From contig JAFQDC010000007.1 of assembly GCA_017416205.1 (NCBI GenBank), positions 6,022 through 70,021 of the forward strand: a stretch of DNA of 64,000 bases. The letters are read 5' to 3'. Below are positions 1 to 64,000 of this stretch, piece by piece. Made by a program: the position numbers and the translations under genes. The notes under the pieces were generated by a model that was not told the DNA's origin, searched no databases, and saw only the letters and a list, made by a program, of their open reading frames with translations. How positions within the stretch are numbered: the first letter of the stretch is position 1; each line of letters begins with the position of its first letter. The stretch is from Clostridia bacterium. Lineage in GTDB: Bacteria > Bacillota > Clostridia > Oscillospirales > CAG-272.

Positions 1-41
1 ACGGTTCGTCTGTCACCGCACAGCCCGTTGGAGATAGCGCG

Positions 42-1037
42 ATGCTTATGAGCACCGACAAGGTTTCCTTCGGAACGTCTGACTTGGAAAAGATTGAGGT
101 TGATGTAGGCAGCGTTGTTAAAGTAACCTACAAAGGCGATGTTATGGAATCTTATCCAGCTCAAGTTCATGCGACAAGCTGGAAGTTGTCTGATGACCTT
201 CACCATTTGGAATATACAGAACAGTGGCTTGATAAAGCAACTGCCGAGAAGTATGACCACAACATATTTGATCATATTAAAATAACGAAGATCTATTCCA
301 ACTGTTTCTTCGCCAGAACGGTTATCCCTATGCCATATGAAATCAAGCTCAACGGTACATTGTCGGATGAATGGTGTGTAGGCGACCAAGTAACTGCAAC
401 TTATTCCAATGTCTATTATGACCAAGAGAATCAGCGCGTGGAATGTGATTTCACATCGGTTGAAGCAAGTGATTGGCAACCGGATCCTAACGCAGCATAC
501 AAGCCGGTTATTTATCTGTATCCCGAAAAAGAAATGGGCGTGTCTGTTGACTTGACTCTTGATGGCAAACTGACCTGCACTTATCCGGCATATAACAATG
601 GTTGGACTGTAACAGTAGCTCCCGATGGTACGCTGACTGATGCCAATGGACAGACTTATAATTACCTCTACTGGGAGGGCGAAACCTATGCACAGTATGA
701 CCTCACAAAAGGTTTCTGTGTAAAAGGTGAAGATACCGCAGCTTTCCTTGAGGATGCTCTGGATAAACTCGGTCTTACCCGTCGTGAAGCAAATGAGTTC
801 ATTGTATACTGGTTGCCGATGATGGAGCAGAACCCATATAATATCATTTCCTTCCAGACTGACATTTACGCCGACGCAGCACAGCTCGAAGTAAATCCTG
901 CTCCTGATACGTTGATTCGTGTCTTTATGGCTTGGCAGGCATCCGAGACCGTTGTGGATCTACCTGAACAGGAATTGACCGCACCTGAACGTAACGGCTT
1001 TACTGTTGTTGAATGGGGCGGTACTGAATTGAAATAA
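42..1037 (+). CDS. hypothetical protein, possibly 5'-truncated by the window edge
   Basis: 331-aa ORF. The same frame stays open back to nt 3 (GSSVTAQPVGDSA precedes the first Met), so the true start may lie upstream. An SD-led ORF follows closely. No family recognised. Confidence 0.5.
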   Translation: MLMSTDKVSFGTSDLEKIEVDVGSVVKVTYKGDVMESYPAQVHATSWKLSDDLHHLEYTEQWLDKATAEKYDHNIFDHIKITKIYSNCFFARTVIPMPYEIKLNGTLSDEWCVGDQVTATYSNVYYDQENQRVECDFTSVEASDWQPDPNAAYKPVIYLYPEKEMGVSVDLTLDGKLTCTYPAYNNGWTVTVAPDGTLTDANGQTYNYLYWEGETYAQYDLTKGFCVKGEDTAAFLEDALDKLGLTRREANEFIVYWLPMMEQNPYNIISFQTDIYADAAQLEVNPAPDTLIRVFMAWQASETVVDLPEQELTAPERNGFTVVEWGGTELK

Positions 1038-1049
1038 GGAGGCAGCGAT

Positions 1050-1448
1050 ATGAAGATTAAAAAGAGTCTCTTTATAGCATTACCTCTTGTTGCATTGATA
1101 CTTGAACTGCTTCCATACGGAGTTGTTCTGAACTTTGCAAATCCCGATGGCGAACCGTGGCGCAGGACATATTCCTATTTCAGACTGACACCATACGGAT
1201 ATGCAAACTTCGGTCCGTTGATCACTGCCATACTGACTTGTGTTTTGCTCGTGTTGGTGGTTATCTATCTGTTCAAGCCACGAAAGGGACTGAACACCGC
1301 TATTTTGAATGTTGCTGGATTTGCAACCGCAGCATCCCTTATGCCGCTGATGTTTGGATTTGATTACGTTACGGTAATCGGTGTCATTATTACCTTACTT
1401 CTATCAGGGACTTTTGGAATTTGTTTTATTAAAAACAGGAGAGTCTGA
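1050..1448 (+). CDS. small integral membrane protein
   Basis: AGGAGG at 1037-1042, 7 nt before the ATG. 132 aa with about 4 hydrophobic spans. A terminator follows at 1562-1592. Confidence 0.6.
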   Translation: MKIKKSLFIALPLVALILELLPYGVVLNFANPDGEPWRRTYSYFRLTPYGYANFGPLITAILTCVLLVLVVIYLFKPRKGLNTAILNVAGFATAASLMPLMFGFDYVTVIGVIITLLLSGTFGICFIKNRRV

Positions 1449-1561
1449 GAGATTAAGCGCTGATACAGATGGAGTTGAAAAAGAAATAGTATAATTGTGA
1501 GAGTTCGAATTCATACGCAAAACTGCTGAAAATATCTTTTTTGTAGCCCATAGACAAAAAG

Positions 1562-1592
1562 AAAGCAACCCAATCGGGTTGCTTTTCTTTTT
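1562..1592 (+). terminator. rho-independent terminator
   Basis: AAAGCAACCC / loop AATC / GGGTTGCTTT (10-bp perfect stem), followed by TCTTTTT. Confidence 0.6.
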
Positions 1593-1655
1593 ACCTGAGA
1601 AAGATTTGAGCCGAGTGCCGAGCACCGGCAAGATCAGTCATATATTTACCAACTC

Positions 1656-1684
1656 TTGACAAACATATCTATATTTGATATACT
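1656..1684 (+). promoter_or_regulatory. sigma-A type promoter for the erm leader transcript
   Basis: TTGACA (1656-1661), 17-bp spacer, TGaTATACT extended -10 (1676-1684). Lies about 40 nt upstream of the leader ORF. Confidence 0.5.
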
Positions 1685-1721
1685 AACAAGGTAATTAAAA
1701 TTTTAGGAGATTAAACACTTC

Positions 1722-1748
1722 ATGTTTGTCATTCGTACTCGTAACTAA
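1722..1748 (+). promoter_or_regulatory. 8-codon leader peptide ORF (MFVIRTRN) of the erm attenuator
   Basis: ATG 1722 preceded by AGGAGA (1705-1710). The stop TAA at 1746-1748 directly abuts the 5' arm of the terminator hairpin. The peptide contains R-T-R. Confidence 0.55.
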
Positions 1749-1797
1749 GCGCAAAAATTCCCAATTTTTCATTTAAGGGGATTTTTGCGCCTTTTTT
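1749..1797 (+). terminator. attenuator (intrinsic terminator) between the leader ORF and erm
   Basis: GCGCAAAAATTCCC (1749-1762) pairs with GGGGATTTTTGCGC (1777-1790), 14 bp with one G-U. A 14-nt loop, then CTTTTTTG. Confidence 0.6.
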
Positions 1798-1829
1798 GCG
1801 ATTACGATTAACAAATGAGGTGTTTTTTT

Positions 1830-2609
1830 ATGTCCAAAAATCAAAATAATAATATTCCGTATACAGTTTCACAGAATTTTCTGACTTGTCGAAAAACCAT
1901 TGACCGATTGATACGAATAGCACGACTACAAAACAGCGATACCGTTTTGGAAATAGGCGCTGGAAAAGGCCATATAACCAATGCTTTATCCGATAAGTGC
2001 AAAAAAATAATATCTTATGAAATAGATAAGCATTTGTATGACCGCTTAAAATATCAGATTAGCAGTAATGTTTGTTTACGCCATGGCGATTTTCTGAAAT
2101 GTCGCCTGCCGCACGAACAATATAAAGTTTTTGCCAACATTCCTTTTTCAATTACAACAAGTATCATAAACAAACTAACAACTGCAAATCCTCTACCACA
2201 AGGAATGTGGGTGATTATGGAAAAAGGCGCGGCAAAACGTTTTTGCGGGAAGCCCAAAGAATCGTTGAATTCTTTACTTATTAAGCCGAAATATGATACA
2301 AAAATTGTATATCACTTTCGCCGTGAAGACTTTCACCCTGCACCAAGTGTAGATGTAGTCATGTTAGAATTCCGAAAGAAAGAGAAAGATGATGTGTCAT
2401 CTGTTCAATGGAATGACTACTGTATGTTTATTCAACACAGTATGAAATACGGTATTTTCGGAAAAAATGCGTTACTGACAAAAAAACAAATAGACACAGC
2501 CTTGAGATTGGAGGGCTTACCTAAGATAGTGCCATCGGATGAAATATTATATATCCAGTGGTTCTGTCTGTTTCGATGTTGGCTACGTTGGGGGAAACGC
2601 ACAAAATAA
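1830..2609 (+). CDS. erm: Erm-family 23S rRNA (adenine-N6) methyltransferase
   Basis: SQNFLT motif, SAM site LEIGAGKGHIT and NIPFSITT motif. About 259 aa, collinear with ErmB/ErmC as I remember them. GAGGTG at 1817-1822 lies 7 nt before ATG 1830. The track start at 1815 lacks an SD. Confidence 0.85.
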   Translation: MSKNQNNNIPYTVSQNFLTCRKTIDRLIRIARLQNSDTVLEIGAGKGHITNALSDKCKKIISYEIDKHLYDRLKYQISSNVCLRHGDFLKCRLPHEQYKVFANIPFSITTSIINKLTTANPLPQGMWVIMEKGAAKRFCGKPKESLNSLLIKPKYDTKIVYHFRREDFHPAPSVDVVMLEFRKKEKDDVSSVQWNDYCMFIQHSMKYGIFGKNALLTKKQIDTALRLEGLPKIVPSDEILYIQWFCLFRCWLRWGKRTK

Positions 2610-2636
2610 TACTAATTTTTAACTAATAGATTTAAT

Positions 2637-2672
2637 AATCGACATTCTTCCAAAGAGGAATGTCGATTATTT
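2637..2672 (+). terminator. putative terminator after erm
   Basis: AATCGACATTC / 10-nt loop / GAATGTCGATT (11-bp perfect stem). The T tract (ATTTGC) is weak. Confidence 0.45.
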
Positions 2673-2827
2673 GCAATTGCTAACACTTTGTAGTTTACGC
2701 CTACTTGAACCACTAATACTTAACACAAAAAGAGAATCACATCACAAAACAGGATATGGACATATGCGACCTTTTCGGATAAAATACAGACAGAAGCTTC
2801 TAAAATCATTAAAAAGAGGTAATTAAT

Positions 2828-3754
2828 ATGTCTAACGTATTTGCCGAAAATTTAAGAAAGCTCCGACTTTCAAAAAAGCTCACGCAGGAGCAGGTTGCAG
2901 AACACCTCGGTGTTACAGTGCAGACAGTTTCGCGCTGGGAATGCGGCAATGCTCTTCCCGACGTTCTCAGACTTCCCGAAATAGCAAAGCTTTACTGCGT
3001 TACGGTTGATGATTTTTATAAATCAAATTCCATAGCATATGCAAATTATGCGGAGCGGCTTTTATCTGTTTATGAAAAGACAGGTCTACCTGAGGATTTC
3101 CTTGCAGCTGAAATTGAATTTCAAAAAATGATCAAGCTTGAAAACATGACAATGAGAGATATGTACAACTATGCAAATCTTAACGATCAGATGTATATAA
3201 ACTCTCAAAGGAAAGCTCTTGACTGGTACGATAAGATCCTTGCAAGAGATCATACAGAGGACCCACTCTCATACTATAAAGCACTTGACTTTAAAATAAG
3301 GATTTCGCACGAAAGCGGAGACGGATACGAAAAACTGATCCCTTATCTCAAAAAAAGAGTTGAAAGAGACAGAAACAATCCTAACGAATGGCAATCACTT
3401 TGCGAAGGTCTCTATTACTGTGAACGCTATGAAGAACTTGATGAAACTCTCAGAGAAGCGATCAAGCTTTTCCCCAACAATGGAACTCTTTATATTCAGC
3501 TTGCCTCAGTACACGAGCATTACGGTCGCTATGATGAAGCTATAAAGTGCTACGAGAACGCCGAAAAGCTTGATACCGAGAAGCACAACGAGATTTTCTG
3601 TAAAGCGGTCTCCTACGATATTTACATGGGTGAATATGAAAAATCATATAACACATGGCTGGAGCTTGCAAAGCTTTACAAAAACGAAGGACTTGACGTT
3701 GACGCAGAAATGGCTATGAGAGAAGCTGAAGCTGTAAAAACAAAAATCAGATAA
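2828..3754 (+). CDS. XRE-family HTH regulator with TPR-like C-terminal domain
   Basis: N-terminal HTH_3 signature LRKLRLSKKLTQEQVAEHLGVTVQTVSRWECG. About 240 aa of helical repeat follow (YYKALD, YIQLASVHEHYGRYDEAIKCYE). Confidence 0.75.
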   Translation: MSNVFAENLRKLRLSKKLTQEQVAEHLGVTVQTVSRWECGNALPDVLRLPEIAKLYCVTVDDFYKSNSIAYANYAERLLSVYEKTGLPEDFLAAEIEFQKMIKLENMTMRDMYNYANLNDQMYINSQRKALDWYDKILARDHTEDPLSYYKALDFKIRISHESGDGYEKLIPYLKKRVERDRNNPNEWQSLCEGLYYCERYEELDETLREAIKLFPNNGTLYIQLASVHEHYGRYDEAIKCYENAEKLDTEKHNEIFCKAVSYDIYMGEYEKSYNTWLELAKLYKNEGLDVDAEMAMREAEAVKTKIR

Positions 3755-3763
3755 ATACTTCTT

Positions 3764-3795
3764 GAAGCACACCTTTCGGTGTGCTTCTTGCTTTG
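3764..3795 (+). terminator. rho-independent terminator
   Basis: GAAGCACACC / TTTC / GGTGTGCTTC, followed by TTGCTTTGG. Begins 10 nt after the stop codon. Confidence 0.55.
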
Positions 3796-3952
3796 GCATA
3801 AAAGATTTAAACCTCAACAAAGCGATTAGTCCTATCTCCTTCTATACTCAGGAGTAAAGAATCAGTACCTTATCTTCCTACAGTCAATGGGTACTTGTAA
3901 ATACGGGTTGAAATAGAACATCATTGGCTTTAGTCACATTAACTTTAAAGAG

Positions 3953-3987
3953 AAATGGGCAGTCACAAATACAGTGACTGCCCATTT
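3953..3987 (-). terminator. putative terminator of the gap/XRE-TPR transcript
   Basis: AAATGGGCAGTCAC / AAATACA / GTGACTGCCCATTT (14-bp perfect stem), 20 nt beyond the minus-strand stop at 4008. The U tract is poor. Confidence 0.4.
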
Positions 3988-4007
3988 CAATTGATATTAA
4001 TATGTTT

Positions 4008-6061
<2,054 letters not shown>

Positions 6062-6230
6062 TTATATTTTGTATCCTCATTATATCATTGCAGATACATA
6101 AAAACAATAACTGTACAATAGAACCGTTTTCTCTTACGGAGAGAATCATTCAATTAGCGATATATTAACATTGTTGAAATGAGTGATGTACACAAGTAAC
6201 ACGAATGCCAAGAAAATGAACAGTAAAATA

Positions 6231-6259
6231 TTGAAAAACAAATTATAATACGATATAAT
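6231..6259 (+). promoter_or_regulatory. sigma-A type promoter of the GTPase-NYN gene
   Basis: TTGAAA (6231-6236), 17-bp spacer, TATAAT (6254-6259). Lies about 33 nt upstream of the GTG start. Confidence 0.5.
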
Positions 6260-6291
6260 GAAAAAGTATATTATGGGAAGGAGGAAATGCT

Positions 6292-8877
6292 GTGAAAAAG
6301 AAGATCACAATAGGAATTTTAGCTCACGTTGATGCGGGTAAGACCACCCTCAGTGAAGCGCTGCTGTACGCATCCGGAAGAATACGTACCCTCGGCCGTG
6401 TGGACCATAAAAACACGTATCTTGACACGAATACCATTGAACGTGAGCGCGGTATCACTATTTTTTCAAAGCAAGCACGTTTTTCAAGCAAAAACTGCGA
6501 TTTCATCCTCCTTGATACTCCCGGTCACGTTGATTTTTCAGCGGAAACTGAGCGAACACTTTCCCTTCTTGACTACGCAGTGCTGGTCATCAGCGCCTCC
6601 GACGGCGTACAGAATCATACCCGTACTCTCTGGCAGCTGCTCGAGCACTATAACGTTCCTACCTTTATTTTTGTTAATAAATGCGATATTTCAATAAAGC
6701 TGAAGGAAGATATTGAAAAAGAGCTTTCGTGCATTCTTTCTCCTTTATGCGTTGGATTTTTAGAGCTTCAAAAGCGAGATGAACTGGAAGAAAAGTTAGC
6801 TTTCGTTCACGAGGATTTTATGGAAAGCTTTCTTTTGGGTGATGGTATTGACGACAGGGATATTGCATATCTTGTCAGCAGCCGTAAGCTGTTCCCTTGC
6901 CTGTTCGGCTCTGCTTTGCGAATGGACGGGATTGACTATTTGCTTAACACTTTAGATAAATACACACTCTCCCCTGTCTATGACAATGATATTTTTGGTG
7001 CGAAGGTCTACAAAATTTCGCGCATTGGTCAAACCAGACTGACTTATATGAAAATAACCGGCGGTACACTCTCCGCCCGCGACGAGATAAGCTATCTTTC
7101 CGAAGATGGCGTCCGTATAACCGAAAAAGTAAGCCAGATAAGGCTTTACTCAGGGGATAAGTTTGAACAGACTGACACCGTATCGGCAGGTGAGATCTGC
7201 GCTGTAATTGGCCTTTCTTCTTCCTACGTGGGTCAGGGCCTCGGACTTGAGCAGGATACTCAAAAGCCCTTACTTGAGCCTGTACTGTCCTATGCTATCA
7301 ATCTTCCGCCCGAGTGTGATACACGTGTATTCTTTCCAAAGCTTAAAGAGCTTGAGGAGGAAGAGCCTTCCTTGCACCTTATGTGGAACGATGAGCTTTC
7401 ACAGATCGAGGTTCGCCTTATGGGTGAGGTACAGACAGAGCTTATTAAAAGGCTGATAAGCGACAGATTTTCAATCGATTGTACTCTTGGCCAGGGTAAA
7501 ATATTATATAAGGAAAAGGCCGCAGGAAAAGCTATCGGTGTCGGTCACTTTGAGCCGCTACGCCACTATGCTGAGGTTCAGCTGCTTATTGAGCCTCAGC
7601 CTAAGGGTACGGGACTGATATTTGATACAAACCTGCCCGATAATATGCTTGACACAAACTGGCAAAGACTGATCCTTACCCATCTTTACGAAAAAGACCA
7701 CCGAGGTATTCTTACAGGAGCACGTCTCACTGATACGAAGATAACTCTTGTAGCAGGCAAGGCACATCTGAAGCATACCGAGGGCGGTGATTTCCGCGAG
7801 GCAACCTACAGAGCGGTAAGACACGGCCTTATGAAGTCGGGATGCACTCTTCTTGAGCCATATTACAAGTTCAGACTTGAAGTGCCCTCCTCTATGGTGG
7901 GCAGGGCTATGTCTGATCTGCAAGCAAGATCTGCAGATTTTGAGCTTGAGGATTCTGACACGGAAAATACCGTAATATGCGGAACAGCGCCTGTTGCAAC
8001 ACTTCACGATTATCCGCGTGAGGTGATCTCATACACCCATGGCAAAGGCAGACTTTTCTGTACATCAGACGGCTACGAGCCCTGCCACGATCAGGAAGAT
8101 ATTATTGCTGCCTCAGGCTACGATCCCGAGGGAGATATTGACAACCCTCCCCACTCTGTTTTTTGCGCACAGGGTGCAGGATTTACCGTACACTGGAGCG
8201 AGGTAGACAGCTACAAGCACCTTGAAGTCGATCTGAAAGATTCCGACGAAGCCATAGCAATTATACCAAAAGCTTCAACTCTTGCACGTAAATACAGCAT
8301 TAGCGATGAAGACCTTGAAGCAATAATGCTACGCACGTACGGTCCCATCAGGCGCAAGCGGTACAGTGAGCCAAAACAGATGTCCTTTGACAAAAAGGAT
8401 AAGCCACGTAAGTCAAAAGCTATACGCTCGCAAAGAAACATGGTAATCATTGACGGCTACAATCTCATATACTCTGACGATGTATTAAAAAGCACCGCGG
8501 ATTTCAGTCTTGAGAAAGCACGTGATGATCTTATGAATATACTCAGCAATTACGTTTCTTATACTAAAACTGAGCTGGTGCTTGTCTTTGATGCTTACTT
8601 AGTTGAGGACGGCAAGGGGACGGAATCTATGCACGATGGCTACAAGGTAGTTTATACCAAAGAAAATGAAACCGCTGACACGTATATTGAAAAATTGATG
8701 TATGATCTCGGTCCGGATTACAGTATACGAATGGTAACCAACGACAGGCTTTTACAGTTTTCAGCAGTACATTCAGGAGTTTCACGTATGACTGCTAAGG
8801 AATTCCTTGAAGAGCTTACACGCATCGGTAACGAAATAAACGAATTTGTACGTAAGCTTTCAGAATGTAAGAGTTGA
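6292..8877 (+). CDS. Tet(M)/Tet(O)-like translational GTPase fused to a YacP/Rae1-type NYN ribonuclease domain
   Basis: AGGAGG at 6279-6284, then a GTG start. G1 AHVDAGKTT, G2 RGITI, G3 DTPGH, G4 NKCD. The N-terminus reads like Tet(M). The C-terminal 145 aa carry IIDGYNLIY, LVFDAY, YTKENETADTYIEKL and VTNDRLLQ, as in B. subtilis YacP/Rae1. One uninterrupted 861-aa frame. Confidence 0.85.
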   Translation: MKKKITIGILAHVDAGKTTLSEALLYASGRIRTLGRVDHKNTYLDTNTIERERGITIFSKQARFSSKNCDFILLDTPGHVDFSAETERTLSLLDYAVLVISASDGVQNHTRTLWQLLEHYNVPTFIFVNKCDISIKLKEDIEKELSCILSPLCVGFLELQKRDELEEKLAFVHEDFMESFLLGDGIDDRDIAYLVSSRKLFPCLFGSALRMDGIDYLLNTLDKYTLSPVYDNDIFGAKVYKISRIGQTRLTYMKITGGTLSARDEISYLSEDGVRITEKVSQIRLYSGDKFEQTDTVSAGEICAVIGLSSSYVGQGLGLEQDTQKPLLEPVLSYAINLPPECDTRVFFPKLKELEEEEPSLHLMWNDELSQIEVRLMGEVQTELIKRLISDRFSIDCTLGQGKILYKEKAAGKAIGVGHFEPLRHYAEVQLLIEPQPKGTGLIFDTNLPDNMLDTNWQRLILTHLYEKDHRGILTGARLTDTKITLVAGKAHLKHTEGGDFREATYRAVRHGLMKSGCTLLEPYYKFRLEVPSSMVGRAMSDLQARSADFELEDSDTENTVICGTAPVATLHDYPREVISYTHGKGRLFCTSDGYEPCHDQEDIIAASGYDPEGDIDNPPHSVFCAQGAGFTVHWSEVDSYKHLEVDLKDSDEAIAIIPKASTLARKYSISDEDLEAIMLRTYGPIRRKRYSEPKQMSFDKKDKPRKSKAIRSQRNMVIIDGYNLIYSDDVLKSTADFSLEKARDDLMNILSNYVSYTKTELVLVFDAYLVEDGKGTESMHDGYKVVYTKENETADTYIEKLMYDLGPDYSIRMVTNDRLLQFSAVHSGVSRMTAKEFLEELTRIGNEINEFVRKLSECKS
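8437..8874 (+). other. NYN (YacP/Rae1-like) nuclease domain inside the 861-aa ORF
   Basis: Region from N716/M717 to the C-terminus. Conserved Asp positions are retained in DGYN, FDA, ETAD and TND. Preceded by a Lys/Arg-rich linker. Confidence 0.75.
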
Positions 8878-8946
8878 TTTGACTTAGCGATAACTATAGA
8901 AAGCAATCGTTTTTTGTGTTATACTGTTTATGAAAGGTGTGATAAT

Positions 8947-9690
8947 TTGATACATAAGGAATACAGACAAAAAGCTAACGGTGCTGATACTGCTGTCCTG
9001 TTTATACACGGAATCGTAGGAACACCTAATCATTTTATTCCCTTCTATCATTTAGTACCTAACAATGTTTCTCTTTACAGTATTCTCCTCGACGGTCACG
9101 GCAAGGATCCAAAAGATTTTTCTAACACTTCCATGAAAAAATGGGAAAGTCAAGTCCGTGGTATAATCGATGAACTGTGTGAAACCCACGACAATATTTA
9201 TATCATCGCTCACTCCTTGGGAACGCTTCTTGCTACAGAACAGGCTATATGCAACAAAAAGATCAAAGGACTCTTTTTCCTTTCTATGCCAATCACCGTA
9301 TTCGTAAAACCTTCTATGATACCCACCGCTCTCAGCGTTTGTTTGGGTAAACCTAACCCGAATAATAAATCAGCAATAAGCGCAGCTAACTGTTACGGAA
9401 TTGAACCAAACAGAAACTTGTTTCTTTATCTCAAATGGATACCGAGATTTATTGAACTCCTTTTCAAAGTAAAAAGCACAAGAAAGATACTTTCCAATCT
9501 GGAAACGCCGTGCGTATCATATCAGTGTCTTCTGGACGAGGTCGTATCTCCACGGTCCATAAAGTATTTAACAAAAAAATCAAATATTACCGTAAAAGCG
9601 CTGCCTGACTCAAGCCATTACTATTATGGTGACGAGGATATGAATACACTTCTCAAAGATATTAAACGGTTTATGGAATTTGAGCAATAA
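8947..9690 (+). CDS. alpha/beta hydrolase (esterase/lipase-like)
   Basis: HGIVGTP oxyanion region and nucleophile elbow AHSLGT. The start is uncertain. In-frame TTG 8947 follows AAAGGTG (8933-8939). The track start TTG 8914 lacks an SD. Confidence 0.65.
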   Translation: MIHKEYRQKANGADTAVLFIHGIVGTPNHFIPFYHLVPNNVSLYSILLDGHGKDPKDFSNTSMKKWESQVRGIIDELCETHDNIYIIAHSLGTLLATEQAICNKKIKGLFFLSMPITVFVKPSMIPTALSVCLGKPNPNNKSAISAANCYGIEPNRNLFLYLKWIPRFIELLFKVKSTRKILSNLETPCVSYQCLLDEVVSPRSIKYLTKKSNITVKALPDSSHYYYGDEDMNTLLKDIKRFMEFEQ

Positions 9691-9766
9691 TATATTTAAC
9701 TCAACTTTATGACATCAAAAGACTATGGAGAACATGAAAACTGTTAATAGACAGATTTTGTCATTA

Positions 9767-9795
9767 TTGCATTTTTTAAAGAAATTTGTTACAAT
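9767..9795 (+). promoter_or_regulatory. sigma-A type promoter
   Basis: TTGCAT (9767-9772), 17-bp spacer ending in TGT, TACAAT (9790-9795). Confidence 0.5.
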
Positions 9796-9822
9796 GTGAT
9801 AGAATTTGTACTGGGAGGATTT

Positions 9823-11106
9823 ATGGACGTTAATTATAAAAACAAAAAGCGATATAAAACCGCGAAATACCCCATAAGACAGCCCATATACATTATGTGG
9901 CTCATTTGGTTTCTCTCTAAGATACTGCTTATAGGCAAGAAATACAAGGTTGAAAAGATAAACATGGAAGGACTTAAGCCCCCATACATTCTTCTCAGCA
10001 ATCATCATTACTTTATAGACTTTGAGCTTTGCGCTCAGCTCACTTACCCTCACAGAGTAAACAACGTTGTAAGCATTGACGGATATTACCGCCGCCCGTG
10101 GCTTATGGAATGGATCGGTGCTATCTGCACAAGAAAGTTTACCAACGATATGCACCTTATCAGATCCATAAAAAAGGTTCTTGCCCGCGGCGATATTCTT
10201 TGTATGTACCCTGAAGCAAGATATACCCCCATCGGTACTCTAGCCTTCCTTCCCGACTCAGTCGGTATGCTTTGTAAGATGTGTAAGGTTCCCGTTGTCT
10301 GCGTAGTTCACCACGGAAATCACCTTCATTCTCCATTCTGGAATTTCAGAAAGAAGAGAAAGGTCCCCCTGCATACCACAATGACAAAGATACTCACTCC
10401 TGAGGAAATGAAGGAAATGTCCTACGACGAGATCAATGCACGTATCAGAGAGGCTATGACCTATGATGAGTACCAGTATCAGAAGGATAACGGTATTCTC
10501 ATTAATGAACCATTCCGTTCAGAAGGACTTCACAAGGTACTTTATCAGTGTCCTCACTGTATGACAGAATCCAAGATGGCATCTGAGGAAAGCGAGCTCT
10601 TCTGCAAGGAATGTAACAAGCGTTGGCGTCTTAACGAGGACGGTACTCTAACAGCCCTTTCCGGTGATACGGAATTCTCTCACGTTCCCGATTGGTTTGA
10701 ATGGGAGCGCAGTCAAGTGAAAAAGCAAATTGATGAGGGCACGTATTCTTTCTCTGATGAGGTGGACGTATATTCCCTGCCCCGTTGTTGGAGATTCGAG
10801 CACATCGGTAAGGCTACCCTCACACATGACATTGAAAACGGCTTTACCCTCAGCGGTCACTACAACGGAGAGGACTATCTTATTCACAGAGATCCTCTTG
10901 AAACAAACAGTCTTCACGTTGAATATGATTATTGCTACATAAAGCCCTTTGACTGTGTTGATATCTCAACCGAAAACGACTCTTTCTACTGCTATCCTGT
11001 AAAGGAAAACGTTATAACAAAGCTTGCCTTTGCCACGGAAGAGATATATAAGAAAAAGTATGCTCAGATAAGACGACCCGAGCGAAGGATCAGAGAAAAA
11101 GCATGA
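9823..11106 (+). CDS. PlsC-family acyltransferase with C-terminal zinc-ribbon-containing domain
   Basis: HX4D motif (NHHYFID) and YPEARYT block. Later CPHC...CKEC. ATG 9823 is preceded by GGGAGGA. The track start GTG 9796 sits inside the -10 region. Confidence 0.7.
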   Translation: MDVNYKNKKRYKTAKYPIRQPIYIMWLIWFLSKILLIGKKYKVEKINMEGLKPPYILLSNHHYFIDFELCAQLTYPHRVNNVVSIDGYYRRPWLMEWIGAICTRKFTNDMHLIRSIKKVLARGDILCMYPEARYTPIGTLAFLPDSVGMLCKMCKVPVVCVVHHGNHLHSPFWNFRKKRKVPLHTTMTKILTPEEMKEMSYDEINARIREAMTYDEYQYQKDNGILINEPFRSEGLHKVLYQCPHCMTESKMASEESELFCKECNKRWRLNEDGTLTALSGDTEFSHVPDWFEWERSQVKKQIDEGTYSFSDEVDVYSLPRCWRFEHIGKATLTHDIENGFTLSGHYNGEDYLIHRDPLETNSLHVEYDYCYIKPFDCVDISTENDSFYCYPVKENVITKLAFATEEIYKKKYAQIRRPERRIREKA

Positions 11107-11107
11107 T

Positions 11108-11141
11108 AAAAGCTCCTTGCAAGTTTTTGCAAGGAGCTTTT
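11108..11141. terminator. bidirectional terminator between convergent genes
   Basis: AAAAGCTCCTTGCA / 6-nt loop / TGCAAGGAGCTTTT (14-bp perfect stem), with A and T runs on either side. Confidence 0.65.
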
Positions 11142-11143
11142 CA

Positions 11144-12088
11144 TTATTGAAGAATTGTTTCTTCAAATCTTCTGAGAGCAGATACGTACCCATCTCTGTC
11201 TATAAGCACACACAGACCGTGTCCCGCTTCGGGTACTGTCACAAGCATCTTCTTTGTGGGACAGGCATCGTATAATTCTCGGCTCATTTCACAGGGAACA
11301 AAGTCATCATTCTCGCCGTGAAAGAATATTATCGGCACTCGTGCTCTTTTTACTGCCTCAATGGGTGAATCCTCTTCAAGTCTGAAATGACCGAAAAGCC
11401 AAGCACCAAGTCTTATAAACGGATATATGAGCTTTGGTGGAAGACCCATTTCCTTAACTACCTTTTTTATGATACGTCGAGCTGATGAATAAGGGCAATC
11501 GGCAAGAACGTATATAACGTTTCTGAGATTTTTATCACCTGCCGCCATTACGACGGTAGCCGCGCCCATTGATATTCCGGTAAGTATTATCTGAACGTCC
11601 CTTCCAAAGCGTGAGACTGCAAAATCCACCCATAAAAGGCAGTCTCTCTTTTCGTTGATACCAAAGCTTATGACATGGCCGTCGCTTCTGCCCGATGCTC
11701 GGTGGTCTACAACAAGAACATTATGCTCAAGAGCAAAGCTTCTGAAAACCCCGCCGCCCATATCTCTTTCGGAATTTCCCTGATACCCGTGAAACATGAT
11801 TTCCACAGGAGCGCCTTTTTTGCATTCATAATACTTTCCGCGAAGGGTGAGGCCGTCAAATGACGTTATTGAAACGTCCTCGTGTGGCATAGCCCTCACT
11901 TCCTTGATCCACCGTACCATTTTATCGCGGTATACTTCATAAATCTCGCCCTCGGGAATATCATACTCATCATCACCGAGAATTTTTCTTTCAGGAGAAT
12001 AGAACACCCTGAAAAAGCAGATGAGCGATGTGATTAAAACCAAAAGTATAATGAATAAAAGTATACCGGCTGCAATTATATATCCCAT
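11144..12088 (-). CDS. membrane-anchored alpha/beta hydrolase
   Basis: N-terminal TM segment, nucleophile elbow GISMGAAT, and HG..D near the C-terminus. ATG 12088 follows GGGGGTG. The track start at 12100 is a GTG. Confidence 0.7.
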   Translation of the reverse strand: MGYIIAAGILLFIILLVLITSLICFFRVFYSPERKILGDDEYDIPEGEIYEVYRDKMVRWIKEVRAMPHEDVSITSFDGLTLRGKYYECKKGAPVEIMFHGYQGNSERDMGGGVFRSFALEHNVLVVDHRASGRSDGHVISFGINEKRDCLLWVDFAVSRFGRDVQIILTGISMGAATVVMAAGDKNLRNVIYVLADCPYSSARRIIKKVVKEMGLPPKLIYPFIRLGAWLFGHFRLEEDSPIEAVKRARVPIIFFHGENDDFVPCEMSRELYDACPTKKMLVTVPEAGHGLCVLIDRDGYVSALRRFEETILQ

Positions 12089-12200
12089 AAACACCCCCAC
12101 GTTATGCTATAGATTATACCATTTTTCACCTTTTAATACAAGCATAATATTTTTAGCAGTTTTGGATACAATGAAACCAGTAGGAAAGGAAGGTCAAATT

Positions 12201-12635
12201 ATGATAGAATCAGATACAATAAAGCTTTTACGTGAATGTGATGCAGGGGTAAAGATGGGTACCGATTCCATCGAAGACGTACTTCGATTTGTCAAAAACG
12301 ATGAGATGAGAAAATATCTTTCCAAATGCAAAACTGAGCACGAAAAACTGAAGATCGAAATTGACGAGCTTCTTGAAAAATATAATGATAACGGTAAAGA
12401 TCCAAATCCCATTGCCAAAAGTATGTCCTGGATGAAGACAAACGTAAAAATGGGTCTTGACGAATCAGATGAAACCATTGCAGATCTTATGACCGACGGT
12501 TGCAACATGGGAGTTAAATCCCTGAACCGTTATCTTAATGAATATGAAGCGGCAGACGAAGTTTCAAAAGATATTACAAAGCGTCTTATAAACCTTGAGG
12601 AAAAGCTGGCAATAGATATAAGAAAGTATTTATAA
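12201..12635 (+). CDS. small all-helical protein of unknown function
   Basis: ATG 12201 is preceded by AGGAAAGGAAGG. The upstream part of the track ORF overlaps the divergent hydrolase gene. A possible four-helix bundle; the family is not firmly recognised. Confidence 0.6.
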   Translation: MIESDTIKLLRECDAGVKMGTDSIEDVLRFVKNDEMRKYLSKCKTEHEKLKIEIDELLEKYNDNGKDPNPIAKSMSWMKTNVKMGLDESDETIADLMTDGCNMGVKSLNRYLNEYEAADEVSKDITKRLINLEEKLAIDIRKYL

Positions 12636-12641
12636 AACATT

Positions 12642-12667
12642 AAAGCCTCCCGATTTCGGGAGGCTTT
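12642..12667. terminator. bidirectional terminator
   Basis: AAAGCCTCCCG...CGGGAGGCTTT palindrome between convergent stop codons at 12635 and 12670. Confidence 0.7.
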
Positions 12668-12669
12668 AT

Positions 12670-14064
12670 TCATATTTTTACTATTCCAAATACGTCAAGT
12701 ATAGATGATACCAATATCAAAATGATGCATATGGGAGCTATATATCTTATCATAATTGCAAAAAGCTTTTTCTCTCGGAATTTTCCCGAAAGCTCCACCT
12801 CTTCGGTAACTGCCTTGGGTTTTATCACATAACCAACAACTATGCAGGTAGCAAATGCAACTACAGGCATCAGTATATTGTTGGCAAGGAAATCAAAGAA
12901 GTCAAGGAATGTCATACCTATGATCTTAATATCATTCCATGCGCTATATCCGAGAGCAGAAACGCATCCAAGCAAAAGGCTGAACACAAGCACCGCAATA
13001 CAAGCAGGAACACGCCTCATCCCAAGCTTATCCTGCAATACGGAAACCACCGTTTCCATAAGCGAAATAGATGAGGTGAGAGCTGCTAAGAAAACCATAA
13101 GGAAGAACACAGCACCTATTACACTTCCGTAAGGCATAGTATCGAACACCCTGGGAAGGGTCACAAACATTAGTCCCGCTCCCTTATTTAATGCTGTTTC
13201 ATCACCGCCTGAAAAAGCAAATACTGCCGGCACAACCATAAGTCCTGCAAGAAATGCTACCCCGGTGTCAAAAAGCTCTATCTGTCTTACTGACTTCTCT
13301 ATGCTGACCTCCTTCTTCATGTATGAGCCGAAGGTTATCATTATGCCCATAGCAAGAGACATTGAGTAAAACAACTGCCCCATTGCAGCAACCACGGTCA
13401 TTACGGAGAACTTGGAAAAATCGGGTTTAAGGTAATAAACAACTCCTTCAACTGCTCCGTCCATTGTTACAATGGAATATATTGCAATGAAAAGTATCAG
13501 TACTACAAGAATAGGCATCATTATTTTACTAACCTTTTCAACGCCCCTCTGTACTCCCAGCAGTACAACGACAGAAGTAATTATTATATAGATCGAAAAC
13601 CAAATTATAGGCTCGGATACATTCTCAATATACTTATCAAAGAATGATATCTCAGTTAAAGCTCCTGCTACCTCAGTCTTATTGATAACAGCCATCTCAC
13701 TTCCCTGTCCGGATATAAAGCCGAAAAGGTATTTCATTACCCATCCGCCAATAACGGAATAGTAAGGAAGTATAAGTGCAGGTACAACAGAGGCAAAAAC
13801 ACCAACAAAGGTAAATCTTCGGTCAAGCTTCTGAAAAGCTCCTATAGGGCTTTGGCCTGTTTTCCTTCCGATAGCTATCTCTGCTATCATCAGAGAAAAA
13901 CCAAAAGTTACTGCCAGTATTATATAAACGAGAAGAAATATACCTCCTCCGTATTTTGCCGCAAGGTATGGAAATCTCCATATATTTCCAAGTCCAACGG
14001 CACTTCCTGCTGCCGCAAGGACAAATCCAATTTTCCCTGTGAACGTACTTCTTTTTATTTCCAT
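12670..14064 (-). CDS. sodium-dependent transporter, NSS/SNF family
   Basis: GNIWRFPYLAAKYGGG signature and about 11-12 TM spans. ATG 14064 is preceded by GGAG. The track start at 14082 is a TTG. Confidence 0.85.
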   Translation of the reverse strand: MEIKRSTFTGKIGFVLAAAGSAVGLGNIWRFPYLAAKYGGGIFLLVYIILAVTFGFSLMIAEIAIGRKTGQSPIGAFQKLDRRFTFVGVFASVVPALILPYYSVIGGWVMKYLFGFISGQGSEMAVINKTEVAGALTEISFFDKYIENVSEPIIWFSIYIIITSVVVLLGVQRGVEKVSKIMMPILVVLILFIAIYSIVTMDGAVEGVVYYLKPDFSKFSVMTVVAAMGQLFYSMSLAMGIMITFGSYMKKEVSIEKSVRQIELFDTGVAFLAGLMVVPAVFAFSGGDETALNKGAGLMFVTLPRVFDTMPYGSVIGAVFFLMVFLAALTSSISLMETVVSVLQDKLGMRRVPACIAVLVFSLLLGCVSALGYSAWNDIKIIGMTFLDFFDFLANNILMPVVAFATCIVVGYVIKPKAVTEEVELSGKFREKKLFAIMIRYIAPICIILILVSSILDVFGIVKI

Positions 14065-14159
14065 TGGTCTATGCTCCAACAAATTAAATGCCCTGTTATT
14101 ATCTCACAAAACCATAGAAATTACAACCCATTGGAGAAATTTTCTTGTAGTTATTTACA

Positions 14160-14843
14160 TTATTTGTCTTCTTTGAGACAAATTTTAAGTCTTTCCCTTC
14201 CGTTCTCATATGCTTTTTTGGATTCTGAAAGTAATGACATATAAAACTCCTCAGCTGCTTTCTTTCTCTCTTTCGCCAAAGCAGCACCTCTTTCCGTAAA
14301 GAATCTACTGTAAAGCTTTTTCAGTTTATAATGGTATTCTCTGAAAAAAGAAGGCTCTTCTGTATTTTCACCGTCACATACAGTATCATCATTAAGAGTG
14401 TACAAGGGCTCCGTCACACTTCCGCGATAAATAAGCGAGCGGGCCATACCCATAGCCCCACATACGTCTACCTTATCGGCATCGAAAAGGATCTTTGCTT
14501 CTATACTCTTTGGGGGATTATTGCTTCTGAATCGATGAGTATATATACATTCTCTGACGAGTGCTGCATTTTCATCGCTCCATCCAATGGATATAAGATA
14601 TTCGTATGCCTTTTTACTGCCAACCTCGGCATGACACACTCTTGGATCCTCAATCTGCTCTTTGCGACCGATATCATGAAGAAGACACGCCGCTAAAAGT
14701 ATATCCATATTAACGTTTTCCTCGTGCTCCGCAATATCAAGGGCAATATAAAGCACTCTGTATACGTGCTCCTTATCGTGCGCTGAATCGGACATACATC
14801 CTATCATATATTCTTCAATTTTGCGAAATTCCTTATTAGTCAT
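14160..14843 (-). CDS. HD-domain phosphohydrolase
   Basis: H...HD motif (SAHDKEHVYRV, LLHDIGR). ATG 14843 is preceded by GAGGT. The track start at 14876 lies inside the purC terminator stem. Confidence 0.75.
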   Translation of the reverse strand: MTNKEFRKIEEYMIGCMSDSAHDKEHVYRVLYIALDIAEHEENVNMDILLAACLLHDIGRKEQIEDPRVCHAEVGSKKAYEYLISIGWSDENAALVRECIYTHRFRSNNPPKSIEAKILFDADKVDVCGAMGMARSLIYRGSVTEPLYTLNDDTVCDGENTEEPSFFREYHYKLKKLYSRFFTERGAALAKERKKAAEEFYMSLLSESKKAYENGRERLKICLKEDK

Positions 14844-14862
14844 AAGTACCTCAGAAAAATTC

Positions 14863-14890
14863 AAAAGGGGACGCAAGCGTCCCCTTTTTT
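14863..14890 (-). terminator. rho-independent terminator of purC
   Basis: AAAAGGGGACGC..GCGTCCCCTTTT palindrome, 7 nt beyond the purC stop. T-rich on the minus strand afterwards. Confidence 0.65.
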
Positions 14891-14896
14891 GATTTG

Positions 14897-15580
14897 TTAT
14901 CTATTATTGATAAGCTTTGTAAGCTCAACGGGATCAACGATCTTGCCGTCCTTGTAAACACGCATGTTACCGGAAGCGATCTCGTCGATAAGAATAACCT
15001 CACCGTTATTGTAACCGAACTCGAACTTGATATCCCAAAGATCAAGGCCTATAGACTTAAGGTCATCAGCAACGATCTTTGTGATAGCGAGAGTCTGAGC
15101 CTTCATGGACTCGAACATTTCAGGGCTCATAACGCCGAGAGCTGCAAGGCCCTCACCTGTTACGAGGGGATCGCCCTTTGCGTCATTCTTGAATGTGCAC
15201 TCAACGTAGCCGCCTTCAAGAACTGTACCGTCTGCAATATATTCGCCGTATCTGCGGATAAAGCTACCTGTTGCAACAAGGCGGCAGATAACCTCAAGAC
15301 CGTGACCGAAAACAGTTGCGGGAAGAACTTCCATAGTAGCGTCCTCAACGTTTGCTCTTACGTAGTGAGTCTTGATGCCAGCCTCCTTAAGAAGCTCGAA
15401 ATAGTGAACAGAGCTGATAAGGTTAGCCTTACCGATACCCTCAATTGTGAGACCTACGGAATTTTCACCGGGATCGAACACACCGTCTTTTCCTGTGCAA
15501 TCGTCCTTGAACTTGAGCATTACATTGCCGTTGTCAAGAGCATAAACATCCTTGGTCTTTCCTTCGTAAAGCTTTTTCAT
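14897..15580 (-). CDS. purC: phosphoribosylaminoimidazole-succinocarboxamide synthase
   Basis: [14 protein letters not shown]-terminus, and SAICAR synthetase blocks throughout. 227 aa. Confidence 0.95.
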
Positions 15581-15728
15581 ATTAATCCTCTTTCTTTTTC
15601 TTTATCCCTATACGGAACAAATAGACTTGGAATACTCTCTAATTATATAACTCTTTTTTTTATTTGTAAATAAGTATTATAACAAATTTTGCAAAATTGA
15701 ATAATTTTTTTCTGTACAAATTGCAAAA

Positions 15729-16394
15729 TCATTTTTGCATTTTTTCTACGTACTTAAAATAAAGTGAATCATCCGGTCTTTTTATAATCAGCGCAAAATA
15801 AGTATCAGAGGTTTTATCGTCAAGACTGCAATTAAACACCAGTCTGTACGTATTCTCTGTCTCCTCAACACTTACAACGTTAATATCTATCTCCCACTCA
15901 AAGGGCTGTGCCGCTGTGATATAGGCATCAATACTCTCAATGTAATAATACATCTTTCCGCTTTCATTGGTAATCTTTTCTTTACCGCCGAAATACTTAT
16001 ACGCTGTGTTTTCAAAGTCTGATGCCGGAATTACCACTGAAAAATCCACCCGACTGTTTGCATCATGCGCCTGTTCTATCAGATCGGGGTTTCCTGCGTA
16101 TTTTGCAAAATTTTCGCTGTACATACGGTTAAGAATAGCATCCCTGCAAAGCTTTATTGCTTCCGCAGTACCGTGAAACTCCGGAATGTCAATGGAGTTT
16201 ACGGTCATTATCTTCACCATATCAGCTAAGGTTTTAGCAGTATCACTATCAGTTTCATATGTCTTTATTATTTTCTCGCCTTCATAGTCATGTGTATCGA
16301 ATCCCAGCGTTGCAAAAAATTCTCTTGCAGCGCTACATGAGCATAGAGTAAATAAAATCAAAGAAAGACATATAAGACAAAGGATTTTTTTCAT
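15729..16394 (-). CDS. putative lipoprotein of unknown function
   Basis: Signal peptide MKKILCLICLSLILFTLCSC with lipobox-like Cys residues. Lies 5 nt downstream of the GH94 gene. Confidence 0.55.
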   Translation of the reverse strand: MKKILCLICLSLILFTLCSCSAAREFFATLGFDTHDYEGEKIIKTYETDSDTAKTLADMVKIMTVNSIDIPEFHGTAEAIKLCRDAILNRMYSENFAKYAGNPDLIEQAHDANSRVDFSVVIPASDFENTAYKYFGGKEKITNESGKMYYYIESIDAYITAAQPFEWEIDINVVSVEETENTYRLVFNCSLDDKTSDTYFALIIKRPDDSLYFKYVEKMQK

Positions 16395-16398
16395 ATTA

Positions 16399-18834
16399 TC
16401 AGCCCATTACTACTTCAACGTTATGAACGTTTCCGTCACCTATGGGAGCAACTGTATTTCCTTCTATCTTCACACCGTCAACGCATACGCTTACCACGCC
16501 CTTGCAAACAGCTGCCGAGTTATCAACGTGGATCTTATATGTATCGCCACGGAACTTTCTTGTTACGGTAAACTCCTTAAGCGTATCGGGAATGCAGGGA
16601 TCGACCTTAAGTCCCGCGTAGTCGGGCATAATACCGAGAATGAATCGGGAAATATTATAGAACGTCCAGGCCGCGGTACCTGTAAGCCATGAATTCTTAG
16701 CCTCACCGTGACGAACAGCATCCTTGCCTGCGATCATCTGAGAATATACGTAAGGCTCTGTTCTGTGGATCTCGCTGATATCCTCGATGTATGCAGGACA
16801 AGTCTTCTTATAAACCTCAAAGGCACGGTTTCCACGTCCGATCACAGTCTCAGCAATGGAGATCCAAGGGTTATTATGGCAGAAAATACCCGCGTTTTCC
16901 TTATATCCGGGGGGATAGGAGGAGATCTCTCCAAGCTCTATGTGGTATCTTGTATAAGGAGGATTATTAAGTACGATACCGTACTTTGTATCAAGTCTTT
17001 CAATTACGGAGTCAAGAGCCTTAACAGCAAGGCCTTCCTCAACACCGATTCCACCCATAATACAGAATCCCTGAGGCTCGATGAATATCTGTCCCTCTTC
17101 GCACTCGTGGCTTCCTATCTTATTGCCGAATGCATCATATGCACGGATGAACCACTCTCCGTCCCAACCGTGAGTAAGAACTGCGTCGTACATATCCTTA
17201 AGCGCCTTCTTTGCGTTTTCAGCGTCTTCAAGTCTACCGGTCTTTTCGCAAAGAGCAACGTAATCGGGACCTACTGCTACAAACATACCTGCAATGAACA
17301 CACTTTCTGCAACAGGACCCTCGGAGGGACCGGATGTCTGGAAGGATTCGCCGGGAGTTTCTGAGAAGCAGTTAAGATTGAGACAGTCGTTCCAGTCTGC
17401 ACGACCGATAAGAGGAAGTCCGTGAGGACCAAGATTATTTGTTACGTGATCAAAGGAGCGCTTAAGATGCTCCATCATGGGAGCAGCCTTTGATTCGTCA
17501 TTATCAAAGGGTACCATATCGTCAAGGATAGAGTAATCACATGTTTCCTTTATATATGCTGCAACGCCGAAGATAAGCCACAGGGGGTCATCGTTAAAGC
17601 CTGAACCGATATCGGAGTTACCCTTCTTTGTGAGAGGCTGATACTGATGGTAAGCGCTGCCGTCCTCCATCTGAGTTGCGGCAATATCATATATTCTCTC
17701 TCTTGCACGCTCGGGTATGAGATGAACAAATCCGAGAAGGTCCTGAGTGGAGTCACGGAATCCCATTCCACGTCCGATGCCTGACTCAAAATAAGAAGCA
17801 GAACGGGACATATTAAAGGTAACCATACACTGATACTGGTTCCATGTATTAACCATTCTGTTCATCTTCTCATCAGCAGATTCAACGGAATAAATAGAGA
17901 GAAGCTTTTCCCAGTAAGCTTTGAGAGTTGCAAGTGCTTCGTCAACCTGCTCATCGGTCCGGAAAGCTGCGAGAAGCTTGTTTGCGGGAGCCTTGTTGAT
18001 AACGTCCTGGCTTTCCCACTTTTCATCCTTGGGATTTTCACAGTAGCCGAGAACAAATACAAAGCTCTTCTCTTCCCCTGCCTCAAGGTCAACGTTGATC
18101 ATATGAGAGCCGATGGGAGCCCAGCCGGACGCAACGGAATTCTGTGCCTCACCTGCAAAGGGGACGTTAGGACAATCAAAGCCGTTATAAAGGCCGATAA
18201 AGGTCTCACGGTCTGTATCAAAGCCGTCTATAGGAGTATTTACGGAGAAAACAGCATAATGATTGCGGCGCTCACGGTACTCTGTCTTGTGGTAAATAGT
18301 ACTTCCAATTACCTCTACCTCTCCGATTGAGAAGTTACGTTGGAAGTTAGTCTGGTCATCCCATGCATTCCAAAGACAGAATTCTACAAACGAGAAGAGC
18401 TTGATGCTCTTTTTCTCTGAGGACTCGTTCTTAAGACGAAGTCTGTGTACCTCACAGGTGTATCCGAGGGGTACAAATGCAGTCTGCTCGGCAGTCAGCC
18501 CGCCAACTGTGGACTTTATCTTTGTATAACCCATACCGTGACGGCACTCATAAGACTCATAAGGAGTCTTAACAGGCATCCAGCCGGGTGTCCATACCTT
18601 GCCGCCGTCATTAATATAGAAATACCTTCCGCCTGCATCTGTGGGAGTATTGTTATATCGATAGCGGGTAAGTCGGAGCATTCTCGCATCACGGTAGAAG
18701 CAATATCCACCGGATGTATTGGAAATAAGTCCGAAGAAATCCTCACTTCCAAGGTAGTTTATCCAGGGATAAGGAGTGTCAGGTCTTGTGATCACATATT
18801 CGCGATCAATGTCGTTAAAATAGCCGAATTTCAT
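16399..18834 (-). CDS. cellobiose phosphorylase (GH94)
   Basis: 811 aa, collinear with the Clostridium thermocellum cellobiose phosphorylase as I remember it ([43 protein letters not shown] end). Confidence 0.93.
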
Positions 18835-18859
18835 CTATATACTTCCTTTCATTGATTTC

Positions 18860-19510
18860 TTATTTGATATCTGCAATACTTACGCCATCAAGTGATTCTC
18901 TGTAAATATGGCAGATGCTTTTTATTATTTCTTTATTCTCATCCTCAGTGAGATCATATACTCCGAAAACCTTAAATCCATATGCCGATGCGGTTTTCAC
19001 AGCATGAAGGGCATCCTCAAATACCCAAGTATCAGCCAGCGGAGTTCCAAGCTTATTATGAGCATATAAGAACACATCAGGCTTGTCCTTACCGCATCCC
19101 ACATCAGAGCACGTAACAATTCCCTCGAAATATTTCATTATGCCGAGCCTTTCAAGAGCAGGACGTATAAGGCTCTCATAGGTTGCAGTGGCTATATACA
19201 TTTTCACACCATTTGCACTGAGCATCTCGAGAAGCTCAAAAACACCGTCTTTCAGTGTGACCTCCTCAAAGTAAAACCTCTGAGTTACCCTTTCGCAGTC
19301 CTCTTCAACCTCATCGGCAGTCATAGCGAGAGGATAGTTATCAGCTATCTCCTCAGCAACCTCTCTTAAGCTGAAATATTTGATCTTTTCATCAAAATCG
19401 GGACCTGCTTCGATCCCTTTAGAGCGAAGATAAAACTCACCGAAGTGTATCCACATCTGCATTGAATCAAGCAGGGTTCCGTCAACGTCAAATATTGCAC
19501 CCTTTATCAT
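18860..19510 (-). CDS. HAD-superfamily hydrolase
   Basis: Motif I FDVDGTLLDS. Later motifs present (ATAT, FEDA). Confidence 0.8.
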   Translation of the reverse strand: MIKGAIFDVDGTLLDSMQMWIHFGEFYLRSKGIEAGPDFDEKIKYFSLREVAEEIADNYPLAMTADEVEEDCERVTQRFYFEEVTLKDGVFELLEMLSANGVKMYIATATYESLIRPALERLGIMKYFEGIVTCSDVGCGKDKPDVFLYAHNKLGTPLADTWVFEDALHAVKTASAYGFKVFGVYDLTEDENKEIIKSICHIYRESLDGVSIADIK

Positions 19511-20154
19511 CTTGCACGCTCCACGAAGCTTTTGGCATCATCATTCCACATTACCATGAGAACGCCGTCACCAACACTGATCCTTGCACTCTTACCTGTA
19601 AATTCATTACTTACGCCAAGAGGGACAGTGCTTGTGAGGCATGCATTATCCAGCGGATATTTGAGCCCTTCAATGGTAACACCCGTAGATCTGTCTATTG
19701 CAAAAACAGATACAAGCCCTTCCTTTCCTTCTTCAAAGGAAAGATCGGTCTCATCACCGAAAATACATACGGCATTTTCTTCTCCCCAAAGCCAGCATAC
19801 GGCACCGTGATCAGCAGCTCCCGCGCAGTTCTGAAGATTCGCCATAGTATGATCAAGACGTCCGCCAAGACCTCCGTATATAACGAAATCGCGATACCCT
19901 CTTTTCATTCCCTCAGCAAGAGCAAGGGCGGTATCCGTATCATCCTTTTCTGTAGGGTGACATATCTTATTATCATGCTCGGGGATATGACCGAGAGAAT
20001 CGAAATCTCCTACGCAAAGGTCAGCGCAAACTCCGATCTTATCAAGATGAGCAAGGCCTCCGTCTGCGGCAATAACGTAATCTCCGTCTTTTTTATCTAT
20101 GTACATTCCGTCGGTAACACAGGCACCGACTATGTAGCAAATATTATTACTCAT
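19507..20154 (-). CDS. thiN: thiamine pyrophosphokinase
   Basis: AADGG, GDFDS, EKDDTD and GGRLDH motifs. 215 aa. 4-nt overlap with the downstream HAD gene. Confidence 0.85.
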   Translation of the reverse strand: MSNNICYIVGACVTDGMYIDKKDGDYVIAADGGLAHLDKIGVCADLCVGDFDSLGHIPEHDNKICHPTEKDDTDTALALAEGMKRGYRDFVIYGGLGGRLDHTMANLQNCAGAADHGAVCWLWGEENAVCIFGDETDLSFEEGKEGLVSVFAIDRSTGVTIEGLKYPLDNACLTSTVPLGVSNEFTGKSARISVGDGVLMVMWNDDAKSFVERAR

Positions 20155-20167
20155 TTATACTTCCTTT

Positions 20168-20989
20168 TCATTCAGCTCCGAATATCAGAAGCTTTGCATA
20201 AGACATATATTCCCGAACAAGCACGGAAAACATTGAATAAGGATTGGGATCCTTTGCAAGCACAAACTTACTGTCTATATCGAGGCGTGATGATATAAGC
20301 TCAATTCTCGGTATATGGAATGCGTTTGATATTGAAACTATACCGTTTTTATTAAGGTCATGCTTTTCAATAATTTCATAAGAATTCTTTATATTCTCAA
20401 CAGTATTTCTTGCCTTATCCTCAACGTATATTCTTTTCTCATCTATACCCATTTCAATAAGATAGTTCTTCATGACCACACCCTCGGGCATGGGTTCATC
20501 CGCTCCCTGTCCTCCTGAAACTATACATACCGATCCGGGGAGAGCATCCATATATTCAACCGTTTTGTCAAGTCTTTTTCTCAGAGTAACGCCGGGTCTG
20601 TCTCCCTGAAGACCTGCACCGTATACGATAAAAACTGAATCCTCAGAAAGATCCTCAGGCTCTGCCTGAAGCATTCCGGCGCTGAATATGTATGAGCTAA
20701 GAATAAGAAACGTTATACAATAGAAAAGCATTCCGTATGCAAATATATTCTCAAGCACCTTGAAAAGCTTTTTCGGGATCTTTTTTTCAAGCTGTCTTCT
20801 GAAAAACACGGGAATTCCGGCAACAGCAATACCAAGAAAAGCTGCAATAAGCTCTATTTTGTTTGACGGCCAGAAAATCAGCTTTAAAAGGTATGAAACG
20901 TAAGCAATAAAGCCAAATGATCCGCAGACCATATATACGACCTTTAAAGCTTTATTATATATAACCGATATATTCTCTTTTTTTGTCAT
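20168..20989 (-). CDS. YdcF/ElyC (DUF218) family membrane protein
   Basis: N-terminal TM spans followed by a DUF218-like core (VSGGQG..EG..M..YL, NTVENI). Confidence 0.7.
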   Translation of the reverse strand: MTKKENISVIYNKALKVVYMVCGSFGFIAYVSYLLKLIFWPSNKIELIAAFLGIAVAGIPVFFRRQLEKKIPKKLFKVLENIFAYGMLFYCITFLILSSYIFSAGMLQAEPEDLSEDSVFIVYGAGLQGDRPGVTLRKRLDKTVEYMDALPGSVCIVSGGQGADEPMPEGVVMKNYLIEMGIDEKRIYVEDKARNTVENIKNSYEIIEKHDLNKNGIVSISNAFHIPRIELISSRLDIDSKFVLAKDPNPYSMFSVLVREYMSYAKLLIFGAE

Positions 20990-22374
20990 TTTTCAAGTTC
21001 CTTTACGGCATTTGAAAGTATGACCGCAAAATCATAAATTCCGCTGACAGGTACCACCTCAGCCTCTGTCAGCTTCATAGGCTTTTTCTGAATGCTGCGC
21101 TTTGGAAGCGCTATCTTTTTAAATCCTATACGCTCTGCTTCCTTGGCTCTCTGCTCGGCGCATGAAACGGCACGCACTTCTCCTGAAAGTCCGATCTCTC
21201 CAGCCACTATCAGATCTGCAGGCACGGGAATATCCTTAAAGCTTGACGTGAGCGCCATCGCAATTGCCGCATCTGCAGCCGGCTCATCTATTCTGAGGCC
21301 GCCTATAACGTTCAGATAAACGTCGCACTGAGAAAACTTAAGTCCCAGCCTCTTCTCGAGAACAGCCAAAAGAAGACACATACGGTTATAATCAATACCG
21401 TCCGCCATTCTTTTTGGCGTAGGATACGCCGTAGGTGTTGTAAGAGCCTGGATCTCTGCGATAATGGGTCTCGTTCCCTCCATAAGGCATACAGCGCAGC
21501 TTCCCGAAACACCCTTAGGACGTCCTGCAAGCAGCATTGCAGAAGGATTGTCGACCTCATCAAGCCCTGTATCCGTCATTTCGAAAACGCCGATCTCATT
21601 TGTGGAACCGTATCTGTTTTTGATTGCTCTGACGATCCTGTGGCTCTGGCTACGGTCACCCTCAAAATACAGAACAGCATCAACCATATGCTCAAGCACC
21701 TTGGGACCCGCAATACCGCCCTCTTTATTTACGTGACCTACAAGTATTATTGCAGCTCCGTCAGCCTTTGCACGGGCAACAAGCTGAGAGGAGCACTCTC
21801 TGACCTGAGTTATGCTTCCCGCAGATGAATCAGCCGATGCAGACACCATAGTCTGCACCGAATCAACTATCACAACGTCGGGACTTACCCTGTCATATTC
21901 ATTAATAACCGTATCAAGATCGTTTTCTGTAAGCACGAGCACGTCTGATGCATCTACACCCAGACGCTTTGCTCTGAGTTTCAGCTGACCCTTGGATTCC
22001 TCACCCGACACATAAAGAACGCTGTAGTTATCGTCAGCCTTCCCGCAAAGCTGCATAAGAAGTGTGGACTTTCCGATACCGGGCTCACCCGCCAGAAGCA
22101 CCGCGCTTCCGGGGACAAGACCGCCGCCGAGAACGCGGTCAAGCTCACCGATACCCGTGATAATTCTCTCCGAGTTCTGATCCTCCATTTCAGAAAAAGG
22201 AACAGCGATCTCCTTTGAAAGCACTCTCTTTACAGCAGCGCTCTGCTTTGGCTGAGGACGATAAGTTTCCTCAGTCAAGGTATTCCACGCGCGGCAAGAT
22301 GGACACTGTCCGCTCCAACGGGGAAACTGTCCGTCGCACTCGCTGCATACATATACTGTCTTTGGTGCCTTCAT
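20986..22374 (-). CDS. radA: DNA repair protein RadA/Sms
   Basis: Zinc finger CSECDG..CPSC, Walker A GEPGIGKST, KNRYG motif and a Lon-like C-terminus. ATG 22374 is preceded by AAGGAAG. Confidence 0.95.
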   Translation of the reverse strand: MKAPKTVYVCSECDGQFPRWSGQCPSCRAWNTLTEETYRPQPKQSAAVKRVLSKEIAVPFSEMEDQNSERIITGIGELDRVLGGGLVPGSAVLLAGEPGIGKSTLLMQLCGKADDNYSVLYVSGEESKGQLKLRAKRLGVDASDVLVLTENDLDTVINEYDRVSPDVVIVDSVQTMVSASADSSAGSITQVRECSSQLVARAKADGAAIILVGHVNKEGGIAGPKVLEHMVDAVLYFEGDRSQSHRIVRAIKNRYGSTNEIGVFEMTDTGLDEVDNPSAMLLAGRPKGVSGSCAVCLMEGTRPIIAEIQALTTPTAYPTPKRMADGIDYNRMCLLLAVLEKRLGLKFSQCDVYLNVIGGLRIDEPAADAAIAMALTSSFKDIPVPADLIVAGEIGLSGEVRAVSCAEQRAKEAERIGFKKIALPKRSIQKKPMKLTEAEVVPVSGIYDFAVILSNAVKELEK

Positions 22375-22448
22375 AATTTCACTTCCTTGCGTAGTCATAA
22401 CTATACATTTTGATTATATCACACACAAGGATTTATTGCAAGACTATT

Positions 22449-23189
22449 TTATGTCTGAAACTCTTTCATAGCATCTGTAATACCTGCTGAAATACAAAGA
22501 GCCAAGGATTTTTGATAATCGCTGTCCTTCAGCATTTCAAGCTCAGAGCTATTGGAAAGAAAACCGCACTCCACAAGCACCGCAGGCATCTGCGAGCGAT
22601 GCAAAATATAAATATTGCTCCCTGCTCTTTTGATCTCTCTCTCGTTGTCATTTTGTAAGGAATCCTTCACAGTTGACTGTATCCTTAACGCCGCAGTTAT
22701 GCTGTCACTGTTGTTGGCCGAATAATAGACCTGAAGGCCCTTGTATTCTTCATCGGCAAATTTGTTCATATGGATACTGACGAATAATTTACATTCCGAT
22801 TCCTTTGCAATACGCACTCTGTTTTTCAGATCATAGGTTTTCTTAACTCCGGAATAATCATTAAGATCGCTGTATGCATCATATAGCATTACATCATCTT
22901 TTCTGGTCATTTCGCATTTGATGCCCGCAAAAGTAAGAATATCGTATACCTTTTTGGCAACGCTGAGGTTCAATTCCTTTTCAAGAGTACCGTCACCACC
23001 TATACATCCGCCGTCCTCGCCCCCGTGCCCGGGGTCTATAACAACGGCAACGGACGGCTCATCATAAACCGTTGCAACAGTACTTGCCTTCTCTCCTCTG
23101 TTTTGAACAAACAAGAATCCCCCCGCAGCTACTATCATTGCAGTTGAAAGAGCAATAAAGCTAAGTGACCATTTAATAATATGCCTCAT
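22449..23189 (-). CDS. cwlD: N-acetylmuramoyl-L-alanine amidase, CwlD-like
   Basis: N-terminal TM segment, Amidase_3 motifs IDPGHGGEDGG, SIHMN and ECGFLSN. About 240 aa, as for germination-specific CwlD. Confidence 0.75.
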   Translation of the reverse strand: MRHIIKWSLSFIALSTAMIVAAGGFLFVQNRGEKASTVATVYDEPSVAVVIDPGHGGEDGGCIGGDGTLEKELNLSVAKKVYDILTFAGIKCEMTRKDDVMLYDAYSDLNDYSGVKKTYDLKNRVRIAKESECKLFVSIHMNKFADEEYKGLQVYYSANNSDSITAALRIQSTVKDSLQNDNEREIKRAGSNIYILHRSQMPAVLVECGFLSNSSELEMLKDSDYQKSLALCISAGITDAMKEFQT

Positions 23190-23280
23190 AAATCCGACCT
23201 CCGTTTTTCTCCTTAAATGTATATGACGGAGACTGTAAAAATAGCATACGCAAAAAAAATATGATATAATTATAAAAAAA

Positions 23281-23306
23281 TGTAACCTTTTACAAAATTT
23301 GACGAG
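23281..23306 (+). promoter_or_regulatory. candidate ECF-type (sigX-like) autoregulated promoter
   Basis: TGTAAC (23281-23286), 16-nt spacer, CGAG (23303-23306). Resembles the TGTAAC-N17-CGAC consensus reported for B. subtilis SigX. Lies 33 nt before the sigma gene. Confidence 0.35.
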
Positions 23307-23338
23307 TTATATAGTAGAGGGGCAAAGGAGGTGGGAAT

Positions 23339-23908
23339 ATGAATAATCTGTCTGATGAAAAAATCGTTGAGCTGTATTTCCAGCGAAACGAGCTTGCAAT
23401 TTCTGAAACTGCAAAAAAATACTCGGGATACCTTGAAAAGGTAGCGTTCAATATTTTATCAGACCGCGAAGATGCTAAGGAAAGCGTCAACGATACATAT
23501 CTCGCCGCCTGGAATTCCATTCCCCCGAACCGCCCAAATATACTTTCCACCTATCTTTCAAAGCTTACAAGGAGAATATCCATAGACGCCTTCAGAAAAA
23601 AGAACCGAGACAAAAGGAAAGCAGGTGAATATGCCCTGTCTCTTTCTGAGCTTTCCGATCTTAATTCAACTTCCCATCAACCAAACGAAGAAATGGAAAA
23701 CCGGCTTCTCAGCGAGAAGATCTCTGATTTCTTACGTGGCTTAAAGCCGGAAGCAAGAAACGTGTTTATAGGGAGATATTATTACTTTGACTCTGTTCGC
23801 GATATTGCCGGATACTGTAAAATATCAGAATCAAAGGTAAAAACACTCCTTCACAGAACACGGACAGATCTTCGCAAATACCTTGAAAAGGAGGGATTTT
23901 ACATATGA
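23339..23908 (+). CDS. ECF-type sigma-70 family RNA polymerase sigma factor
   Basis: AAAGGAGG SD. Region 2 DAKESVNDTYLAAW. Region 4 HTH IAGYCKISESKVKTLLHRTRTDLRKYL. 189 aa. Confidence 0.85.
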   Translation: MNNLSDEKIVELYFQRNELAISETAKKYSGYLEKVAFNILSDREDAKESVNDTYLAAWNSIPPNRPNILSTYLSKLTRRISIDAFRKKNRDKRKAGEYALSLSELSDLNSTSHQPNEEMENRLLSEKISDFLRGLKPEARNVFIGRYYYFDSVRDIAGYCKISESKVKTLLHRTRTDLRKYLEKEGFYI

Positions 23909-25671
23909 ACGAAGAAAAGATAATCGATGCAATAGGAGATATTGATGAATCCCTGCTGCTTGAAACCCATAATCTGAGAATACGGAAAAGAACAGTTTTT
24001 CCTTATAAAGCCGCGGCTGTCATTGCAGCCTGTATTTTACTTACTGTAGCGTTGCTCCCCTGGAAAAGGATGCTTTCAGGAAACGATCCTTCCGTAACAG
24101 ATGCGCCAAATACAGACGTTCTCCAAAACGATGAAACCTCATTCTTTGATACAACCGACAAAAAGGATGACTCTCCCATCGCAGTTCCCGAAAGCACGCA
24201 CGGTGATACTCAAAGAAGTACACAATCCCCCGATATTCCCGATGCAGAAGATGCGGTCACCACTTTCACCCCTGCCGTTACTCTTCCCCCTGCTCCCGAT
24301 GTTCAAAAGTCTCCGGAGACCACGGGACCGTATATTGAAAGCCCTGATGAGACCGACACAGAGGATACCACTGCTGTTGAAAAAGAAACTACAGGCCCTG
24401 TTATTCCCGAAACGCCTTTGACTCCCGATCACGGCATAGTCCTGCCTCAGTATCCCACGATACTGTCACGAGCATTATATCCTGTACAAGATCAGTACCC
24501 AACATCAGAAGCATTACGCAAGGAATGGAGAGAAATAACCGCTGTTAGGATCAATTACTACAAAGACAGAATAGGTAATATTGACAGCTTTATGGCCCGT
24601 ATGGCACAACAGCTTTTTGCTAATTATCAGAATAGCAATTTCGTTTATTCTCCTGTGAATGCATATTTATCCTTGGGAACCCTTGCGGAAGCTACCGCTG
24701 GTAACAGCCAAGCACAGCTCCTTGAACTACTGGGAGAAGAAGACATATACAGTCTAAGAAGAAGTGCAGAAAGTGTTTGGAATGGCTGTTACCGCGATGA
24801 CGGTATAGTTACAAGCATACTCGGAACATCTATGTGGTTCGATGATATGTTTGTTCCAAATACTTCCGTCACCGAAGTTATTTCTGATTACTATTATGCA
24901 TCATCTTTCTGGGGAAATATGGGTGAAGAGAATTACGATAAACTGATGCAATCATGGATCAATGAACAAACTAACGGACTTCTCAAGAATTCTGTATCAC
25001 AATACAAATTCAATACGCTTGACGTAATGTCAGTGGTATCAACAGCATATTTCAAGGCAGACTGGTCCTCAGTATTCGCTAAACAATATACGAGAAGCGC
25101 TGTATTCCACTCTCCAAACGGTGATATTACAGCTAAATTTATGTACCGCGGAGAAAGTGAACTGTATTATGAAGGTGAAAACTTTAGTGCAACGCGCCTG
25201 CAATTTAAAGAGGGTGGATCAATGTGGTTCATTCTTCCGGATGAAGACGTAAATCTGCAAAGCCTGTTCAAAGACACAGAAGCCGTAGACTTTATCACAG
25301 GGAAAGTACAAAAAGATACTTCTTCCTTTAAAAGCTCCAAAATACATTTGTATTTGCCGAAATTTGATATAACCACAGATATTGATCTCAAAAACAATCT
25401 TATAAATATGGGTGTAACTGATGTTTTTGATGATTTAAAGGCTAATTTTTCACCCTTGACAAATAAAGATATATACGCCAAAAATCTCTGTAGCTCTGTA
25501 AGACTACGCATTGACGAATATGGTTGCGAAGGAGTAGCAGTCACAAAGTGGACCGGCGGTATTGGTGGAGCTCAGCCAATAACCTTTAAAATTAACAGAC
25601 CCTTTATTTTTGTAGTTATAAGCGACGTTGGGCTTCCTTTATTCGTAGGAACGGTTAATTATCCTAACTGA
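23905..25671 (+). CDS. membrane-anchored serpin in the anti-sigma position (short cytoplasmic N-terminus, 1 TM, Pro/Thr/Asp-rich linker, serpin domain)
   Basis: The start overlaps the sigma gene stop (ATGA). N-terminus IIDAIGDIDESLL, RIRKR, then one TM segment. C-terminal about 400 aa carry serpin motifs (NFVYSPVNAYLSLGTLAEATAGNS, hinge EYGCEGVAVT, INRPFIFVV). Confidence 0.8.
   Translation: MNEEKIIDAIGDIDESLLLETHNLRIRKRTVFPYKAAAVIAACILLTVALLPWKRMLSGNDPSVTDAPNTDVLQNDETSFFDTTDKKDDSPIAVPESTHGDTQRSTQSPDIPDAEDAVTTFTPAVTLPPAPDVQKSPETTGPYIESPDETDTEDTTAVEKETTGPVIPETPLTPDHGIVLPQYPTILSRALYPVQDQYPTSEALRKEWREITAVRINYYKDRIGNIDSFMARMAQQLFANYQNSNFVYSPVNAYLSLGTLAEATAGNSQAQLLELLGEEDIYSLRRSAESVWNGCYRDDGIVTSILGTSMWFDDMFVPNTSVTEVISDYYYASSFWGNMGEENYDKLMQSWINEQTNGLLKNSVSQYKFNTLDVMSVVSTAYFKADWSSVFAKQYTRSAVFHSPNGDITAKFMYRGESELYYEGENFSATRLQFKEGGSMWFILPDEDVNLQSLFKDTEAVDFITGKVQKDTSSFKSSKIHLYLPKFDITTDIDLKNNLINMGVTDVFDDLKANFSPLTNKDIYAKNLCSSVRLRIDEYGCEGVAVTKWTGGIGGAQPITFKINRPFIFVVISDVGLPLFVGTVNYPN
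24460..25668 (+). other. serpin domain (predicted extracytoplasmic)
   Basis: Positive-inside residues before the TM segment place the C-terminal part outside the cell. Serpin motifs as listed for the CDS. Reactive-centre loop at about 25516-25578. Confidence 0.7.
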
Positions 25672-25723
25672 ATATTTTAATTGAATAAGCAATATTTTAT
25701 AAACCAGAGAAAGGAATGCAATT

Positions 25724-26530
25724 ATGAAAAAATTAATATCCATCCTGTTGGTGCTTTCAATGATCTTCATCAGCACCGGAACAGTTTTTGCGAGCGACTC
25801 ACAGGAAGACTCCCCCGCCTACTCACTGGAAGAGCTCTTCGCAGATTATCACGAGTACTCCCTCAGCGAAATGGTTAGGTTCATTGGTGCTAACAAAAAA
25901 ATCTACAGTTTTGTTGAGTATTTCAGAGATGCTGCTCAACCTTCTATTATGTATCCCGAATCTATATTTTTCATTAACGCGCAAAGAGATGTAGAATTCA
26001 CGGGTGCGGAGAAACGTTCCGATCCCAGAGTTTACGGAATAAATTGTAACATAGATTTCTTCAAGTATTTTTACAACACAGCACGTGTCACATCGCCCAC
26101 TGATTCTTCAATGAAAGGAAAGATACTGTCAGGCGAACGCGGAAACAGACTTATGCCCATTGAGCTTAACAAAGAATTCGTAGAATATGTATGCTCCCTT
26201 GACCGTATTGAAGGCAATAGACTGATAGTTAATTTCTTTATGAACATATATAATCAGGAAGAGGTCGTAGGTATCTCATGGTATTTCAATGGATTTGTTT
26301 ATCCCGAAGATTGGGATTTCAGCGACTATGTTTCTCCTCCCCGCTTTGTTAACAGCGGTGACTGTAACGGAGACGATCTTGTCAGCGGTGCAGACGGATA
26401 TTTGCTGAAGAGCATTCTCAGCGGAAACGACGACAGCCGTATCGATCCACTTACAGTTGATATAGCTTGTGACGGAGAACTGAACGCAAAAGATTCTCTT
26501 GTTCTGAAGGAAAAAATTGTTATAGGATAA
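25724..26530 (+). CDS. secreted dockerin-containing protein, unknown N-terminal domain (paralogue 1)
   Basis: Signal peptide MKKLISILLVLSMIFISTGTVFA. C-terminal duplicated Ca-binding segments GDCNGDDLVSGAD and DIACDGELNAKD, typical of dockerins. Confidence 0.7.
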   Translation: MKKLISILLVLSMIFISTGTVFASDSQEDSPAYSLEELFADYHEYSLSEMVRFIGANKKIYSFVEYFRDAAQPSIMYPESIFFINAQRDVEFTGAEKRSDPRVYGINCNIDFFKYFYNTARVTSPTDSSMKGKILSGERGNRLMPIELNKEFVEYVCSLDRIEGNRLIVNFFMNIYNQEEVVGISWYFNGFVYPEDWDFSDYVSPPRFVNSGDCNGDDLVSGADGYLLKSILSGNDDSRIDPLTVDIACDGELNAKDSLVLKEKIVIG

Positions 26531-26620
26531 GTTGATTTTGCAATTTAATGACTGCCGAGAGAAAACTGTCGGCAGTCCTATGCAAATTTTCTAATAAATT
26601 AACAAATGTGAGGTGAAATT

Positions 26621-27529
26621 ATGAAAAGAATAGTTTCTATCCTGTTGGTGCTTTCAATGATCTTCATCAGCACCGGAACAGTTTTTGCAACCGAATTGGA
26701 AGCAGACAGCCCAAGCTACGCCCTGGAAGATTTTTTTAAAGACTATCATGAATATTCACTCAGCGAAATGATTAGATTCATCGGTGCTAATCCCGCTGCC
26801 TACGGCTACGTTGAATATCTCAGTTATAATTATATGGGCTTAGATGATTACAATTACGATTACGACCTTTGGACAACAATTCACGTATCGGGAGATTTTA
26901 GCCAAACTAGCGCAAGGTCTAAAGTATTTAGCCAGTTTGCTGCTAAAATCAACACAGAAAAATATATGACAGAAGATAACACAGAAACCTACCGATACCT
27001 TGATTATTGTGTAATAAACACTTCACGTCCTTCAAGTCCCAGTTCATATATGAAAAACTTTAGTATTCTTGTAGGAGACAAAGGAAATATATGCTTTCTT
27101 ATAGAAATCAAAAATGAATTTATAAAGCATTTAAAATCTCTCGATCGTATAGAGAGAAACAGGAAAATTCTCAATTTTTTAATGAATCTGATGGACGATG
27201 AATTTGTAGGCGTTTCTTTTTCATTCCTTGACGATCCTATGATTTATAATGATTATGCTTCCTATGCTTCTACCGATACTCCTTCTACTTTCGTTAATAC
27301 TAATAGTTCTTCTTTTACTTATATCAACCCTGACACTTGTGAGCCCATTGTTAATGGTGACTGTAATGCAGACGGCAGCGTCAACGGTATAGACTCCTAT
27401 TTGATGAGAGGCACTCTCAGCGGTAATGACGACAGTTGTATAGATCCCCTTGCAGTTGATATATCTCGTGACGGAGAACTGAACGCAAAGGATTCCCTTG
27501 CTTTAAAAAGAAAAATTACTATAGGATAA
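26621..27529 (+). CDS. secreted dockerin-containing protein, unknown N-terminal domain (paralogue 2)
   Basis: GAGGTG SD. Signal peptide nearly identical to paralogue 1. Shared EYSLSEM.RFIGAN block. C-terminal GDCNADGSVNGID and DISRDGELNAKD. Confidence 0.7.
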   Translation: MKRIVSILLVLSMIFISTGTVFATELEADSPSYALEDFFKDYHEYSLSEMIRFIGANPAAYGYVEYLSYNYMGLDDYNYDYDLWTTIHVSGDFSQTSARSKVFSQFAAKINTEKYMTEDNTETYRYLDYCVINTSRPSSPSSYMKNFSILVGDKGNICFLIEIKNEFIKHLKSLDRIERNRKILNFLMNLMDDEFVGVSFSFLDDPMIYNDYASYASTDTPSTFVNTNSSSFTYINPDTCEPIVNGDCNADGSVNGIDSYLMRGTLSGNDDSCIDPLAVDISRDGELNAKDSLALKRKITIG

Positions 27530-27590
27530 GTAACCTTAGTATATTTTTACCTCCTTTGGTAACGGGGCTGTAAAAACAGCCCCAAAATAA

Positions 27591-27633
27591 AAAGACTACT
27601 CTATCAAAAAAGATAAAGTAGTCTTTCTTTTTT
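27591..27633. terminator. bidirectional terminator closing the sigma/serpin/dockerin unit and the convergent DUF3048 gene
   Basis: AAAGACTACT / 16-nt loop / AGTAGTCTTT followed by CTTTTTT. A second hairpin GGGGCTGT/ACAGCCCC lies at 27564-27583. Confidence 0.6.
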
Positions 27634-28789
27634 ATTTATCCTTCCAGTTATCGTCAAATACGGTATAGGAAGCATTATATGTAGGAACTACGTTGATCAT
27701 AGTCTTTCCGCGGTTGAACGCCACCTCTGTACCGTCTGCACGGAAGAACTTTAGAACTGCTCCTGCTGATTCCTTTTTCCAGGTTATCTTTTCGTATCCA
27801 CCTTCTGTTATGAACCAGCCCTCACCCGTGCCTGTTGTACCAACGTTGATACGATCCTTTTCATCTCCGGGAATAGCTGCCGTATTAGTATAAATAAGAA
27901 CAACGTTCTTAAAGGCAAGCTGCTTATCTATAGCTGCATCCATATGGGGCTGCCCGTTATACTGATAACGAAGATACTCACCTGTTTCTTCAGAATAAAC
28001 GTAATCGACCTTCTGATAGCTTGACATTACAACCCTTACGTGCTTTGCCTTTGTATCGGGAGATACTGTTGTTCCGAATTCTGCGAAGTTCATAGGCTTT
28101 TCATAGCCTGCACTTTTCTCCGTGCGGTATCCGTAATAAGATACTGCCTTTGAAAGAAGCTCGCCGCTTTTCAGCATAAGGGTATGTTCATAGCTGAATT
28201 TCTTGCTTCTTTCGGGATCTCGTATAAAGCACGAGCCTGATCCTGTCTGGTTTTTGCCGCTTACATCGTCAATATTATTCGTTTTTCTGTTTGCAATAGT
28301 ATTATAAGCATACGTACTGCCGCCTGCATGAACGAATATACAGTCATATCCGTCAGCATAGTCAATATAATAATCTCTTGCACTTCTGACAGAGCCTACC
28401 TTTGAAAGCTTTTCATACTCCGTTGATATCATCATAAGTCTGGTGATACCGCCCTCGGCAAGGCACTCGTACATAATATCAGCCTGAGCGATTCCCTCCT
28501 GAGGAAGGCTCACGTTGATATTATTGATCATCACGGATGCAGGACGCTTCTTTGAAAGATCCTTATCTACGCCAAGGCCTGTGAGCGGATTGAAAAACTC
28601 AGGGACTTTGGGTTCTTCGGGGGCATCAGTCTCGGGGAGCGATTCCGTTGTCTCCGCTGTAGTATCTTCAACTGTGGTGTCCTCGAGTGTTGTATCGTCG
28701 GGCTTTTCTGCCTTTTTGAGACAGGCACAGCAAAGAACCAGCGCCGCACATACTATCAGAATAAGAACACTTATTTTTTTAGCATTCAT
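27632..28789 (-). CDS. DUF3048 (YerB-like) lipoprotein
   Basis: Signal/lipobox VLCCAC, acidic linker, then RPASVMINNI...ADIMYECLAEGGITRLM, typical of the YerB family. Confidence 0.7.
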   Translation of the reverse strand: MNAKKISVLILIVCAALVLCCACLKKAEKPDDTTLEDTTVEDTTAETTESLPETDAPEEPKVPEFFNPLTGLGVDKDLSKKRPASVMINNINVSLPQEGIAQADIMYECLAEGGITRLMMISTEYEKLSKVGSVRSARDYYIDYADGYDCIFVHAGGSTYAYNTIANRKTNNIDDVSGKNQTGSGSCFIRDPERSKKFSYEHTLMLKSGELLSKAVSYYGYRTEKSAGYEKPMNFAEFGTTVSPDTKAKHVRVVMSSYQKVDYVYSEETGEYLRYQYNGQPHMDAAIDKQLAFKNVVLIYTNTAAIPGDEKDRINVGTTGTGEGWFITEGGYEKITWKKESAGAVLKFFRADGTEVAFNRGKTMINVVPTYNASYTVFDDNWKDK

Positions 28790-28790
28790 A

Positions 28791-29111
28791 TCAGTCGCCT
28801 ATAAGTCTCTCAAGCCAGATGATACCAAGCTCAAGGGCTTCATTCAGGCCTGTCTTAAGGTCCTGCTTAACGATACGCTCACCGTCGGAAAGTGACGTAT
28901 CGGTCTTTGTGATCTGAACAATGATCTTATCGGGTACCATCTTACCCATATATTCCTTCTCATTCATAATAATGAGCTGAAGAACATAGTCATCCTCAAT
29001 GTTTCCGTATATAATGGTATTTCCTTCGCGAACAAGGGGACGGTCTTTATACATAAGGTAATCGCCCTTTACAGTTGCCGCTTTGAGAACTTCTCTCATT
29101 TCGTCTGTCAT
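28791..29111 (-). CDS. hypothetical small protein
   Basis: 106-aa ORF ending 1 nt before the DUF3048 gene start, so likely co-transcribed. No family recognised. Confidence 0.5.
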   Translation of the reverse strand: MTDEMREVLKAATVKGDYLMYKDRPLVREGNTIIYGNIEDDYVLQLIIMNEKEYMGKMVPDKIIVQITKTDTSLSDGERIVKQDLKTGLNEALELGIIWLERLIGD

Positions 29112-29252
29112 AACTTACCTCCGTTAGTTGTAAAATATAGCTTATGATACTATATTTTGTGGATTTTGTCAAGGTAAACAGCGTTATTTCCTCTTGATTG
29201 ACGTGTCAATATATGTTAAAATTGGATAACATAAGAAAGGCTCGGTGATATT

Positions 29253-30323
29253 ATGACAACAGTTTCAAATAAACTCTTTGACACTCTCCCCGACGGTCGT
29301 GAAGTATATGCTTATACGATAGACGGAGGATGCGGTGTTGTTGCTACAATACTGAACTATGGCGGTATTCTCAATTCTCTTTTCGTTACTGATAAAAACG
29401 GTATTTCAAAGAACGTTGTTCTCGGATATGAAAAGATCGAGTACCACGCAAAGCGCGGTGCATATTACGGCGCTCTCGTAGGAAGATGCGCAAACAGAAT
29501 AGGCAAGAGCCGCTTTATCCTTGACGGGAAAGAGTATATTCTTCCCAACAATGATAAAGCCAATCAGCTTCACGGAGGACCCGAGGGATTTTCGTACAAA
29601 ATATGGGATGTGACTGTTAATTCCGATAACAGCCTGACGCTTACACTTGACAGCCCTGACGGTGATATGGGATACCCCGGAAATTTAACTGCAAGGGTCA
29701 CATATTCCGTAGACGGCAGAGCCCTTGAAATACGATACGAGGCTACAACAGACGCTCCCACTATAGTTAATCTTACAAACCACGCTTATTTTGACATTAC
29801 AGGCGCCGGAAGCGGACGGACACTTGAGCAGATACTTTGGCTTGACTGCGACAGAATGAGCGATACAGACCGTGAGCTTATCCCAAACGGCGAGATAATT
29901 CCCGTTGCAGGCACTCCCTATGATTTCACTACTCTAAAGGCTGTAGGCCGTGACATTGAATGTGATTATAAGCTTCTCAGATACTTTAACGGCTACGATA
30001 CCAACTATTTCAAAAAGGATTATCAGAAAAAGATTTCACCCATTGCCACTCTGACTGATCCCCAAACAGATCTTTCAATGACTGTTATGACTGACCTGCC
30101 CTGCGTTCAGCTCTATACTACAAATTCCGTTGACGAGGGAGCTCCCGATTTTGCAAGCGGAGCTGTACACACGCTTCATTGCGGTGTTTGTCTTGAAACT
30201 CAGGCGGCTCCCGATGCTATAAATACAGGAGATTGCGACAGCGTTATCCTTCGCCCCGACGGAAAATATGAAAGCTACACAGCATTCGTTTTCGGAGGTA
30301 CAGATGAACAAGCAGATACTTGA
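29253..30323 (+). CDS. galM: aldose 1-epimerase (galactose mutarotase)
   Basis: GRCANRI, NQLHGGPEGF and NHAYF blocks. 356 aa. Confidence 0.9.
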   Translation: MTTVSNKLFDTLPDGREVYAYTIDGGCGVVATILNYGGILNSLFVTDKNGISKNVVLGYEKIEYHAKRGAYYGALVGRCANRIGKSRFILDGKEYILPNNDKANQLHGGPEGFSYKIWDVTVNSDNSLTLTLDSPDGDMGYPGNLTARVTYSVDGRALEIRYEATTDAPTIVNLTNHAYFDITGAGSGRTLEQILWLDCDRMSDTDRELIPNGEIIPVAGTPYDFTTLKAVGRDIECDYKLLRYFNGYDTNYFKKDYQKKISPIATLTDPQTDLSMTVMTDLPCVQLYTTNSVDEGAPDFASGAVHTLHCGVCLETQAAPDAINTGDCDSVILRPDGKYESYTAFVFGGTDEQADT

Positions 30324-30948
30324 CACAAAGGAGCTTTTCATTTTTGATCTCGACGGTACGATAACCGATACCGAGCCCTGCCATTTTGAAGCATACCGCA
30401 GAACACTCCTCTCACTTTGCGACACAGTTCTTACAAAAGAAGAGTTCCTTCGCTGCTACGTTGGCCATCCCGAGACAGAGATATATGCCCTCCTCAGAAA
30501 AAACAGGGGTATTGACTTTGATGATGATCTTTTTTTCAAAACCCGTATTGACAATCTTTTTGACATAGTTGCTGAGCGCGGAATGGAAACAGCACCCTTT
30601 TACAAGCAGCTTGAAGAAATGTATCCCGACAGACATTTTATTGCACTTACAAGCCAGCGAGAGTCTGTTCTTAAGCGCTTCAGAGAGGTCGTTGACTACG
30701 GAAAAATCAAGACCTTCATCAGTGTTGCCGACAAGCCTTATTCAAAGAAGGACGTTCTTGCCGATACTGAAAGGTATCTTGGATATCCTCAGTCAAAGGC
30801 TGTCATTTTTGAGGATTTTGCTCCTACAATGAAGGCTGCTATGGAAAACGGTGTTTACGCAATCGGTGTTAAACACGATTTCAATGTACTTTACGATGGT
30901 GACTGCAACGAATCTGTAGATATACACAAAGAAGCTGTTTTTTATTAA
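30304..30948 (+). CDS. HAD-superfamily hydrolase
   Basis: GGAGGT at 30294-30299, then ATG 30304. Motif I FIFDLDGTITDT. Overlaps the galM end by 20 nt. Confidence 0.75.
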   Translation: MNKQILDTKELFIFDLDGTITDTEPCHFEAYRRTLLSLCDTVLTKEEFLRCYVGHPETEIYALLRKNRGIDFDDDLFFKTRIDNLFDIVAERGMETAPFYKQLEEMYPDRHFIALTSQRESVLKRFREVVDYGKIKTFISVADKPYSKKDVLADTERYLGYPQSKAVIFEDFAPTMKAAMENGVYAIGVKHDFNVLYDGDCNESVDIHKEAVFY

Positions 30949-30986
30949 AATATTTAGATTCAAACAAAACATTAAGGACATAATAT

Positions 30987-31019
30987 TAGGGACTGCCTTT
31001 GCAGTCCCTATTTCTTTTC
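30987..31019 (+). terminator. rho-independent terminator
   Basis: TAGGGACTGC / CTTT / GCAGTCCCTA followed by TTTCTTTTC. Confidence 0.75.
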
Positions 31020-31031
31020 TGTGGAGCTACT

Positions 31032-31706
31032 ATGATCAGAACAAAAAGCTATTCTGTTGGGTTCAAGGTACTTATTTCTTTCTTTGCTCTTCTCGGCATC
31101 ACACTTCAGACGGGTCTTTACAAGGGAACCTTTGACATCGGAGTATTCCGTATGTTTACAAACATATCAAACCTTGCGTGCGCCGTTTATTTTATTTTTG
31201 CAGCATCCTTTATTGCATTTGACAAAAGGCGCAACGGCGGCGCGTCTCCCTGTCCCCTTATAAAAGGGATATGTACTATGTCAATTACCCTGACCGGGAT
31301 AGTTGCTTCTGCCGTCATTGCAGGTGAATTCAGCCTTACTACGTCTGAAGGTATCGCAACTATTCTTCTTCACATAATTACTCCCGTTATGATAATGGCA
31401 GACTGGCTCCTCTTTGATATTAAAGGACGTTATCGCTCATTTTTTCCGTTAATATGGCTTCTGTCACCTGTAGTATACTTTGTCTATATAATGGTAACCT
31501 CACGTTTTATGGAAAAAGGTGAAAGAATGCGCTTCCCCTATCCATTTCTTGATTATGAAATGCTTGGTATTCCTGCTCTTATAACGGTAGTTGCGGTGAT
31601 CACCGTAATTTACGTTTTGATTGGTTATTTGTGCTTTGGAATTGACAAAAAAATGGGATATCTTGAAACTGATCCCCCTCATATAAAAGTCTTAAATCAT
31701 GGATAA
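31032..31706 (+). CDS. polytopic membrane protein (possibly Pr6Pr family)
   Basis: ATG 31032 follows the terminator; the track start at 30999 lies inside it. About 6 TM spans. The family call is tentative. Confidence 0.6.
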   Translation: MIRTKSYSVGFKVLISFFALLGITLQTGLYKGTFDIGVFRMFTNISNLACAVYFIFAASFIAFDKRRNGGASPCPLIKGICTMSITLTGIVASAVIAGEFSLTTSEGIATILLHIITPVMIMADWLLFDIKGRYRSFFPLIWLLSPVVYFVYIMVTSRFMEKGERMRFPYPFLDYEMLGIPALITVVAVITVIYVLIGYLCFGIDKKMGYLETDPPHIKVLNHG

Positions 31707-31715
31707 GTGCAGATA

Positions 31716-32399
31716 TCATTTGTCCTTCAGCGATTCATATACCTTTGAAAGAGCTGTTTTTTCAATACGTGATACGTAAGAACGGGAAATTCCCATAAGC
31801 TCAGCAGTCTCTCTCTGCGTTTTGGGCTTTTTTCCGTCAAGCCCGTAACGCATTTTGATGATCTCCTTTTCTCTTTTTGAAAGACTACTGTTAATTATCT
31901 TAATTGCGCTTTTTGTGCGAATTTTCTTATGTATATCATCTGCGATCGTATCTTCAACTCTGATTATATCCATATAAGTTAATGGATTTCCGTCTCTGTC
32001 TGTATCTATGGTCTCATTAATTGAAACTTCATTCTGTGTCTTTTTCTTTGATCTGAAAAACATCAAAATTTCATTTTGAATACATTTTGCGCCGTAGGTT
32101 GCAAATCCCGCTCCTTTGCTTATATCAAAGCTGTCAACAGCCTTGATCAGTCCTATTGCACCGACTGAGATAAGATCCTCTGCATCCTCCCCGTGAGAGT
32201 AATATTTTCTTACAATATGGGCAACTAGCCTAAGGTTATGCTCAATAAGCTCTCCACGTGCTGATTCGTCACCGTCTCTTGCAAGCAAAAACAGCTCCTG
32301 CTCCTTTTTTTTCGGTAATGGTGGAGGAAAGCTCGACACTGTATCCACATTCAGCACGGCAAAGCTCATAAACAGAGCAATTATTGAAAGAATATCCAT
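31716..32399 (-). CDS. sigK: sporulation sigma factor SigK (pro-sigma-K), uninterrupted
   Basis: Collinear with B. subtilis SigK (pro-sequence then FPPPLP, LIEHNLRLVAHIV, EDLISVGAIGLIKA, ISRSYVSRIEK). ATG 32399 is preceded by AAGGTG. Confidence 0.9.
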   Translation of the reverse strand: MDILSIIALFMSFAVLNVDTVSSFPPPLPKKKEQELFLLARDGDESARGELIEHNLRLVAHIVRKYYSHGEDAEDLISVGAIGLIKAVDSFDISKGAGFATYGAKCIQNEILMFFRSKKKTQNEVSINETIDTDRDGNPLTYMDIIRVEDTIADDIHKKIRTKSAIKIINSSLSKREKEIIKMRYGLDGKKPKTQRETAELMGISRSYVSRIEKTALSKVYESLKDK

Positions 32400-32505
32400 A
32401 GAAATCACACCTTTCACATATCTCTGTCATTATATGCAGCTACTGCTTGACCTGCGAATAAAAAAAGTGTAAAATAATTAAAATTGCAAAAAAGGAAAGA
32501 CACAG

Positions 32506-33147
32506 ATGAATTATAAGACTGTCATATGGGATTTCAACGGAACTCTCTTTGATGATATGGGAGTAAGCATAGATGCTATGAATATTGTGCTCTCACGCCG
32601 GTCGCTCCCACCAATTAATGGCCTCGAGGATTTTCAGGAGGTATTCGGATTTCCTGTGCGTGACTACTACAGCCGTATCGGACTTGATTTTTCAAAAGAG
32701 CCTTACGAGGTTCCTGCAGATGAATGGATAGAGCTATACGGAGAAAAAATGAACGATGCACCTATTATGAGGGACGCTGAGACCGTATTATCTGCTCTTC
32801 AGAAAAAGGGAGTTCGCCAGATCGTTCTCTCTGCATCAGAAAAGGGTCGACTTATTGAAAATCTTACCCATCTTGGTATTATTTCTTATTTTGACGAAAT
32901 ACTTGGTATGGATAACGCTTATGCCAAAGGGAAGGCCGAGATCGCCGCAGAGTTTGCAGCGCGGGACAAGGAAGGAATATTCCCCGCAGTGCTTATAGGA
33001 GATACCGATCACGACTATCAATGCGCAGTCAGTATTGGGTGTGACTGTATACTGTATTCAGGAGGATTTATGTCTCGTCGCCGTCTTGAAAAGCTGGGAG
33101 CACCCGTAATTGATTCTCTTACAGAAATCCTTGATTATTTGATTTAA
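32506..33147 (+). CDS. HAD-superfamily phosphatase
   Basis: Motif I IWDFNGTLFDD. Later SAS and GDTDHD motifs. Confidence 0.8.
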   Translation: MNYKTVIWDFNGTLFDDMGVSIDAMNIVLSRRSLPPINGLEDFQEVFGFPVRDYYSRIGLDFSKEPYEVPADEWIELYGEKMNDAPIMRDAETVLSALQKKGVRQIVLSASEKGRLIENLTHLGIISYFDEILGMDNAYAKGKAEIAAEFAARDKEGIFPAVLIGDTDHDYQCAVSIGCDCILYSGGFMSRRRLEKLGAPVIDSLTEILDYLI

Positions 33148-33225
33148 TAAACATAATTCTTTTACCTTCGGGAATACTGTTAATGGGCAATATCTGCCCA
33201 TACAAATTCGAAAGGTAGTTACTAT

Positions 33226-33432
33226 ATGATACTTGACAGAATTGCGCTGATACTCGTTATCATCGGTGCGCTCAACTGGGGCAGTATCGGACTTTTCAAG
33301 TTCGACCTGGTTGCCTGGATAGGCGGAGGACAGGAAGCGATTATTCCCCGTATTATCTATGCAGTAGTTGCCCTTGCGGGACTTTGGTGTGTTTCCCTTC
33401 TTTTCAGAAGCCGGGAAGCATACGAAGCCTGA
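33226..33432 (+). CDS. DUF378 family small membrane protein
   Basis: IIGALNWG..G.F.FDLVA signature. 68 aa, two TM spans. Confidence 0.75.
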   Translation: MILDRIALILVIIGALNWGSIGLFKFDLVAWIGGGQEAIIPRIIYAVVALAGLWCVSLLFRSREAYEA

Positions 33433-33446
33433 ACAAAATATACTCA

Positions 33447-33478
33447 AAAAGCCAGGCGAAGGATCGTTTGGCTTTTTT
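33447..33478 (+). terminator. rho-independent terminator
   Basis: AAAAGCCA / 14-nt loop / TGGCTTTT followed by a T run. Confidence 0.55.
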
Positions 33479-33575
33479 ACTTTTTCACATAATTGTTAAA
33501 TTTTGAAAATACCCTTGATAAAAAAGAAATAATAGGCTATAATGAATAAGAAATTTTTCTCGGAGGTATTAATCA

Positions 33576-33908
33576 ATGAATCAGATACTTACATTTCTAG
33601 CCGCTGAAGAAGCTGCCAAGGGCAACTGGTTTACACAGTACGGCGGTACTATCATCCTCATTGTTGCTATGATCGCTATTTTCTACTTCTTTATGTACAG
33701 ACCTCAGAAGAAGCAGGAAAAGGAAGCTAAGGAAATGAAGGATAACCTTCAGGTTGGTGATGAGATCACAACAATCGGTGGCATCATCGGTGAAGTAGTT
33801 TCCATCAAGGACGAGACCTGCGTTATCGAAACAACAAGAGATAAGTGCAAGATCCGTATCCTTAAGAGCGCCATCAGCAAGGTTGACGTTCACGCAAACG
33901 AAAAGTAA
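33576..33908 (+). CDS. yajC: preprotein translocase subunit YajC
   Basis: GGAGG SD. One TM segment, then YRPQKKQ..KEM...L..GDEI.T.GGI.G.V. Confidence 0.85.
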   Translation: MNQILTFLAAEEAAKGNWFTQYGGTIILIVAMIAIFYFFMYRPQKKQEKEAKEMKDNLQVGDEITTIGGIIGEVVSIKDETCVIETTRDKCKIRILKSAISKVDVHANEK

Positions 33909-33929
33909 TTTTCATTCATAAAAAAACAT

Positions 33930-33970
33930 CTCCCGAATATCTTTATACAGAGATATTCGGGAGGTTTTTT
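33930..33970 (+). terminator. rho-independent terminator of yajC
   Basis: CTCCCGAATATCT / loop / AGATATTCGGGAG (13-bp stem) followed by GTTTTTT. Confidence 0.75.
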
Positions 33971-34378
33971 ATGGATCAGAACAATACTTCAATAACAGTG
34001 CTGAAAAGCTCACTCCTTGCGCTGCTTGCTTTTATTTCTCTGTCACTCATTTTTATTATTCTTCTACCGCCGGCAATTATGCTTCTGAAGGATCCCCTGC
34101 CACTGATATCATTTTTCGGAACCGGCATACTGTTTCTTTCATCATTTGCAGGAGGAATTATCAGCTCTTGTTTTTCTAAAAACCCATTCTTTTCTCTTAT
34201 TCCTTCTACCATAGCTATACTGATACTTCTATCAGGGCCTTTGTTTTTCAAGGAAAGCTGTATTTCATTTGGGGCTGCTTTAGTGCAGTATTTTGCAGTT
34301 CCCATACTTTTTCTGTTGGGAGCATTTGCAGCCTTTGCGCTTTCAAACAAACGTCCAAAGAGACGAAAAAGAAGATGA
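33971..34378 (+). CDS. small polytopic membrane protein
   Basis: 135 aa, about 4 TM spans, basic tail KRPKRRKRR. Its SD (GGGAGG, 33959-33964) lies in the 3' arm of the yajC terminator. Confidence 0.5.
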   Translation: MDQNNTSITVLKSSLLALLAFISLSLIFIILLPPAIMLLKDPLPLISFFGTGILFLSSFAGGIISSCFSKNPFFSLIPSTIAILILLSGPLFFKESCISFGAALVQYFAVPILFLLGAFAAFALSNKRPKRRKRR

Positions 34379-34393
34379 TCTACATATATGTAG

Positions 34394-34428
34394 AATCCCT
34401 CAACCGATTTCTCGGTTGAGGGATTTTT
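34394..34428. terminator. bidirectional terminator
   Basis: AATCCCTCAACCGA / TTTC / TCGGTTGAGGGATT (14-bp perfect stem) with TTT, between convergent stops at 34378 and 34437. Confidence 0.75.
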
Positions 34429-34436
34429 AACTGTTA

Positions 34437-37400
34437 TCAGTTTTGTGCTGATTCTCTTCTCTTTTTTCTTCTGAGAGTTGTTGTCATAACACCGACACCG
34501 CTCACGAACAGAAGAGCAAACCACATCCAAAGTCCGGAGTCACCGGTCTGAGGAGCATTGGGGGTATCAGATGTACCGGGAGTTTCAGGACTTTCGGGAT
34601 CATCTGAAGGCTCTTCGGGAACTGATACTGTATTTTCTACCTCGTTAGTTGTATACGTATTCTTCCCTTCTGCTACCGTAGCCTTGTTTCTTACGGTAGC
34701 TTCAGCCACAGCATCAACCTTTACCTCAAATCCGACTGTAACAGTTTCGCCTGCACCTACTTCAAGAGTCCATGTTATAGCTCCATCGTCATAAATACCG
34801 CCGTTGTCCGCTGAGCCTTCAACGTATGTAGTATACTCGGGAACAGCATCTGTAATGACTACAGTTACAGTTTCATGAGAATTATTCTTATAGCTGATCT
34901 CGTACTTGAGAACATCTCCCGCATTAACTGACTCTCCGTCAATACTTGCGTCGGGAGCATCTTTCATAAATACGTTCTTTTCAACCTCGTCCTCAACTGT
35001 GTAGTTGGAAACCTCATTTGTAAGATAAGTATTTCTGCCCTCTCTGATCTCAGCCACATTCTCGATAGTTACGCTGCCAACGTTCTTAACTTCAACCTTG
35101 AAGTTAACGGTCACAGTTTCGCCTGCCTCGACGTCAAGAGTCCATGTGAGCATTCCGCCGCTATAGGTGCCACCGTTATCAGCAGAGCCATCAACGTAAG
35201 TTGTATACTCGGGGATAGCATCGGTAATTATAACGGATGCACTGTGAGGAGCACTGTTAGTATAGGTGATAGCGTACTGAAGAATATCTCCGGCATATAC
35301 TTTCTTTCCGTCAACACTAATTTCTGTGCTTTCGGGATAGAATACGTCCTTTTTAACCTCATCGTCCACAGTATAGTTAGTCACCTTATTAGTCGTATAG
35401 GTGTTTCTGCCCTCTCTGATCTCAGCTTCGTTTTCCACAGTAGCGTTTCCTGCATCCTCAACCTTTACGTTAAAGGATACTGTCACGCTATCACCTGCTT
35501 CCATGTCAAGGGTCCAGGTGATTTTACCGTCTTCATATACACCACTATGGGTAATTGTACCTTCAACAAGTGATGTGTGCTGAGGGATAGTATCAATAAT
35601 AGTTACTCTCGCTGCTTCTCTTGATACGTTCTTATAGAAGATAGAGTATACGATCTCATCGCCTGCATACACCTTTCTTCCGTCAATGCTTACGGAATCA
35701 TTGTCTGCAAATGCAACGTTCTTTTCAACCTCATCCACTACTGTATAGTTTGTTACTTCATTGGTTGTGTAGGTATTTCTGCCAACCTTCACATCAGCTG
35801 CGTTATTGATGGTTACAGCACCTACGGAATCAACAGTTACGTTGAATCTGACCTTAACAGTCTCACCGGCATCAACACGAAGCTTCCATGTTACTACTCT
35901 GTTACTGTATACACCGTCATTATCTGCAGAGCCTTCAACATAGGTCGTGAATTCAGGGAGTTCGTCTGTGATGGTTACATCTGCTGTTTCTCTTGAATTA
36001 TTGGTATAGGATATCTCGTATACAAGCTCATCACCTGTATATACCTTATTTCCGTCTATGCTTACCTCTGTATTATCAGCGAAGAATACATCCTTTCGAA
36101 CTTCATCCTCTGCGGTGTAGATAACGACCTTATTTGTAGTATAGGAATTTCTTCCCTCTCTGATCTCAGCTTCATTGCTGATCTCAACGTCTTTGGCTTC
36201 ATCTACGGTTACGTGGAAGGATACTGTTACGCTTTCGCCTGCCTCAAGTTCAAAGGTCCAGATAATATTTCCTTTCTCGTATACGCCGTTATGGCTTACC
36301 GTTCCGTCAACAAGAGTTGTATGCTCAGGAATAATATCTGTGATAGTTACTGTAGCCGCATCTCTGCCAACATTTCTGTAGTAAATTGAGTATACAAGCT
36401 CATCACCAGCATATACTCTCCTGCCGTCGAGACTGACTTCATCATTACCTGCAAGGCTTACGTCCTTATCAAATTCCTCTGTAACTGTATAGTTGATAAC
36501 CTCGTTTGTTGTATATATGTTCCTGCCTTCCCTAACTGTAGCAGTATTTACTATATCAACGTTTTCAACCTCATCTACTGTTACTCTGAAGGATACTGTT
36601 ACAGTGTCGCCTTCATCAACGTCAAGCTCCCATGTGATCATTCCGTTTTCGTATGCAGCATTGTGACTTGCTGAATCTTTAACGTATGTTGTATACTCAG
36701 GAACTGTATCTGTGATAGTTACAGTTGCTGTGTCAGTTGCATTATTAGTGTATATGATCTCATATACAAGCTCATCACCTACGCATACCTTATCTCCGTC
36801 TATGCTTACATCAGTGTTTTCAACAAAGAATACATCCTTGGAAACATCGTCCTTAACAGTATAGTTAGTTACCTCGTTTGTGGTGTAGGAATTTCTTCCC
36901 TCTCTGATCTCAGCCTTATTGCTGATCTCAATGCTTTCAACATTGTCTACCGTTACGCGGAAGGATACTGTTACTGTATCGTTTGCTTCAACCTCAAGTG
37001 TCCATACAATAACGCCGGCTTTATATTCGCCTCCCATGGAAGCAGAGCCTTCAACGTACGTTGTATGCTCAGGAATGCGGTCCGCGATATTTACTGTTGC
37101 CGTATCCTTGCCTGTATTCTCGTAAGAAATAGAGTATACAAGCTCGTCACCAACATAAACCTTTTCACCGTCAATATTTACGAACTCGTCGATTGCAAGG
37201 AATACTTCTTTGATAACCTCGTCCTTTACAGTATAGTTTGAAACCTCATTGGTTGTATAGGTGTTGCTTCCCTCTCTGATCTCAGCCTTGTTGCTGATCT
37301 CAACGCTTTCAACATTGTCTACCGTTACGTGGAAGGACACTGTTACAGCATCGCCCTTCTCAATGTCAAGAGTCCAGGTGATCGTTCCGTTTTCATATAC

Positions 37401-40400
37401 ACCGCCGTGGCTTGCAGAGCCTTCAACGTATGTTGTATGCTCGGGAACAGTATCTGTAATAGTAACGGTTACTGTTTCTTCTGATGAATTTTCATAGCTG
37501 ATAGTATAAACAAGCTCGTCACCTATGTATACCTTTTTATTATCTATACTTACGCTGTCATCAGATGCAAGGAATACGTTCTTCACAACCTCGTCCACTA
37601 CCGTGTAGTTAGTTACAGTGTTTGTGGTATATTCATTTGTACCGTCATTAACTCTTGCTGTGTTTTCGATTGTTTCTGCACCGAGATCGGCATCTACCTT
37701 TACTGCAAAGGTAACGATCGCAGTTGTCCACGCTTCAACGTTTTCAATGCTCCATACAACGTGACCGTTTTCAAATACACCGCCCATATCCGCGGAGCCT
37801 TCAACATATGTTGTAAACTCGGGGATCTTATCGGTAATTGTAATATCAGCGGGCTTATCAGATGCATTTATAAAGCTGATCTTATAGAGGAGCTCTTCGC
37901 CCGCGTATACCTTTTTACCGTTAATACTTACGGAATCGTTTTCAGGATAGAATACGTCTTTTTCCACAAGGTTTTCAACTGTATGATTTACCACCTCGTT
38001 TGTTATATATGTATTCACACCGTCACGTACTATGGCAGCATTATCTATGACAGCATCCGTTTCAGCTACTTCAACCTTGAAGGATACGGTTACGCTCTCA
38101 TCTGCCTTTACGTTGAGTATCCAGTTGATATGATCGCCTGCGTACTTTCCGTTATGGGAAGCAGAGCCATTTACGTAGGTTGTGTGCTCAGGAATCGCAT
38201 CAAGGATATCGGCAATTACGTCTGCTCCGGTATAGTTTGTGTAGGTAATACTGTAAGTAAGGATATCACCCGCATTTACCTTTTCTCCGTCGATAACGGT
38301 TGAGGTATCGCCTTCCTTATAAACTTCCTTCTTTGCTACATCATCAACTGCAGCATTTGTAAAGGATACGCTTTCATTGAGCTTAGCTTTTCCCCTAACA
38401 GTTTCGCCTGTTGCTGCATTGATAAGCATGATCTTAAGCTGACCGTCACCGCTGTCAGTTACGTATACTGCATACTTATGGTGCGTTCTGTCATATACGA
38501 TACCATCAATGGGGTCTGCCTCTGAATCCTCTGCAATTACGAAGAAATATGTTCCTGTAGAATTGAACACTCTTGCATCAAATTCAAATTTACCGTCTGC
38601 ATTCTTTTTACTGTCGAGGAGAATCGCGTTGCTGTTTGTAATATCAAAGGTATAGTCTGTTGCATAAAGATTGAATGTGAAATCACTGTCATTCAGCGTA
38701 GCACCCTCAAGAGTCTTTGTTCCATTAAATACAAGCTCTGCCGCATCAGCTTTATAGGTGTTTTCGAACTTGATATCTGCATTTGCAGTATCTGCAGATG
38801 CTGTGAGAACTCCGTTTGTATCGGTAACTGTTACTGTAACCGTTACCGGATGATCAACGCCATTGTATATCACTCCTGCTGCAGTACCGTCATTTTCTTT
38901 TACGGTATAGGTATACTCGCCTGCCGTTTTATACGTAATTGTACTGAAGGAGAAGGTACCGTCTGACTTATTGGTTACGGTCTCTATCTCTTCGTTTCCT
39001 TCATACAGAGTGAAGGAGAATTCTCCGGATCCAGGCGCACGGCCGTGAAGTATCTTTGTGCCGCCGATTGTATACTCAGTAGACCTTGCTTCATAGTGGT
39101 TATGATAGGTTACCACATTTGAGATTGCATCCTCAAAATACCTTACTGCTGTAAGTGTTCCGGTTGCAGGATCGTTTTCAACCTCTACAACAAGGTCGTA
39201 TACAGCAGGATCGTAGCTCATTCCGTTAAGCACGTACTTATTCGTTACTGCATTGTATACTGCACCCTCGGGAATATACTCTACGATATCAAATTCGTAC
39301 TTACCTACCTTATCAAAGGTAAGAACCTCATCAAAGTCTACGAAAAGAACATCACCGTTAAGATTATTTGTTCCCTTGAGAACATAATTCTCACGGTCAC
39401 CGTTATTATACACGTAGAATGTAAATTCATCTGCTTCAAGTTTTTTTCCGGTAAGCACTTTCATAACTGCACCGTCAAGATCTATTCTGGCAGAATCGGG
39501 AGTATAACTGTTTACAAAGCTTACCCTGCCCTTTGTTGCATCTGCAGGATCTACAGTTGCAGTTTCTTTATCATTGTTGGATTTTACCTTTTCAATGTCG
39601 AGAGCAGCTATAAGATCTCCGTTAGATTCTGTTACAGAAACCGTGATACGATATTCGGCATCGGAATAGCTCCATCCGCGATCTCCCTTATTCACCTCAG
39701 AGATCACATAATGGAATGTTCCGGTCTGTGTATATACAGAGTTGAATCTTGCAGCACCTGCAGCATCTGTGACCAGCTCAAAGTCGGGCTCATTTGCAGG
39801 GTTCAGGATATTCCATTCTCTGTCGGTCTCATATACATGGAATTCAAAGCCTGCCCCAGATACAGTAGTATCGCCTGAATTATTGATAACGTCTTTAATT
39901 ATATCTACACTTACAGGGGCTGTATGGTATGTATTCTTAAAAGTGACTTCAAATATTCCGTCATCTATTATATTCTCTCTCGCATCAGTTACCTTAGCAA
40001 CAAGCTGACCACCGTTATCGGTAACTGTTACGTCAAACGCATAAACAGTTCTGTCATAGGTTACGTTCTCAACGTTACCCTTGACTTCAATAACCTGATA
40101 GGAATGTGAGCCTACTTCAGAATATGTGATACCGGAAAGTACATCTTCGATCTTAAAGATCTTCGATCCATTTTCGTCTGCAGCATATTCTACCTTTGCG
40201 CTCTTTTCCGAGATGCTTTCCCAACTGCTTCCGTTCCACTTCTGAACTGCGAATGTGAACTCTCCGCCACTGTGACTGCCCTCTGCCTCAAATATCTTAG
40301 TTCCGTCGATATCCAGGTCAACAGTTGTTGCAAAAGGAGTATACTGATTGATAATAATTGCAGTTGCGCTTGCATCCTCGGGGATCACTACTGTATTATC

Positions 40401-43400
40401 AGTGTCAGCTGTTTCTCCGGAATGATTGCGCGTGCGGAAAGAAACATCAAAATACGCACCGGGATCAGATTCTGTCACAGTCACGTCAGTTCCCGAGGGA
40501 AGATTTATGATCTCAACAGTTTCTCTCGCCTTGATGCTGAATGTCATATTGCCATCAGCGTCAACTGTAACGGTTTTATCCTCTTTTTCAGTCTGCTTTA
40601 CTGTAAAGCTCTTTCCTGAAAGATCCCCGCCTACGTTTACCACGATCTCAAAAGCAGTGTCAAGAATGCTCTGCGGAATTGCGTGGTCGCTTGCAATCTC
40701 CTTTGTAATAAAGAGATTACCGTATTCGTTAGGAGCGTTTGTGACTGTTGCCTGAGCGAACTGTGCTACGGGGGAGCTCTCGTCAAGCACCTGTGAAAGA
40801 GTGGGAACCGTTACCGTAGAATCAGACAAGCTGTCTACTTTATAATAGTCGCCGTTGATAATCTCACCGATCTCACAAGCAGTTCCGCCGGGAATACCTG
40901 CTACGTATACAGTCTCCCCTGCCTTAAGCTCAACTGTAAGAACGTTATTCTCATAAGAAGAGATATCGCCTGTTACGTCATTTCCGTTTTCGTCCCATAC
41001 AACAGGATCTGCGACCACGCCATCAGGAACTGTAACGGTAAGTGAATAGGTATCATCTGCGTTTCCGATATTTTCAGTTACACTCTTTGTAAGCTTAATA
41101 CCTGTTTTGATTGCAACGTTTACTCTACCGTTGTTGCCAAGCCATACGACAACGCTGTTGCCGTTATGTATTTCGGCAGTTTCATGAGTGTATTCGGGAG
41201 TATAGCGCTGAGTTGCAGTTTCTGTAACATTGTACTCTTTTTCAACCGTCATATTATGAAGACGACTTGTACGGAGTGATCCTACACCCAGCAGTACATA
41301 AAGCTCAACTTCGGAATTATCTGCAAGGTATGCACCAAGCACCTTTTCAACTCTATCCTCGGGAATTGCAACACCCTTATCGGAAAGAGCGTATCCTCCG
41401 TTTTCGTCAGCATTTACATACTTTTCAGCTTTATTATCGTAAAATGCCGCAGACTCCTTAAGATATCCCCACTCAGTGTAAACAAGGTATGTAACCTCTT
41501 CTGCAGCATTTGCACTGTCATTAGCATCGGGAGTAGGGCGGGTATAGGTAACGTAAGTATATACCTTGTCGCTGTCAGCAGTTTTCTTATAATCATCATA
41601 GCTCATCCAGCTGAGATCATATTTATCATCATCCCATACGATACCGTATTCGTTATTCTCGGGGATAGAAACTGCAGAACCGTCCTCTTTATTTGTGATT
41701 TCTGTGAAAATGCCCTGATTGGACTGATGATAGTAATATCTGTTTTTCTCAGAGGGCTGGAAGCCAACGTGTGCATCACCCTCATAAACTACACCGTTAT
41801 CTGCAGGGCTCATAACACCGAAACGGTTACTGTAAAAGGATACGATTCCTTCGCTGTCATCGATGTAATCATATCCGCGGATCTTGGATACGTCCACTTC
41901 TCCGTTGGGAAGAAGAATATCTGAATCAATACCCACTGTGTAATAAACACGAAGAGGGTTATATGAAAACTCTGTGATCGTAGATGTCGTGTCATCTCCT
42001 ATTGTTTCAGATACAACTCTTTCAACTATAATAGGAAGGATCTCCTGATTGATCCTTATCTCAAGCTTCTGAGTTCCGTCATTCTGCTCTACTATAGAAA
42101 TAAGGATATCCTCGGAGGTATTCCATGCTTCGTTTGTTGTCGGGTTAGTACCAGTTGCAGTATCTACCTTATAAGTACCGTCTGCATTTTTGATAACTGC
42201 ATAGGAGGAACCGAACAGAGTTACGGACTGAATATCCTTTACCTCCATATGCTGGCCGATAAAGTCAACATAAATGAGAGGAGTATCGTCTATACCGGTT
42301 GCACCGTCAGTGGAGGTGCTGCTGGATATAGGATTGAATGCACCGCTTGAAAGCTCTTCATAGATCTGCTTGAAGGTACTTTCAATCTCTGCATTGGTAA
42401 CGTCATAATAGGTATCTGCATAATTGATGTTTTCTGCGATCTTTTCTGCTGTCACAGCACCGTTCTGAGTAGGATAATTATGGTTAAAGCTCCATCCGCT
42501 ATAGGTCACACTCTGGCCTGCTGCCCACTTTTGAAAATTCTTATACGCCTCACGGATCTCACGATCTGAGTTGCTTCCGTTGAAACCGTTAGCGCCGGCA
42601 GGGTCCATCATCAGCTGTGCTACCTTATTTGTGCTTACGTCAACACCTACAGTATATACTGTAACATCACTGTCATAGTTTGCTTCAATTTTTGTTTTAT
42701 TGTATGCAGCATTAAGCAGTGTGCTGAGATAAAGATTTCTGTTACTTACGCTTGTTCCGTCTTTATCGTTATGCTTTGAAATTTCATAAAAGCCTTCCTG
42801 AGCTGCGCGGTTAGCCTGTCCGTCAGTGAGAACGATTGCAACGGGAATACGCCCCTCGACATCAGCGGCATTTGCCAAAATATTAAAGCCTCTGTCTATA
42901 CCGGACTGAAGATTTGTTCCCTGCGTATATCCGCTGTCCTTGCCAAGAACGTTCTTGTCCTTATCGTAAGCTGTAATAACACCTGCACCGGCGGCTCCGT
43001 TATTGTAATAATTGGTACATACAAGATCGATTCCGTTATTGTATGCAGCAAGAGGAAGCAGTGTTTCACTATCCTTGTTGTACGTTACAATGGAAATGCG
43101 GATATTATCGAGTTTGAGCAGATCGTCGATCAGCGAATTCGCCGCAGCTATCGTTCGCTCAAGACGGGTAACGCCGTATCTGTCCTCATCGTCCATTGAC
43201 GTTGAAGTATCCAGCACAAGAACTACGTCCATGGGACCTGTGGATGTTACTGTGCTCTTTGATGTCATCGTTGATCCAAGTGCTGAGAATACTATCTGGA
43301 AGGATTCATCATCTTCAAGCTCAACCTTGAAGGAAGAATCTTCTTCGCCCTTATTATTCAGCACGGCAGTATCTCCGTTCTTAAAAACTGACTTATCTAC

Positions 43401-43607
43401 CCATACGCGTCCCGCATATCGGTTACCGTCTACGTCAGTTCCCATCATAGATTCCCACGTATGAGCACTTCCGGGGTCAACTACTGTTCCTACCACGGCA
43501 GTCGATGCTACCGAAACTGCCATAGCAGAAAGGGGAACGTAACTAAGTATCAGAGCAAGGCAAAGAAAAACGCTCATGATCCTTTTTGAAAGCTTTGTTT
43601 TCATCAT
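34437..43607 (-). CDS. giant cell-wall-anchored adhesin (signal peptide, vWA domain, Cna-B/pilin-type Ig folds, 10 DUF11-like repeats, sortase-type sorting signal)
   Basis: AAGGAGG SD. Signal peptide ..PLSAMA. MIDAS motif VLVLDTSTSM. Five pilin-type domains with an (E/D)FxFxxY core (GEFTFAVQ, DEFTFYVY, GEFSFTLY and similar). Ten 124-aa repeats. C-terminus APQTGD, a hydrophobic segment, then RRKKRRE. Confidence 0.9.
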   Translation of the reverse strand: MMKTKLSKRIMSVFLCLALILSYVPLSAMAVSVASTAVVGTVVDPGSAHTWESMMGTDVDGNRYAGRVWVDKSVFKNGDTAVLNNKGEEDSSFKVELEDDESFQIVFSALGSTMTSKSTVTSTGPMDVVLVLDTSTSMDDEDRYGVTRLERTIAAANSLIDDLLKLDNIRISIVTYNKDSETLLPLAAYNNGIDLVCTNYYNNGAAGAGVITAYDKDKNVLGKDSGYTQGTNLQSGIDRGFNILANAADVEGRIPVAIVLTDGQANRAAQEGFYEISKHNDKDGTSVSNRNLYLSTLLNAAYNKTKIEANYDSDVTVYTVGVDVSTNKVAQLMMDPAGANGFNGSNSDREIREAYKNFQKWAAGQSVTYSGWSFNHNYPTQNGAVTAEKIAENINYADTYYDVTNAEIESTFKQIYEELSSGAFNPISSSTSTDGATGIDDTPLIYVDFIGQHMEVKDIQSVTLFGSSYAVIKNADGTYKVDTATGTNPTTNEAWNTSEDILISIVEQNDGTQKLEIRINQEILPIIVERVVSETIGDDTTSTITEFSYNPLRVYYTVGIDSDILLPNGEVDVSKIRGYDYIDDSEGIVSFYSNRFGVMSPADNGVVYEGDAHVGFQPSEKNRYYYHQSNQGIFTEITNKEDGSAVSIPENNEYGIVWDDDKYDLSWMSYDDYKKTADSDKVYTYVTYTRPTPDANDSANAAEEVTYLVYTEWGYLKESAAFYDNKAEKYVNADENGGYALSDKGVAIPEDRVEKVLGAYLADNSEVELYVLLGVGSLRTSRLHNMTVEKEYNVTETATQRYTPEYTHETAEIHNGNSVVVWLGNNGRVNVAIKTGIKLTKSVTENIGNADDTYSLTVTVPDGVVADPVVWDENGNDVTGDISSYENNVLTVELKAGETVYVAGIPGGTACEIGEIINGDYYKVDSLSDSTVTVPTLSQVLDESSPVAQFAQATVTNAPNEYGNLFITKEIASDHAIPQSILDTAFEIVVNVGGDLSGKSFTVKQTEKEDKTVTVDADGNMTFSIKARETVEIINLPSGTDVTVTESDPGAYFDVSFRTRNHSGETADTDNTVVIPEDASATAIIINQYTPFATTVDLDIDGTKIFEAEGSHSGGEFTFAVQKWNGSSWESISEKSAKVEYAADENGSKIFKIEDVLSGITYSEVGSHSYQVIEVKGNVENVTYDRTVYAFDVTVTDNGGQLVAKVTDARENIIDDGIFEVTFKNTYHTAPVSVDIIKDVINNSGDTTVSGAGFEFHVYETDREWNILNPANEPDFELVTDAAGAARFNSVYTQTGTFHYVISEVNKGDRGWSYSDAEYRITVSVTESNGDLIAALDIEKVKSNNDKETATVDPADATKGRVSFVNSYTPDSARIDLDGAVMKVLTGKKLEADEFTFYVYNNGDRENYVLKGTNNLNGDVLFVDFDEVLTFDKVGKYEFDIVEYIPEGAVYNAVTNKYVLNGMSYDPAVYDLVVEVENDPATGTLTAVRYFEDAISNVVTYHNHYEARSTEYTIGGTKILHGRAPGSGEFSFTLYEGNEEIETVTNKSDGTFSFSTITYKTAGEYTYTVKENDGTAAGVIYNGVDHPVTVTVTVTDTNGVLTASADTANADIKFENTYKADAAELVFNGTKTLEGATLNDSDFTFNLYATDYTFDITNSNAILLDSKKNADGKFEFDARVFNSTGTYFFVIAEDSEADPIDGIVYDRTHHKYAVYVTDSGDGQLKIMLINAATGETVRGKAKLNESVSFTNAAVDDVAKKEVYKEGDTSTVIDGEKVNAGDILTYSITYTNYTGADVIADILDAIPEHTTYVNGSASHNGKYAGDHINWILNVKADESVTVSFKVEVAETDAVIDNAAIVRDGVNTYITNEVVNHTVENLVEKDVFYPENDSVSINGKKVYAGEELLYKISFINASDKPADITITDKIPEFTTYVEGSADMGGVFENGHVVWSIENVEAWTTAIVTFAVKVDADLGAETIENTARVNDGTNEYTTNTVTNYTVVDEVVKNVFLASDDSVSIDNKKVYIGDELVYTISYENSSEETVTVTITDTVPEHTTYVEGSASHGGVYENGTITWTLDIEKGDAVTVSFHVTVDNVESVEISNKAEIREGSNTYTTNEVSNYTVKDEVIKEVFLAIDEFVNIDGEKVYVGDELVYSISYENTGKDTATVNIADRIPEHTTYVEGSASMGGEYKAGVIVWTLEVEANDTVTVSFRVTVDNVESIEISNKAEIREGRNSYTTNEVTNYTVKDDVSKDVFFVENTDVSIDGDKVCVGDELVYEIIYTNNATDTATVTITDTVPEYTTYVKDSASHNAAYENGMITWELDVDEGDTVTVSFRVTVDEVENVDIVNTATVREGRNIYTTNEVINYTVTEEFDKDVSLAGNDEVSLDGRRVYAGDELVYSIYYRNVGRDAATVTITDIIPEHTTLVDGTVSHNGVYEKGNIIWTFELEAGESVTVSFHVTVDEAKDVEISNEAEIREGRNSYTTNKVVIYTAEDEVRKDVFFADNTEVSIDGNKVYTGDELVYEISYTNNSRETADVTITDELPEFTTYVEGSADNDGVYSNRVVTWKLRVDAGETVKVRFNVTVDSVGAVTINNAADVKVGRNTYTTNEVTNYTVVDEVEKNVAFADNDSVSIDGRKVYAGDEIVYSIFYKNVSREAARVTIIDTIPQHTSLVEGTITHSGVYEDGKITWTLDMEAGDSVTVSFNVKVEDAGNATVENEAEIREGRNTYTTNKVTNYTVDDEVKKDVFYPESTEISVDGKKVYAGDILQYAITYTNSAPHSASVIITDAIPEYTTYVDGSADNGGTYSGGMLTWTLDVEAGETVTVNFKVEVKNVGSVTIENVAEIREGRNTYLTNEVSNYTVEDEVEKNVFMKDAPDASIDGESVNAGDVLKYEISYKNNSHETVTVVITDAVPEYTTYVEGSADNGGIYDDGAITWTLEVGAGETVTVGFEVKVDAVAEATVRNKATVAEGKNTYTTNEVENTVSVPEEPSDDPESPETPGTSDTPNAPQTGDSGLWMWFALLFVSGVGVMTTTLRRKKRRESAQN
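34626..38345 (-). repeat. ten tandem coding repeats of about 372 bp (124 aa, DUF11-like)
   Basis: Each unit reads ..KDVF..D.VSIDG.KVY.GDELVY.I.Y.N....A.VTITD.IPE.TTYV.GSA...G.Y..G.I.W.L....G..VTVSF.V.V......I.N.A.IREGRN.YTTNEV.NYTV. NYTV-type junctions fall near 34998, 35372, 35745, 36115, 36487, 36858, 37230, 37600 and 37980. Confidence 0.85.
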
Positions 43608-43684
43608 TTCTGAAAACCTCCTTGATTCATTATGTATCTTAACTTTATTTGTTAACGTGTTGATTGTATTAATGAAATATATTT

Positions 43685-44041
43685 TTATTCGTCTTTTAGT
43701 CTATCAGGACTTTGGCATATTCCGAACAGATCCTCGTGCTTTTTGAAGTATTTACAATCCTGACAGCTATCTCCGTCATCATCGTGTGCACACACGTAGT
43801 TTGCACACACATCCTGCATTGCAGTTACTATCGGATGCCCCTCATCTGTATATACGGGATATTCTATGAAATCCGGATAGATCGGTATCGGATCGTTAAA
43901 CCTTCCGTTACGTTCAAACTCCTCATAATATCCGTAACGAAGCTCGAACACCTTACCTCCTACCGTTACTTCTTTATAAAGTTCTCCCTCGCGGGGCTTT
44001 GCCGTTTCTCTTGTGTGCCTTTTCAAAAGAGTCTTAAACAT
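43685..44041 (-). CDS. small cytoplasmic Cys-rich protein of unknown function
   Basis: AAAGGAGA SD, then ATG 44041; the track start at 44152 lies in the LuxR terminator. 118 aa. C-terminal CANYVCAH..DSCQDCKYF..GICQ suggests metal binding. Ends 77 nt upstream of the adhesin gene with no hairpin between. Confidence 0.55.
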   Translation of the reverse strand: MFKTLLKRHTRETAKPREGELYKEVTVGGKVFELRYGYYEEFERNGRFNDPIPIYPDFIEYPVYTDEGHPIVTAMQDVCANYVCAHDDDGDSCQDCKYFKKHEDLFGICQSPDRLKDE

Positions 44042-44104
44042 ATTGTCTCCTTTCGGAAAAGAAGTAATTACTTGCAGATTATCACTATTTATTTGAATCA
44101 TTGT

Positions 44105-44149
44105 AAATAAAAATCTGCCATACTGTTTACAATGACAGTATAGCAGATT
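44105..44149 (-). terminator. rho-independent terminator of the LuxR-type gene
   Basis: On the minus strand AATCTGCTATACTGT / 8-nt loop / ACAGTATGGCAGATT (14 of 15 bp) followed by TTTTTATTT. Confidence 0.65.
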
Positions 44150-44239
44150 CATATGAATTCAGGTATTACCCACAGGAATGATTTTTATCCATATTTTTTC
44201 AAAAACAATAGCCAATTTCTGTAACAAGCAGTTGGATAT

Positions 44240-45499
44240 TTATAGAATTGCCGCAAACTCTTTTCTGGTCATTCCGGTCTTGTTTGACACAGTAGTTATG
44301 GCCTGTTTTACAGCTGAAACGGACATATTCAGGGTCTTTGCGATCTCCTCATTTTTCAGTCCGAAGGCTGCAAGCTTTGCCACTTCACGCTGCTTCTGAG
44401 AAAGAGTCGTTACAATAGTTCTGCCGCGGACAGAGCCTGAAAGCCGTGACCATCCCTCATTATGCACATAGTGCAAGGAATTCACCCTATCCCATATAGA
44501 AGGATCTACACGGTTAAGACGTGATTCAAGAAGCGGTCCTGCGGTTCGGACATACTCAGCCAAAAGTCCGTACAATTCATCGGGAATTGCAAGATTAATA
44601 GCTCTGTCTATATGATAGATAGCCTGCTGTTCGTTTCCGCCGCTATAATATATTACAGCACAGGTCATACGCAGGTATATCTCAGCGATAACAGAACGGT
44701 CAGCCACTGCCTGAGAGATCATTGGCTCAAGAGTATACGGTATCATCGTAAACAACGAAAGACCGCTTACGTCCTGATGTTCAAACTCCTTAGTTGCAAC
44801 GGAGTATGCTATCGCATAAAGGAATTTTGCATAAAACACCTTCGCCGCAGGCAGAGAGTCTGCAGGAAGAACATCGAAGCGCCCCATTGAAAACCATTCG
44901 GGAAAATCTGTAACGTTATATAAAATGCTATCGATTGCTGTTATAGAAAAGGACATAATGTCGCGATCTGAATTGTTTTTGGCGGGTGCTTCTGCAATAT
45001 GTATTTTTGCCTGACGCCACAAATTCAGATCTCCTCGCCAAATTGCACAAAGTCCAAGCAGCATTCCTGCGGAAATAACGGAATAAAAGCCTGAATTTCT
45101 TTTTAGAAGGAAAGAAGCATTCTCATATACCTTATCAATTTCTCCTCTTGAATAGGCGATCTCAGAAGCAAGAAGCAGCTGCGCCTCGGGATTGTCCTTT
45201 AGAGCCTCAATACTTGCTTTAGCACTGCCGGGCTCACTGTACAGATCGGTCATATGTAAAAACGGGGTCTTTCGGGGCATAGGCATATTAACACTCAGAC
45301 TTTCTGCCTCACTTAGTCTTCCTGCTTTTGTTCTGCCGTCACGGGGCTTTTGTGCATCTTTTGGTATCATCCATTCTCGTCCAAAGCGCACAGCACCCTT
45401 GATCTTTCCCTGAGAGCAAAGTATCTGCACTCTACGGGTCGACAGATTCCATTTTCCTGCTACGTCTTCAACCTTTATGTATTCACTAAAAGCTTCCAT
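44240..45499 (-). CDS. LuxR/GerE-family regulator with an additional N-terminal excisionase-type HTH and a helical-repeat middle domain
   Basis: GGAGGG SD, then ATG 45499. N-terminus VEDVAGKWNLSTRRVQILCSQGKI.GA..FGREWMIP. C-terminus LSQKQREVAKLAAFGLKNEEIAKTLNMSVSAVKQ. Confidence 0.8.
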   Translation of the reverse strand: MEAFSEYIKVEDVAGKWNLSTRRVQILCSQGKIKGAVRFGREWMIPKDAQKPRDGRTKAGRLSEAESLSVNMPMPRKTPFLHMTDLYSEPGSAKASIEALKDNPEAQLLLASEIAYSRGEIDKVYENASFLLKRNSGFYSVISAGMLLGLCAIWRGDLNLWRQAKIHIAEAPAKNNSDRDIMSFSITAIDSILYNVTDFPEWFSMGRFDVLPADSLPAAKVFYAKFLYAIAYSVATKEFEHQDVSGLSLFTMIPYTLEPMISQAVADRSVIAEIYLRMTCAVIYYSGGNEQQAIYHIDRAINLAIPDELYGLLAEYVRTAGPLLESRLNRVDPSIWDRVNSLHYVHNEGWSRLSGSVRGRTIVTTLSQKQREVAKLAAFGLKNEEIAKTLNMSVSAVKQAITTVSNKTGMTRKEFAAIL

Positions 45500-45523
45500 A
45501 TTCCCTCCATACAACGCGATAAT

Positions 45524-45669
45524 GTTCGCCAAGCGAATACATATCATTCGCTCTGCGAATATTATTATACCATAAAATCCGACAAATTCAAGATAATTTT
45601 ACTATTTTTTCGATTATTCGTCGCGTTTTGTTGTTCGCTCAACGAATAATAAATATTCGTTTTGCGAAT
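45524..45669. promoter_or_regulatory. array of CGAAT/ATTCG half-sites and palindromes (candidate operator cluster)
   Basis: GCGAAT at 45533, 45555 and 45664. ATTCGC at 45546. ATTCG at 45616 and 45655. CGAAT at 45643. TTCGC at 45525 and 45634. Includes the palindromes GCGAAT-N7-ATTCGC and CGAATA-N5-TATTCG. Confidence 0.5.
45564..45591 (-). promoter_or_regulatory. candidate sigma-A promoter of the LuxR-type gene
   Basis: On the minus strand TTGAAT (plus-strand 45586-45591), 16-bp spacer ending in TGG, TATAAT (plus-strand 45564-45569). Confidence 0.45.
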
Positions 45670-45674
45670 GATGT

Positions 45675-45706
45675 AAAGAACCGCACTGAAGACAGTACGG
45701 TTCTTT
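45675..45706 (-). terminator. terminator of the CYTH gene
   Basis: AAAGAACCG / 14-nt loop / CGGTTCTTT, 8 nt beyond the stop at 45714. Short T tracts on both strands. Confidence 0.55.
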
Positions 45707-45713
45707 TGATATG

Positions 45714-46229
45714 TTATTCAAAGTCAAGTGGATCCCTGTCCACCTTTGCAAGAGCTGCATTCGTATAACGAGGATCGTGTGTAACGTCTTTTATTACACT
45801 TACAAACTCCGGAAGCTCAAACTGCTCATCTTCACCGGAAAGCTCAACCTCAAGAAAAGCAGTACTCTTCATAAAAGGAAATACATCAATCTCGATAATA
45901 TGCTCCTTATACGGAAAGGCATATCTTGTCTTCTCAATCGTTACTGTACCTTCTTTTTTTCTTAATAGTAATTCTTCGTATTCCCTCTCACTGATAAGCT
46001 CTTCGTCCTCTATTCTTGTGAGAGCACTGACACGCTTTTTGACCGTATGGAAATACTCGGTCTTATTACGGCTTACACGCTTTCTTACTCTCTCAGTTGT
46101 TTTCGGCATAGCATTGAGATAAGTCTGGCTTATATCATATATCAATACGCCGTCAATATCTGACAGCAGCTTTTCATCAGGCAAGGAAATAAGCAGCTTT
46201 CTTTCTATTTCAAGATTCTGAGTATCCAT
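45714..46229 (-). CDS. CYTH-domain protein (triphosphate tunnel metalloenzyme)
   Basis: N-terminal EIERKLLI (ExExK signature). 171 aa. Confidence 0.8.
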   Translation of the reverse strand: MDTQNLEIERKLLISLPDEKLLSDIDGVLIYDISQTYLNAMPKTTERVRKRVSRNKTEYFHTVKKRVSALTRIEDEELISEREYEELLLRKKEGTVTIEKTRYAFPYKEHIIEIDVFPFMKSTAFLEVELSGEDEQFELPEFVSVIKDVTHDPRYTNAALAKVDRDPLDFE

Positions 46230-46288
46230 ATCTGCACCCTCTCGTTTTTTTCTATGATAGCAGATACGTATCTCTTTTTCAATAGATT

Positions 46289-46909
46289 TTACTTTTTATC
46301 GGATTCGATTATGTTGAGATTATCAGGATGAATGCCTGCCTGAGTATATACTATCTCGCTTATCTGTGCAACCTGAGTATCCATAAGACCGTCCGTTTTA
46401 ACTACGATGCTTGCCGTATCTCCGTTTACTATTGCCACGCACTCCTCAAACCCCTTTGCCATCACAAGGCTTTCAATATTTGATTCACACTCTATATATC
46501 CCGCTATCTTCTGTATTTCGCTGAGTGCCTCCTGCTTCATTGAATCGATGGCGGTACTGCTCTGGGCAACTCCCGTAAGTACCTCCATAGCCTCATCGCG
46601 GGCTTTTTTTCTTGACATTGTCATTTCTGCAAAGACGTCAACTGTCTCATCTTTAATATCCGCAACCTCCTGCTCTTCCTTTTCCTTATCGGCAATTGCC
46701 TGAGACACATCCTTAAGGTCAAGTGCTACATCAAGCTTGCCATCTGTTTTTTTGTCATTCTCCGGAAGGAGGACATAGTTCAGTATCACCGCTCCGAGCA
46801 AAACCGTTATGGCACAGGCGGCAACGATCGCCTTTTTATTGATCCTCTTTACCACCTTCAAGGTAACCTCCTTTACCTTTTCAAAAATTACTTTGATCTT
46901 ATCTTTCAT
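46289..46909 (-). CDS. spoIIIAH: stage III sporulation protein AH
   Basis: Last gene of the eight-gene operon. N-terminal TM segment, acidic linker and a YscJ/FliF-like C-terminal fold pattern. Confidence 0.75.
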   Translation of the reverse strand: MKDKIKVIFEKVKEVTLKVVKRINKKAIVAACAITVLLGAVILNYVLLPENDKKTDGKLDVALDLKDVSQAIADKEKEEQEVADIKDETVDVFAEMTMSRKKARDEAMEVLTGVAQSSTAIDSMKQEALSEIQKIAGYIECESNIESLVMAKGFEECVAIVNGDTASIVVKTDGLMDTQVAQISEIVYTQAGIHPDNLNIIESDKK

Positions 46910-46972
46910 AGGTATGTTCCTTTCTTATGTATAAATTCTTTAAATCATATTCACTTGTATCTCTCTGTATTC

Positions 46973-47449
46973 CTAACCGGAAACGGCTATCTTATTGACT
47001 GATATACCGAGAGCTGCCGCAATAAGCTCTGTTACTCTGTTCTTTACCTCTGTACTCTTTCCTCCGGTGCATACTACTGCAACGCCGCGAACCTTCGGGT
47101 ATAGCTCACTGATAAGGACAGGCTCTTCCCCGTCCTTTGAGCTGATTATCACGTATTCACTTGCCTTTTGCGTCCCGTTTTCACTTGTATTCTGTGCAAA
47201 TACGAATTCCTCCTGACTGTCAAGGGTGACAACGACCGTTGCTTTTCCCACACCTTGAGCAGACGAGATAAGATCCTCAAGCTTTTCCTCTATCCTTTCC
47301 GTGTAATAGGTAACGTCGCTTTCCTTTGTTTCTACATCTTCTTTTGGCTCGGGAACAAATCGGGCAAGGATCATCAGTAAAGCACCAACAATCGCACCAC
47401 CTATCAGAATATATCTTTTGATTTTTGAATCCTTGCCGCCTTCACTCAT
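46973..47449 (-). CDS. spoIIIAG: stage III sporulation protein AG
   Basis: TM segment, then EPVLISELYPKVRGVAVVCTGG...V.ELIAAALGIS..KI.V, characteristic of SpoIIIAG. Confidence 0.8.
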   Translation of the reverse strand: MSEGGKDSKIKRYILIGGAIVGALLMILARFVPEPKEDVETKESDVTYYTERIEEKLEDLISSAQGVGKATVVVTLDSQEEFVFAQNTSENGTQKASEYVIISSKDGEEPVLISELYPKVRGVAVVCTGGKSTEVKNRVTELIAAALGISVNKIAVSG

Positions 47450-47882
47450 CGCTTACCACCTGAATTTTCTTTTGAAATATGTTACTCAGTATCTCCCCCG
47501 CCTCCTTTTCATCAAATACAGCCTTATCGCAAAGCTCAAGTACGATATTTTCTATCTCCCCGGCATCTGAACAACTCACCTTTGCATTAATGGAAGAGAG
47601 CGGTATTTCATACATTTCCGAAAGGACTCTCCCCGCACTGTTTGCATAATATTCAGCCTCACGCTGACCTTTGTTTCCCTTCTCTGTTTCCACAGCATTC
47701 TGTGAAAAAACAAATGAACCGATGACCTGCATAAGGGGAGAAAGAATAGCTATAGCAACAGCCAGAGAACCGATAAAAGAAAGATATTTTCCAAGCTTTC
47801 CCTTTTCTCCGTCAGGAGAAAGTATCCGAACTACAGCGACAAAAATACCGGCGATGAGAATCCCCCACAAATACGTTCCCAT
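47442..47882 (-). CDS. spoIIIAF: stage III sporulation protein AF
   Basis: Operon position and size, two N-terminal TM spans. ATG 47882 is preceded by GAGGT. Confidence 0.7.
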   Translation of the reverse strand: MGTYLWGILIAGIFVAVVRILSPDGEKGKLGKYLSFIGSLAVAIAILSPLMQVIGSFVFSQNAVETEKGNKGQREAEYYANSAGRVLSEMYEIPLSSINAKVSCSDAGEIENIVLELCDKAVFDEKEAGEILSNIFQKKIQVVSDE

Positions 47883-47889
47883 ACATACC

Positions 47890-49026
47890 TCATACAAAGG
47901 ATATCGGAGTTTTGCAAAACAATCCGAGTGCAATTACGTACATTACGGCGCCGCCCGCACAGGTAGCAAGCAGCAACGTACATATTCCTTTACATTCCTC
48001 AAGAAGTTTGCTCTCTGTGATACAGCCAAGCACCTCTGCCATAGCTCCCGAAAAGCCTATGGCTATACGGCTCATCAGTATCACCGCAAAGGGAGCGAAA
48101 AAGGCAACGGCAATTGCCGCGATACCACCTATCCCACAGGCGTGCTTTATAATATCAAGGCTTGAAGAAAGAACAGAAAAGGAATCGGCAACAGCAGCAC
48201 CAACAAAGGGAAGATAATTACCGATAGCAAACTTTACAGTTTTACGAAAGAATCCATCCTGAGCCGCTCCGCCTGCTGATTGCAAGGACAGAACAAAAGT
48301 CATCAGAGTCATTACTGCTATAACGCCGCCCGTTACTATGCCTCTTATTGTTTTTGTCATATAAGCAACGCCCCTATCCCCTGTCACCACCGAAATAACG
48401 GCCAGAATGAACATTCCGTTGACGCATGGGGCAAGCACCTTTGAAAAAAGAGCTTCTCCAAAGCTGATCATCAGATTTAGTCCCGTTGCGCTGACGGCTG
48501 ATGCCGTCAGATTTCCCGATGATATATATACTGCTTCCATTGCAGGAACATACAGTAGCATCGTGGATGTCATAGTATCAAGGAGAGCGCAGGCTGTACC
48601 AAGTACCTTTTCCATTACTCCCCACATACACAGCGCCATACATAAAGACGCGCAAAAGGAAAATGCACTCTTTAGAGATGCTCCCGCTACGGTGTCGGCA
48701 AGCATAGAGAAAAGCGAAGAAAATATAATGGCAAACAGAAGCAGTGCCACGGTTTCAAGCGCAGGACCTGCCGCTTTTCCTATAGCATCCTTCACCTTCT
48801 CTTCAAAAAAGGCAACATCGTATTCTGAAATATCTTCACGACTTTCGGGCAGCTCCTCTTTTATTTCATCGGGAAGAGACTCAAAAAAATCGGAAACCTC
48901 GCCTTGTGTTTTTGATACTCCGCCATCCGAGAGCTCGTACTCATACACCTTGTCCGCAAATATCTCAACAGAAAGCAAAGATGCAATAAGGATCACGGCA
49001 AAAAAACAAAATAACGCCTTTTTCAT
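47890..49026 (-). CDS. spoIIIAE: stage III sporulation protein AE
   Basis: 378 aa, signal peptide plus about 7 TM spans. Operon position. Confidence 0.8.
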   Translation of the reverse strand: MKKALFCFFAVILIASLLSVEIFADKVYEYELSDGGVSKTQGEVSDFFESLPDEIKEELPESREDISEYDVAFFEEKVKDAIGKAAGPALETVALLLFAIIFSSLFSMLADTVAGASLKSAFSFCASLCMALCMWGVMEKVLGTACALLDTMTSTMLLYVPAMEAVYISSGNLTASAVSATGLNLMISFGEALFSKVLAPCVNGMFILAVISVVTGDRGVAYMTKTIRGIVTGGVIAVMTLMTFVLSLQSAGGAAQDGFFRKTVKFAIGNYLPFVGAAVADSFSVLSSSLDIIKHACGIGGIAAIAVAFFAPFAVILMSRIAIGFSGAMAEVLGCITESKLLEECKGICTLLLATCAGGAVMYVIALGLFCKTPISFV

Positions 49027-49415
49027 TTGTTTATCAGCTCCTTTGCCAGAACCATCAGATCACCTATAAGAGGAATACTGAGAGCGATCAGCTCACATTT
49101 TGCAAAGGCTTCAACAGCTCCTCCGATTATCTCTTCTCCTGCTTCACGGCAAAGTGAAGCCGTCAGTCCTGCGATATATGCAATTCCAAGTGCGCGGAAC
49201 AATACTTTTGCATATTCATAAAAATCGCTTTGACGGCAAACTTCTATTATCTGAGAAGCTGCCCCTGAAAGGCTGTTTTCGAAGGAAAACAAAAGCAAAG
49301 TTAAAACAGTGACAGCAGCGCACGCCAGAGCCGCGCCCTTATGCTTTTCTTTTAGAATGACAGAGCCCACAGCCCCCAAAAGTGCTATGCCCGATATGCG
49401 AACGATCTCTGACAT
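49023..49415 (-). CDS. spoIIIAD: stage III sporulation protein AD
   Basis: 130 aa, 4 TM spans. 4-nt overlap with AE and 1-nt overlap with AC. Confidence 0.8.
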   Translation of the reverse strand: MSEIVRISGIALLGAVGSVILKEKHKGAALACAAVTVLTLLLFSFENSLSGAASQIIEVCRQSDFYEYAKVLFRALGIAYIAGLTASLCREAGEEIIGGAVEAFAKCELIALSIPLIGDLMVLAKELINK

Positions 49416-49609
49416 TACAGCTCAAACACATTTCTGACTGCCGTGAAAAGCTCTTCTATCTGCCCCACAAGCATGATCAGAACAATGATGATGCCTACCA
49501 CCGTTACAAGAGTTGCCTGCTCGTCTCTCCCCGTTTTCTGCAGTATCTGATTGGCAACTGCAACTATCATACCAACTCCCACAGTTTTTAAAAGAAGTGA
49601 AATATCCAT
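49415..49609 (-). CDS. spoIIIAC: stage III sporulation protein AC
   Basis: 64 aa, MDISLLLKTVGVGMIVAV..QIL...GRDEQATLVT. AAGGATGGG SD. The longer track ORF is an upstream extension. Confidence 0.8.
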   Translation of the reverse strand: MDISLLLKTVGVGMIVAVANQILQKTGRDEQATLVTVVGIIIVLIMLVGQIEELFTAVRNVFEL

Positions 49610-49625
49610 ATTCCCATCCTTTGCT

Positions 49626-50111
49626 TTATAAAAGAAGTATGACGAGAGAAAGTGCAAGAAGAACAGGCAACAGCCTGTACATCCTGAGCCTTTGAGCCAA
49701 CCGTTCCCTTCCCTCAAAAGCTGTTTTTTCAAGTCTTTTTACAGTATATGAGCAGAGCTCTGCCTGTCCCTTTTCATATCCTGCCCCTAAGGAGTTTGAA
49801 AATCTTTCCATCTCACAGAAGGCTTCTCTCGGTAGCTTTTCCTTGATCTGAGTGAGAGAAGCTGAAAGTCCTCTCTCTCGAAGAATATTCAAAAAGCCCT
49901 CTTTCTCAAGACGCTCATCTGAAAACTCCTCATATATTCTTTGAAGAGGTGTTCTGAAGGTCTCTATCTGCTGACCTATATACTCTACAAAAGCGCACAT
50001 CGCCTCTGTCATCTCAAGCTTTTTTGTTTCAACACGGCTTTTTTCGAGTCCATAGAAAAAGGCGCATAGGACAAGGACCACACCTCCTGATATTGAAGAG
50101 ACAGATACCAT
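49626..50111 (-). CDS. spoIIIAB: stage III sporulation protein AB
   Basis: 161 aa, TM segments at both ends and a helical middle, as in B. subtilis SpoIIIAB. Abuts AA. Confidence 0.75.
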   Translation of the reverse strand: MVSVSSISGGVVLVLCAFFYGLEKSRVETKKLEMTEAMCAFVEYIGQQIETFRTPLQRIYEEFSDERLEKEGFLNILRERGLSASLTQIKEKLPREAFCEMERFSNSLGAGYEKGQAELCSYTVKRLEKTAFEGRERLAQRLRMYRLLPVLLALSLVILLL

Positions 50112-51010
50112 TATTTCTCCTTGAGCCTGTTTACCTTAAGTACAAAGCCTTCTGCGCTTCGCCTGAGTCCGACCGCGTGAGAAAACACGCCTGCATCAAA
50201 GAGCTTTTTCATATAGGGCTTATTCTTAACCTCCGTAAGGTCTCTGCCGTGTACTGTTGCTATAGTGGGAACTCCAGAGCCGTGGCTTTCGATTATTGCC
50301 TCGCTATCCTCACTTCTGCCTATTTCATCACACATTATTATCTGAGGAGAAAGAGTTCTGAGGGCGATCTCCATTCCCTTTGCTCTCGGATACCCTTGCA
50401 GCGCATCCATAGTCAAGTCACCGCTGAGGCTTTGACATATCTCAAATCTCGTATCAATAACGGCGATCCTTTTACAGTACGGCTTTGATGCCATTCGTGC
50501 AACTATCTCGCGAAGGGCTGTAGTCTTTCCCTCGCCCGGAGGAGAATAGATCAGAAGGCCTTGAAAATCCTCCTCCTGCATTATTTTGCAAATACCGTCT
50601 GACGCCCCAGGGATCCTATGAGGTATCCTTATGCAGATGCTTGTTATATCGGTAACGGACAATATGCGTCTCCCCTCCGTTACCGCTCTTCCGCACACAC
50701 CTGCTCTGATGCCGCCGTCTGTGCATATGTATCCTTCCTTAATGGTCTCGCTATGGGAATACAGGGAATTTCCGCAAAGGGAACGAACTGTATAAAGGAT
50801 ATCGTCTGCAGTGCATCTTATGGGAGTCAATATACTTTTCGCACCTGCGGTGACAGAAAGAGATGCCCCCGACCTGAGTCTTATCTCAGATATATTTCCT
50901 CTGTACAGACCTCCGCTTCGCCTTACTGCCTCCCCAAGATGATGAGGCAGAAAGCTAAGCGCCGATTCCTCAAAATATGTATTTTTTCTTTCCATGCCGT
51001 GTCCTTTCAT
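50111..51010 (-). CDS. spoIIIAA: stage III sporulation protein AA (secretion-type ATPase)
   Basis: Walker A SPPGEGKTT, Walker B IIMCDEIG. First gene of the operon. The start may be 51010 or 50995. Confidence 0.85.
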   Translation of the reverse strand: MKGHGMERKNTYFEESALSFLPHHLGEAVRRSGGLYRGNISEIRLRSGASLSVTAGAKSILTPIRCTADDILYTVRSLCGNSLYSHSETIKEGYICTDGGIRAGVCGRAVTEGRRILSVTDITSICIRIPHRIPGASDGICKIMQEEDFQGLLIYSPPGEGKTTALREIVARMASKPYCKRIAVIDTRFEICQSLSGDLTMDALQGYPRAKGMEIALRTLSPQIIMCDEIGRSEDSEAIIESHGSGVPTIATVHGRDLTEVKNKPYMKKLFDAGVFSHAVGLRRSAEGFVLKVNRLKEK

Positions 51011-51077
51011 TTACCTTCTGTGATACCTGATCACTTACAGTAATGTATACTCGGACAAAGATAAATGTATTCCGAAA

Positions 51078-52160
51078 CTATAATCTGTCGCTTATATTTT
51101 TTTCAAGAGCCTTTCCTGCTATATCCAAAGCATCAAAATCCATTGCACTCTTATATATATCTTCAAGAAGAAAATGAGCTTTTCCCGCGTCTTCAAGACT
51201 TTCAAGCGCGCCCTCAAGCATTCCGACAAGACATCTTGATGAAAAAAGTCGCTTTTGCTTTACCTCTTGCGCTTTTTTGGTGTTTGCAAATCTTGCAAGA
51301 TTTACACACTTGTAAAACTCCTTATCATTTCTGAAGGGCACAAAGGAACAGCGTTCTGACGGAATATGTATTTCGCATATGCCAAACACGGGAGATACAG
51401 AGACTTCAACAGTCAACCCTCTTTTCAAAAGCTCTGTTTTCAGCAGTTCAAAAAATATCGGAGATAAAAACGAATAGTCGCGCACTCCAAAAAGAGTCTT
51501 TTCATTTTCAAATGAAGATAAACGGAATGCGCCCTTCATAGATATGCACTGAGTACGCCGAAAGAGTACTTCACCGCTATCGTTTTTTGAAACAAAGCCG
51601 TCACATAGGCGGTTTATTGCCTTTTCCATTTTATCTTTCATTAATACGGTATCGGCTAAACGCTGCTGCATACGGAACAACTCTCCCGCCGCTGAAAGAT
51701 ATCGGTACGCTCTTTCATAAGACGCGGACTTATTCTTTGAATACAGTATTATCTCTTCTCTTCTTTTTTCAAGCTGAGCCGAATCCCAGAATTCTCCGCA
51801 ATCTACTATTTCACTGCAAGCACCCGGATATTTTCTGTCTGTCACGTGAGGAGCCGTAGAATCAATCACAGCTATTTTTTTGTTGCCTTTTTCTATTATG
51901 ACTCCGTCGAGAGAATCCGGGTCTGACGAGCATTTTATATACGTAAGACAAGCGCCTTTTTCGGCGCACGCCGTTGCGCACCTGCCAATTAGTGTGCTTT
52001 TTCCTGTTCCTGCCCCGCCCTTTACCATATATATCTTATCAAAGCTCTCCTCTGAAAATAGCTTATCATAATCACCTTCAAACCCTCGCGGTGTATTGGC
52101 ACCTGCAAAAAAAGTGTTTTTCACCGTAATATCTTCAAAATGGTCTGAATAATTAAGCAT
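51078..52160 (-). CDS. P-loop NTPase of unknown function
   Basis: Walker A GGAGTGKST. 360 aa. Sits between spoIIIAA and the divergent spoIIGA. Confidence 0.65.
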   Translation of the reverse strand: MLNYSDHFEDITVKNTFFAGANTPRGFEGDYDKLFSEESFDKIYMVKGGAGTGKSTLIGRCATACAEKGACLTYIKCSSDPDSLDGVIIEKGNKKIAVIDSTAPHVTDRKYPGACSEIVDCGEFWDSAQLEKRREEIILYSKNKSASYERAYRYLSAAGELFRMQQRLADTVLMKDKMEKAINRLCDGFVSKNDSGEVLFRRTQCISMKGAFRLSSFENEKTLFGVRDYSFLSPIFFELLKTELLKRGLTVEVSVSPVFGICEIHIPSERCSFVPFRNDKEFYKCVNLARFANTKKAQEVKQKRLFSSRCLVGMLEGALESLEDAGKAHFLLEDIYKSAMDFDALDIAGKALEKNISDRL

Positions 52161-52288
52161 ATCGTTTCTTCCTTTCTGTTTTTAGCATTATATGCTTGCA
52201 AATAATTTTTGCCATTGCCAAGGATTACCTCAAACACCGACAAAAAGCATCCCTTTCTCAGAGTATAATCTCAATATTGAAAGCTGAG

Positions 52289-53137
52289 GTGATTTCAATT
52301 ACTACCACTGTATATGCTGACGTTCTGTTCTTTGTGAATTTCAGTATGGATTACATAACCCTATGGCTGTGTGCACTTCTGACGTCTTCAGAGCGGCGTG
52401 CCTTGCGGCTCAGTATGGGTTCGGCCATTGGTGCTCTATATGCCGTATTATCTCTGTTTCTGAATCTGTCTCCGTTTTTTTCTTACATATGCGCGGGAGC
52501 TGTCAGCATTCTTATGTGTATTGCGGCATTTGGTGTAGGCACGGGCGTTTTCGGACTGATTCGGCAAAGCGCACTTATCTGGGGATGCTCCGCAATGCTT
52601 GGCGGTATAATGACAGCTCTACTGTCACTTGGCAGCCAAAGCCACGTTATATCGCCTGGCGGGGGGCCTTTATCGTTGATACTTGCCTCAGGCGTTATAT
52701 TGGTATACGGAATAACGCGCGCCATCCGTCATTCAAAGAACAGAAGAACAGTAACTCTGAAAGCTCAGTGGGAAGATAAAAAAATTGAGTTTTCAGCTCT
52801 TTGCGACAGCGGAAACCTATTGCGGGATCCAATTAGCGGTGACTGCGTCGTTCCCGTTTCAAGGCACGTTATAGACGAGCTTTGCGGAAAGGAGCTATGC
52901 TCAGCACTTCTTACAATGGACACAGCATTTATAGAATCAAAAGGTATATCTCTGCGCTTGATCCCCCACAGGGATCTAAGAACAACGGGTATCCTCTGCG
53001 GCTTTTTACCGGAACGTTTATCCGTTTTAAAAAACAAAAAAGAAAAAAGCATTCGGTGCATTCTTGCACCGCTGGAATGCTCAAAGGACTATTTTTCAAG
53101 CTGTGCCGCAAGCATACATCCATCACTCATACCGTAA
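52289..53137 (+). CDS. spoIIGA: sigma-E processing peptidase SpoIIGA
   Basis: VYADVLFFVNF aligns with the B. subtilis N-terminus IYLDVIWLLNF. Five TM spans. Aspartic protease motif LCDSGNLLRDP. The start is uncertain (GTG 52289 or TTG 52277, both in frame). Confidence 0.8.
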   Translation: MISITTTVYADVLFFVNFSMDYITLWLCALLTSSERRALRLSMGSAIGALYAVLSLFLNLSPFFSYICAGAVSILMCIAAFGVGTGVFGLIRQSALIWGCSAMLGGIMTALLSLGSQSHVISPGGGPLSLILASGVILVYGITRAIRHSKNRRTVTLKAQWEDKKIEFSALCDSGNLLRDPISGDCVVPVSRHVIDELCGKELCSALLTMDTAFIESKGISLRLIPHRDLRTTGILCGFLPERLSVLKNKKEKSIRCILAPLECSKDYFSSCAASIHPSLIP

Positions 53138-53146
53138 GGAGGAACA

Positions 53147-53875
53147 ATGAAAAGCATTAAAGGAAAGATCACAAACGTATGGCAAAAGCTCAAGCTCATT
53201 GCCGCCCGCCTTGCGCAGGGTGAATGCGACGGAGATTTTTACATAAACGGCCCCGATGCCCTGCCTCCTCCCCTATCAGCAGAGGAGGAAAAGCAGGCAA
53301 TCGACAGGCTTGACAGCGACAGCGGTGCACGAAAGCTGCTGATCGAGCACAATCTCAGGCTCGTTGTTTACATTTCGCGCAAGTTTGAGAGCACGGGAAC
53401 GGGGATCGAGGATCTTATATCCATCGGAACGATAGGTCTGATAAAGGCAATCAACACCTACCGCGGAGACAAAAATATTAAGCTTGCTACCTATGCGTCC
53501 CGCTGCATTGAAAATGAAATTCTTATGTACATAAGAAAAAACTCCTCACACAGAGGAGACATTTCTATAGACGAGCCCTTAAATACAGACTGGGACGGCA
53601 ACGAGCTTCTCCTTTCCGACGTTCTGGGAAGTGATGCCGATTCCGTCAGTCACAGTCTTGAAAAGGATGAGGACGAGCGTGCACTACGGGCCGCAGTTGC
53701 AACCCTTGGAGAAAGAGAGCGCACTATTATCAGTCTGCGTTACGGTCTTGACGGCTCAAAGGAAAAGACTCAGAAGGAGGTTGCAGATATGCTTGGTATA
53801 TCTCAATCCTACATTTCAAGACTTGAAAAACGCATAATATTAAGGCTCAAAGATGCAATTGGCTCCAAGATATAG
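53147..53875 (+). CDS. sigE: sporulation sigma factor SigE (pro-sigma-E)
   Basis: Collinear with B. subtilis SigE (YINGPDALPPPLS, LIEHNLRLVVYISRKFE, KLATYASRCIENEILMY, ISQSYISRLEKRII). Confidence 0.93.
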   Translation: MKSIKGKITNVWQKLKLIAARLAQGECDGDFYINGPDALPPPLSAEEEKQAIDRLDSDSGARKLLIEHNLRLVVYISRKFESTGTGIEDLISIGTIGLIKAINTYRGDKNIKLATYASRCIENEILMYIRKNSSHRGDISIDEPLNTDWDGNELLLSDVLGSDADSVSHSLEKDEDERALRAAVATLGERERTIISLRYGLDGSKEKTQKEVADMLGISQSYISRLEKRIILRLKDAIGSKI

Positions 53876-53925
53876 TATATTTTCGGGTTTTCGGTCAAAA
53901 TATCGAAACTTTTTTCCAAATGCTA

Positions 53926-53954
53926 TTGACTTACAAATTCTTTTGTGTTAAAAT
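53926..53954 (+). promoter_or_regulatory. sigma-A type promoter of rpmE
   Basis: TTGACT (53926-53931), 17-bp spacer ending in TGT, TAAAAT (53949-53954). Confidence 0.5.
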
Positions 53955-53993
53955 TCTTTGTACTGTAAAAATAACCTCAAGGAGAATAATAAA

Positions 53994-54212
53994 ATGAAGA
54001 CAGGAATTCATCCCGATTATAAAGAAGTAACTATCCGTTGCGCTTGCGGCGAGACAGTTGTTACTCGCTCTACCAAGGGTGATGCTAACGGTGAGATCCG
54101 TGTTGAAGTTTGCTCTAAGTGCCATCCCTTCTTCACCGGCAAGCAGAAGTTTGTTGATGCAGGCGGAAGAGTTGACAAGTTCAAGAAGCGTCTTGAAGCT
54201 GCAAACAGATAA
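53994..54212 (+). CDS. rpmE: 50S ribosomal protein L31 (Cys-containing, zinc-binding type)
   Basis: [18 protein letters not shown]..., CACG and [10 protein letters not shown] motifs. Confidence 0.95.
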
Positions 54213-54230
54213 CTTGTATTCTGACCGAAT

Positions 54231-54268
54231 CCGGGTAAGAACGGGAAGCCGTTCTTATCCGGTTTTTT
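54231..54268 (+). terminator. rho-independent terminator of rpmE
   Basis: CCGGGTAAGAACGG / GAAG / CCGTTCTTATCCGG (14 bp, one G-U) followed by TTTTTT. Confidence 0.8.
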
Positions 54269-54287
54269 CATTGAAATTCGAGGTATT

Positions 54288-55673
54288 ATGGAAGACAATA
54301 AAAATTACGAGGGACTTCCCTTTTATATTGAAGTGACAGAACTTCCCGCTACAGAAGAAGAGGAGATCACTCCCACGCGGGAAAAGATGCACGAGATAAT
54401 TCAGGATAACGTGAACCGCAAGGCCATCACCGTTTCCATATACAAAAAAGGTGATGAGGGTATCTGTCTTACGGGTCTTGAAGAGCTGAGACGCCTTCTT
54501 GATACTGCGGGCTGCACCGTCTCTGCAATAATCACACAGATGCGTGATGCGCCCGACAGCCGCTACGGTATAGGATCGGGAAAGCTACAAGAGCTTTCCG
54601 ATGCCTGCAGGAACACAGGAGCTGAGCTTGTTGTATTTGACTTTGAGCTTTCTCCTTCACAGATAAAGTCTGTTGAGGATGCTATCGACTGCCCCGTTTC
54701 CGTTCTTGACCGCAGTATGCTTATTCTTGATATCTTCGCCTCCCGCGCCCAGAGCGCAGAGGGTAGACTTCAGGTAGAGCTTGCTCAGCTTAAGTATACG
54801 GCTCCCCGTCTTATGGGCAAGGGCCGAGATATGTCACGTCTCGGAGGCGGTATCGGCACCCGAGGCCCGGGTGAAACAAAGCTTGAGATCGACCGCAGAC
54901 GCTTAAAGACCCGTGTAGCTCAGCTTGAGGAAGAGATCCGCAAGATCGAAAAGAATAGAAATACCATCCGTCAGTCCAGAGACCGCAGCGGCATTACAAA
55001 ATGCGCTATCGTTGGCTACACCAATGCGGGGAAATCCACCCTTCTCAACCGACTGACAGATGCGGGCATATTTGCAGAGGACAAGCTTTTTGCGACCCTT
55101 GACCCTACGACAAGGCAGTATTCACTGCCCTCGGGAGAAAAAATACTTCTTACGGACACCGTAGGATTTATCAAGAATCTGCCCCACCACCTTATAAAGG
55201 CATTTAAGAGCACTCTTGATGAGGCAGTGTATGCAGATATACTTCTAATTGTTGTTGACGCCTCAGACGGAGAGTTTGCCTCAGAGCTTGAGGTTACGGA
55301 GGATCTTCTCCGAGATCTCGGTGCTACGGGCAAGCCTACTCTTTATATATTCAACAAGTGCGACAGGATCGAAAGCTCGGAAAGGCTTCTCGACATGAAG
55401 AGAATTGCTCAGACGTCAGGTGCAAAATTTGCATTTATTTCCGCCGCAACAGGCGAGGGGATCGACGATTTTATCACGATCCTTGAAGAAATGTGCTCTG
55501 CGGGAAAGAAGACCGTTACCCTTTCCCTGCCTCAGTCAGAGGGTGCACTTCTCGGTCTTATATACAAGGACGGAGAAAACGTTGAGGTTGAGTATACTGC
55601 CGACGGAATTGACGTTACCGTTACCTGTGATGAAAAGCTTTTGGGAAAGCTCAAAAGGTTTATAAAGGAATAA
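54288..55673 (+). CDS. hflX: GTPase HflX
   Basis: LILDIFA.RA.S.EG.LQVELAQL, GPGETKLE.DRR and G1 GYTNAGKSTL. 461 aa. Confidence 0.9.
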   Translation: MEDNKNYEGLPFYIEVTELPATEEEEITPTREKMHEIIQDNVNRKAITVSIYKKGDEGICLTGLEELRRLLDTAGCTVSAIITQMRDAPDSRYGIGSGKLQELSDACRNTGAELVVFDFELSPSQIKSVEDAIDCPVSVLDRSMLILDIFASRAQSAEGRLQVELAQLKYTAPRLMGKGRDMSRLGGGIGTRGPGETKLEIDRRRLKTRVAQLEEEIRKIEKNRNTIRQSRDRSGITKCAIVGYTNAGKSTLLNRLTDAGIFAEDKLFATLDPTTRQYSLPSGEKILLTDTVGFIKNLPHHLIKAFKSTLDEAVYADILLIVVDASDGEFASELEVTEDLLRDLGATGKPTLYIFNKCDRIESSERLLDMKRIAQTSGAKFAFISAATGEGIDDFITILEEMCSAGKKTVTLSLPQSEGALLGLIYKDGENVEVEYTADGIDVTVTCDEKLLGKLKRFIKE

Positions 55674-55703
55674 TATTTTTAAATTAAGTTAGGAGGTTTG
55701 CAG

Positions 55704-56576
55704 GTGAATATTACATGGTCAAAATACGTACAAGGAACAAAAACATTGTATTATACTCGCAAGCTACGTTTCGACGATATTTTTTCAGACCAATATAAAA
55801 AGCTTTTCGAATTAAACGAAAACAAACCTCTTAAAATTCTTGAAATAGGTTGCGGACCCGGAGCACTGGCAGGAGCTTTGCACCGCTGGTATCCTAATGC
55901 TGAAATCACAGGAATCGACCGCGACTCAGAATTTATCCGATTTGCTAAAGAGCATGAACCCGGCATTACATTCACTGAAGGAGATGCTACATCTCTTCCG
56001 TTTGATAACAATACTTTTGATGTTACTATATCAAATACAGTTGCCGAACACATTGAGCCCTCAAAATTTTACAGTGAACAGCTCAGGGTTTTAAAGCCAG
56101 CAGGAATATGCCTTGTTCTTTCTTCGAGAAGAGGAATTAATATCAATCCAAGTTGTATTACATTTAACGAATTTGAGCAACAGTTTTGGAATAAAGCGGC
56201 TCAGCATGATGATTCAACTGATAGGTTTTCAGTATGTAAATATCCTATGAGTGAATCAGAAATGCCTGTTTCAATGGCAAAGCACGGTTTTTCTAATATC
56301 AGCACCGGTTTTGCGACTATTGACTTAACACCGGATAATCCCAAATATCCAACTTCGTTAGCACTAGATATGATAAATGCTAATAGGTATACTGCGTTAG
56401 ATGGAATCGAATCTGTTTTATGTACAATGCCCGAGCATTTTACTACTCAAGAAGTAGAAGAAATGAGCCGACTTACAAATATAAAGTATGATACTCGTAT
56501 AGAGCAGCGCAAAAGCGGAGAAAAACAATGGGATACCAATGTATCAATTATTATGGTACTTAGAGGTATCAAGTAA
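55704..56576 (+). CDS. class I SAM-dependent methyltransferase
   Basis: AGGAGG at 55691-55696, then GTG 55704. Motif I ILEIGCGPGALA, plus DATSLPF. Confidence 0.75.
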   Translation: MNITWSKYVQGTKTLYYTRKLRFDDIFSDQYKKLFELNENKPLKILEIGCGPGALAGALHRWYPNAEITGIDRDSEFIRFAKEHEPGITFTEGDATSLPFDNNTFDVTISNTVAEHIEPSKFYSEQLRVLKPAGICLVLSSRRGININPSCITFNEFEQQFWNKAAQHDDSTDRFSVCKYPMSESEMPVSMAKHGFSNISTGFATIDLTPDNPKYPTSLALDMINANRYTALDGIESVLCTMPEHFTTQEVEEMSRLTNIKYDTRIEQRKSGEKQWDTNVSIIMVLRGIK

Positions 56577-56587
56577 TAGAGGAATAA

Positions 56588-57229
56588 ATGGACAACGAAA
56601 AAAGAGTGACTCTTGCCTCTGTGGGCGAGATCGAATACGAAGAGAAAAAGTCAATATTTATCGGCTATGCCGCTCCGGTCAGAACAGAAGATGAGGCAAA
56701 GGCTATCGTTGAAGAAAAAAAGCGCGAATACAGCGATGCCACTCACAACGTATGGGCGTACTACATCGACAACGGAGCAAGAGCCCGTTATTCCGATGAC
56801 GGTGAGCCTCAGGGCACTGCCGGTATGCCTGTTCTGAACGTTCTCAAAATGTCGGGCGCTACGGATATGTGCGTAGTTGTCACCCGTTATTTCGGCGGAA
56901 CGCTTCTCGGCGCAGGAGGACTTGTCCGTGCATATTCCGCTGCCGCAAAGCAGGCTATTGACGCTGCGGGAATCGCCGTCAGCGAATCCTTCGGCATCTA
57001 TTCTCTTTCCTGCTCATACTCCGAGTATCAGCGACTCACGGTTCAGCTTCGTGCTATGGACGTTTGCGAGGATGATACGGAATTCGGTGAGGGAGTTACG
57101 GTTACCGCCGCCATTGAAGCTGACCGCGGGGAGGAGCTTGTGAACCTTATGCGCGAGATCACAAACGGCAAAGGAACCTGTACTCTTCTCAGAACGGAAG
57201 AGAGAGCGAGTAAGAGGTTTAGTAAATAA
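56588..57229 (+). CDS. yigZ: YigZ/IMPACT-family protein
   Basis: KKS.FIGY..PV..E.EA, THNVWAY and DDGEP.GTAG.P.L blocks. Confidence 0.8.
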   Translation: MDNEKRVTLASVGEIEYEEKKSIFIGYAAPVRTEDEAKAIVEEKKREYSDATHNVWAYYIDNGARARYSDDGEPQGTAGMPVLNVLKMSGATDMCVVVTRYFGGTLLGAGGLVRAYSAAAKQAIDAAGIAVSESFGIYSLSCSYSEYQRLTVQLRAMDVCEDDTEFGEGVTVTAAIEADRGEELVNLMREITNGKGTCTLLRTEERASKRFSK

Positions 57230-57973
57230 ATGAATACCATTTCTTACAACAAAGCAATTGATATAACTCATGAATTTGCAAGCGAGATAGTGTCTGTTTT
57301 CAACGACAAAATAATTGCCGTATTCGCAATAGGCTCTCTCGGTTCGGATTATTACCGCCCCGGACAGAGTGATATAGATACTGCCGTAATCGTTGACGTG
57401 CCTCGCAACGAAATTTGGGATATAAAAAATTACATACGTTCCGTTGCTGACAAATATTTCGAAAAATATAATGTTCCCAAGGGTTTCGGCGCAATCGTGT
57501 TTTCCAAGGACCAGCTCTACCCGCCATACATAAAAAACGAAGAATTGATTTTGGAGATCTTGCGGCTGAAAACACAATCAAAGATCGTATATGGATCTTT
57601 CAATCTTAACGATATTCCGTTTCCCGAAATAGATGCGATCATTGAAGATGCTCGTGCATTTGAAGAATGGGCTGATAGTATGAGAAAGAATGATCCCTAC
57701 TTTAAGATCAACGACACTGTATCTCTTGTTAATTCGACACTTATGATACTTAGACGCTATCTTTTAATTAAGTGCGGAATATGTGAATTCAACAAATTCA
57801 AAACGATAAGTTTATACTTAAGTGAGAACCCGCCCATAATATTTAACGAATTGTTTGATTATGTTGAAAAATATATCCGAGACGAAAGTTGTCCTCTATG
57901 CAAAAGCTCATTTCAAAACCTCATTGAGCAGCATGATACGCTGTACAAACATATCAATAATATATGCCTATAA
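57230..57973 (+). CDS. nucleotidyltransferase-fold protein (AadA/ANT-like layout, function unproven)
   Basis: The ATG directly follows the yigZ stop. GS-x10-SDIDTAVIV minimal NTase motif, followed by a helical C-terminal domain. Confidence 0.65.
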   Translation: MNTISYNKAIDITHEFASEIVSVFNDKIIAVFAIGSLGSDYYRPGQSDIDTAVIVDVPRNEIWDIKNYIRSVADKYFEKYNVPKGFGAIVFSKDQLYPPYIKNEELILEILRLKTQSKIVYGSFNLNDIPFPEIDAIIEDARAFEEWADSMRKNDPYFKINDTVSLVNSTLMILRRYLLIKCGICEFNKFKTISLYLSENPPIIFNELFDYVEKYIRDESCPLCKSSFQNLIEQHDTLYKHINNICL

Positions 57974-57974
57974 A

Positions 57975-58008
57975 AAAGCTGTTGCAGATTAATGCAACAG
58001 CTTCTTTT
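57975..58008 (+). terminator. rho-independent terminator
   Basis: AAAGCTGTTGCA / GATTAA / TGCAACAGCTT followed by CTTTT. Confidence 0.7.
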
Positions 58009-58108
58009 GTATCAAGAATATAATTATGGTTCGCTACAGCTACATTTGGGCATTTCGTCAATTTGTAGCCATATGCTATCATTATTCGTTTATATTGCCT
58101 TCTACATA

Positions 58109-58139
58109 AAACGAGCTGTTGCGACGCAACAGCTCGTTT
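58109..58139 (-). terminator. rho-independent terminator of the dockerin esterase gene
   Basis: AAACGAGCTGTTGC / GAC / GCAACAGCTCGTTT (14-bp stem). TTTTATG follows on the minus strand. Confidence 0.7.
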
Positions 58140-58149
58140 CTTTATTTGA

Positions 58150-61100
58150 TTAGACTATCTCAGCGCCTGCAATTACACGTGAAAGCTTGTTTGCATCCTT
58201 ACCTGTAAGGGCACCGTCGCCATCAAGGTCAATGCGGGCAAACTGTTCGCTTCCGGCTTCAACGCTTATATCACCTGCAAGGAGTCTCTTAAAGAGATAC
58301 GCATCTGCTCCGTTTACCTTACCGTCGCCATCGAAGTCACCCTTGAATTCCTCAGGGATTTCAGGAGTTACGGTATACTCAAGGGTAGCATTTGTGCTCA
58401 TGCCCTTCTGACCGTAGCTGTCAGTGAGAGTACAGTTGAAATATGCACTGATATCGCCGGAAAGCTTCTCGGGGATAGTAATTGTGATGCTTGCGGTATC
58501 TGCTCCGCTGATATAAGGAAGAAGCGCATCGTTTGAGCAATACCAGCTATAAGTAATATTCTCACCGATCGTGGACACGGTAATAGTTACGCTGCCTGTG
58601 TCGGTGATAGTGGAATTAACGGGGGATATGGAAGTAACCTCGGGAGGAAGGGGCTTATCTTCCTTCCATACGGCATAGAGAGTAACTGACTCTTCTGCAG
58701 AATAAATACCGCTGCTCTCATATTCGGCCTCAGCAGCATCTGCACTTGTTGCCCAGCCGAGGAAGGTTGCACCTGACTTCTCGGGAACAGCATCTGTGAG
58801 CTGAAGAGACTTACCTATCACCTTTATCTGATTGGGAAGCGCTTCGCCCTCTCCGCCGTTCAAGTCATAGGTAACAGTATTTGCAAAGAGCTTTGTGTAT
58901 GCACCAAGGCCCTCTCCCATAAGGTCCTTAGCCTTGGCTTCATCTTCAAAATCGCAATCAACGAATATTCTGCCTGCGGAATTTGTGACCTTCACGTTAT
59001 CTATTGCCATACATCCGTTCTGGCTGAAGAACAGGATATAGCTGTCATAGCACTTTACTCCGCTGCTTACTCTTCCGACGAGCTCGCCGTCGAGATAGAA
59101 CTCTCCGGCTCCGTTAAGCACCTTGATGGTAATTCTGTGCCAGTTGGATTCGGACATGGTGCCCCAATCAACGGGGAATGAGACACCTTCTATGGTAACG
59201 TCACTGCTTGTAATATCAATACCGTTACCGCCGTCAGTCCAGAAGGAAGCCTCTGTGTATCCGCTCTTTACGGGAAGGAGGCAAAGATCACAGCTGAATT
59301 CAAGATCCTGCCCTGTTCTACCGTAGCCGTTGATATAGCCGTACGCCTCAGCCTCGGGCCACTGCCAGCCGTATCCGCCGGGAGCTGCATAAGAATAGTT
59401 TTCCGTATCGGGAGTTGCAACGGGGGGAGCTTCGGTTACAACGTAAGGATCAACGCCGCCGGGTACGATAGTCTCAAGACATACCTGAGAGAAGATACGG
59501 GCCATAAAGTCGTTGGGGTGGCACATATTATCGCCTGAGAAGTCAAGGTAATCCTTATAGGAAAGCATATCAGCCTGCATTGCGGTAACGTCTGCAACTA
59601 CAACACCGTCGTAGACATCTGCAAGCTCAACGAGAGCATCGCGGCAAGCCTCGAAGTAGGACATATAGTGACAGAAGGGATTACAGTAGAAGGGTGCCAC
59701 AAGAACGAACTCGCACTCGGGATAGGAGCGGCGGGTTCTTTCTATCATTGTCTGTACTGCAGACTTATAGTTATTCTTAAGCCTTGAAAGGGATCCGGAG
59801 GAATCCTGGCTCTCGTTCATTGCATCGTTTGCACCGAACTCGATAAATACGAGGTCGGGAGAATAGTTAAGAACTCCCGCAGTAAGATTTTCAACCATTC
59901 CGCTTGCGGTGCTTCCGCCGACACAGGAGATCTGATCTCTTATATTACAGCCGTAATCCTTTTCAAGCTTTGAAACGATCATCTGGTTCCACCACTCGGC
60001 ATAAGGATATACGTCTCTGTAAGAAGAGGAGTTTGCGCCACCGCAGATACTGTCTCCAAAGAACACAACATTCATAGAACCGCCGTTTGCGATAGTAGCC
60101 GCAGTATTGGGAAGCTTATCAGCCTGCTTTTCGGGTACGTAGCCTGTCCAGCTGTCTGAATGAGTATAGGTCACGTTAATATATCCGTTATAGAATTCGG
60201 GACTCTGGCCCCAGAATTCCCACTTACCGTCTCCTGCGGCGGTACGGTTATAGTAGGTGCCCCAATCGTATCCGTAGGGGTTTGACTGAGGATGGATATG
60301 CTTATAATCCTTGAGTCTGATATTACCGGACTTTAAGAAGGTTATCTTATTACCCTCAACAGTATAATCGATGCCCTCGTAATAGAGAGAGGAGAAATCG
60401 GAGGTATATACGCTGATGATGCTGTCGGGAGCATACATAAGCGTATATGTAGAATTGCCGTTCTTATCCTTTATGGGATAAACTGCCTCGTTATATACGA
60501 TATCGCCCTTCCAAATGGGAGAGGTATACTTATCGTACTCATACTTTGTGCAGAGATAGTCCGTATTTGTATAATCGGGAGTATCTATTGCATTAAGAGA
60601 GCTGAGTCTGGCATCTCTTTTTTCTATTGCCTCAGACTGATCTTTGCAAAGGAGAACAGAATCGATATACATGGTATCGCCGATATTTGCATTTGTAAAG
60701 CAATCGATACGGATGCTATGGATATCTCCGCTCCACCAGCTGAGGGCGGAAAGGTCTATTATCTGAGAAGTATAGGTATTGCTCTTTGAAATATTATATA
60801 TAACGCTTCTGCCCGCAGTAGGAACCTTTACGCTACCTGCGGAGATAAAGAGCTCTGTCTGAAGAGCCGCTGCCGACGCATCCGTAGGAACGCGGTATAT
60901 AACAACGAGAGAGTCGTAATTATCAGCACTCAATGAGAGTGATGACATATCAAGAAGCGCTCTGGGGTCTATACCGTTATTATCGCTTGATACGGTCATT
61001 TTCATTGCCTTCTCGTTGGCATCAAAGGTAACGTCTACTGCATTGGCTCCACTCATGTATGAGAGCATATCAGCGTTTTCAAACACAAACTCACCGCTTG

Positions 61101-61197
61101 CGGGGTCATAGGTTTCAGCCGCTGACACAGCATAGGGTACTGACACCAGCATCGCAAGGCACAAAACGATGCTTACGACTTTTTTTGCAAGTTTCAT
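58150..61197 (-). CDS. secreted multidomain SGNH/GDSL carbohydrate esterase with C-terminal dockerin
   Basis: Signal peptide ..AVSAAE. SGNH blocks VVFFGDSICGG, FGANDA and D..CHPND. LamG-like region. Listeria-Bacteroides (Flg_new) repeat TVTYDLNGG...FLGWA. Dockerin GDFDGDGKVNGAD and IDLDGDGALTGKD. Confidence 0.8.
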   Translation of the reverse strand: MKLAKKVVSIVLCLAMLVSVPYAVSAAETYDPASGEFVFENADMLSYMSGANAVDVTFDANEKAMKMTVSSDNNGIDPRALLDMSSLSLSADNYDSLVVIYRVPTDASAAALQTELFISAGSVKVPTAGRSVIYNISKSNTYTSQIIDLSALSWWSGDIHSIRIDCFTNANIGDTMYIDSVLLCKDQSEAIEKRDARLSSLNAIDTPDYTNTDYLCTKYEYDKYTSPIWKGDIVYNEAVYPIKDKNGNSTYTLMYAPDSIISVYTSDFSSLYYEGIDYTVEGNKITFLKSGNIRLKDYKHIHPQSNPYGYDWGTYYNRTAAGDGKWEFWGQSPEFYNGYINVTYTHSDSWTGYVPEKQADKLPNTAATIANGGSMNVVFFGDSICGGANSSSYRDVYPYAEWWNQMIVSKLEKDYGCNIRDQISCVGGSTASGMVENLTAGVLNYSPDLVFIEFGANDAMNESQDSSGSLSRLKNNYKSAVQTMIERTRRSYPECEFVLVAPFYCNPFCHYMSYFEACRDALVELADVYDGVVVADVTAMQADMLSYKDYLDFSGDNMCHPNDFMARIFSQVCLETIVPGGVDPYVVTEAPPVATPDTENYSYAAPGGYGWQWPEAEAYGYINGYGRTGQDLEFSCDLCLLPVKSGYTEASFWTDGGNGIDITSSDVTIEGVSFPVDWGTMSESNWHRITIKVLNGAGEFYLDGELVGRVSSGVKCYDSYILFFSQNGCMAIDNVKVTNSAGRIFVDCDFEDEAKAKDLMGEGLGAYTKLFANTVTYDLNGGEGEALPNQIKVIGKSLQLTDAVPEKSGATFLGWATSADAAEAEYESSGIYSAEESVTLYAVWKEDKPLPPEVTSISPVNSTITDTGSVTITVSTIGENITYSWYCSNDALLPYISGADTASITITIPEKLSGDISAYFNCTLTDSYGQKGMSTNATLEYTVTPEIPEEFKGDFDGDGKVNGADAYLFKRLLAGDISVEAGSEQFARIDLDGDGALTGKDANKLSRVIAGAEIV

Positions 61198-61351
61198 AAA
61201 ATATTCCTTTCTTGGTACAATTTGCCTGAATTTCGTACAATTTGACGGATTTTACTCGTCATTCTTATGAAATTATACTACTGTTTACCATGCTTGTCAA
61301 TTATTGATTTAAACTAAATACTAATTACAATAGCATACACCTATAACGCAA

Positions 61352-61379
61352 GATATCCCCCTAAAAAGAGGGGGATATC
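61352..61379 (-). terminator. putative terminator hairpin after the cohesin gene
   Basis: GATATCCCCCT / AAAAAG / AGGGGGATATC (11-bp stem), 10 nt beyond the stop. The U tract is poor. Confidence 0.4.
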
Positions 61380-61388
61380 AAAATTCAA

Positions 61389-62357
61389 TTATTCTTCTTT
61401 ATTATCGCTGCCGGGTGTATTATCCTCAGCAGGGATCTCACCCTTTTTCTCTTTCTTTGTGAGAACTATGATAATAATAACTGCACCTACAACTACTGCA
61501 ACGATTGCCGCAATTATAATACCCTTGTGAAGGACAGCCTTCTTCTCTTCCTGCTCCTTCTGCTCGGGAGAAGTTGTTGTAGGAGCCTTTGTGGTAGAAG
61601 CAACAGTTTCCTTCTCGCCTGAATCGTTTGTTACGATCTCGCCTTCCTTATCAGTCTCGTAATAAACGTCGTTGCCAGCAGTATCTGTTACTACCTGAGT
61701 CATAACGTTGCCGTCATCACCGACAACTTCCTTACCCTCTTCGTCTGTAACAGCCTCAGTTACGGGAATACCTGTTTCGGGCTTTGTGTCCTCAGGCTCA
61801 ACAAGATCACCGTCAACATCGGTCTCAGTGGGCTCTGTTGCATCGGAGCCTGTTACAATGATAGCTGCCTGATCTGTGCAGGATACTGTGAAATCAGGAA
61901 GTGCGGGATCTGTGCAGTCAAAGAACCAGCCCACACCGTCAGCGGGGAACTCCACCTTGATATCATGAGCGCCATTGGGGCAAGCCTTGGAGATCTCAAA
62001 CGTAAGTGTAAGAATAAGACCTGTATTTGTATTAGGCTCGTTATATGCCGCGGGCTCTGCATAGTATCTGTAGTAGCCGTTATTTGTAAGGGGAGCCTTT
62101 GCAAACTCAGAATTTGTATATACCTCTCCGTTTTCTACTGAAAGAAGTGTGAAGTATCTGGAATTGAAGGTTACGTGGAACATTGAGCACCATGTTCCGA
62201 CGTTCTTATCAAGGTATACCTCAACCTCAACCGTATCGCCGGGCTTTCCTTCTGCACCCTTAGCAGAAAACTCAATATCAGTTGCGGCAAAGGTGCTTAT
62301 TGCCATTGCGCTTACAAGAATAACTGCTGTAAGAAGCACTGCAAGAATTCTTTTCAT
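61389..62357 (-). CDS. cohesin-domain protein with acidic linker and C-terminal TM anchor
   Basis: Signal peptide ..STFAAT. Cohesin-like N-terminal module (KPGDTVEVEVYLDKNVG...FHVTFNSRYFTLLSVENG). T/E/D-rich linker. GIIIAAIVAVVVGAVIIIIVL then KKEKK. Confidence 0.6.
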   Translation of the reverse strand: MKRILAVLLTAVILVSAMAISTFAATDIEFSAKGAEGKPGDTVEVEVYLDKNVGTWCSMFHVTFNSRYFTLLSVENGEVYTNSEFAKAPLTNNGYYRYYAEPAAYNEPNTNTGLILTLTFEISKACPNGAHDIKVEFPADGVGWFFDCTDPALPDFTVSCTDQAAIIVTGSDATEPTETDVDGDLVEPEDTKPETGIPVTEAVTDEEGKEVVGDDGNVMTQVVTDTAGNDVYYETDKEGEIVTNDSGEKETVASTTKAPTTTSPEQKEQEEKKAVLHKGIIIAAIVAVVVGAVIIIIVLTKKEKKGEIPAEDNTPGSDNKEE

Positions 62358-62577
62358 AAATTACTACCTTTCTTTTACGTATTACAGATACAAACGCACG
62401 TATCTGTTATAACTTTTTATATTATATAACATCCTCTCGGCTATGTCAAGAATTATCAATCATGATAACTTATTTGTTTACAATTAAAATTAAGTGACTA
62501 CATCTTGATTTTTATGAAAACGGGAATATAATGAAATCAGTAAATATTTGCCGTTACGGCTGAAATCGGAGTTTATC

Positions 62578-63378
62578 ATGTCACTTACCGTAGGTATTCA
62601 GTTATTTTCAGTCAGAGATCATATGGAAAAGGATCCCGCGGGCACTCTCAGAGAGATTGCTTCTATGGGATATACTGCAATTGAACCCTGCAACGGGTCA
62701 TACGGTATGGATCCGTCTGACTTCAGAGCTCTTTGCGATGAGCTCGGTCTCAGAATAATCTGTGCTCATCTCGGCTCATACGAGCTTAATGAAAAAACAG
62801 AAGAAACATTGGTCCTTTACAAGACCCTAGGTGTATCCTATCTTGCAATTGCCGGATTCTGGGGTGACTGTGTATACGGTGGACGTGACTATCCTGCAAT
62901 GATGGAGAAGCTTCAAAAGTCTGCGGCATACTTCAAGGAAAACGGAATACAGATACTTTATCACAACCATGACCGTGAATTTCAAAAGGACAATGATATC
63001 TATCACCTTGATCACATACTCTCAGCCTTTGACGGGAATCTTCTCCTTCCCGAGATCGACACCTGCTGGGCCGCTATCGGCCATGGTGACCCTCAGGATT
63101 ATATAAAAAGGTACAGCGGTCGCTGCCCTATAATTCACTTAAAGGACTTTTCCTGCCACGCAAGCTATAAAAGCGGGAATCTCGGAAACGGACTCCCTGA
63201 GGGATTTGAGATTCGCCCTGTCGGATACGGCAGACTTGACATCGTTGATATTCTTCACACAGCTGAGGCGATCGGAACTGAATGGCTCATCGTTGAGCAG
63301 GATTCTCCCTGCTTTGGACTTTCACAGCTTGAATGTGCAAGGCTCAGCCGCCAGTGGCTTTCGCTGCAAGGATTTTAA
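62578..63378 (+). CDS. sugar phosphate isomerase/epimerase (xylose isomerase-like TIM barrel)
   Basis: GGAG SD, then ATG 62578. GIQLFSVRD N-terminus, YHNH, and HLKD blocks. Confidence 0.75.
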   Translation: MSLTVGIQLFSVRDHMEKDPAGTLREIASMGYTAIEPCNGSYGMDPSDFRALCDELGLRIICAHLGSYELNEKTEETLVLYKTLGVSYLAIAGFWGDCVYGGRDYPAMMEKLQKSAAYFKENGIQILYHNHDREFQKDNDIYHLDHILSAFDGNLLLPEIDTCWAAIGHGDPQDYIKRYSGRCPIIHLKDFSCHASYKSGNLGNGLPEGFEIRPVGYGRLDIVDILHTAEAIGTEWLIVEQDSPCFGLSQLECARLSRQWLSLQGF

Positions 63379-63397
63379 TACAAGGAATAAAAACAAT

Positions 63398-64000
63398 ATG
63401 AAAAATACGATTTTCAAAAATGCGGTATCTCTCACAGTACTGACTGCGCTTTTACTATCGCTCGTTTCCTGCGGTCTTATTGCTCCGATCGAAGTACCGG
63501 ATACCACAGAGGCTGTTACCACAGCGCCTTCAACAACTGCACCTGATACCACCGCACCTGACGATACAACGGCGCCTGACGACACTACATCTGAGACCAA
63601 GCCCTCTACGGTTACGATTTCAATGGTAGGAGATGTGCTGCTTCACGAAAAGGTTGCAGACAGCGGTAAGATGCCTGACGGGACCTACAATTACGACCAT
63701 ATGTTTGTAAACGTTCGTGATCACATTGAAAAGGCTGACATCGCTCTCGTCAACCAGGAGGTTATACTTGGCGGAAGAGAGCTCGGTCTTTACGGTTACC
63801 CTAATTTCAACGGAGCGTTTGAGGTTGGCGACTCCCTTGCAAATGCCGGATTTGATATAATTCTTCACGCCACCAACCACACACTTGATCGCGGAAAGAT
63901 CGCAGTCGAGAACTGTATGAATTTCTGGAAGACTTCTCATCCCGAAATTGAGTATCTCGGAATTCACGAAAGCGCTGAGGACCAAGACAACATCTATTTA
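63398..64000 (+). CDS. CapA/PgsA-family metallophosphatase lipoprotein, 3'-truncated by the window edge
   Basis: Absent from the ORF track because there is no stop in the window. My own translation gives MKNTIFKNAVSLTVLTALLLSLVSCG (lipobox), a T/A/P/D linker, then ISMVGDVLLHE...ADIALVNQE...NHTLDRG. The frame is open for 201 codons to nt 64000. Confidence 0.7.
   Translation, partial: MKNTIFKNAVSLTVLTALLLSLVSCGLIAPIEVPDTTEAVTTAPSTTAPDTTAPDDTTAPDDTTSETKPSTVTISMVGDVLLHEKVADSGKMPDGTYNYDHMFVNVRDHIEKADIALVNQEVILGGRELGLYGYPNFNGAFEVGDSLANAGFDIILHATNHTLDRGKIAVENCMNFWKTSHPEIEYLGIHESAEDQDNIYL

Follow-up and report, generated by a model that had tools for sequence, protein, structure and literature searches.

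An erm gene in the window (the whole 64,000 nucleotide stretch of Clostridia bacterium DNA that was analyzed) is preceded by a very small regulatory element, in which an eight-codon sensor and one RNA hairpin probably switch the gene on when a drug jams the ribosome. The element is real and well backed by comparison with related loci, and it follows a design already proven in Bacillus subtilis, that of the tlrB gene. The reading we favor, and consider likely, is that the gene is antibiotic-inducible and lies under a tlrB-type dual attenuator made of a single RNA rod. Eighty genome loci, mostly from Oscillospiraceae and other gut Clostridia, were examined; 41 of them are compact, and every one of these has the element. 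The comparison set is 43 distinct homologous loci, mostly in Oscillospiraceae gut MAGs, and the 41 compact loci were folded. All of the features discussed below lie on the plus strand.

The gene itself (bp 1830–2609) encodes a 259 amino acid protein with the motifs SQNFLT, EIGAGKGHIT, and NIPF, the last two of which, for SAM binding and catalysis, align with ErmAM. It matches the rRNA adenine dimethylase family PF00398 with 140.9 bits, and it aligns at full length with ErmAM (1yub, residues 6–254) and ErmC' (1qam, residues 13–251). KsgA chains align only to about residues 11–182 (the N-domain), and the C-terminal RNA-binding domain is of the Erm type. The first-pass annotation had taken the gene to be erm-type rather than KsgA/RsmA-type, and we agree that it encodes an Erm-type 23S rRNA adenine N6-methyltransferase; its score with the ksgA model TIGR00755 is 121.6 bits against a cut-off of 171, and its C-terminal domain aligns with Erm proteins but not with KsgA. 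With NCBIfam model NF000499 (Erm23S_rRNA_broad) it scores 210 bits, 2 bits below the cut-off of 212, and for this reason resistome surveys that use the NCBI threshold could miss it. That small shortfall could be taken to favor a housekeeping KsgA/RsmA-like enzyme with an upstream open reading frame (uORF) and hairpin that are incidental, but this is scarcely credible in the face of the ksgA score, a C-terminal domain that matches ErmAM and ErmC' and not KsgA, a uORF and rod that are conserved in 43 loci, and the fact that erm and a neighboring HTH-TPR gene form a 2.2-kb block (1618–3794), with a flanking repeat, whose genomic location differs between two Avispirillum genomes. It is likely a macrolide-resistance gene, and the enzyme's target should be A2058.

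The MLS nomenclature defines an Erm class by at least 80% amino acid identity to its prototype. The nearest named class, Erm(Q) of Clostridium perfringens, is only 44.8% identical over 96% of the length, the next are Erm(42) (about 41% over 73% of the length) and Erm(B) (31%), and so this Erm lineage is far from every named class; relatives with about 60% identity (P0043 and P0057) carry the NCBI Erm name. The nearest named class gives no help with the regulation, since the region upstream of the erm(Q) copy that was examined has no comparable RxR leader.

Upstream of the gene lies a sigma-A-type promoter (1656–1684) with TTGACA at 1656–1661, a 17-nt spacer, TATACT at 1679–1684, and an extended −10 TG at 1676–1677. 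It agrees with the consensus at 11 of 12 positions, is the top promoter-like site in a scan of 1300–3000, and is retained as TTGACA...TGATATA(C/A)T in the closest relatives (L082, L085, and L086); transcription is predicted to start at about 1691–1692. Next come the leader Shine-Dalgarno (SD) sequence AGGAG (1705–1709; GGAG or GAGG at the equivalent place in relatives) and an eight-codon open reading frame for MFVIRTRN (1722–1748; ATG at 1722 and TAA at 1746–1748). The 12 nt between this SD and the ATG is a long spacing and counts against the model. The erm SD (GAGGTG, 1817–1822) and ATG (1830) follow only after the hairpin described below. Promoter, leader, and erm start are thus all present as the first-pass annotation had placed them.

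MFVIRTRN has the makings of a "+x+" leader, namely a short uORF with its own SD directly upstream of a resistance gene and an R/K-x-R/K triplet inside. The triplet is Arg-Thr-Arg, encoded by CGT (1734–1736), ACT (1737–1739), and CGT (1740–1742), and by analogy with ErmDL and TlrB the predicted arrest site has the ACT codon in the P site and the second CGT codon in the A site. The suggestion that Arg-Thr-Arg is such a motif was well founded, as R-x-R is conserved at the amino acid level in the 43 distinct relatives and no other part of the leader is. The arrangement of uORF, hairpin, and SD is repeated in all of these loci, while leader length, hairpin size, and distance to erm all differ among them through indels. 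The leaders have 7–11 codons and end with R-x-R followed either by the stop codon or by one extra codon and then the stop. Both arginines are invariant, and no other residue is; the first is encoded by five synonymous codons (CGT, CGC, CGG, AGA, and AGG) and the second by CGN codons only. The residue between them is Ile in 38 leaders, Thr in three, and Leu and Arg in one each. The window's leader is therefore atypical in its Thr, and Asn after RxR is found in no other, which counts against the model; those of its closest relatives read MLAIRIRK, MFVIRTRK, and MSVKRIIRIRK.

A leader with two nearly adjacent arginine codons might instead sense arginine supply or translation stress in general, such that any slowing there gives read-through that is not specific to macrolides. 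If Arg-tRNA were scarce, a ribosome paused at codon 7 would presumably sit just where the drug-arrested one does, and the restriction of the second arginine to CGN codons could be read in the same way. We nevertheless regard this as highly improbable, as the regulated gene encodes an Erm methyltransferase, the first arginine is also encoded by AGA and AGG, and R-x-R is a documented macrolide and ketolide arrest motif. In addition, there are only two arginine codons and the intervening Ile is conserved in 38 of 43 leaders, which points to a peptide motif rather than to codon counting.

The hairpin (here called P2; 1749–1797), which the first-pass annotation had correctly described as 14 bp long with a T run and as starting on the nucleotide after the leader stop codon, resembles an intrinsic terminator. 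Its arms, GCGCAAAAATTCCC (1749–1762) and GGGGATTTTTGCGC (1777–1790), enclose a 14-nt loop and form 14 bp with −20 kcal/mol; C1791 and a run of six Us (1792–1797) follow, so that there are six Us among the eight nucleotides after the stem. It is not a textbook terminator, and a simple terminator scan did not call it because the scan allows loops of at most 8 nt, against 14 nt here, and because a C intervenes between the stem and the U-run; like the tlrB terminator, it may need NusA to function. At most loci the GC-based stem is directly followed by at least five Us in eight nucleotides, but six loci (L012, L014, L023, L029, L032, and L033) have no clean U-run, so that termination cannot be a feature of every family member.

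The position of this stem is set relative to the RxR codons. Counted from the first base of the x codon, the first P2 G-C pair lies at 12 nt in 20 loci, at 13 nt in 13, and at 14 nt in two, and so the hairpin starts at +12 to +14 in 35 of the 41 loci (+12 in the window). The distance from the stop codon to the stem is 0–2 nt when there is an extra codon after RxR and 3–5 nt when there is not; the register of the stem base is tied to RxR wherever the stop codon falls. This bears on whether the arrest that drives the switch occurs elsewhere in the leader, either at the stop codon through blocked release, for which MsrDL is a precedent, or at FVI, which we take to resemble the ErmCL motif. Were TAA in the A site, the ribosome would hide 10 nt of the 5′ arm, and the corresponding masked fold has no hairpin (−5.8 kcal/mol). 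Such sites are very improbable, however, as the stem begins anywhere from 0 to 5 nt after the stop codon but at a fixed distance from RxR, the two arginines are the only invariant residues, and leaders such as MLAIRIRK, MCNRIRK, and MGTKIRLRK have no FVI; an ErmCL-like FVI sensor was rejected on this last ground.

With the ribosome placed at RxR, the GC base of P2 (GCGC, 1749–1752) lies at +12 to +15 from the P-site codon, and its pairs are those that adjoin the U-run. Masking a footprint of −15 to +15 removes these four GC pairs and weakens the fold from −25.4 to −11.0 kcal/mol, but a mask of −12 to +12 costs P2 only one pair. Because the stem begins exactly at the mRNA entrance (+12), occlusion is limited to about 4 nt and depends on where the real edge of the footprint is. 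The proposal that an arrested ribosome would cover the 5′ arm of the terminator thus stands for the basal four nucleotides or so, but not for the rest of the arm. There is no sign of an antiterminator: when either P2 arm was masked, the best alternative folds had only −5.5 and −8.2 kcal/mol, compared with −25.4, and the classical alternative-hairpin model was rejected.

The first-pass annotation saw the element as a compact transcription attenuator that has no separate antiterminator, a view that agrees with the lack of alternative pairing and with the 12–14 nt register, but it missed a second layer in the form of a helix that sequesters the erm SD. In the minimum free energy (MFE) fold the whole leader is one rod, at whose base (helix P0) the leader start region pairs with the erm SD region. 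The 5′ or anti-SD strand of P0, AAACACTTCAT (1713–1723), takes in the spacer as well as the first two nucleotides of the leader ATG, and its 3′ strand, ATGAGGTGTTT (1815–1825), contains the erm SD, so P0 belongs to a long hairpin that hides both the resistance gene SD and the leader initiation region, as in tlrB. Below the terminator the rod is extended by helix P1, in which GCGATTACGA (1798–1807) pairs with leader codons 5–8 (TCGTACTCGTAA); P1 is based on individual MFE folds of the window and all 41 compact loci, as MAFFT columns shift with U-run length. The RNA from 1690 to 1850 folds with −53.4 kcal/mol, compared with −24.0 ± 3.4 for 200 dinucleotide shuffles (z = −8.6), a structure well beyond chance. 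The same nested rod with a sequestered SD is found in 41 of the 41 compact loci folded, and RNAalifold retains the P0 core. Across 37 sequences this core is 95.7% paired, and compensatory changes from UA both to AU and to CG occur in it; the P2 base is 95.4% paired, with double changes at five of its seven pairs. In all, 56 cells are changed on both sides; none of 500 shuffles reaches the observed values, and slid controls are all far lower. From this long-range helix between the leader start and the erm SD it follows that the element would be both a transcriptional and a translational attenuator.

A rod of this kind might also suffice by itself, with attenuation being only translational: the rod would hide the erm SD, the hairpin would have no useful termination activity, and the sole role of the U-run would be base pairing with the A-rich codons and stop codon (AAC/AAA TAA). 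The SD-sequestering rod is indeed universal, the relatives with no U-run still have it, and the imperfections of P2 (its loop, the C before its U-run, and its absence from the simple scan) fit such a role. We think this unlikely, although it deserves some weight. At most loci the U-rich tract does follow a GC-based stem, the conserved register is from RxR to the stem base rather than from RxR to the anti-SD (which, depending on the locus, is anywhere between 12 and 24 nt 5′ of the P site), and tlrB, which has the same layout, terminates in vitro (PMC6851288). Furthermore, the anti-SD (1713–1721) sits 5′ of the ribosome footprint, and masking the ribosome leaves P0 intact in the fold, with the SD base-paired; because P0 is outside the footprint, stalling by itself does not obviously free the SD. 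This last point also weighs against translational de-repression in the dual model.

The dual attenuator that we favor would operate as follows. Transcription would begin near 1692, and a ribosome would load on the leader while the downstream half of the rod is still to be made. If no drug is present, it would complete MFVIRTRN and depart, and the hairpin (1749–1790) and U-run would stop most transcripts at about 1795–1798, to give a terminated RNA of about 105 nt; any read-through RNA would fold into the full rod, in which the 1713–1723/1815–1825 pairing should silence erm and block re-initiation on the leader. When a macrolide or ketolide occupies the exit tunnel, no peptide bond would form between the P-site MFVIRT-tRNA (ending in Thr6) and the A-site Arg7-tRNA, which is the +x+ arrest. 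The leading edge of the arrested ribosome would then hold GCGC 1749–1752 (+12 to +15), the terminator base that adjoins the U-run. All that could then form is a weak, A/U-rich stem set off from the U-run, and RNA polymerase would proceed into erm. The same ribosome would keep all of the P1 5′ strand melted and so reduce the rod from −53 to about −24 kcal/mol, and the melted P1 would probably open the erm SD to 30S subunits. Since methylation of A2058 should end drug binding and arrest, the loop would be self-limiting.

A scan of the whole window for other modules of SD, short ORF, RxR, and hairpin returned the erm leader alone, and a metagenome scan with ATTCGYATTCGYAARTAAGC for the module in front of other genes returned six chance matches and no leaders. 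Rfam gave only sub-threshold chance matches, of which MIR9563 (1707–1831) is merely the long hairpin and Phe_leader (1522–1591) is the bidirectional terminator of the upstream gene. The literature available for searching contained no description of this Oscillospiraceae Erm leader.

The element reveals no new regulatory principle, but the comparison yields a rule that is directly testable, namely that structure begins 12–14 nt after the P-site codon. The Ile/Val/Phe/Cys-rich leaders ending in IRIR, with their resemblance to the tlrB leader MIIQFIRYR, might be adapted to 16-membered macrolides rather than to erythromycin; one of these, tylosin, is used in the meat industry (PMC6851288). With doubts that outweigh our confidence, this and the other observations might be joined into a wider reading, in which RxR-stop plus structure at +12 to +14 would be a general and portable "ribosome-edge" module, taken up independently by the unrelated rRNA methyltransferases Erm and RlmA(II) (the latter in Bacillus) and, inside a single Erm superfamily, by two distinct RNA architectures, with the IRIR leaders tuned to 16-membered macrolides and with the 2.2-kb block implying a large inducible and possibly mobile Erm reservoir in gut Oscillospiraceae. 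If this were true, that reservoir would be mostly unannotated and would lie at the edge of curated detection thresholds.

In the classical ermC and ermA systems, much as proposed here, the SD of the erm gene is base-paired and repression is lifted when a macrolide stalls a ribosome on a uORF. The ermC attenuator has four segments with alternative 1:2/3:4 and 2:3 pairing and a 19 amino acid leader with IFVI, and it is not known to have a terminator. The window's element has instead one rod, an eight amino acid leader, RxR, and a predicted terminator, and it has no mutually exclusive hairpins (no alternative exceeds −8.2 kcal/mol in strength). The claim that design and leader differ from those of ermC is thus correct with respect to the single nested rod, but the design is not new, as it is that of tlrB. 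With the "RLR" leaders (ErmDL, MefAL, and MsrAL), which are short uORFs ahead of macrolide-resistance genes, the window's leader has the R/K-x-R/K arrest motif in common. MefAL (MTASMRLR) also has eight amino acids and ends with RLR and then the stop, and the more distant Erm relatives L049 and L055 carry exactly this leader. ErmDL, which arrests at Arg6-Leu7-Arg8, is different in having 14 amino acids with the motif mid-peptide, and the RLR systems, as described for hflXr, use alternative terminator/antiterminator or alternative SD-sequestering hairpins, whereas the window has no alternative pairing. MsrDL is similar in that a ribosome stalled on a short leader (six amino acids, MYLIFM) directly obstructs a Rho-independent terminator, that of msrD (Fostier et al. 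2023, PMC10314930); it differs in that it arrests at the stop codon through blocked release-factor action, has no +x+ motif, and regulates an ABC-F protein.

The closest counterpart is tlrB (yxjB) of B. subtilis, shown experimentally to be under a tylosin-inducible attenuator of both transcription and translation (Yakhnin et al. 2019, PMC6851288). Its nine amino acid leader MIIQFIRYR ends in RYR, with a toeprint at U74; according to its authors, the ribosome stalled there contacts the terminator at its base and prevents formation of an SD-sequestering hairpin that also blocks leader translation (PMC6851288). From the toeprint we calculate that the terminator base, G71/G72, lies at +12/13 from the P-site codon. 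The likeness to the window is extensive: a very short I/F/V-rich leader that ends with R-x-R just before the stop (here eight codons, with RTR as residues 5–7 and a single codon between it and the stop); arrest, predicted in the window, with the P site occupied by x; a terminator base (predicted in the window) at the leading edge of the ribosome; no antiterminator, none being described for tlrB; a long SD-sequestering hairpin that also blocks, or in the window would block, translation of the leader itself; and a 23S rRNA methyltransferase as the target gene. On the other hand, the tlrB leader region is 177 nt long rather than about 138 nt, its leader has tandem stop codons, and its inducer is tylosin and not erythromycin. 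It also requires a NusG-dependent pause, whereas the pause motif TTNTTT is not enriched in the Erm leader family (seven of 43 loci, with 4.6 expected) and is absent from the window's hairpin region, where other signals might nevertheless cause pausing. Finally, the tlrB enzyme is RlmA(II), which methylates G748. Since the regulated gene here is of the Erm type, the element should work like a tlrB leader but is not a tlrB locus. The tlrB design, which combines a leader with RxR at its C-terminus, a terminator whose base meets the ribosome's front edge, and a self-locking, SD-sequestering rod, is thereby extended to the Erm methyltransferases.

The leader region of the window's erm gene contains every element named in the first-pass annotation. 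The promoter, TTGACA (1656-1661) and TATACT (1679-1684) separated by 17 nt with a TG at 1676-1677, matches 11 of 12 consensus positions and is the top-scoring promoter-like site of its region in a promoter scan. It is followed by a Shine-Dalgarno (SD) sequence AGGAG (1705-1709), whose 12-nt gap to the AUG is counted as a caveat, and by the eight-codon ORF MFVIRTRN (ATG 1722 to TAA 1748). The first nucleotide past this stop begins a 14-bp hairpin stem (P2; 1749-1762 with 1777-1790; loop 14 nt, -20 kcal/mol), after which come C1791, six U residues (1792-1797), the erm SD GAGGTG (1817-1822) and the erm ATG (1830; ORF end 2609). RNA 1690-1850 folds at -53.4 kcal/mol vs -24.0 +/- 3.4 for shuffles (z = -8.6). 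The large loop and the C ahead of the U-run are non-ideal features of the predicted terminator, and a simple terminator scan passed over the hairpin (1749-1790), because its loop is longer than that scan allows.

The erm product scores 210 bits against the NCBI broad Erm model (cut-off 212) and contains PF00398. The original erm-type call stands, as the ksgA model gives 121.6 bits, below its cut-off of 171, and the solved structures of ErmAM and ErmC' align over the whole protein while KsgA chains align only with its N-terminal domain. Among named classes, C. perfringens Erm(Q) comes closest at 44.8% identity, with Erm(B) and Erm(C) trailing at ~31%. Its relatives number >1300, mainly gut-metagenome proteins without a name, and a genome scan gave 80 loci, chiefly in Oscillospiraceae, Ruminiclostridium and Lachnospiraceae MAGs; among them is one (98% identity) in a MAG of Candidatus Avispirillum, a genus within Clostridia. 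A literature search found no description of this Erm lineage or its leader.

Window 1618-3794 and positions 2789-4963 of the Avispirillum locus (L001) form a 97.7% identical block with unrelated flanks. This 2.2-kb block holds the promoter, leader, erm and an HTH_3/TPR regulator gene (2828-3754, +); the latter is one of two convergent genes for XRE-type HTH + TPR proteins immediately downstream of erm, and the other (4008-5027, -) lies outside the block. The erm and HTH-TPR pairing also occurs at a further locus (L082). In L001 the block lies directly behind tRNA-Ser(GCT) (2645-2736); the whole window has no tRNA genes. The left edge of the block in L001 and its right edge in the window (3765-3813) carry a ~49-nt hairpin plus GCTTTGGCATrAAAGATTTrAACC; at the window's left edge only AAAGATTTGAGCC (1602-1614) is left of it. 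The block looks like a relocated or mobile cassette. A bidirectional terminator-like hairpin, GAAAGCAACCC...GGGTTGCTTTT (1561-1586), separates the erm promoter from the upstream gene (1050-1448) and explains sub-threshold Rfam Phe_leader and Leu_leader matches.

The compact layout of the window's leader recurs in ~40 of the 80 loci and in three metagenome contigs with the closest relatives (72-79% identity). Among 43 distinct leaders of 7-11 codons (for example MIVIRIRK, MCVIRIRK, MFVIRIRK, MLAIRIRK, MFVIRTRK, MGIIIRIR, MINRICRIR, MGTKIRLRK and MLIRIRQ), the sole invariant residues are the two arginines in the R-x-R at the C-terminus. Codons for the first are CGT, CGC, CGG, AGA and AGG, a synonymous variety that places selection at the amino-acid level. 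At x, 38 leaders have Ile, three have Thr (the window's among them), one has Leu and one Arg; the stop directly follows R-x-R in 19/43, the others having one extra codon, usually Lys. The window's leader is thus atypical in its rare Thr at x and its unique Asn past the motif. Counted from the start of the x codon, the hairpin's first G-C pair is 12 nt away at 20 loci, 13 at 13 and 14 at two. The gap between stop and stem, in contrast, is 0-2 nt in leaders that have the extra codon and 3-5 nt in the others, and indels alter the length of the leader, the size of the hairpin (12-33 bp) and the span to erm (75-121 nt). What is constrained is therefore the register between RxR and the stem, and not that between stop and stem.

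All compact loci are predicted to fold as a single nested rod. P0 joins the erm SD to the spacer and the beginning of the leader AUG; P1 pairs the U-run, GCG and spacer with leader codons, among them that of the second Arg and those of the A-rich end; P2 is the GC-based hairpin at the apex. In an alignment of 37 distinct compact leaders (of 38 distinct loci, L068 was left out as beyond the 100-nt limit) the P0 core is paired in 95.7% and the P2 base in 95.4% of cases, with 56 cells of both-side changes; none of 500 shuffles matched these pairing statistics and every slid control was much lower. The window has its own compensatory P0 change, AAACAC/GUGUUU vs UACAC/GUGUA in most relatives.

The effect of an arrested ribosome was modeled by masking -15 to +15 around a P site placed at ACT 1737-1739. 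The mask strips four G-C pairs (GCGC 1749-1752) beside the U-run, leaving an A/U-rich stem displaced from it (-25.4 to -11.0 kcal/mol), so the earlier proposal that the ribosome covers the 5' arm holds for the base of the arm and not for all of it. Masking either arm gave best folds of only -5.5 and -8.2 kcal/mol, and, together with loss of the GC base, this lack of a better alternative pairing supports the predicted antiterminator-free switch. In the modeled full transcript P0 would also lock up both the erm SD and the start of the leader itself, a second, SD-sequestering layer absent from the first-pass model. P0 persists under the mask, since its 5' strand sits just upstream of the footprint, yet the whole-rod energy falls from -53.4 to -24.3 kcal/mol, making translational de-repression of erm plausible. 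Under the mask, CUUC of the anti-SD strand (1718-1721) can instead form a weak 4-bp hairpin with leader SD GGAG (1706-1709), so this strand is complementary to both SDs, the leader's and erm's. The first-pass finding is real and its interpretation essentially right.

Six compact loci (L012, L014, L023, L029, L032, L033) have no clean U-run past the hairpin, which is continuous with the lower stem and has tails of CUUGUUAU or UUAACGAA; these are probably translational-only versions. More distant Erm relatives (L038-L073) keep RxR leaders. Eleven such loci (L038, L040, L041, L047, L049, L054-L056, L065, L072, L073), with leaders including MTASMRLR, MPASIRLR, VLYSMRIRK and MGIIIRIR, have longer leader regions (~200 nt) with several hairpins and alternative pairings GGCAATAAAAA / TTTTTATTGCC / GCAGGAGG; in 11/11 the x codon is followed at +13/14 by the start of GGCAATAA, their first conserved element. 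On C. perfringens plasmid NZ_CP102307 (L081), erm(Q) has no such RLR leader upstream; a uORF, MIMNGGIASIRLRG (2290-2340), that carries an RLR motif precedes an hflX gene downstream of erm(Q) and resembles the Listeria hflXr attenuator.

The comparative value of the family lies in a spacing rule that holds across it and in a lineage of resistance genes that lies close to annotation cut-offs. Of the known systems, B. subtilis tlrB/yxjB is the nearest parallel, alike in architecture and spacing and similar in peptide composition: its 9-aa leader MIIQFIRYR ends in RYR, and a toeprint at U74 that depends on tylosin corresponds to a ribosome with Tyr in its P site and Arg in its A site (PMC6851288). 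The tlrB terminator base at G71/G72 (PMC6851288) is by our calculation +12/13 from the P-site codon. The stalled ribosome binds nucleotides required for that base and also prevents an SD-sequestering hairpin, itself repressive for leader translation; tylosin induces and erythromycin does not (PMC6851288). The motif for NusG-dependent pausing in tlrB shows no enrichment across the 43 loci. Relatives in kind are ErmDL, arrested at Arg6-Leu7-Arg8 (PMC8298421), MefAL (MTASMRLR), MsrDL, where ribosome stalling obstructs a Rho-independent terminator (PMC10314930), and the hflXr RLR uORF, which works through alternative hairpins (PMC6310831). By sequence and analogy, then, the window's leader appears to be a tlrB-type dual attenuator ahead of an unnamed Erm class.

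Follow-up and report, generated by a model that had tools for sequence, protein, structure and literature searches.

The window analyzed here (the whole stretch of DNA, 64,000 nucleotides) derives from an uncultured Clostridia/Oscillospiraceae-like MAG. Reading of the open frame, Pfam matches, and comparison with homologues identified a complete coding sequence of 861 amino acids plus stop at positions 6292..8877 (+), which encodes a Tet-like translational GTPase (trGTPase) followed by a NYN_YacP nuclease. The frame is unbroken and initiates with GTG, 7 nt downstream of a Shine-Dalgarno sequence read directly as AGGAGG (6279..6284, +); an ATG at position 6287, near the start codon, is out of frame. 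In the sequence ahead of the internal Met717, no GGAGG-like site was found. A preliminary description of the locus had likewise reported one uninterrupted frame behind this AGGAGG and no such site before Met717, and its view that the product is a single polypeptide holds, as the Pfam domains of both halves lie in one chain encoded by one open reading frame. Farther upstream, a sigma-70-type promoter-like site (TTGAAA-17-TATAAT; 6231..6259, +), recognized only by its match to 11 of 12 consensus positions, lies ~33 nt 5' of the start codon and implies a short, unstructured 5' untranslated region (UTR). The 5' UTR contained no Rfam match and no leader open reading frame. A regulatory leader or attenuator was also considered and was rejected, none being found in the upstream region.

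An identical 861-amino-acid protein is encoded by 7 contigs that derive from at least five independent samples and assemblers. In addition, at least 120 clusters at 81 to 98% identity share its length and architecture, and the same architecture recurs in at least 150 clusters at 50% identity, nearly all of 830 to 1,000 amino acids and covering query residues 3 to 855. Because of this recurrence, a frameshift between the halves or an indel from sequencing or assembly that merged two adjacent genes is excluded and retains practically no probability; the hundreds of independent full-length homologues, including those in finished genomes of cultured species, and the lack of an internal Shine-Dalgarno sequence argue against it as well.

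Domain organization of the protein

Residues 3 to 601 form an EF-G/Tet-type five-domain GTPase. The G domain (residues 3 to 225; 6298..6966, +; Pfam GTP_EFTU, 8e-50) harbors the G1 motif AHVDAGKT (within AHVDAGKTT, residues 11 to 19), G2 RGITI (53 to 57), G3 DTPGH with the catalytic His79 (75 to 79), and G4 NKCD (129 to 132), as well as a reduced, G'-like, helical insert at residues ~138 to 196. The residues of the G1 to G4 motifs, including His79, are invariant in 47 plus 53 family members at ~40 to 50% identity. The domain II beta-barrel (residues ~246 to 315; 7027..7236, +) was assigned from subthreshold matches to EF-G_D2 and GTP_EFTU_D2 and from the AF2 model, in which it is all-beta with a pLDDT of about 75 to 90. 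It is followed by domain III (residues 329 to 400; 7276..7491, +; Pfam EFG_III, 4e-07), domain IV (residues 420 to 516; 7549..7839, +; Pfam EFG_IV, 3e-12, and alignments with TetO, TetM, EF-G, and the family), and domain V (residues 520 to 601; 7849..8094, +; Pfam EFG_C, 6e-19). The anticipated series of Pfam domains (GTP_EFTU, EFG_III, EFG_IV, EFG_C, and NYN_YacP) was thus recovered in one chain, with E values well outside the range of chance matches and with domain II appearing only below threshold. The tip loops of domain IV exhibit the family signatures GVGHFEPLRHYAEV (residues 416 to 429) and AHLKHTEGGDFR (residues 491 to 502), the Tet counterpart being YYSPVSTPADFR, and H492, K494, and H495 are near-invariant in the family alignment. 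As seen in the full-length AF2 model, an EF-G-like five-domain body is joined through a disordered tether to a confident NYN fold, and the best structural matches in Foldseek were ribosome-bound EF-G, EF-2, and TetM (E of about 1e-48 to 1e-41). With the G1 to G4 motifs, the catalytic His of DxxGH, and this architecture, the GTPase half belongs to the EF-G/EF2 family.

Domain V is followed by a family-specific extension of ~50 amino acids (residues ~598 to 645; 8083..8226, +), defined by family conservation and the AF2 model, with the pattern PCH...GYD...NP..SVFC.HGAG..V.W.EV...H and built of a helix, a beta-hairpin, and a second helix. C598, C625, and H643 are conserved; H627 of the family is Gln in this protein. 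No Pfam match to the extension was obtained even at E=10. Since its pLDDT is 59 when modeled as an isolated domain versus about 70 to 84 in the full-length model, we read the extension as packing against the GTPase body. Next comes a flexible tether (residues 646 to 716; 8227..8439, +), recognized by its AF2 pLDDT and composition, which consists of an acidic start, two low-confidence helices (residues 661 to 683), and a Lys/Arg-rich disordered stretch (residues 684 to 715, with the basic run RRKR...SQR at 687 to 715). Its pLDDT falls below 50 at residues 651 to 662 and 684 to 713. Across 100 family members, the tether measures 60 to 103 amino acids (~70 here), and its last 35 residues carry a median net charge of +5.

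The C-terminal part is a Rae1-type NYN_YacP endoribonuclease domain (residues 717 to 861; 8440..8874, +). Pfam PF05991 NYN_YacP matched residues 718 to 857 with 125.7 bits against a gathering threshold of 24.6 (E of 2.4e-36), and Bacillus subtilis Rae1 (PDB 5MQ8 and 5MQ9) aligned at 6e-21 with about 36% identity over 140 residues. The motifs IIDGYN (residues 719 to 724), VFDAY (765 to 769), ETAD (793 to 796), and TND (816 to 818) supply the key residues D721-G-Y-N724, D767, T794-A-D796, and D818, of which D721, N724, D767, D796, and D818 are invariant across the 47 plus 53 family members. The catalytic D7 and D81 of Rae1, which are substituted in the published D7N D81N catalytic mutant, correspond to D721 and D796, and the GYN motif and all four aspartates are kept. 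Therefore, the preliminary assignment of this part to Rae1/YacP with its acidic active-site positions stands, and each motif named in that description, from AHVDAGKTT at 11 to 19 through TND at 816 to 818, was located in the translation. The 64-kb window contains no second NYN gene and no mrnC-rlmB-sigH region.

Relation to tetracycline ribosomal protection proteins

Among solved structures, Tet(M) and Tet(O) (PDB 3J9Y and 4V6V) are the best-scoring relatives of residues 3 to 598. The GTPase half aligned with Tet(O) and Tet(M) in one stretch (244 and 236 bits) and with EF-G in two stretches (about 210 bits), in agreement with the earlier view that it is nearer to Tet(M)/Tet(O) than to EF-G. 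The fusion protein shares with them the five-domain EF-G-like plan, the reduced G' insert, and the conserved G motifs, but only about 30% of its positions are identical in TetO. Moreover, the tet_protect model (NCBIfam NF012153) scored 402.5 bits, short of its cutoff of 775, and each specific Tet model was far below its own cutoff (NF033148, 273 versus 1,100; Otr(A), 299 versus 900). In TetM, loop III of domain IV (L505-Y-Y-S508-P509-V510) contacts C1054 at the tetracycline site and dislodges the drug. The corresponding loop reads GKAHLKHTEGG here versus GLYYSPVSTPA in TetO/TetM, so that the YSPV(S/T)P motif of Tet is replaced family-wide by AHxKHTEGG. The short C-terminal extension helix, which TetM needs for its activity, has no counterpart either; the alignment with TetO/TetM stops at about residue 598, and the unrelated conserved extension, to which nothing in the aligned part of TetO corresponds, takes its place. 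The fusion gene also differs in being chromosomal and outside any mobile element. Judged by sequence, the GTPase half is a Tet-sister subfamily and not a bona fide tetracycline ribosomal protection protein.

Distribution, prior publication, and genomic context

The protein belongs to an old, large clostridial family, and the survey of the architecture that had been suggested bears this out with the at least 150 clusters at 50% identity described above. The relatives carry source names of Clostridia, Oscillospiraceae, or Ruminococcaceae. The fusion architecture is frequent in gut and cellulose-degrading Clostridia. Cultured members from R. albus, E. rectale, and C. thermocellum exhibit 46 to 48% identity to the window protein. 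Ten such clostridial proteins were listed by Atkinson 2015 (BMC Genomics 16:78, Additional file 8), and the TetM-like–NYN_YacP fusion was described by Matelska et al. 2017 (NAR 45:6995). The window protein has the arrangement that defines this fusion, a C-terminal NYN_YacP domain behind a Tet-like trGTPase on the same chain, in Clostridia. All ten published fusions show 46 to 48% full-length identity to it and share its domain order, domain IV signatures, extension, basic tether, and four NYN aspartates; it forms a separate branch, about equally far from each, and its C terminus ends about 10 to 30 residues before that of most members. We found no experimental study of any member of the fusion family in the literature, so the preliminary remark that no characterized example exists is literally true, but the novelty it implied fails, the architecture having been published in 2015 and again in 2017. 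As far as conservation of the sequences indicates, strong purifying selection acts on each of the enzymatic halves.

Unfused orthologues of the GTPase, without tether or NYN domain, were found in Lactobacillaceae and a Neobacillus. These proteins, annotated as "translation factor GTPase family protein" (for example, WP_164920261.1 of L. salivarius pMP118), have 41 to 52% identity and the same domain IV signatures, and the extension is common to fused and unfused forms. The unfused orthologues end exactly after this conserved extension, which constitutes Rosetta-stone evidence. No nuclease gene adjoins them in the four loci inspected.

The neighbors of the fusion gene in the window are genes for GAPDH, HTH regulators, and hydrolases. 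The fusion gene itself lies on the chromosome among housekeeping and sporulation genes, and its host is a spore former. We observed no conserved gene neighborhood in 13 fused or 4 unfused loci, nor any conserved neighbors pointing to tmRNA or rescue pathways; the gene is free-standing and apparently constitutive. GreA and MATE genes are neighbors only in a few Lachnospiraceae loci, and an S14 paralogue only in L. salivarius. Gene calls within ±10 kb included no mobile-element genes. A plasmid or mobile association was rejected, full-length matches being confined to chromosome-like records, and so was a phage or defense association, with no PADLOC match. Two full-length homologue records named "Bacteriophage sp." are UNVERIFIED virome scaffolds, and the one examined carries bacterial metabolic genes.

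Discussion

Ribosome binding, GTPase and nuclease activities, and a substrate that would be mRNA or rRNA are predicted for the fusion protein by homology. All experimental data on NYN_YacP proteins concern translation-dependent mRNA cleavage, and no rRNA role has been reported. Rae1 of B. subtilis is a free protein of ~170 amino acids, encoded in the mrnC-yacO-yacP operon, and according to a 2026 preprint there is no ribosome-bound structure of it, the interaction being transient. Rae1 and the fusion have in common the NYN_YacP fold, the D-G-Y-N motif, and the four acidic residues. However, Rae1 is unattached and reaches the ribosome by a transient interaction, whereas in the fusion a covalent tether joins the NYN domain to a translational GTPase; likewise, the Rae1 gene resides in a gltX-cysES-mrnC-yacO-yacP context, whereas the fusion gene stands alone. 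Since B. subtilis Rae1 works in strain 168, which lacks a Tet-like paralogue, Rae1 does not generally need the GTPase in order to function.

On balance, we consider the chances about even that the fusion represents a self-delivering form of Rae1, the nuclease that surveys stalled ribosomes, and not a resistance determinant. The GTP-bound factor half would dock at the factor-binding site of a stalled or collided ribosome unserviced by EF-Tu/EF-G, and the tether would keep the nuclease close enough to ribosome-associated mRNA for it to cut this mRNA, as free Rae1 does in B. subtilis. The truncated message left by the cut could then be resolved by trans-translation (tmRNA), and GTP hydrolysis would release the factor. 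A GTPase-delivered, ribosome-targeted RNase had been proposed in the preliminary description, and as a reading of the two homologies it is reasonable; what does not survive is its basis, namely, that Rae1 cuts mRNA in the A site. That cleavage model was withdrawn by its authors in 2025, and with it falls the case for a shared ribosomal site of action of the two halves. Because the cut site of Rae1 has been mapped to the side where mRNA exits the stalled ribosome (its tail) and the factor-binding site is on the A-site/mRNA-entry side, the ~70-amino-acid tether on one ribosome may be unable to span the distance, and the model may need two collided ribosomes with the factor on the trailing one.

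Two other readings appear unlikely to us, to a similar degree. The NYN domain might trim or cleave rRNA while the GTPase docks on ribosomes or late assembly intermediates, which could serve maturation and quality control or, in starvation or sporulation, ribosome inactivation or turnover. YacP was first predicted to process rRNA or tRNA, and yacP genes classically lie in the mrnC-yacO(rlmB)-yacP operon with rRNA-processing enzymes; if anchored at the factor-binding site, the tether would lie physically closest to rRNA elements, its basic end could bind rRNA, and the spore-forming host would fit. Nevertheless, the sole experimental data on NYN_YacP proteins point to mRNA, as described above, and the fusion gene has no conserved linkage to rRNA-processing genes. 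The other reading, which we find equally improbable, gives the GTPase a ribosome-related function of its own, for example, rescue or remodeling of a particular ribosome state, the same as that of the unfused Lactobacillaceae proteins. The NYN domain would be an opportunistic add-on that concentrates general Rae1 activity with no specificity for stalls or collisions. Unfused orthologues are indeed widespread and conserved without an adjacent nuclease, and a long, variable tether fits loose colocalization over precise geometry. However, the fusion and its invariant catalytic residues are kept across at least 150 divergent clusters, which suggests that the two activities are functionally coupled and not casually linked.

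Far less probable still is that the protein is a tetracycline ribosomal protection protein in which the RNase domain adds a new resistance mechanism, as suggested by Atkinson 2015 and implied by some RefSeq annotations ([quoted passage not shown]). By sequence, the GTPase half matches Tet(O)/Tet(M) and the tet_protect model best, an Erm-like methyltransferase gene lies 3.7 kb upstream, and a MATE efflux gene adjoins in 3 of 13 related loci; against this, the tet_protect score is about half of the curated cutoff, the specific Tet models and the TetO identity are low, both the drug-dislodging loop III and the C-terminal helix of TetM are supplanted, and the family, an ancient one, is conserved throughout Clostridia. 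Since the protein scores below the Tet cutoff and lacks the Tet loop III motif, and since its gene is of a chromosomal core type with no mobile-element genes nearby and no attenuator leader, a role in tetracycline or antibiotic response is unlikely, and the antibiotic-stress role raised in the preliminary description was not borne out.

Returning to the self-delivering nuclease, a broader and more tentative possibility is that the whole Tet-sister GTPase subfamily (GHFEPLRHYAEV and AHxKHTEGGDFR in domain IV, with the C-terminal extension) is dedicated to sensing ribosomes that have stalled or collided and to delivering or licensing Rae1; it would be fused to Rae1 in Clostridia and act in trans in Lactobacillaceae and some Bacillaceae. 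The fusion makes the unfused GTPase a candidate Rae1 partner in other Firmicutes. How Rae1 finds stalled or collided ribosomes becomes directly testable with the fusion, which should be trappable with GDPNP or GDPCP; if the proposal is true, the fusion offers a natural covalent handle to hold Rae1 on the ribosome with a nonhydrolyzable GTP analogue for a first structure. Database labels are also affected, as family members are called "elongation factor G," "GTP-binding protein," "NYN domain-containing protein," or "TetM/TetW/TetO/TetS tetracycline resistance protein." The Tet mislabeling in abundant gut Lachnospiraceae/Oscillospiraceae can inflate resistome counts, and Rae1 HMM censuses without a length filter will count the fusions as plain Rae1.

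In other surveillance systems, too, mRNA decay is coupled to the state of the ribosome, as by SmrB in Escherichia coli and Cue2/NONU-1 in eukaryotes, and the trGTPases Hbs1-Dom34, Ski7, and GTPBP1 connect stalled ribosomes to decay. The SMR nucleases SmrB and Cue2 are recruited by collision interfaces or ubiquitin, and Ski7 and GTPBP1 recruit the exosome noncovalently. None of these systems is known to be a covalent trGTPase-endonuclease fusion. The logic proposed for the clostridial protein is nevertheless that of SmrB-, Cue2-, and Ski7-type systems, in which an RNase is brought to, or switched on at, a stalled or collided ribosome by a sensor of ribosome state, before rescue takes place. If the proposal is true, the fusion would be a bacterial GTPase-gated mRNA surveillance nuclease and would compare in function with the decay factors that eukaryotes couple to trGTPases.

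Domain architecture and conservation of the fusion

Pfam searches placed GTP_EFTU (residues 3 to 225, 8e-50), EFG_III, EFG_IV, EFG_C (residues 520 to 601), and NYN_YacP (residues 718 to 857, 2.4e-36) in a single chain of the window protein, as the preliminary description had anticipated, and every motif quoted there was found in its place. The AlphaFold2 model (mean pLDDT, 76) comprises four regions: a five-domain EF-G-like body; a small folded extension of helix, hairpin, and helix (residues 598 to 641); a tether modeled with little order, whose pLDDT falls under 50 at residues 651 to 662 and 684 to 713; and a confidently modeled NYN domain (residues 715 to 860). In the PDB, Foldseek matched only EF-G, EF-2, and factors of the TetM type, and it retrieved no solved structure of a fusion. 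In all of 100 members, the tether spans 60 to 103 residues and finishes in a basic stretch (median net charge of the final 35 residues, +5). The NYN half aligns to the Bacillus subtilis Rae1 crystal-structure sequences 5MQ8 and 5MQ9 (E = 6e-21, approximately 36% identity), with D721 and D796 as counterparts of D7 and D81, the two residues that were substituted to give the published catalytically dead Rae1. In the extension (8083 to 8226, residues 598 to 645), which AlphaFold2 models poorly when taken alone, C598, C625, and H643 are nearly invariant in the family, while H599 and H627 are usual, residue 627 being Gln in the window protein; together, these residues may bind a metal.

HMMER, run exhaustively against 1.84 billion cluster representatives, gave at least 150 matches (E ≤ 4e-177). 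Among the matches listed, nearly all are 830 to 1,000 aa long and align over residues ~3 to 855 of the query at 39 to 54% identity, which places the window protein, as judged from sequence, in a large and old family. Across two alignments, one with 47 and the other with 53 members (~40 to 50% identity), the G1 to G4 motifs of the GTPase, including the catalytic His79, are invariant, and so are D721, Y723, N724, D767, D796, and D818 of the nuclease; the aspartates that were expected to be kept are thus all present. This invariance shows purifying selection on both enzymatic halves. Six representatives of 616 to 720 aa (search rows P0247, P0254, P0257, P0258, P0264, and P0265; 46 to 48% identity) align only to query residue ~624 to 647 and may be additional unfused orthologues or else incomplete gene calls. 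A full-length fusion homologue (45% identity) also lies on a 118-kb contig assigned to Barnesiella intestinihominis, Bacteroidota (CAVJLG010000039.1), which is probably a Clostridia contig placed in the wrong bin.

A possible route to ribosome-associated mRNA

The preliminary description proposed a GTPase-delivered, ribosome-targeted RNase and relied on Rae1 cutting in the A site. A nuclease aimed at the ribosome is still plausible, but the reasoning from the A site no longer stands, since the 2017 model of such cleavage has been withdrawn (Deves et al.), and the accompanying antibiotic link is unlikely. More recently, Rae1 was shown to make tmRNA substrates on collided ribosomes, and no structure of ribosome-bound Rae1 exists (Tetreault et al., 2026 preprint). 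We infer that the GTP-bound factor half would dock at the factor-binding site of a stalled or collided ribosome and that the tether, being long and basic at its end, would let the NYN domain reach and cut ribosome-associated mRNA, after which tmRNA would rescue the ribosome and GTP hydrolysis would free the factor. The factor site lies on the A-site, mRNA-entry side, whereas Rae1 cuts at the side where mRNA leaves the stalled ribosome. The model may therefore call for the factor to occupy the trailing member of a disome, in which the entry channel of that ribosome adjoins the exit of the leading one. A nuclease directed at rRNA instead of mRNA is an explanation to which we give a minor share of the probability, and we give a like share to two independent activities that are loosely co-localised in one chain.

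A published family with unfused orthologues

The novelty claimed earlier was overstated, as the GTPase–NYN_YacP architecture is already published. Atkinson 2015 (BMC Genomics 16:78, Additional file 8) includes R. albus 7, E. eligens, E. rectale, B. proteoclasticus, C. cellulolyticum, C. lentocellum, C. phytofermentans, C. thermocellum, and two D. hafniense strains, and the window protein is 46 to 48% identical to each of nine aligned members. Matelska et al. (2017, NAR 45:6995) described clostridial "TetM–NYN_YacP fusion proteins" without settling on a role for them. A full-text literature search found no experimental study of any family member; the window protein is a further member of a known, widespread, uncharacterised family.

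The GTPase subfamily also occurs without the nuclease, sharing the domain IV signatures and the extension and ending right after it. Unfused versions are found in Neobacillus cucumis (648 aa) and in Lactobacillaceae, where they are chromosomal in many species and on a megaplasmid in L. salivarius. Fused members are mutually 52 to 60% identical, and unfused versus fused members 41 to 52%. The fusion in Clostridia is thus of the Rosetta-stone kind, and on that basis this GTPase subfamily and Rae1 are predicted to be functionally linked. An argument against an obligate link is that the strain in which Rae1 was characterised, B. subtilis 168, has EF-Tu, EF-G, IF2, LepA, and TypA only. No neighbour is common to four unfused loci. 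On L. salivarius pMP118 (NC_007930.1, 226083 to 228474), the unfused gene is divergent from an rpsN (ribosomal protein S14) paralogue and from a "putative metal homeostasis protein" gene; this single case might link the subfamily to alternative or zinc-limited ribosomes, and the arrangement is absent at three other Lactobacillaceae loci.

The family offers a ready-made tool for asking how Rae1 engages stalled ribosomes. A 2026 survey of Rae1 distribution (PMC13622287) used hmmsearch at E < 1e-10 without a length filter; therefore, fusions of 850 to 1,000 aa would score as "Rae1 present" in Clostridia.

Tetracycline resistance and gene naming

A tetracycline-resistance protein with an added RNase is a very unlikely reading. 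In its favour, TetO and TetM are the nearest solved relatives of the GTPase half, whose N-terminus the preliminary description had likened to Tet(M)/Tet(O), but the window protein falls far under the cutoff of every specific Tet model, and its best NCBIfam model, tet_protect, scores 402.5 bits, about half the curated cutoff of 775. With loop III and the C-terminal helix of Tet also replaced, a Tet or antibiotic role is unlikely. Family members go under discordant names in public records: "NYN domain-containing protein," "GTP-binding protein," "elongation factor G," "translation factor GTPase family protein," [quoted passage not shown] and even "Tetracycline resistance protein TetM from transposon Tn916." Members are often mis-annotated as tetracycline-resistance proteins, a likely origin of false resistance-gene calls.

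A sigma-70-like promoter (TTGAAA-17-TATAAT, 6231 to 6259, 11/12 consensus match) precedes the fusion gene, with no leader RNA, attenuator, or upstream ORF found ahead of it. The absence of such elements sets the fusion gene apart from the tet(M), erm, and ARE-ABCF genes, which are inducible.

Gene integrity and genomic surroundings

The ORF listing and the sequence bore out one uninterrupted 861-aa frame (6292 to 8877, plus strand) with a GTG start 7 nt downstream of a Shine-Dalgarno AGGAGG (6279 to 6284, plus strand), an out-of-frame ATG at 6287, and no Shine-Dalgarno-like sequence ahead of Met717. That two genes were merged by assembly error can be dismissed, because gene calling yields the identical product on 7 contigs, which stem from no fewer than 5 different samples and assemblers, and hundreds of independent homologues share its length and Pfam architecture.

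The window is ordinary chromosome of a spore-forming, cellulosome-bearing Clostridia organism, as shown by a sporulation and translation cluster (46289 to 55673) with the spoIIIA operon (46289 to 50995, minus strand), SpoIIGA peptidase and sigE (52196 to 53875, plus), ribosomal protein L31 (53994 to 54212, plus), and HflX (54288 to 55673, plus); dockerin-bearing proteins elsewhere in the window indicate the cellulosome. Between spoIIIA and a YajC region, a 3,056-aa ORF (34437 to 43607, minus) encodes a surface adhesin or pilin-like protein with VWA, DUF7601, FctA, and CLIPPER repeat domains. Upstream of the fusion gene are two XRE-type HTH_3 and TPR regulators (2828 to 3754, plus; 4008 to 5027, minus) and GAPDH (5024 to 6049, minus), and downstream are alpha/beta-hydrolases; no mobile-element genes were called within ±10 kb. 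A 4-nt overlap of the second regulator with the stop of GAPDH points to an operon of these two genes that runs divergently to the fusion gene; Matelska 2017 reported HTH genes close to some of the fusions. An Erm-type 23S rRNA adenine methyltransferase homologue (1815 to 2609, plus; 264 aa; Pfam RrnaAD, 6e-41) lies 3.7 kb upstream, a position kept in 5/5 related contigs, and scores 209.9 bits on NCBIfam Erm23S_rRNA_broad, slightly below the 212-bit cutoff. No neighbour is shared by thirteen fused loci, which were drawn from genomes of Lachnospiraceae and Oscillospiraceae; MATE efflux and GreA genes recur in only a few of them. PADLOC gave no match. Full-length homologues also occur in two UNVERIFIED GenBank "Bacteriophage sp." virome scaffolds, MT835563.1 and MT835514.1; the former was rejected as phage DNA and taken as bacterial because its other genes include those for NAD(P)H-hydrate dehydratase, a member of the enolase superfamily, and a citrate transporter.

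Comparison of the GTPase half with Tet and EF-G

By sequence comparison, the GTPase half is Tet-like but not Tet. TetO and TetM match it at 244 and 236 bits in a single stretch (TetO at ~30% identity to the window protein), whereas EF-G reaches ~210 bits in two stretches. The C-terminal helix of TetM is replaced by another conserved module of ~50 aa (PCH…GYD…NP..SVFC.HGAG..V.W.EV…H), which has no Pfam match, and loop I is also family-specific (GVGHFEPLRHYAEV). Loop III of domain IV is functionally critical in Tet, where Pro509 contacts C1054 in the tetracycline site. This loop reads GLYYSPVSTPADFR in TetO/TetM and GSYHEVDSSEMAFK in EF-G, whereas the window protein has GKAHLKHTEGGDFR, and the motif AHxKHT(E/Q/D)GGDFR is kept family-wide.

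Follow-up and report, generated by a model that had tools for sequence, protein, structure and literature searches.

A 3056-residue vWA-headed protein from an Oscillospiraceae-like gut Clostridium: a probable wall-anchored fibrillar adhesin with a 17-domain stalk

The adhesin gene and its upstream neighbours

The window, that is, the whole stretch of 64,000 nucleotides analysed here, contains a single very long gene at 34437..43607 (-). It encodes a protein of 3056 aa, as the initial annotation had stated, with a predicted mass of about 327 kDa, and the frame runs from an ATG start to the stop codon with zero internal stops. A Shine-Dalgarno sequence (AAGGAGG) is located 8 nt 5' of the ATG. 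The GC content of the gene (0.42-0.44) is the same as that of the rest of the window, and horizontal transfer was set aside for this reason. More than 700 homologs were identified in Oscillospiraceae-like gut Clostridia, none of which has been characterised.

Two genes lie upstream of the adhesin gene. The nearer one, separated by 77 nt and recognised through synteny, encodes a small cytoplasmic Cys-rich protein of ~118 aa (43685..44041 (-)). Its real start is M38 of a 155-aa ORF, and gene callers take the 118-aa start. We found 161 homologs of this protein, with zero named and zero carrying a Pfam domain. The second gene, identified by Pfam and synteny, encodes a 435-aa regulator (44240..45547 (-)) composed of an HTH_17 domain (residues 23-64), a long helical middle and a C-terminal LuxR/GerE-type HTH (residues 381-427), with Pfam scores of 4.8e-6 for GerE, 1.3e-6 for Sigma70_r4_2 and 1.5e-5 for HTH_17. 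In the gap that separates these two genes, at 44078..44150 (-), a consensus scan alone indicated a terminator-like hairpin (44150-44111) and, after it, a promoter-like site, TTTACA-18-GATAAT (44107-44078). No Rfam family was found in this interval or reached threshold anywhere in the window, where matches near the gene were at chance level; a c-di-GMP or other upstream riboswitch, as in C. difficile CD2831 and CD3246, was excluded on this basis. In 12 loci of relatives, syntenic homologs of the regulator (54-70% identical) and of the small Cys-rich protein are likewise encoded upstream of the adhesin. In loci L019 and L020, the regulator pair remains 54-67% identical although the adhesin head has diverged to 26%. 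This upstream arrangement of a LuxR-type regulator and a small Cys-rich protein, shared by the window and the 12 loci of relatives, is modestly new.

The length of the gene raised the question of an assembly artefact, either a repeat expansion or collapse or a chimera, which we regard as very improbable. The protein carries ten tandem DUF11 repeats, compared with 1-3 in most homologs, and no near-identical copy of the gene's 3' half was found in the public collections searched, two observations that would fit an artefact. When the last two repeats and the tail served as a protein query, the best identity was <=57% and no independent copy of the 3' array appeared, two metagenome scans for this array returned zero same-species contigs, and an exact-protein look-up of the upstream regulator gave no match. 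However, the repeats share only 49-73% DNA identity in pairwise comparison (40-72% in protein), which makes an assembly artefact unlikely, and the longest exact word common to them, 29 nt, is not long enough to confuse a normal assembly. Tandem Repeats Finder reported only a weak 372-bp array with 71% matches. The frame is open all along, the conserved residues are kept in every repeat, and arrays of 6-10 repeats occur independently in five homologs (P0001, P0002, P0004, P0024 and P0045). Furthermore, the 5' end of the gene and the upstream genes recur at 97.5% identity in three independent metagenomes.

Domain architecture of the head and stalk

The first 30 residues (MMKTKLSKRIMSVFLCLALILSYVPLSAMA, then VSV; 43518..43607 (-)) display a basic n-region, a hydrophobic core and an AxA (AMA/V) site. 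By inspection, they correspond to a predicted Sec signal peptide, in agreement with the initial annotation. Residues 31-124 (43236..43517 (-)) form conserved beta strands ahead of the vWA domain, as deduced from the alignment and the structure model; this segment has no Pfam match and includes an invariant "RVWVDKSV" with K72 in the 27-sequence family alignment. The vWA domain itself covers residues 125-439 approximately (42291..43235 (-)) and is supported by Pfam, the structure model and fold matches. With the whole protein as query, VWA_2 was detected at residues 128-264 (E=1e-8), while the N-terminal segment alone matched VWA_2 at 2.6e-10 and VWA at 3e-10. All five MIDAS residues (D133-x-S135-x-S137, T231 and D262) are present and invariant in the family alignment, so the vWA domain with an intact MIDAS proposed initially holds. 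The vWA core of the predicted structure reached a pLDDT of 85-93. The top fold matches of the head, with a probability of 1.00, are the vWA adhesins Mfa5, SpaC, PilB, RrgA and GBS104, and these matches are limited to the vWA core, with query-normalised TM-scores of 0.15-0.21 and 12-13% identity. Conserved strands were observed on both sides of the vWA domain, with invariant K72 and D448 in the same alignment. When the joined flanks were tested as a GBS104-like split Ig domain, no Pfam family was matched even at E<=10.

The vWA domain is followed by a head module at residues 440-830 (41118..42290 (-)), delimited by the structure model together with profile and fold searches. It consists of a beta-sandwich of ~200 aa and an alpha/beta subdomain of ~190 aa (model pLDDT 80.5, pTM 0.70). 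The beta-rich region of ~500 aa previously placed here is thus shorter, at about 390 aa, and includes an alpha/beta subdomain. Comparison with PDB folds gave nothing significant (best E=0.03), and zero Pfam matches were obtained even at E<=10. Just 134 clusters among 1.84 billion representatives contain the module, always at approximately residues 440-870 of giant proteins. A post-vWA head module without a match in PDB or Pfam is modestly new, and this 390-aa module is the likely specificity determinant.

The stalk modules are arranged in tandem between the adhesive head and the sorting signal, and belong to three Pfam families, every one above curated cut-offs (PF24547 x2, PF12892 x5 and PF01345 x10). 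Two CnaB-like DUF7601 domains occupy residues 831-1092 (40332..41117 (-)), matched by PF24547 in two stretches, and account for the two "Cna-B-like" domains of the initial annotation. Their triads, K841/E915/N957 and K969/E1046/N1087, lie in columns that are near-invariant in the family and show the spacing of the published K190/E263/N305 (PMC12617251). Five FctA (Spy0128-like) pilin-type domains follow at residues 1093-1752 (38352..40331 (-); PF12892 x5, E=1.2e-51), four of them also reflected in matches to TIGR03786, the "streptococcal pilin isopeptide linkage domain". The corresponding triads are K1104/E1174/N1225, K1238/E1304/N1366, K1383/E1443/N1503, K1518/E1571/N1616 and K1631/E1693/N1751, with the Glu and Asn invariant across all five domains. 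A profile of the five domains retrieved T-antigen (E=2.5e-13) and pilin isopeptide domains (1.1e-12) from PDB, with the Glu and Asn aligned. The five pilin-type domains with an (E/D)FxF core described earlier are therefore five FctA domains, and the core is a genuine FctA motif, whereas the Glu aligned to the catalytic Glu of solved pilins is situated in the later YxYxIxE strand.

The remainder of the stalk, residues 1753-2996 (34620..38351 (-)), comprises ten CnaA-like DUF11/CLIPPER repeats, and the count proposed initially was reproduced by both PF01345 (x10, E=1.4e-73) and TIGR01451 (x10). The repeat period is 124 aa, and in each repeat a conserved Lys, the Asp of an "ITDxxP" motif and the Asn residues of an "NxYxTN" motif occupy invariant K/D/N columns. 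A profile of the ten repeats against PDB missed the solved CLIPPER structure 9IFR and gave weak pilin matches only; two invariant Asn per repeat are candidates for the bonding residue. Other Pfam families reported on the repeats (LRR_adjacent, DUF4139, Top6b_C, AgI_II_C2 and Fn3-like) had at most one stretch passing alone and overlapped the CLIPPER repeats; they were interpreted as cross-hits that add up across the ten Ig-like repeats. The Pfam search showed no thioester or ester-bond (TQ) domain, and an adhesin of that type was dropped. Altogether, 17 of the 17 stalk domains have a full Lys/Glu(Asp)/Asn triad at isopeptide-family spacing, near-invariant across homologs, and Lys-Asn isopeptide bonds are predicted in these domains.

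The sorting signal and its candidate sortase

After the last repeat, a Pro/Glu/Asp-rich linker read from the sequence (residues 2997-3017, PEEPSDDPESPETPGTSDTPN; 34557..34619 (-)) may span the cell wall. The C-terminal sorting signal and stop codon (residues 3018-3056; 34437..34556 (-)) comprise APQTG at 3018-3022, D3023, a hydrophobic segment at 3025-3045 and RRKKRR at 3046-3051, which confirms the C-terminus outlined initially. In PMC4155245, sortase substrates are recognised by a pentapeptide located 17-45 residues before the C-terminal end, followed by a hydrophobic stretch and two or more basic residues. Here, APQTG begins 39 residues before the C-terminus, and the motif position, hydrophobic segment and basic residues all agree with this tripartite signal, with predicted cleavage at T3021/G3022. 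On the other hand, the Ala at position 1 departs from the canonical class A LPXTG, and the NCBIfam LPXTG_anchor model has no match in the protein.

This departure had been singled out in the initial annotation. APQTG does differ from LPXTG, yet it is no oddity of a single protein: among the 120 best homologs of the more than 700, 110 carry an x-P-x-T-[G/D/S]-D signal, in which position 1 is free. In these 110 homologs, position 1 is occupied by N (29), I (23), T (13), P (12), S (10), A (8), V (6), G (5), L (2), K (1) or H (1). Position 5 is G in 90, D in 12 (xPxTDD) and S in 5, and position 6 is D in 102. The signal can also be compared with the clostridial class B substrate type, (S/P)PXTG: P2, T4, G5 and the Asp that commonly comes next are shared, and Ser or Pro at position 1 is replaced by Ala, a residue outside the set tested for C. 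difficile SrtB. This class B sortase cuts SPKTG, PPKTG, SPSTG and SPQTG after the Thr, and at least two of its substrates read ...SPKTGD... (PMC4155245). The Thr of PPKTG is joined by this enzyme to the mDAP of peptidoglycan (PMC4591827). The family-wide motif and its match to the class B type largely explain the implied novelty of the signal.

Neither tblastn with a class B sortase and S. aureus SrtA nor a scan for TLxTC-type signatures detected a sortase in the 64-kb window, in line with the initial annotation. The cognate enzyme is accordingly inferred, and is most likely a class B sortase encoded elsewhere in the genome. In relative L008, a class B sortase ORF is found 18 bp downstream of the adhesin gene (TIGR03064, 155.2 bits vs the 153.75 cut-off); this is the only such case among the 14 loci of relatives that extend at least 2 kb downstream.

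Stand-alone adhesin or pilus subunit

The features described above are best read as those of a fibrillar adhesin that stands alone and is anchored to the wall of an Oscillospiraceae-like gut Clostridium by a sortase, and not as a pilus subunit, a reading to which we assign a probability of roughly 0.7. The precursor would be exported by Sec via its N-terminal signal peptide and retained in the membrane by the C-terminal hydrophobic helix and RRKKRR tail. A sortase from elsewhere in the genome, most likely of class B, would then cut APQT/G between T3021 and G3022 and join the Thr to the peptidoglycan stem peptide. In each of the 17 Ig-like domains (2 DUF7601, 5 FctA and 10 CLIPPER), a Lys-Asn isopeptide bond may form spontaneously, giving a stalk roughly 70-85 nm long that would withstand proteases and force. 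Such a stalk would display the metal-ion-dependent (MIDAS) vWA head and the 390-aa module to a gut ligand. The LuxR-type regulator and the small Cys-rich protein, both conserved upstream, probably control transcription of the gene. The combination of adhesin head, pilin-type domains and stalk modules in one chain, already proposed from the initial reading, is supported by the profile tests and corresponds to a fibrillar adhesin with an isopeptide stalk; tandem isopeptide domains are the stalks of monomeric fibrillar adhesins in a published survey (PMC12617251).

The same modules could belong to a pilus tip adhesin, although this appears unlikely. In that case, a sortase that polymerises pilins (of class C, or of class B as for the FCT pili of S. 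pyogenes) would link the carboxyl group of APQT to a shaft-pilin Lys, the pilin gene lying elsewhere, before the resulting polymer is anchored to the wall. The vWA tip adhesins are indeed the best structural matches of the head, FctA domains build the S. pyogenes shaft pilin, and in the same species the class B enzyme Spy0129 uses (E/Q/V)(V/P)PTG motifs to polymerise pilins of the FctA type and attaches the tip adhesin Cpa too (PMC3019223). Those structural matches, however, concern the vWA core only, and the built-in 17-domain stalk makes a separate shaft unnecessary. The gene neighbourhood also argues against a pilus: no shaft or basal pilin or pilin-specific sortase gene adjoins the adhesin gene, and no pilus islet (shaft pilin plus pilin-specific sortase) was found within 10 kb, in the window and ~20 relatives' loci. 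Pilin or sortase genes flank the adhesin gene neither in the window nor in 13 of the 14 loci of relatives whose downstream sequence reaches at least 2 kb, and the adjacent sortase of L008 is a lone class B enzyme without a pilin gene. The conserved neighbours are instead the regulator and the small cytoplasmic protein.

A C-terminal signal that is never processed, with the protein tethered by its transmembrane helix or shed and the PxTG-like motif a relic, is comparably improbable. Such a fate would be consistent with a window that contains no sortase, with the unmatched LPXTG_anchor model and with the Asp or Ser at position 5 in 12 and 5 of the 110 homologs, which could indicate relaxed constraint. 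Nevertheless, P2, T4 and D6 are kept while the flanking linkers are unalignable, which argues for selection on a recognition site, and a class B sortase adjoins the adhesin gene in L008. A residue other than Gly at position 5 is, moreover, tolerated by class B sortases, as in NPQTN of S. aureus (PMC4155245).

The stand-alone adhesin preferred here shares features with several known systems. The C. difficile proteins CD2831, CD3246 and CD3392 are, like the protein described here, clostridial surface proteins whose non-LPXTG xPxTG motif is succeeded by Asp, a hydrophobic helix and basic residues, and are anchored to peptidoglycan mDAP by a class B "housekeeping" sortase (PMC4591827, PMC4155245). 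In contrast to these (S/P)PXTG adhesins, position 1 is Ala here and freely variable in the family (N, I, T, P, S, A and others). The protein is also ~ten times larger, its head is a vWA domain and not a collagen-binding one, its upstream region contains no c-di-GMP riboswitch, Pro-Pro cleavage sites of the PPEP-1/ZmpI type were not seen, and control appears to involve the LuxR-type regulator and the small Cys-rich protein. The S. pyogenes Spy0128/T-antigen (FctA) shaft pilins are homologous to the five FctA domains (E=2.5e-13), with the isopeptide Lys/Glu/Asn kept; here, however, these domains are fused tandemly in one chain and not polymerised by a sortase, and there is no pilus operon. RrgA, GBS104, SpaC and Mfa5 of P. 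gingivalis likewise carry a MIDAS vWA head on isopeptide-stabilised Ig-like domains, but identity to them is 12-13% over the vWA core only, the 390-aa module has no PDB counterpart, and the gene lies outside a pilus islet. Finally, the CLIPPER adhesin B9T28_05395 of Acinetobacter (PDB 9IFR) has tandem DUF11/CLIPPER domains with a Lys/Asp/Asn triad in a long monomeric stalk (PMC12617251). The present protein differs in its Gram-positive sortase-type signal, its mixture of three isopeptide families in the stalk and its 124-aa repeats.

Current concepts are unchanged by these results, and the protein is an ordinary, though very long, fibrillar adhesin. Since xPxTG-D is the family norm, predictors limited to LPXTG-like regexes will miss these proteins. 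The conserved regulator and small-protein pair offers a possible means to switch the adhesin on in culture. Oscillospiraceae-/Ruminococcaceae-like bacteria are abundant, mostly uncultured gut anaerobes whose surface attachment is poorly known, and this family of more than 700 members is a plausible major adhesin of theirs. A more speculative proposal, which we put forward only tentatively, is that the regulator with its extra N-terminal HTH, the ~118-aa Cys-rich protein and the vWA/DUF7601/FctA adhesin constitute an undescribed three-gene module of Oscillospiraceae-like gut bacteria, and that the 390-aa module represents a new ligand-binding fold. If this were true, the 390-aa fold would define what these abundant gut anaerobes stick to.

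Head and stalk of the adhesin

The adhesin gene (34437-43607, minus strand) was confirmed as a single unbroken ORF of 3056 aa, with an ATG start and the Shine-Dalgarno sequence AAGGAGG 8 nt 5' of it. In GC content (0.42-0.44) the gene does not differ from the remaining window, and a mass of ~327 kDa and a pI of ~4.2 were computed for the mature protein. Residues 1-30 resemble a Sec signal peptide, as judged by eye, and are followed by conserved beta strands (residues 31-124) and a vWA domain (residues ~125-439) matched by the VWA_2 profile at 128-264. The intact MIDAS motif proposed in the initial annotation was borne out, since D133, S135, S137, T231 and D262 are all invariant in a 27-sequence family alignment. 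In this alignment, the head (residues 31-830) shares 54-75% identity with each of the 26 homologs. The AlphaFold2 model of the head is of moderate confidence (mean pLDDT 72.5; vWA core 85-93), and its best PDB matches were the vWA pilus-tip adhesins Mfa5, SpaC, PilB, RrgA and GBS104. The query-normalised TM-scores were only 0.15-0.21, which restricts this likeness to the vWA core.

The beta-rich region initially described after the vWA domain is present, but instead of ~500 aa it forms a family-specific two-part module of ~390 aa (residues 440-830). Modelled separately, the module reached a pLDDT of 80.5 and a pTM of 0.70, with no significant match in the PDB (best E=0.03) and no match in Pfam even at E<=10. 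When 1.84 billion cluster representatives were scanned in full with HMMER, only 134 clusters contained it, nearly always at approximately residue 440-870 of very large proteins; its first ~200 residues were more widely distributed than its last ~190.

Profile matches to two DUF7601, five FctA (E=1.2e-51) and ten DUF11 (E=1.4e-73) domains correspond to the two Cna-B-like, five pilin-type and ten DUF11-like domains first proposed. Additionally, TIGR01451 matched ten times and TIGR03786, the "streptococcal pilin isopeptide linkage domain", four times. Assuming 4-5 nm per Ig-like domain, stalk length would come to roughly 70-85 nm. According to a 2025 survey (PMC12617251), DUF7601 and FctA are CnaB-like isopeptide-bond families with a Lys/Glu/Asn triad, while DUF11, now CLIPPER, is CnaA-like with a Lys/Asp/Asn triad; stabilisation of a CLIPPER domain by its bond is an experimental result of the same study. 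A complete triad with family-typical spacing was observed in all 17 stalk domains: K841/E915/N957 and K969/E1046/N1087 in DUF7601; K1104/E1174/N1225, K1238/E1304/N1366, K1383/E1443/N1503, K1518/E1571/N1616 and K1631/E1693/N1751 in FctA; and, in each of the ten CLIPPER repeats, an invariant Lys, the Asp of "ITDxxP" and the two invariant Asn of "NxYxTN". The five-FctA profile matched the S. pyogenes T-antigen and pilin isopeptide domains (E=2.5e-13 and 1.1e-12), with Glu and Asn aligned. The (E/D)FxF core noted earlier is a genuine FctA feature, but the Glu aligned with the catalytic Glu of solved pilins belongs to the later YxYxIxE strand.

The Pfam models LRR_adjacent, DUF4139, Top6b_C and AgI_II_C2 also exceeded whole-protein cut-offs at 34620-38351 (minus strand). 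These scores are weak matches summed across the ten CLIPPER repeats, with at most one stretch passing alone, and automated annotation of the family may therefore carry misleading labels.

More than 700 homologs were found at E<=1e-10, of which the best 120 were used for the motif and architecture tallies. Nearly all of these 120 have the vWA, DUF7601, FctA and DUF11 architecture; the few that are named appear as "DUF11 domain-containing protein" or "VWA domain-containing protein". The closest genomes include, besides other MAGs, those of Oscillospiraceae, Acutalibacteraceae and Faecousia from the hindgut of goat, sheep and roe deer.

Sorting signal and sortase

The C-terminus reads ...TPN-APQTG-D-SGLWMWFALLFVSGVGVMTTTL-RRKKRR-ESAQN, with APQTG at residues 3018-3022, so that the NAPQTGD, hydrophobic helix and RRKKRRE ending is present as described. 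Among the best 120 homologs, 110 carry x-P-x-T-[G/D/S]-D followed by a hydrophobic helix and a basic tail. Within these 110, position 1 varies freely (N 29, I 23, T 13, P 12, S 10, A 8, V 6, G 5, L 2, K 1, H 1), Q or K predominates at position 3, G occupies position 5 in 90 and D occupies position 6 in 102. APQTG does depart from LPXTG, as initially noted, but it is no oddity: with position 1 free, it represents the family norm and canonical LPXTG is the rarity. At position 5, Asp replaces Gly in 12 of the 110 homologs (IPKTDD, IPQTDD, NPKTDD) and Ser in five (PPTSD); homologous proteins with such variant C-termini include P0008, P0012, P0020, P0021, P0023, P0040, P0042 and P0044, among others. 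Cleavage at a T/D junction would be unusual for a sortase and may reflect a separate sortase specificity.

In the results drawn on from PMC4155245, C. difficile SrtB cuts SPKTG, PPKTG, SPSTG and SPQTG at T/G and leaves LPETG uncut, and two SrtB substrates contain ...SPKTGD.... The same enzyme joins the mDAP of peptidoglycan to the Thr of PPKTG (PMC4591827). Judged from its sequence, the xPxT signal of the family is of this known clostridial class B sortase type. Neither tblastn with a class B sortase and S. aureus SrtA nor a TLxTC-type signature scan detected a sortase in the window, as the initial annotation had stated. In locus L008 of a Faecousia sp. MAG, a class B sortase gene (16033-16878, plus strand) lies 18 bp 3' of the adhesin homolog and scores 155.2 bits against the curated TIGR03064 model, just over its cut-off of 153.75. 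This adjacency was observed in only 1 of the 14 loci that extend at least 2 kb downstream, which is consistent with a housekeeping sortase gene at another place in the genome.

Upstream gene pair and genomic neighbourhood

Two genes on the same strand lie immediately upstream of the adhesin gene. The first (44240-45547, minus strand) encodes a regulator of 435 aa that carries HTH_17 at its N-terminus and a LuxR/GerE HTH at its C-terminus, and the second (43685-44041, minus strand) a small Cys-rich cytoplasmic protein of ~118 aa from its true start. The small protein has no relative in Pfam, NCBIfam or the PDB; of its 161 homologs, the few that are named are all "hypothetical protein". The order regulator, small protein, adhesin recurs in 12 distinct relatives' loci with unrelated genomic neighbourhoods (L004, L006-L009, L011, L015-L017, L019, L020 and L025) and is absent in seven. 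In L019 and L020, identity to the window is 67% for the regulator, 54% for the small protein and just 26% for the adhesin head. Within the 198-nt gap between regulator and small gene, a 16-pair terminator-like hairpin followed by a promoter-like site (44078-44150, minus strand) was identified by consensus scan, suggesting that the small gene and the adhesin gene are co-transcribed. No Rfam family, c-di-GMP riboswitch included, was present; the sole Rfam match of the hairpin was a miRNA at chance level.

Other neighbours include yajC, a sporulation sigma factor gene passing the SigK subfamily model (31716-32417, minus strand) and an upstream SpoIIIAH-domain gene (within 46289-51010, minus strand). 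These flanking sporulation genes indicate that the organism is likely a spore-former. What looks like the remainder of the spoIIIA operon lies upstream of the SpoIIIAH-domain ORF. The product of a convergent downstream ORF (33971-34378, plus strand) is a membrane protein of 135 aa whose tail reads KRPKRRKRR; it belongs to no family, and none of the relatives' loci contains a homolog. Inspection by eye points to dockerin-like repeats (DxxxDGxxNxxD...) at the end of several secreted proteins and to a likeness between an 811-aa ORF and GH94 cellobiose/cellodextrin phosphorylase (25724-27529, plus strand; 58150-61197 and 16399-18834, minus strand), which suggests a cellulosome-type, fibre-degrading lifestyle.

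Repeat array and proposed mode of action

An assembly artefact is an unlikely source of the 3056-aa ORF, since the ten 124-aa CLIPPER repeats share only 49-73% identity in DNA (40-72% in protein), the longest exact word common to them is 29 nt, and Tandem Repeats Finder returned only a weak 372-bp array. Also against an artefact, 6-10 CLIPPER repeats occur in independent proteins, although most homologs have 1-3, and the 5' end of the gene recurs with both upstream genes in three unrelated public metagenome assemblies. These same-species contigs (L021, L022 and L023; Logan SRR32129109, Logan SRR31077522 and ENA ERZ28654271) match window 42606-44757 at 97.5% DNA identity. They measure 1.2-2.1 kb and each stops within the adhesin gene, so that a near-identical full-length protein is not on record; for the 3' half, the public protein search and metagenome scans returned no independent counterpart. 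Divergence is greatest for repeats 1 and 2 (40-58% protein identity to every other repeat), and repeats 3-8 share 51-72% among themselves. Because repeats 1 and 2 are similar to the initial pair of CLIPPER repeats in the family consensus, the surplus copies probably arose by internal duplication.

The best-supported reading is that of a stand-alone fibrillar adhesin. A pilus tip adhesin would suit both the likeness of the head to tip pilins and the ability of class B sortases to polymerise FctA pilins (PMC3019223); against this, the gene does not lie within a pilus islet, and no pilin or pilin-sortase genes accompany it in ~20 loci. A further rival reading is that the adhesin stays unprocessed and tethered in the membrane.

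Earlier descriptions exist for the architecture, for the isopeptide domains and for signals of the xPxTG class, and the adhesin is a new, unusually long member of this known type. The head module, whose model has no structural relative, and the conserved regulator/small-protein pair are modestly new; both lie outside the original finding. As a stand-alone fibrillar adhesin, the protein would be exported by Sec and its precursor retained by the C-terminal helix, until a class B-type sortase encoded elsewhere cuts APQT/G and joins it to peptidoglycan. The seventeen self-locking isopeptide domains would then keep the head distant from the wall, where the MIDAS vWA domain, together with the family-specific module, would bind ligand.
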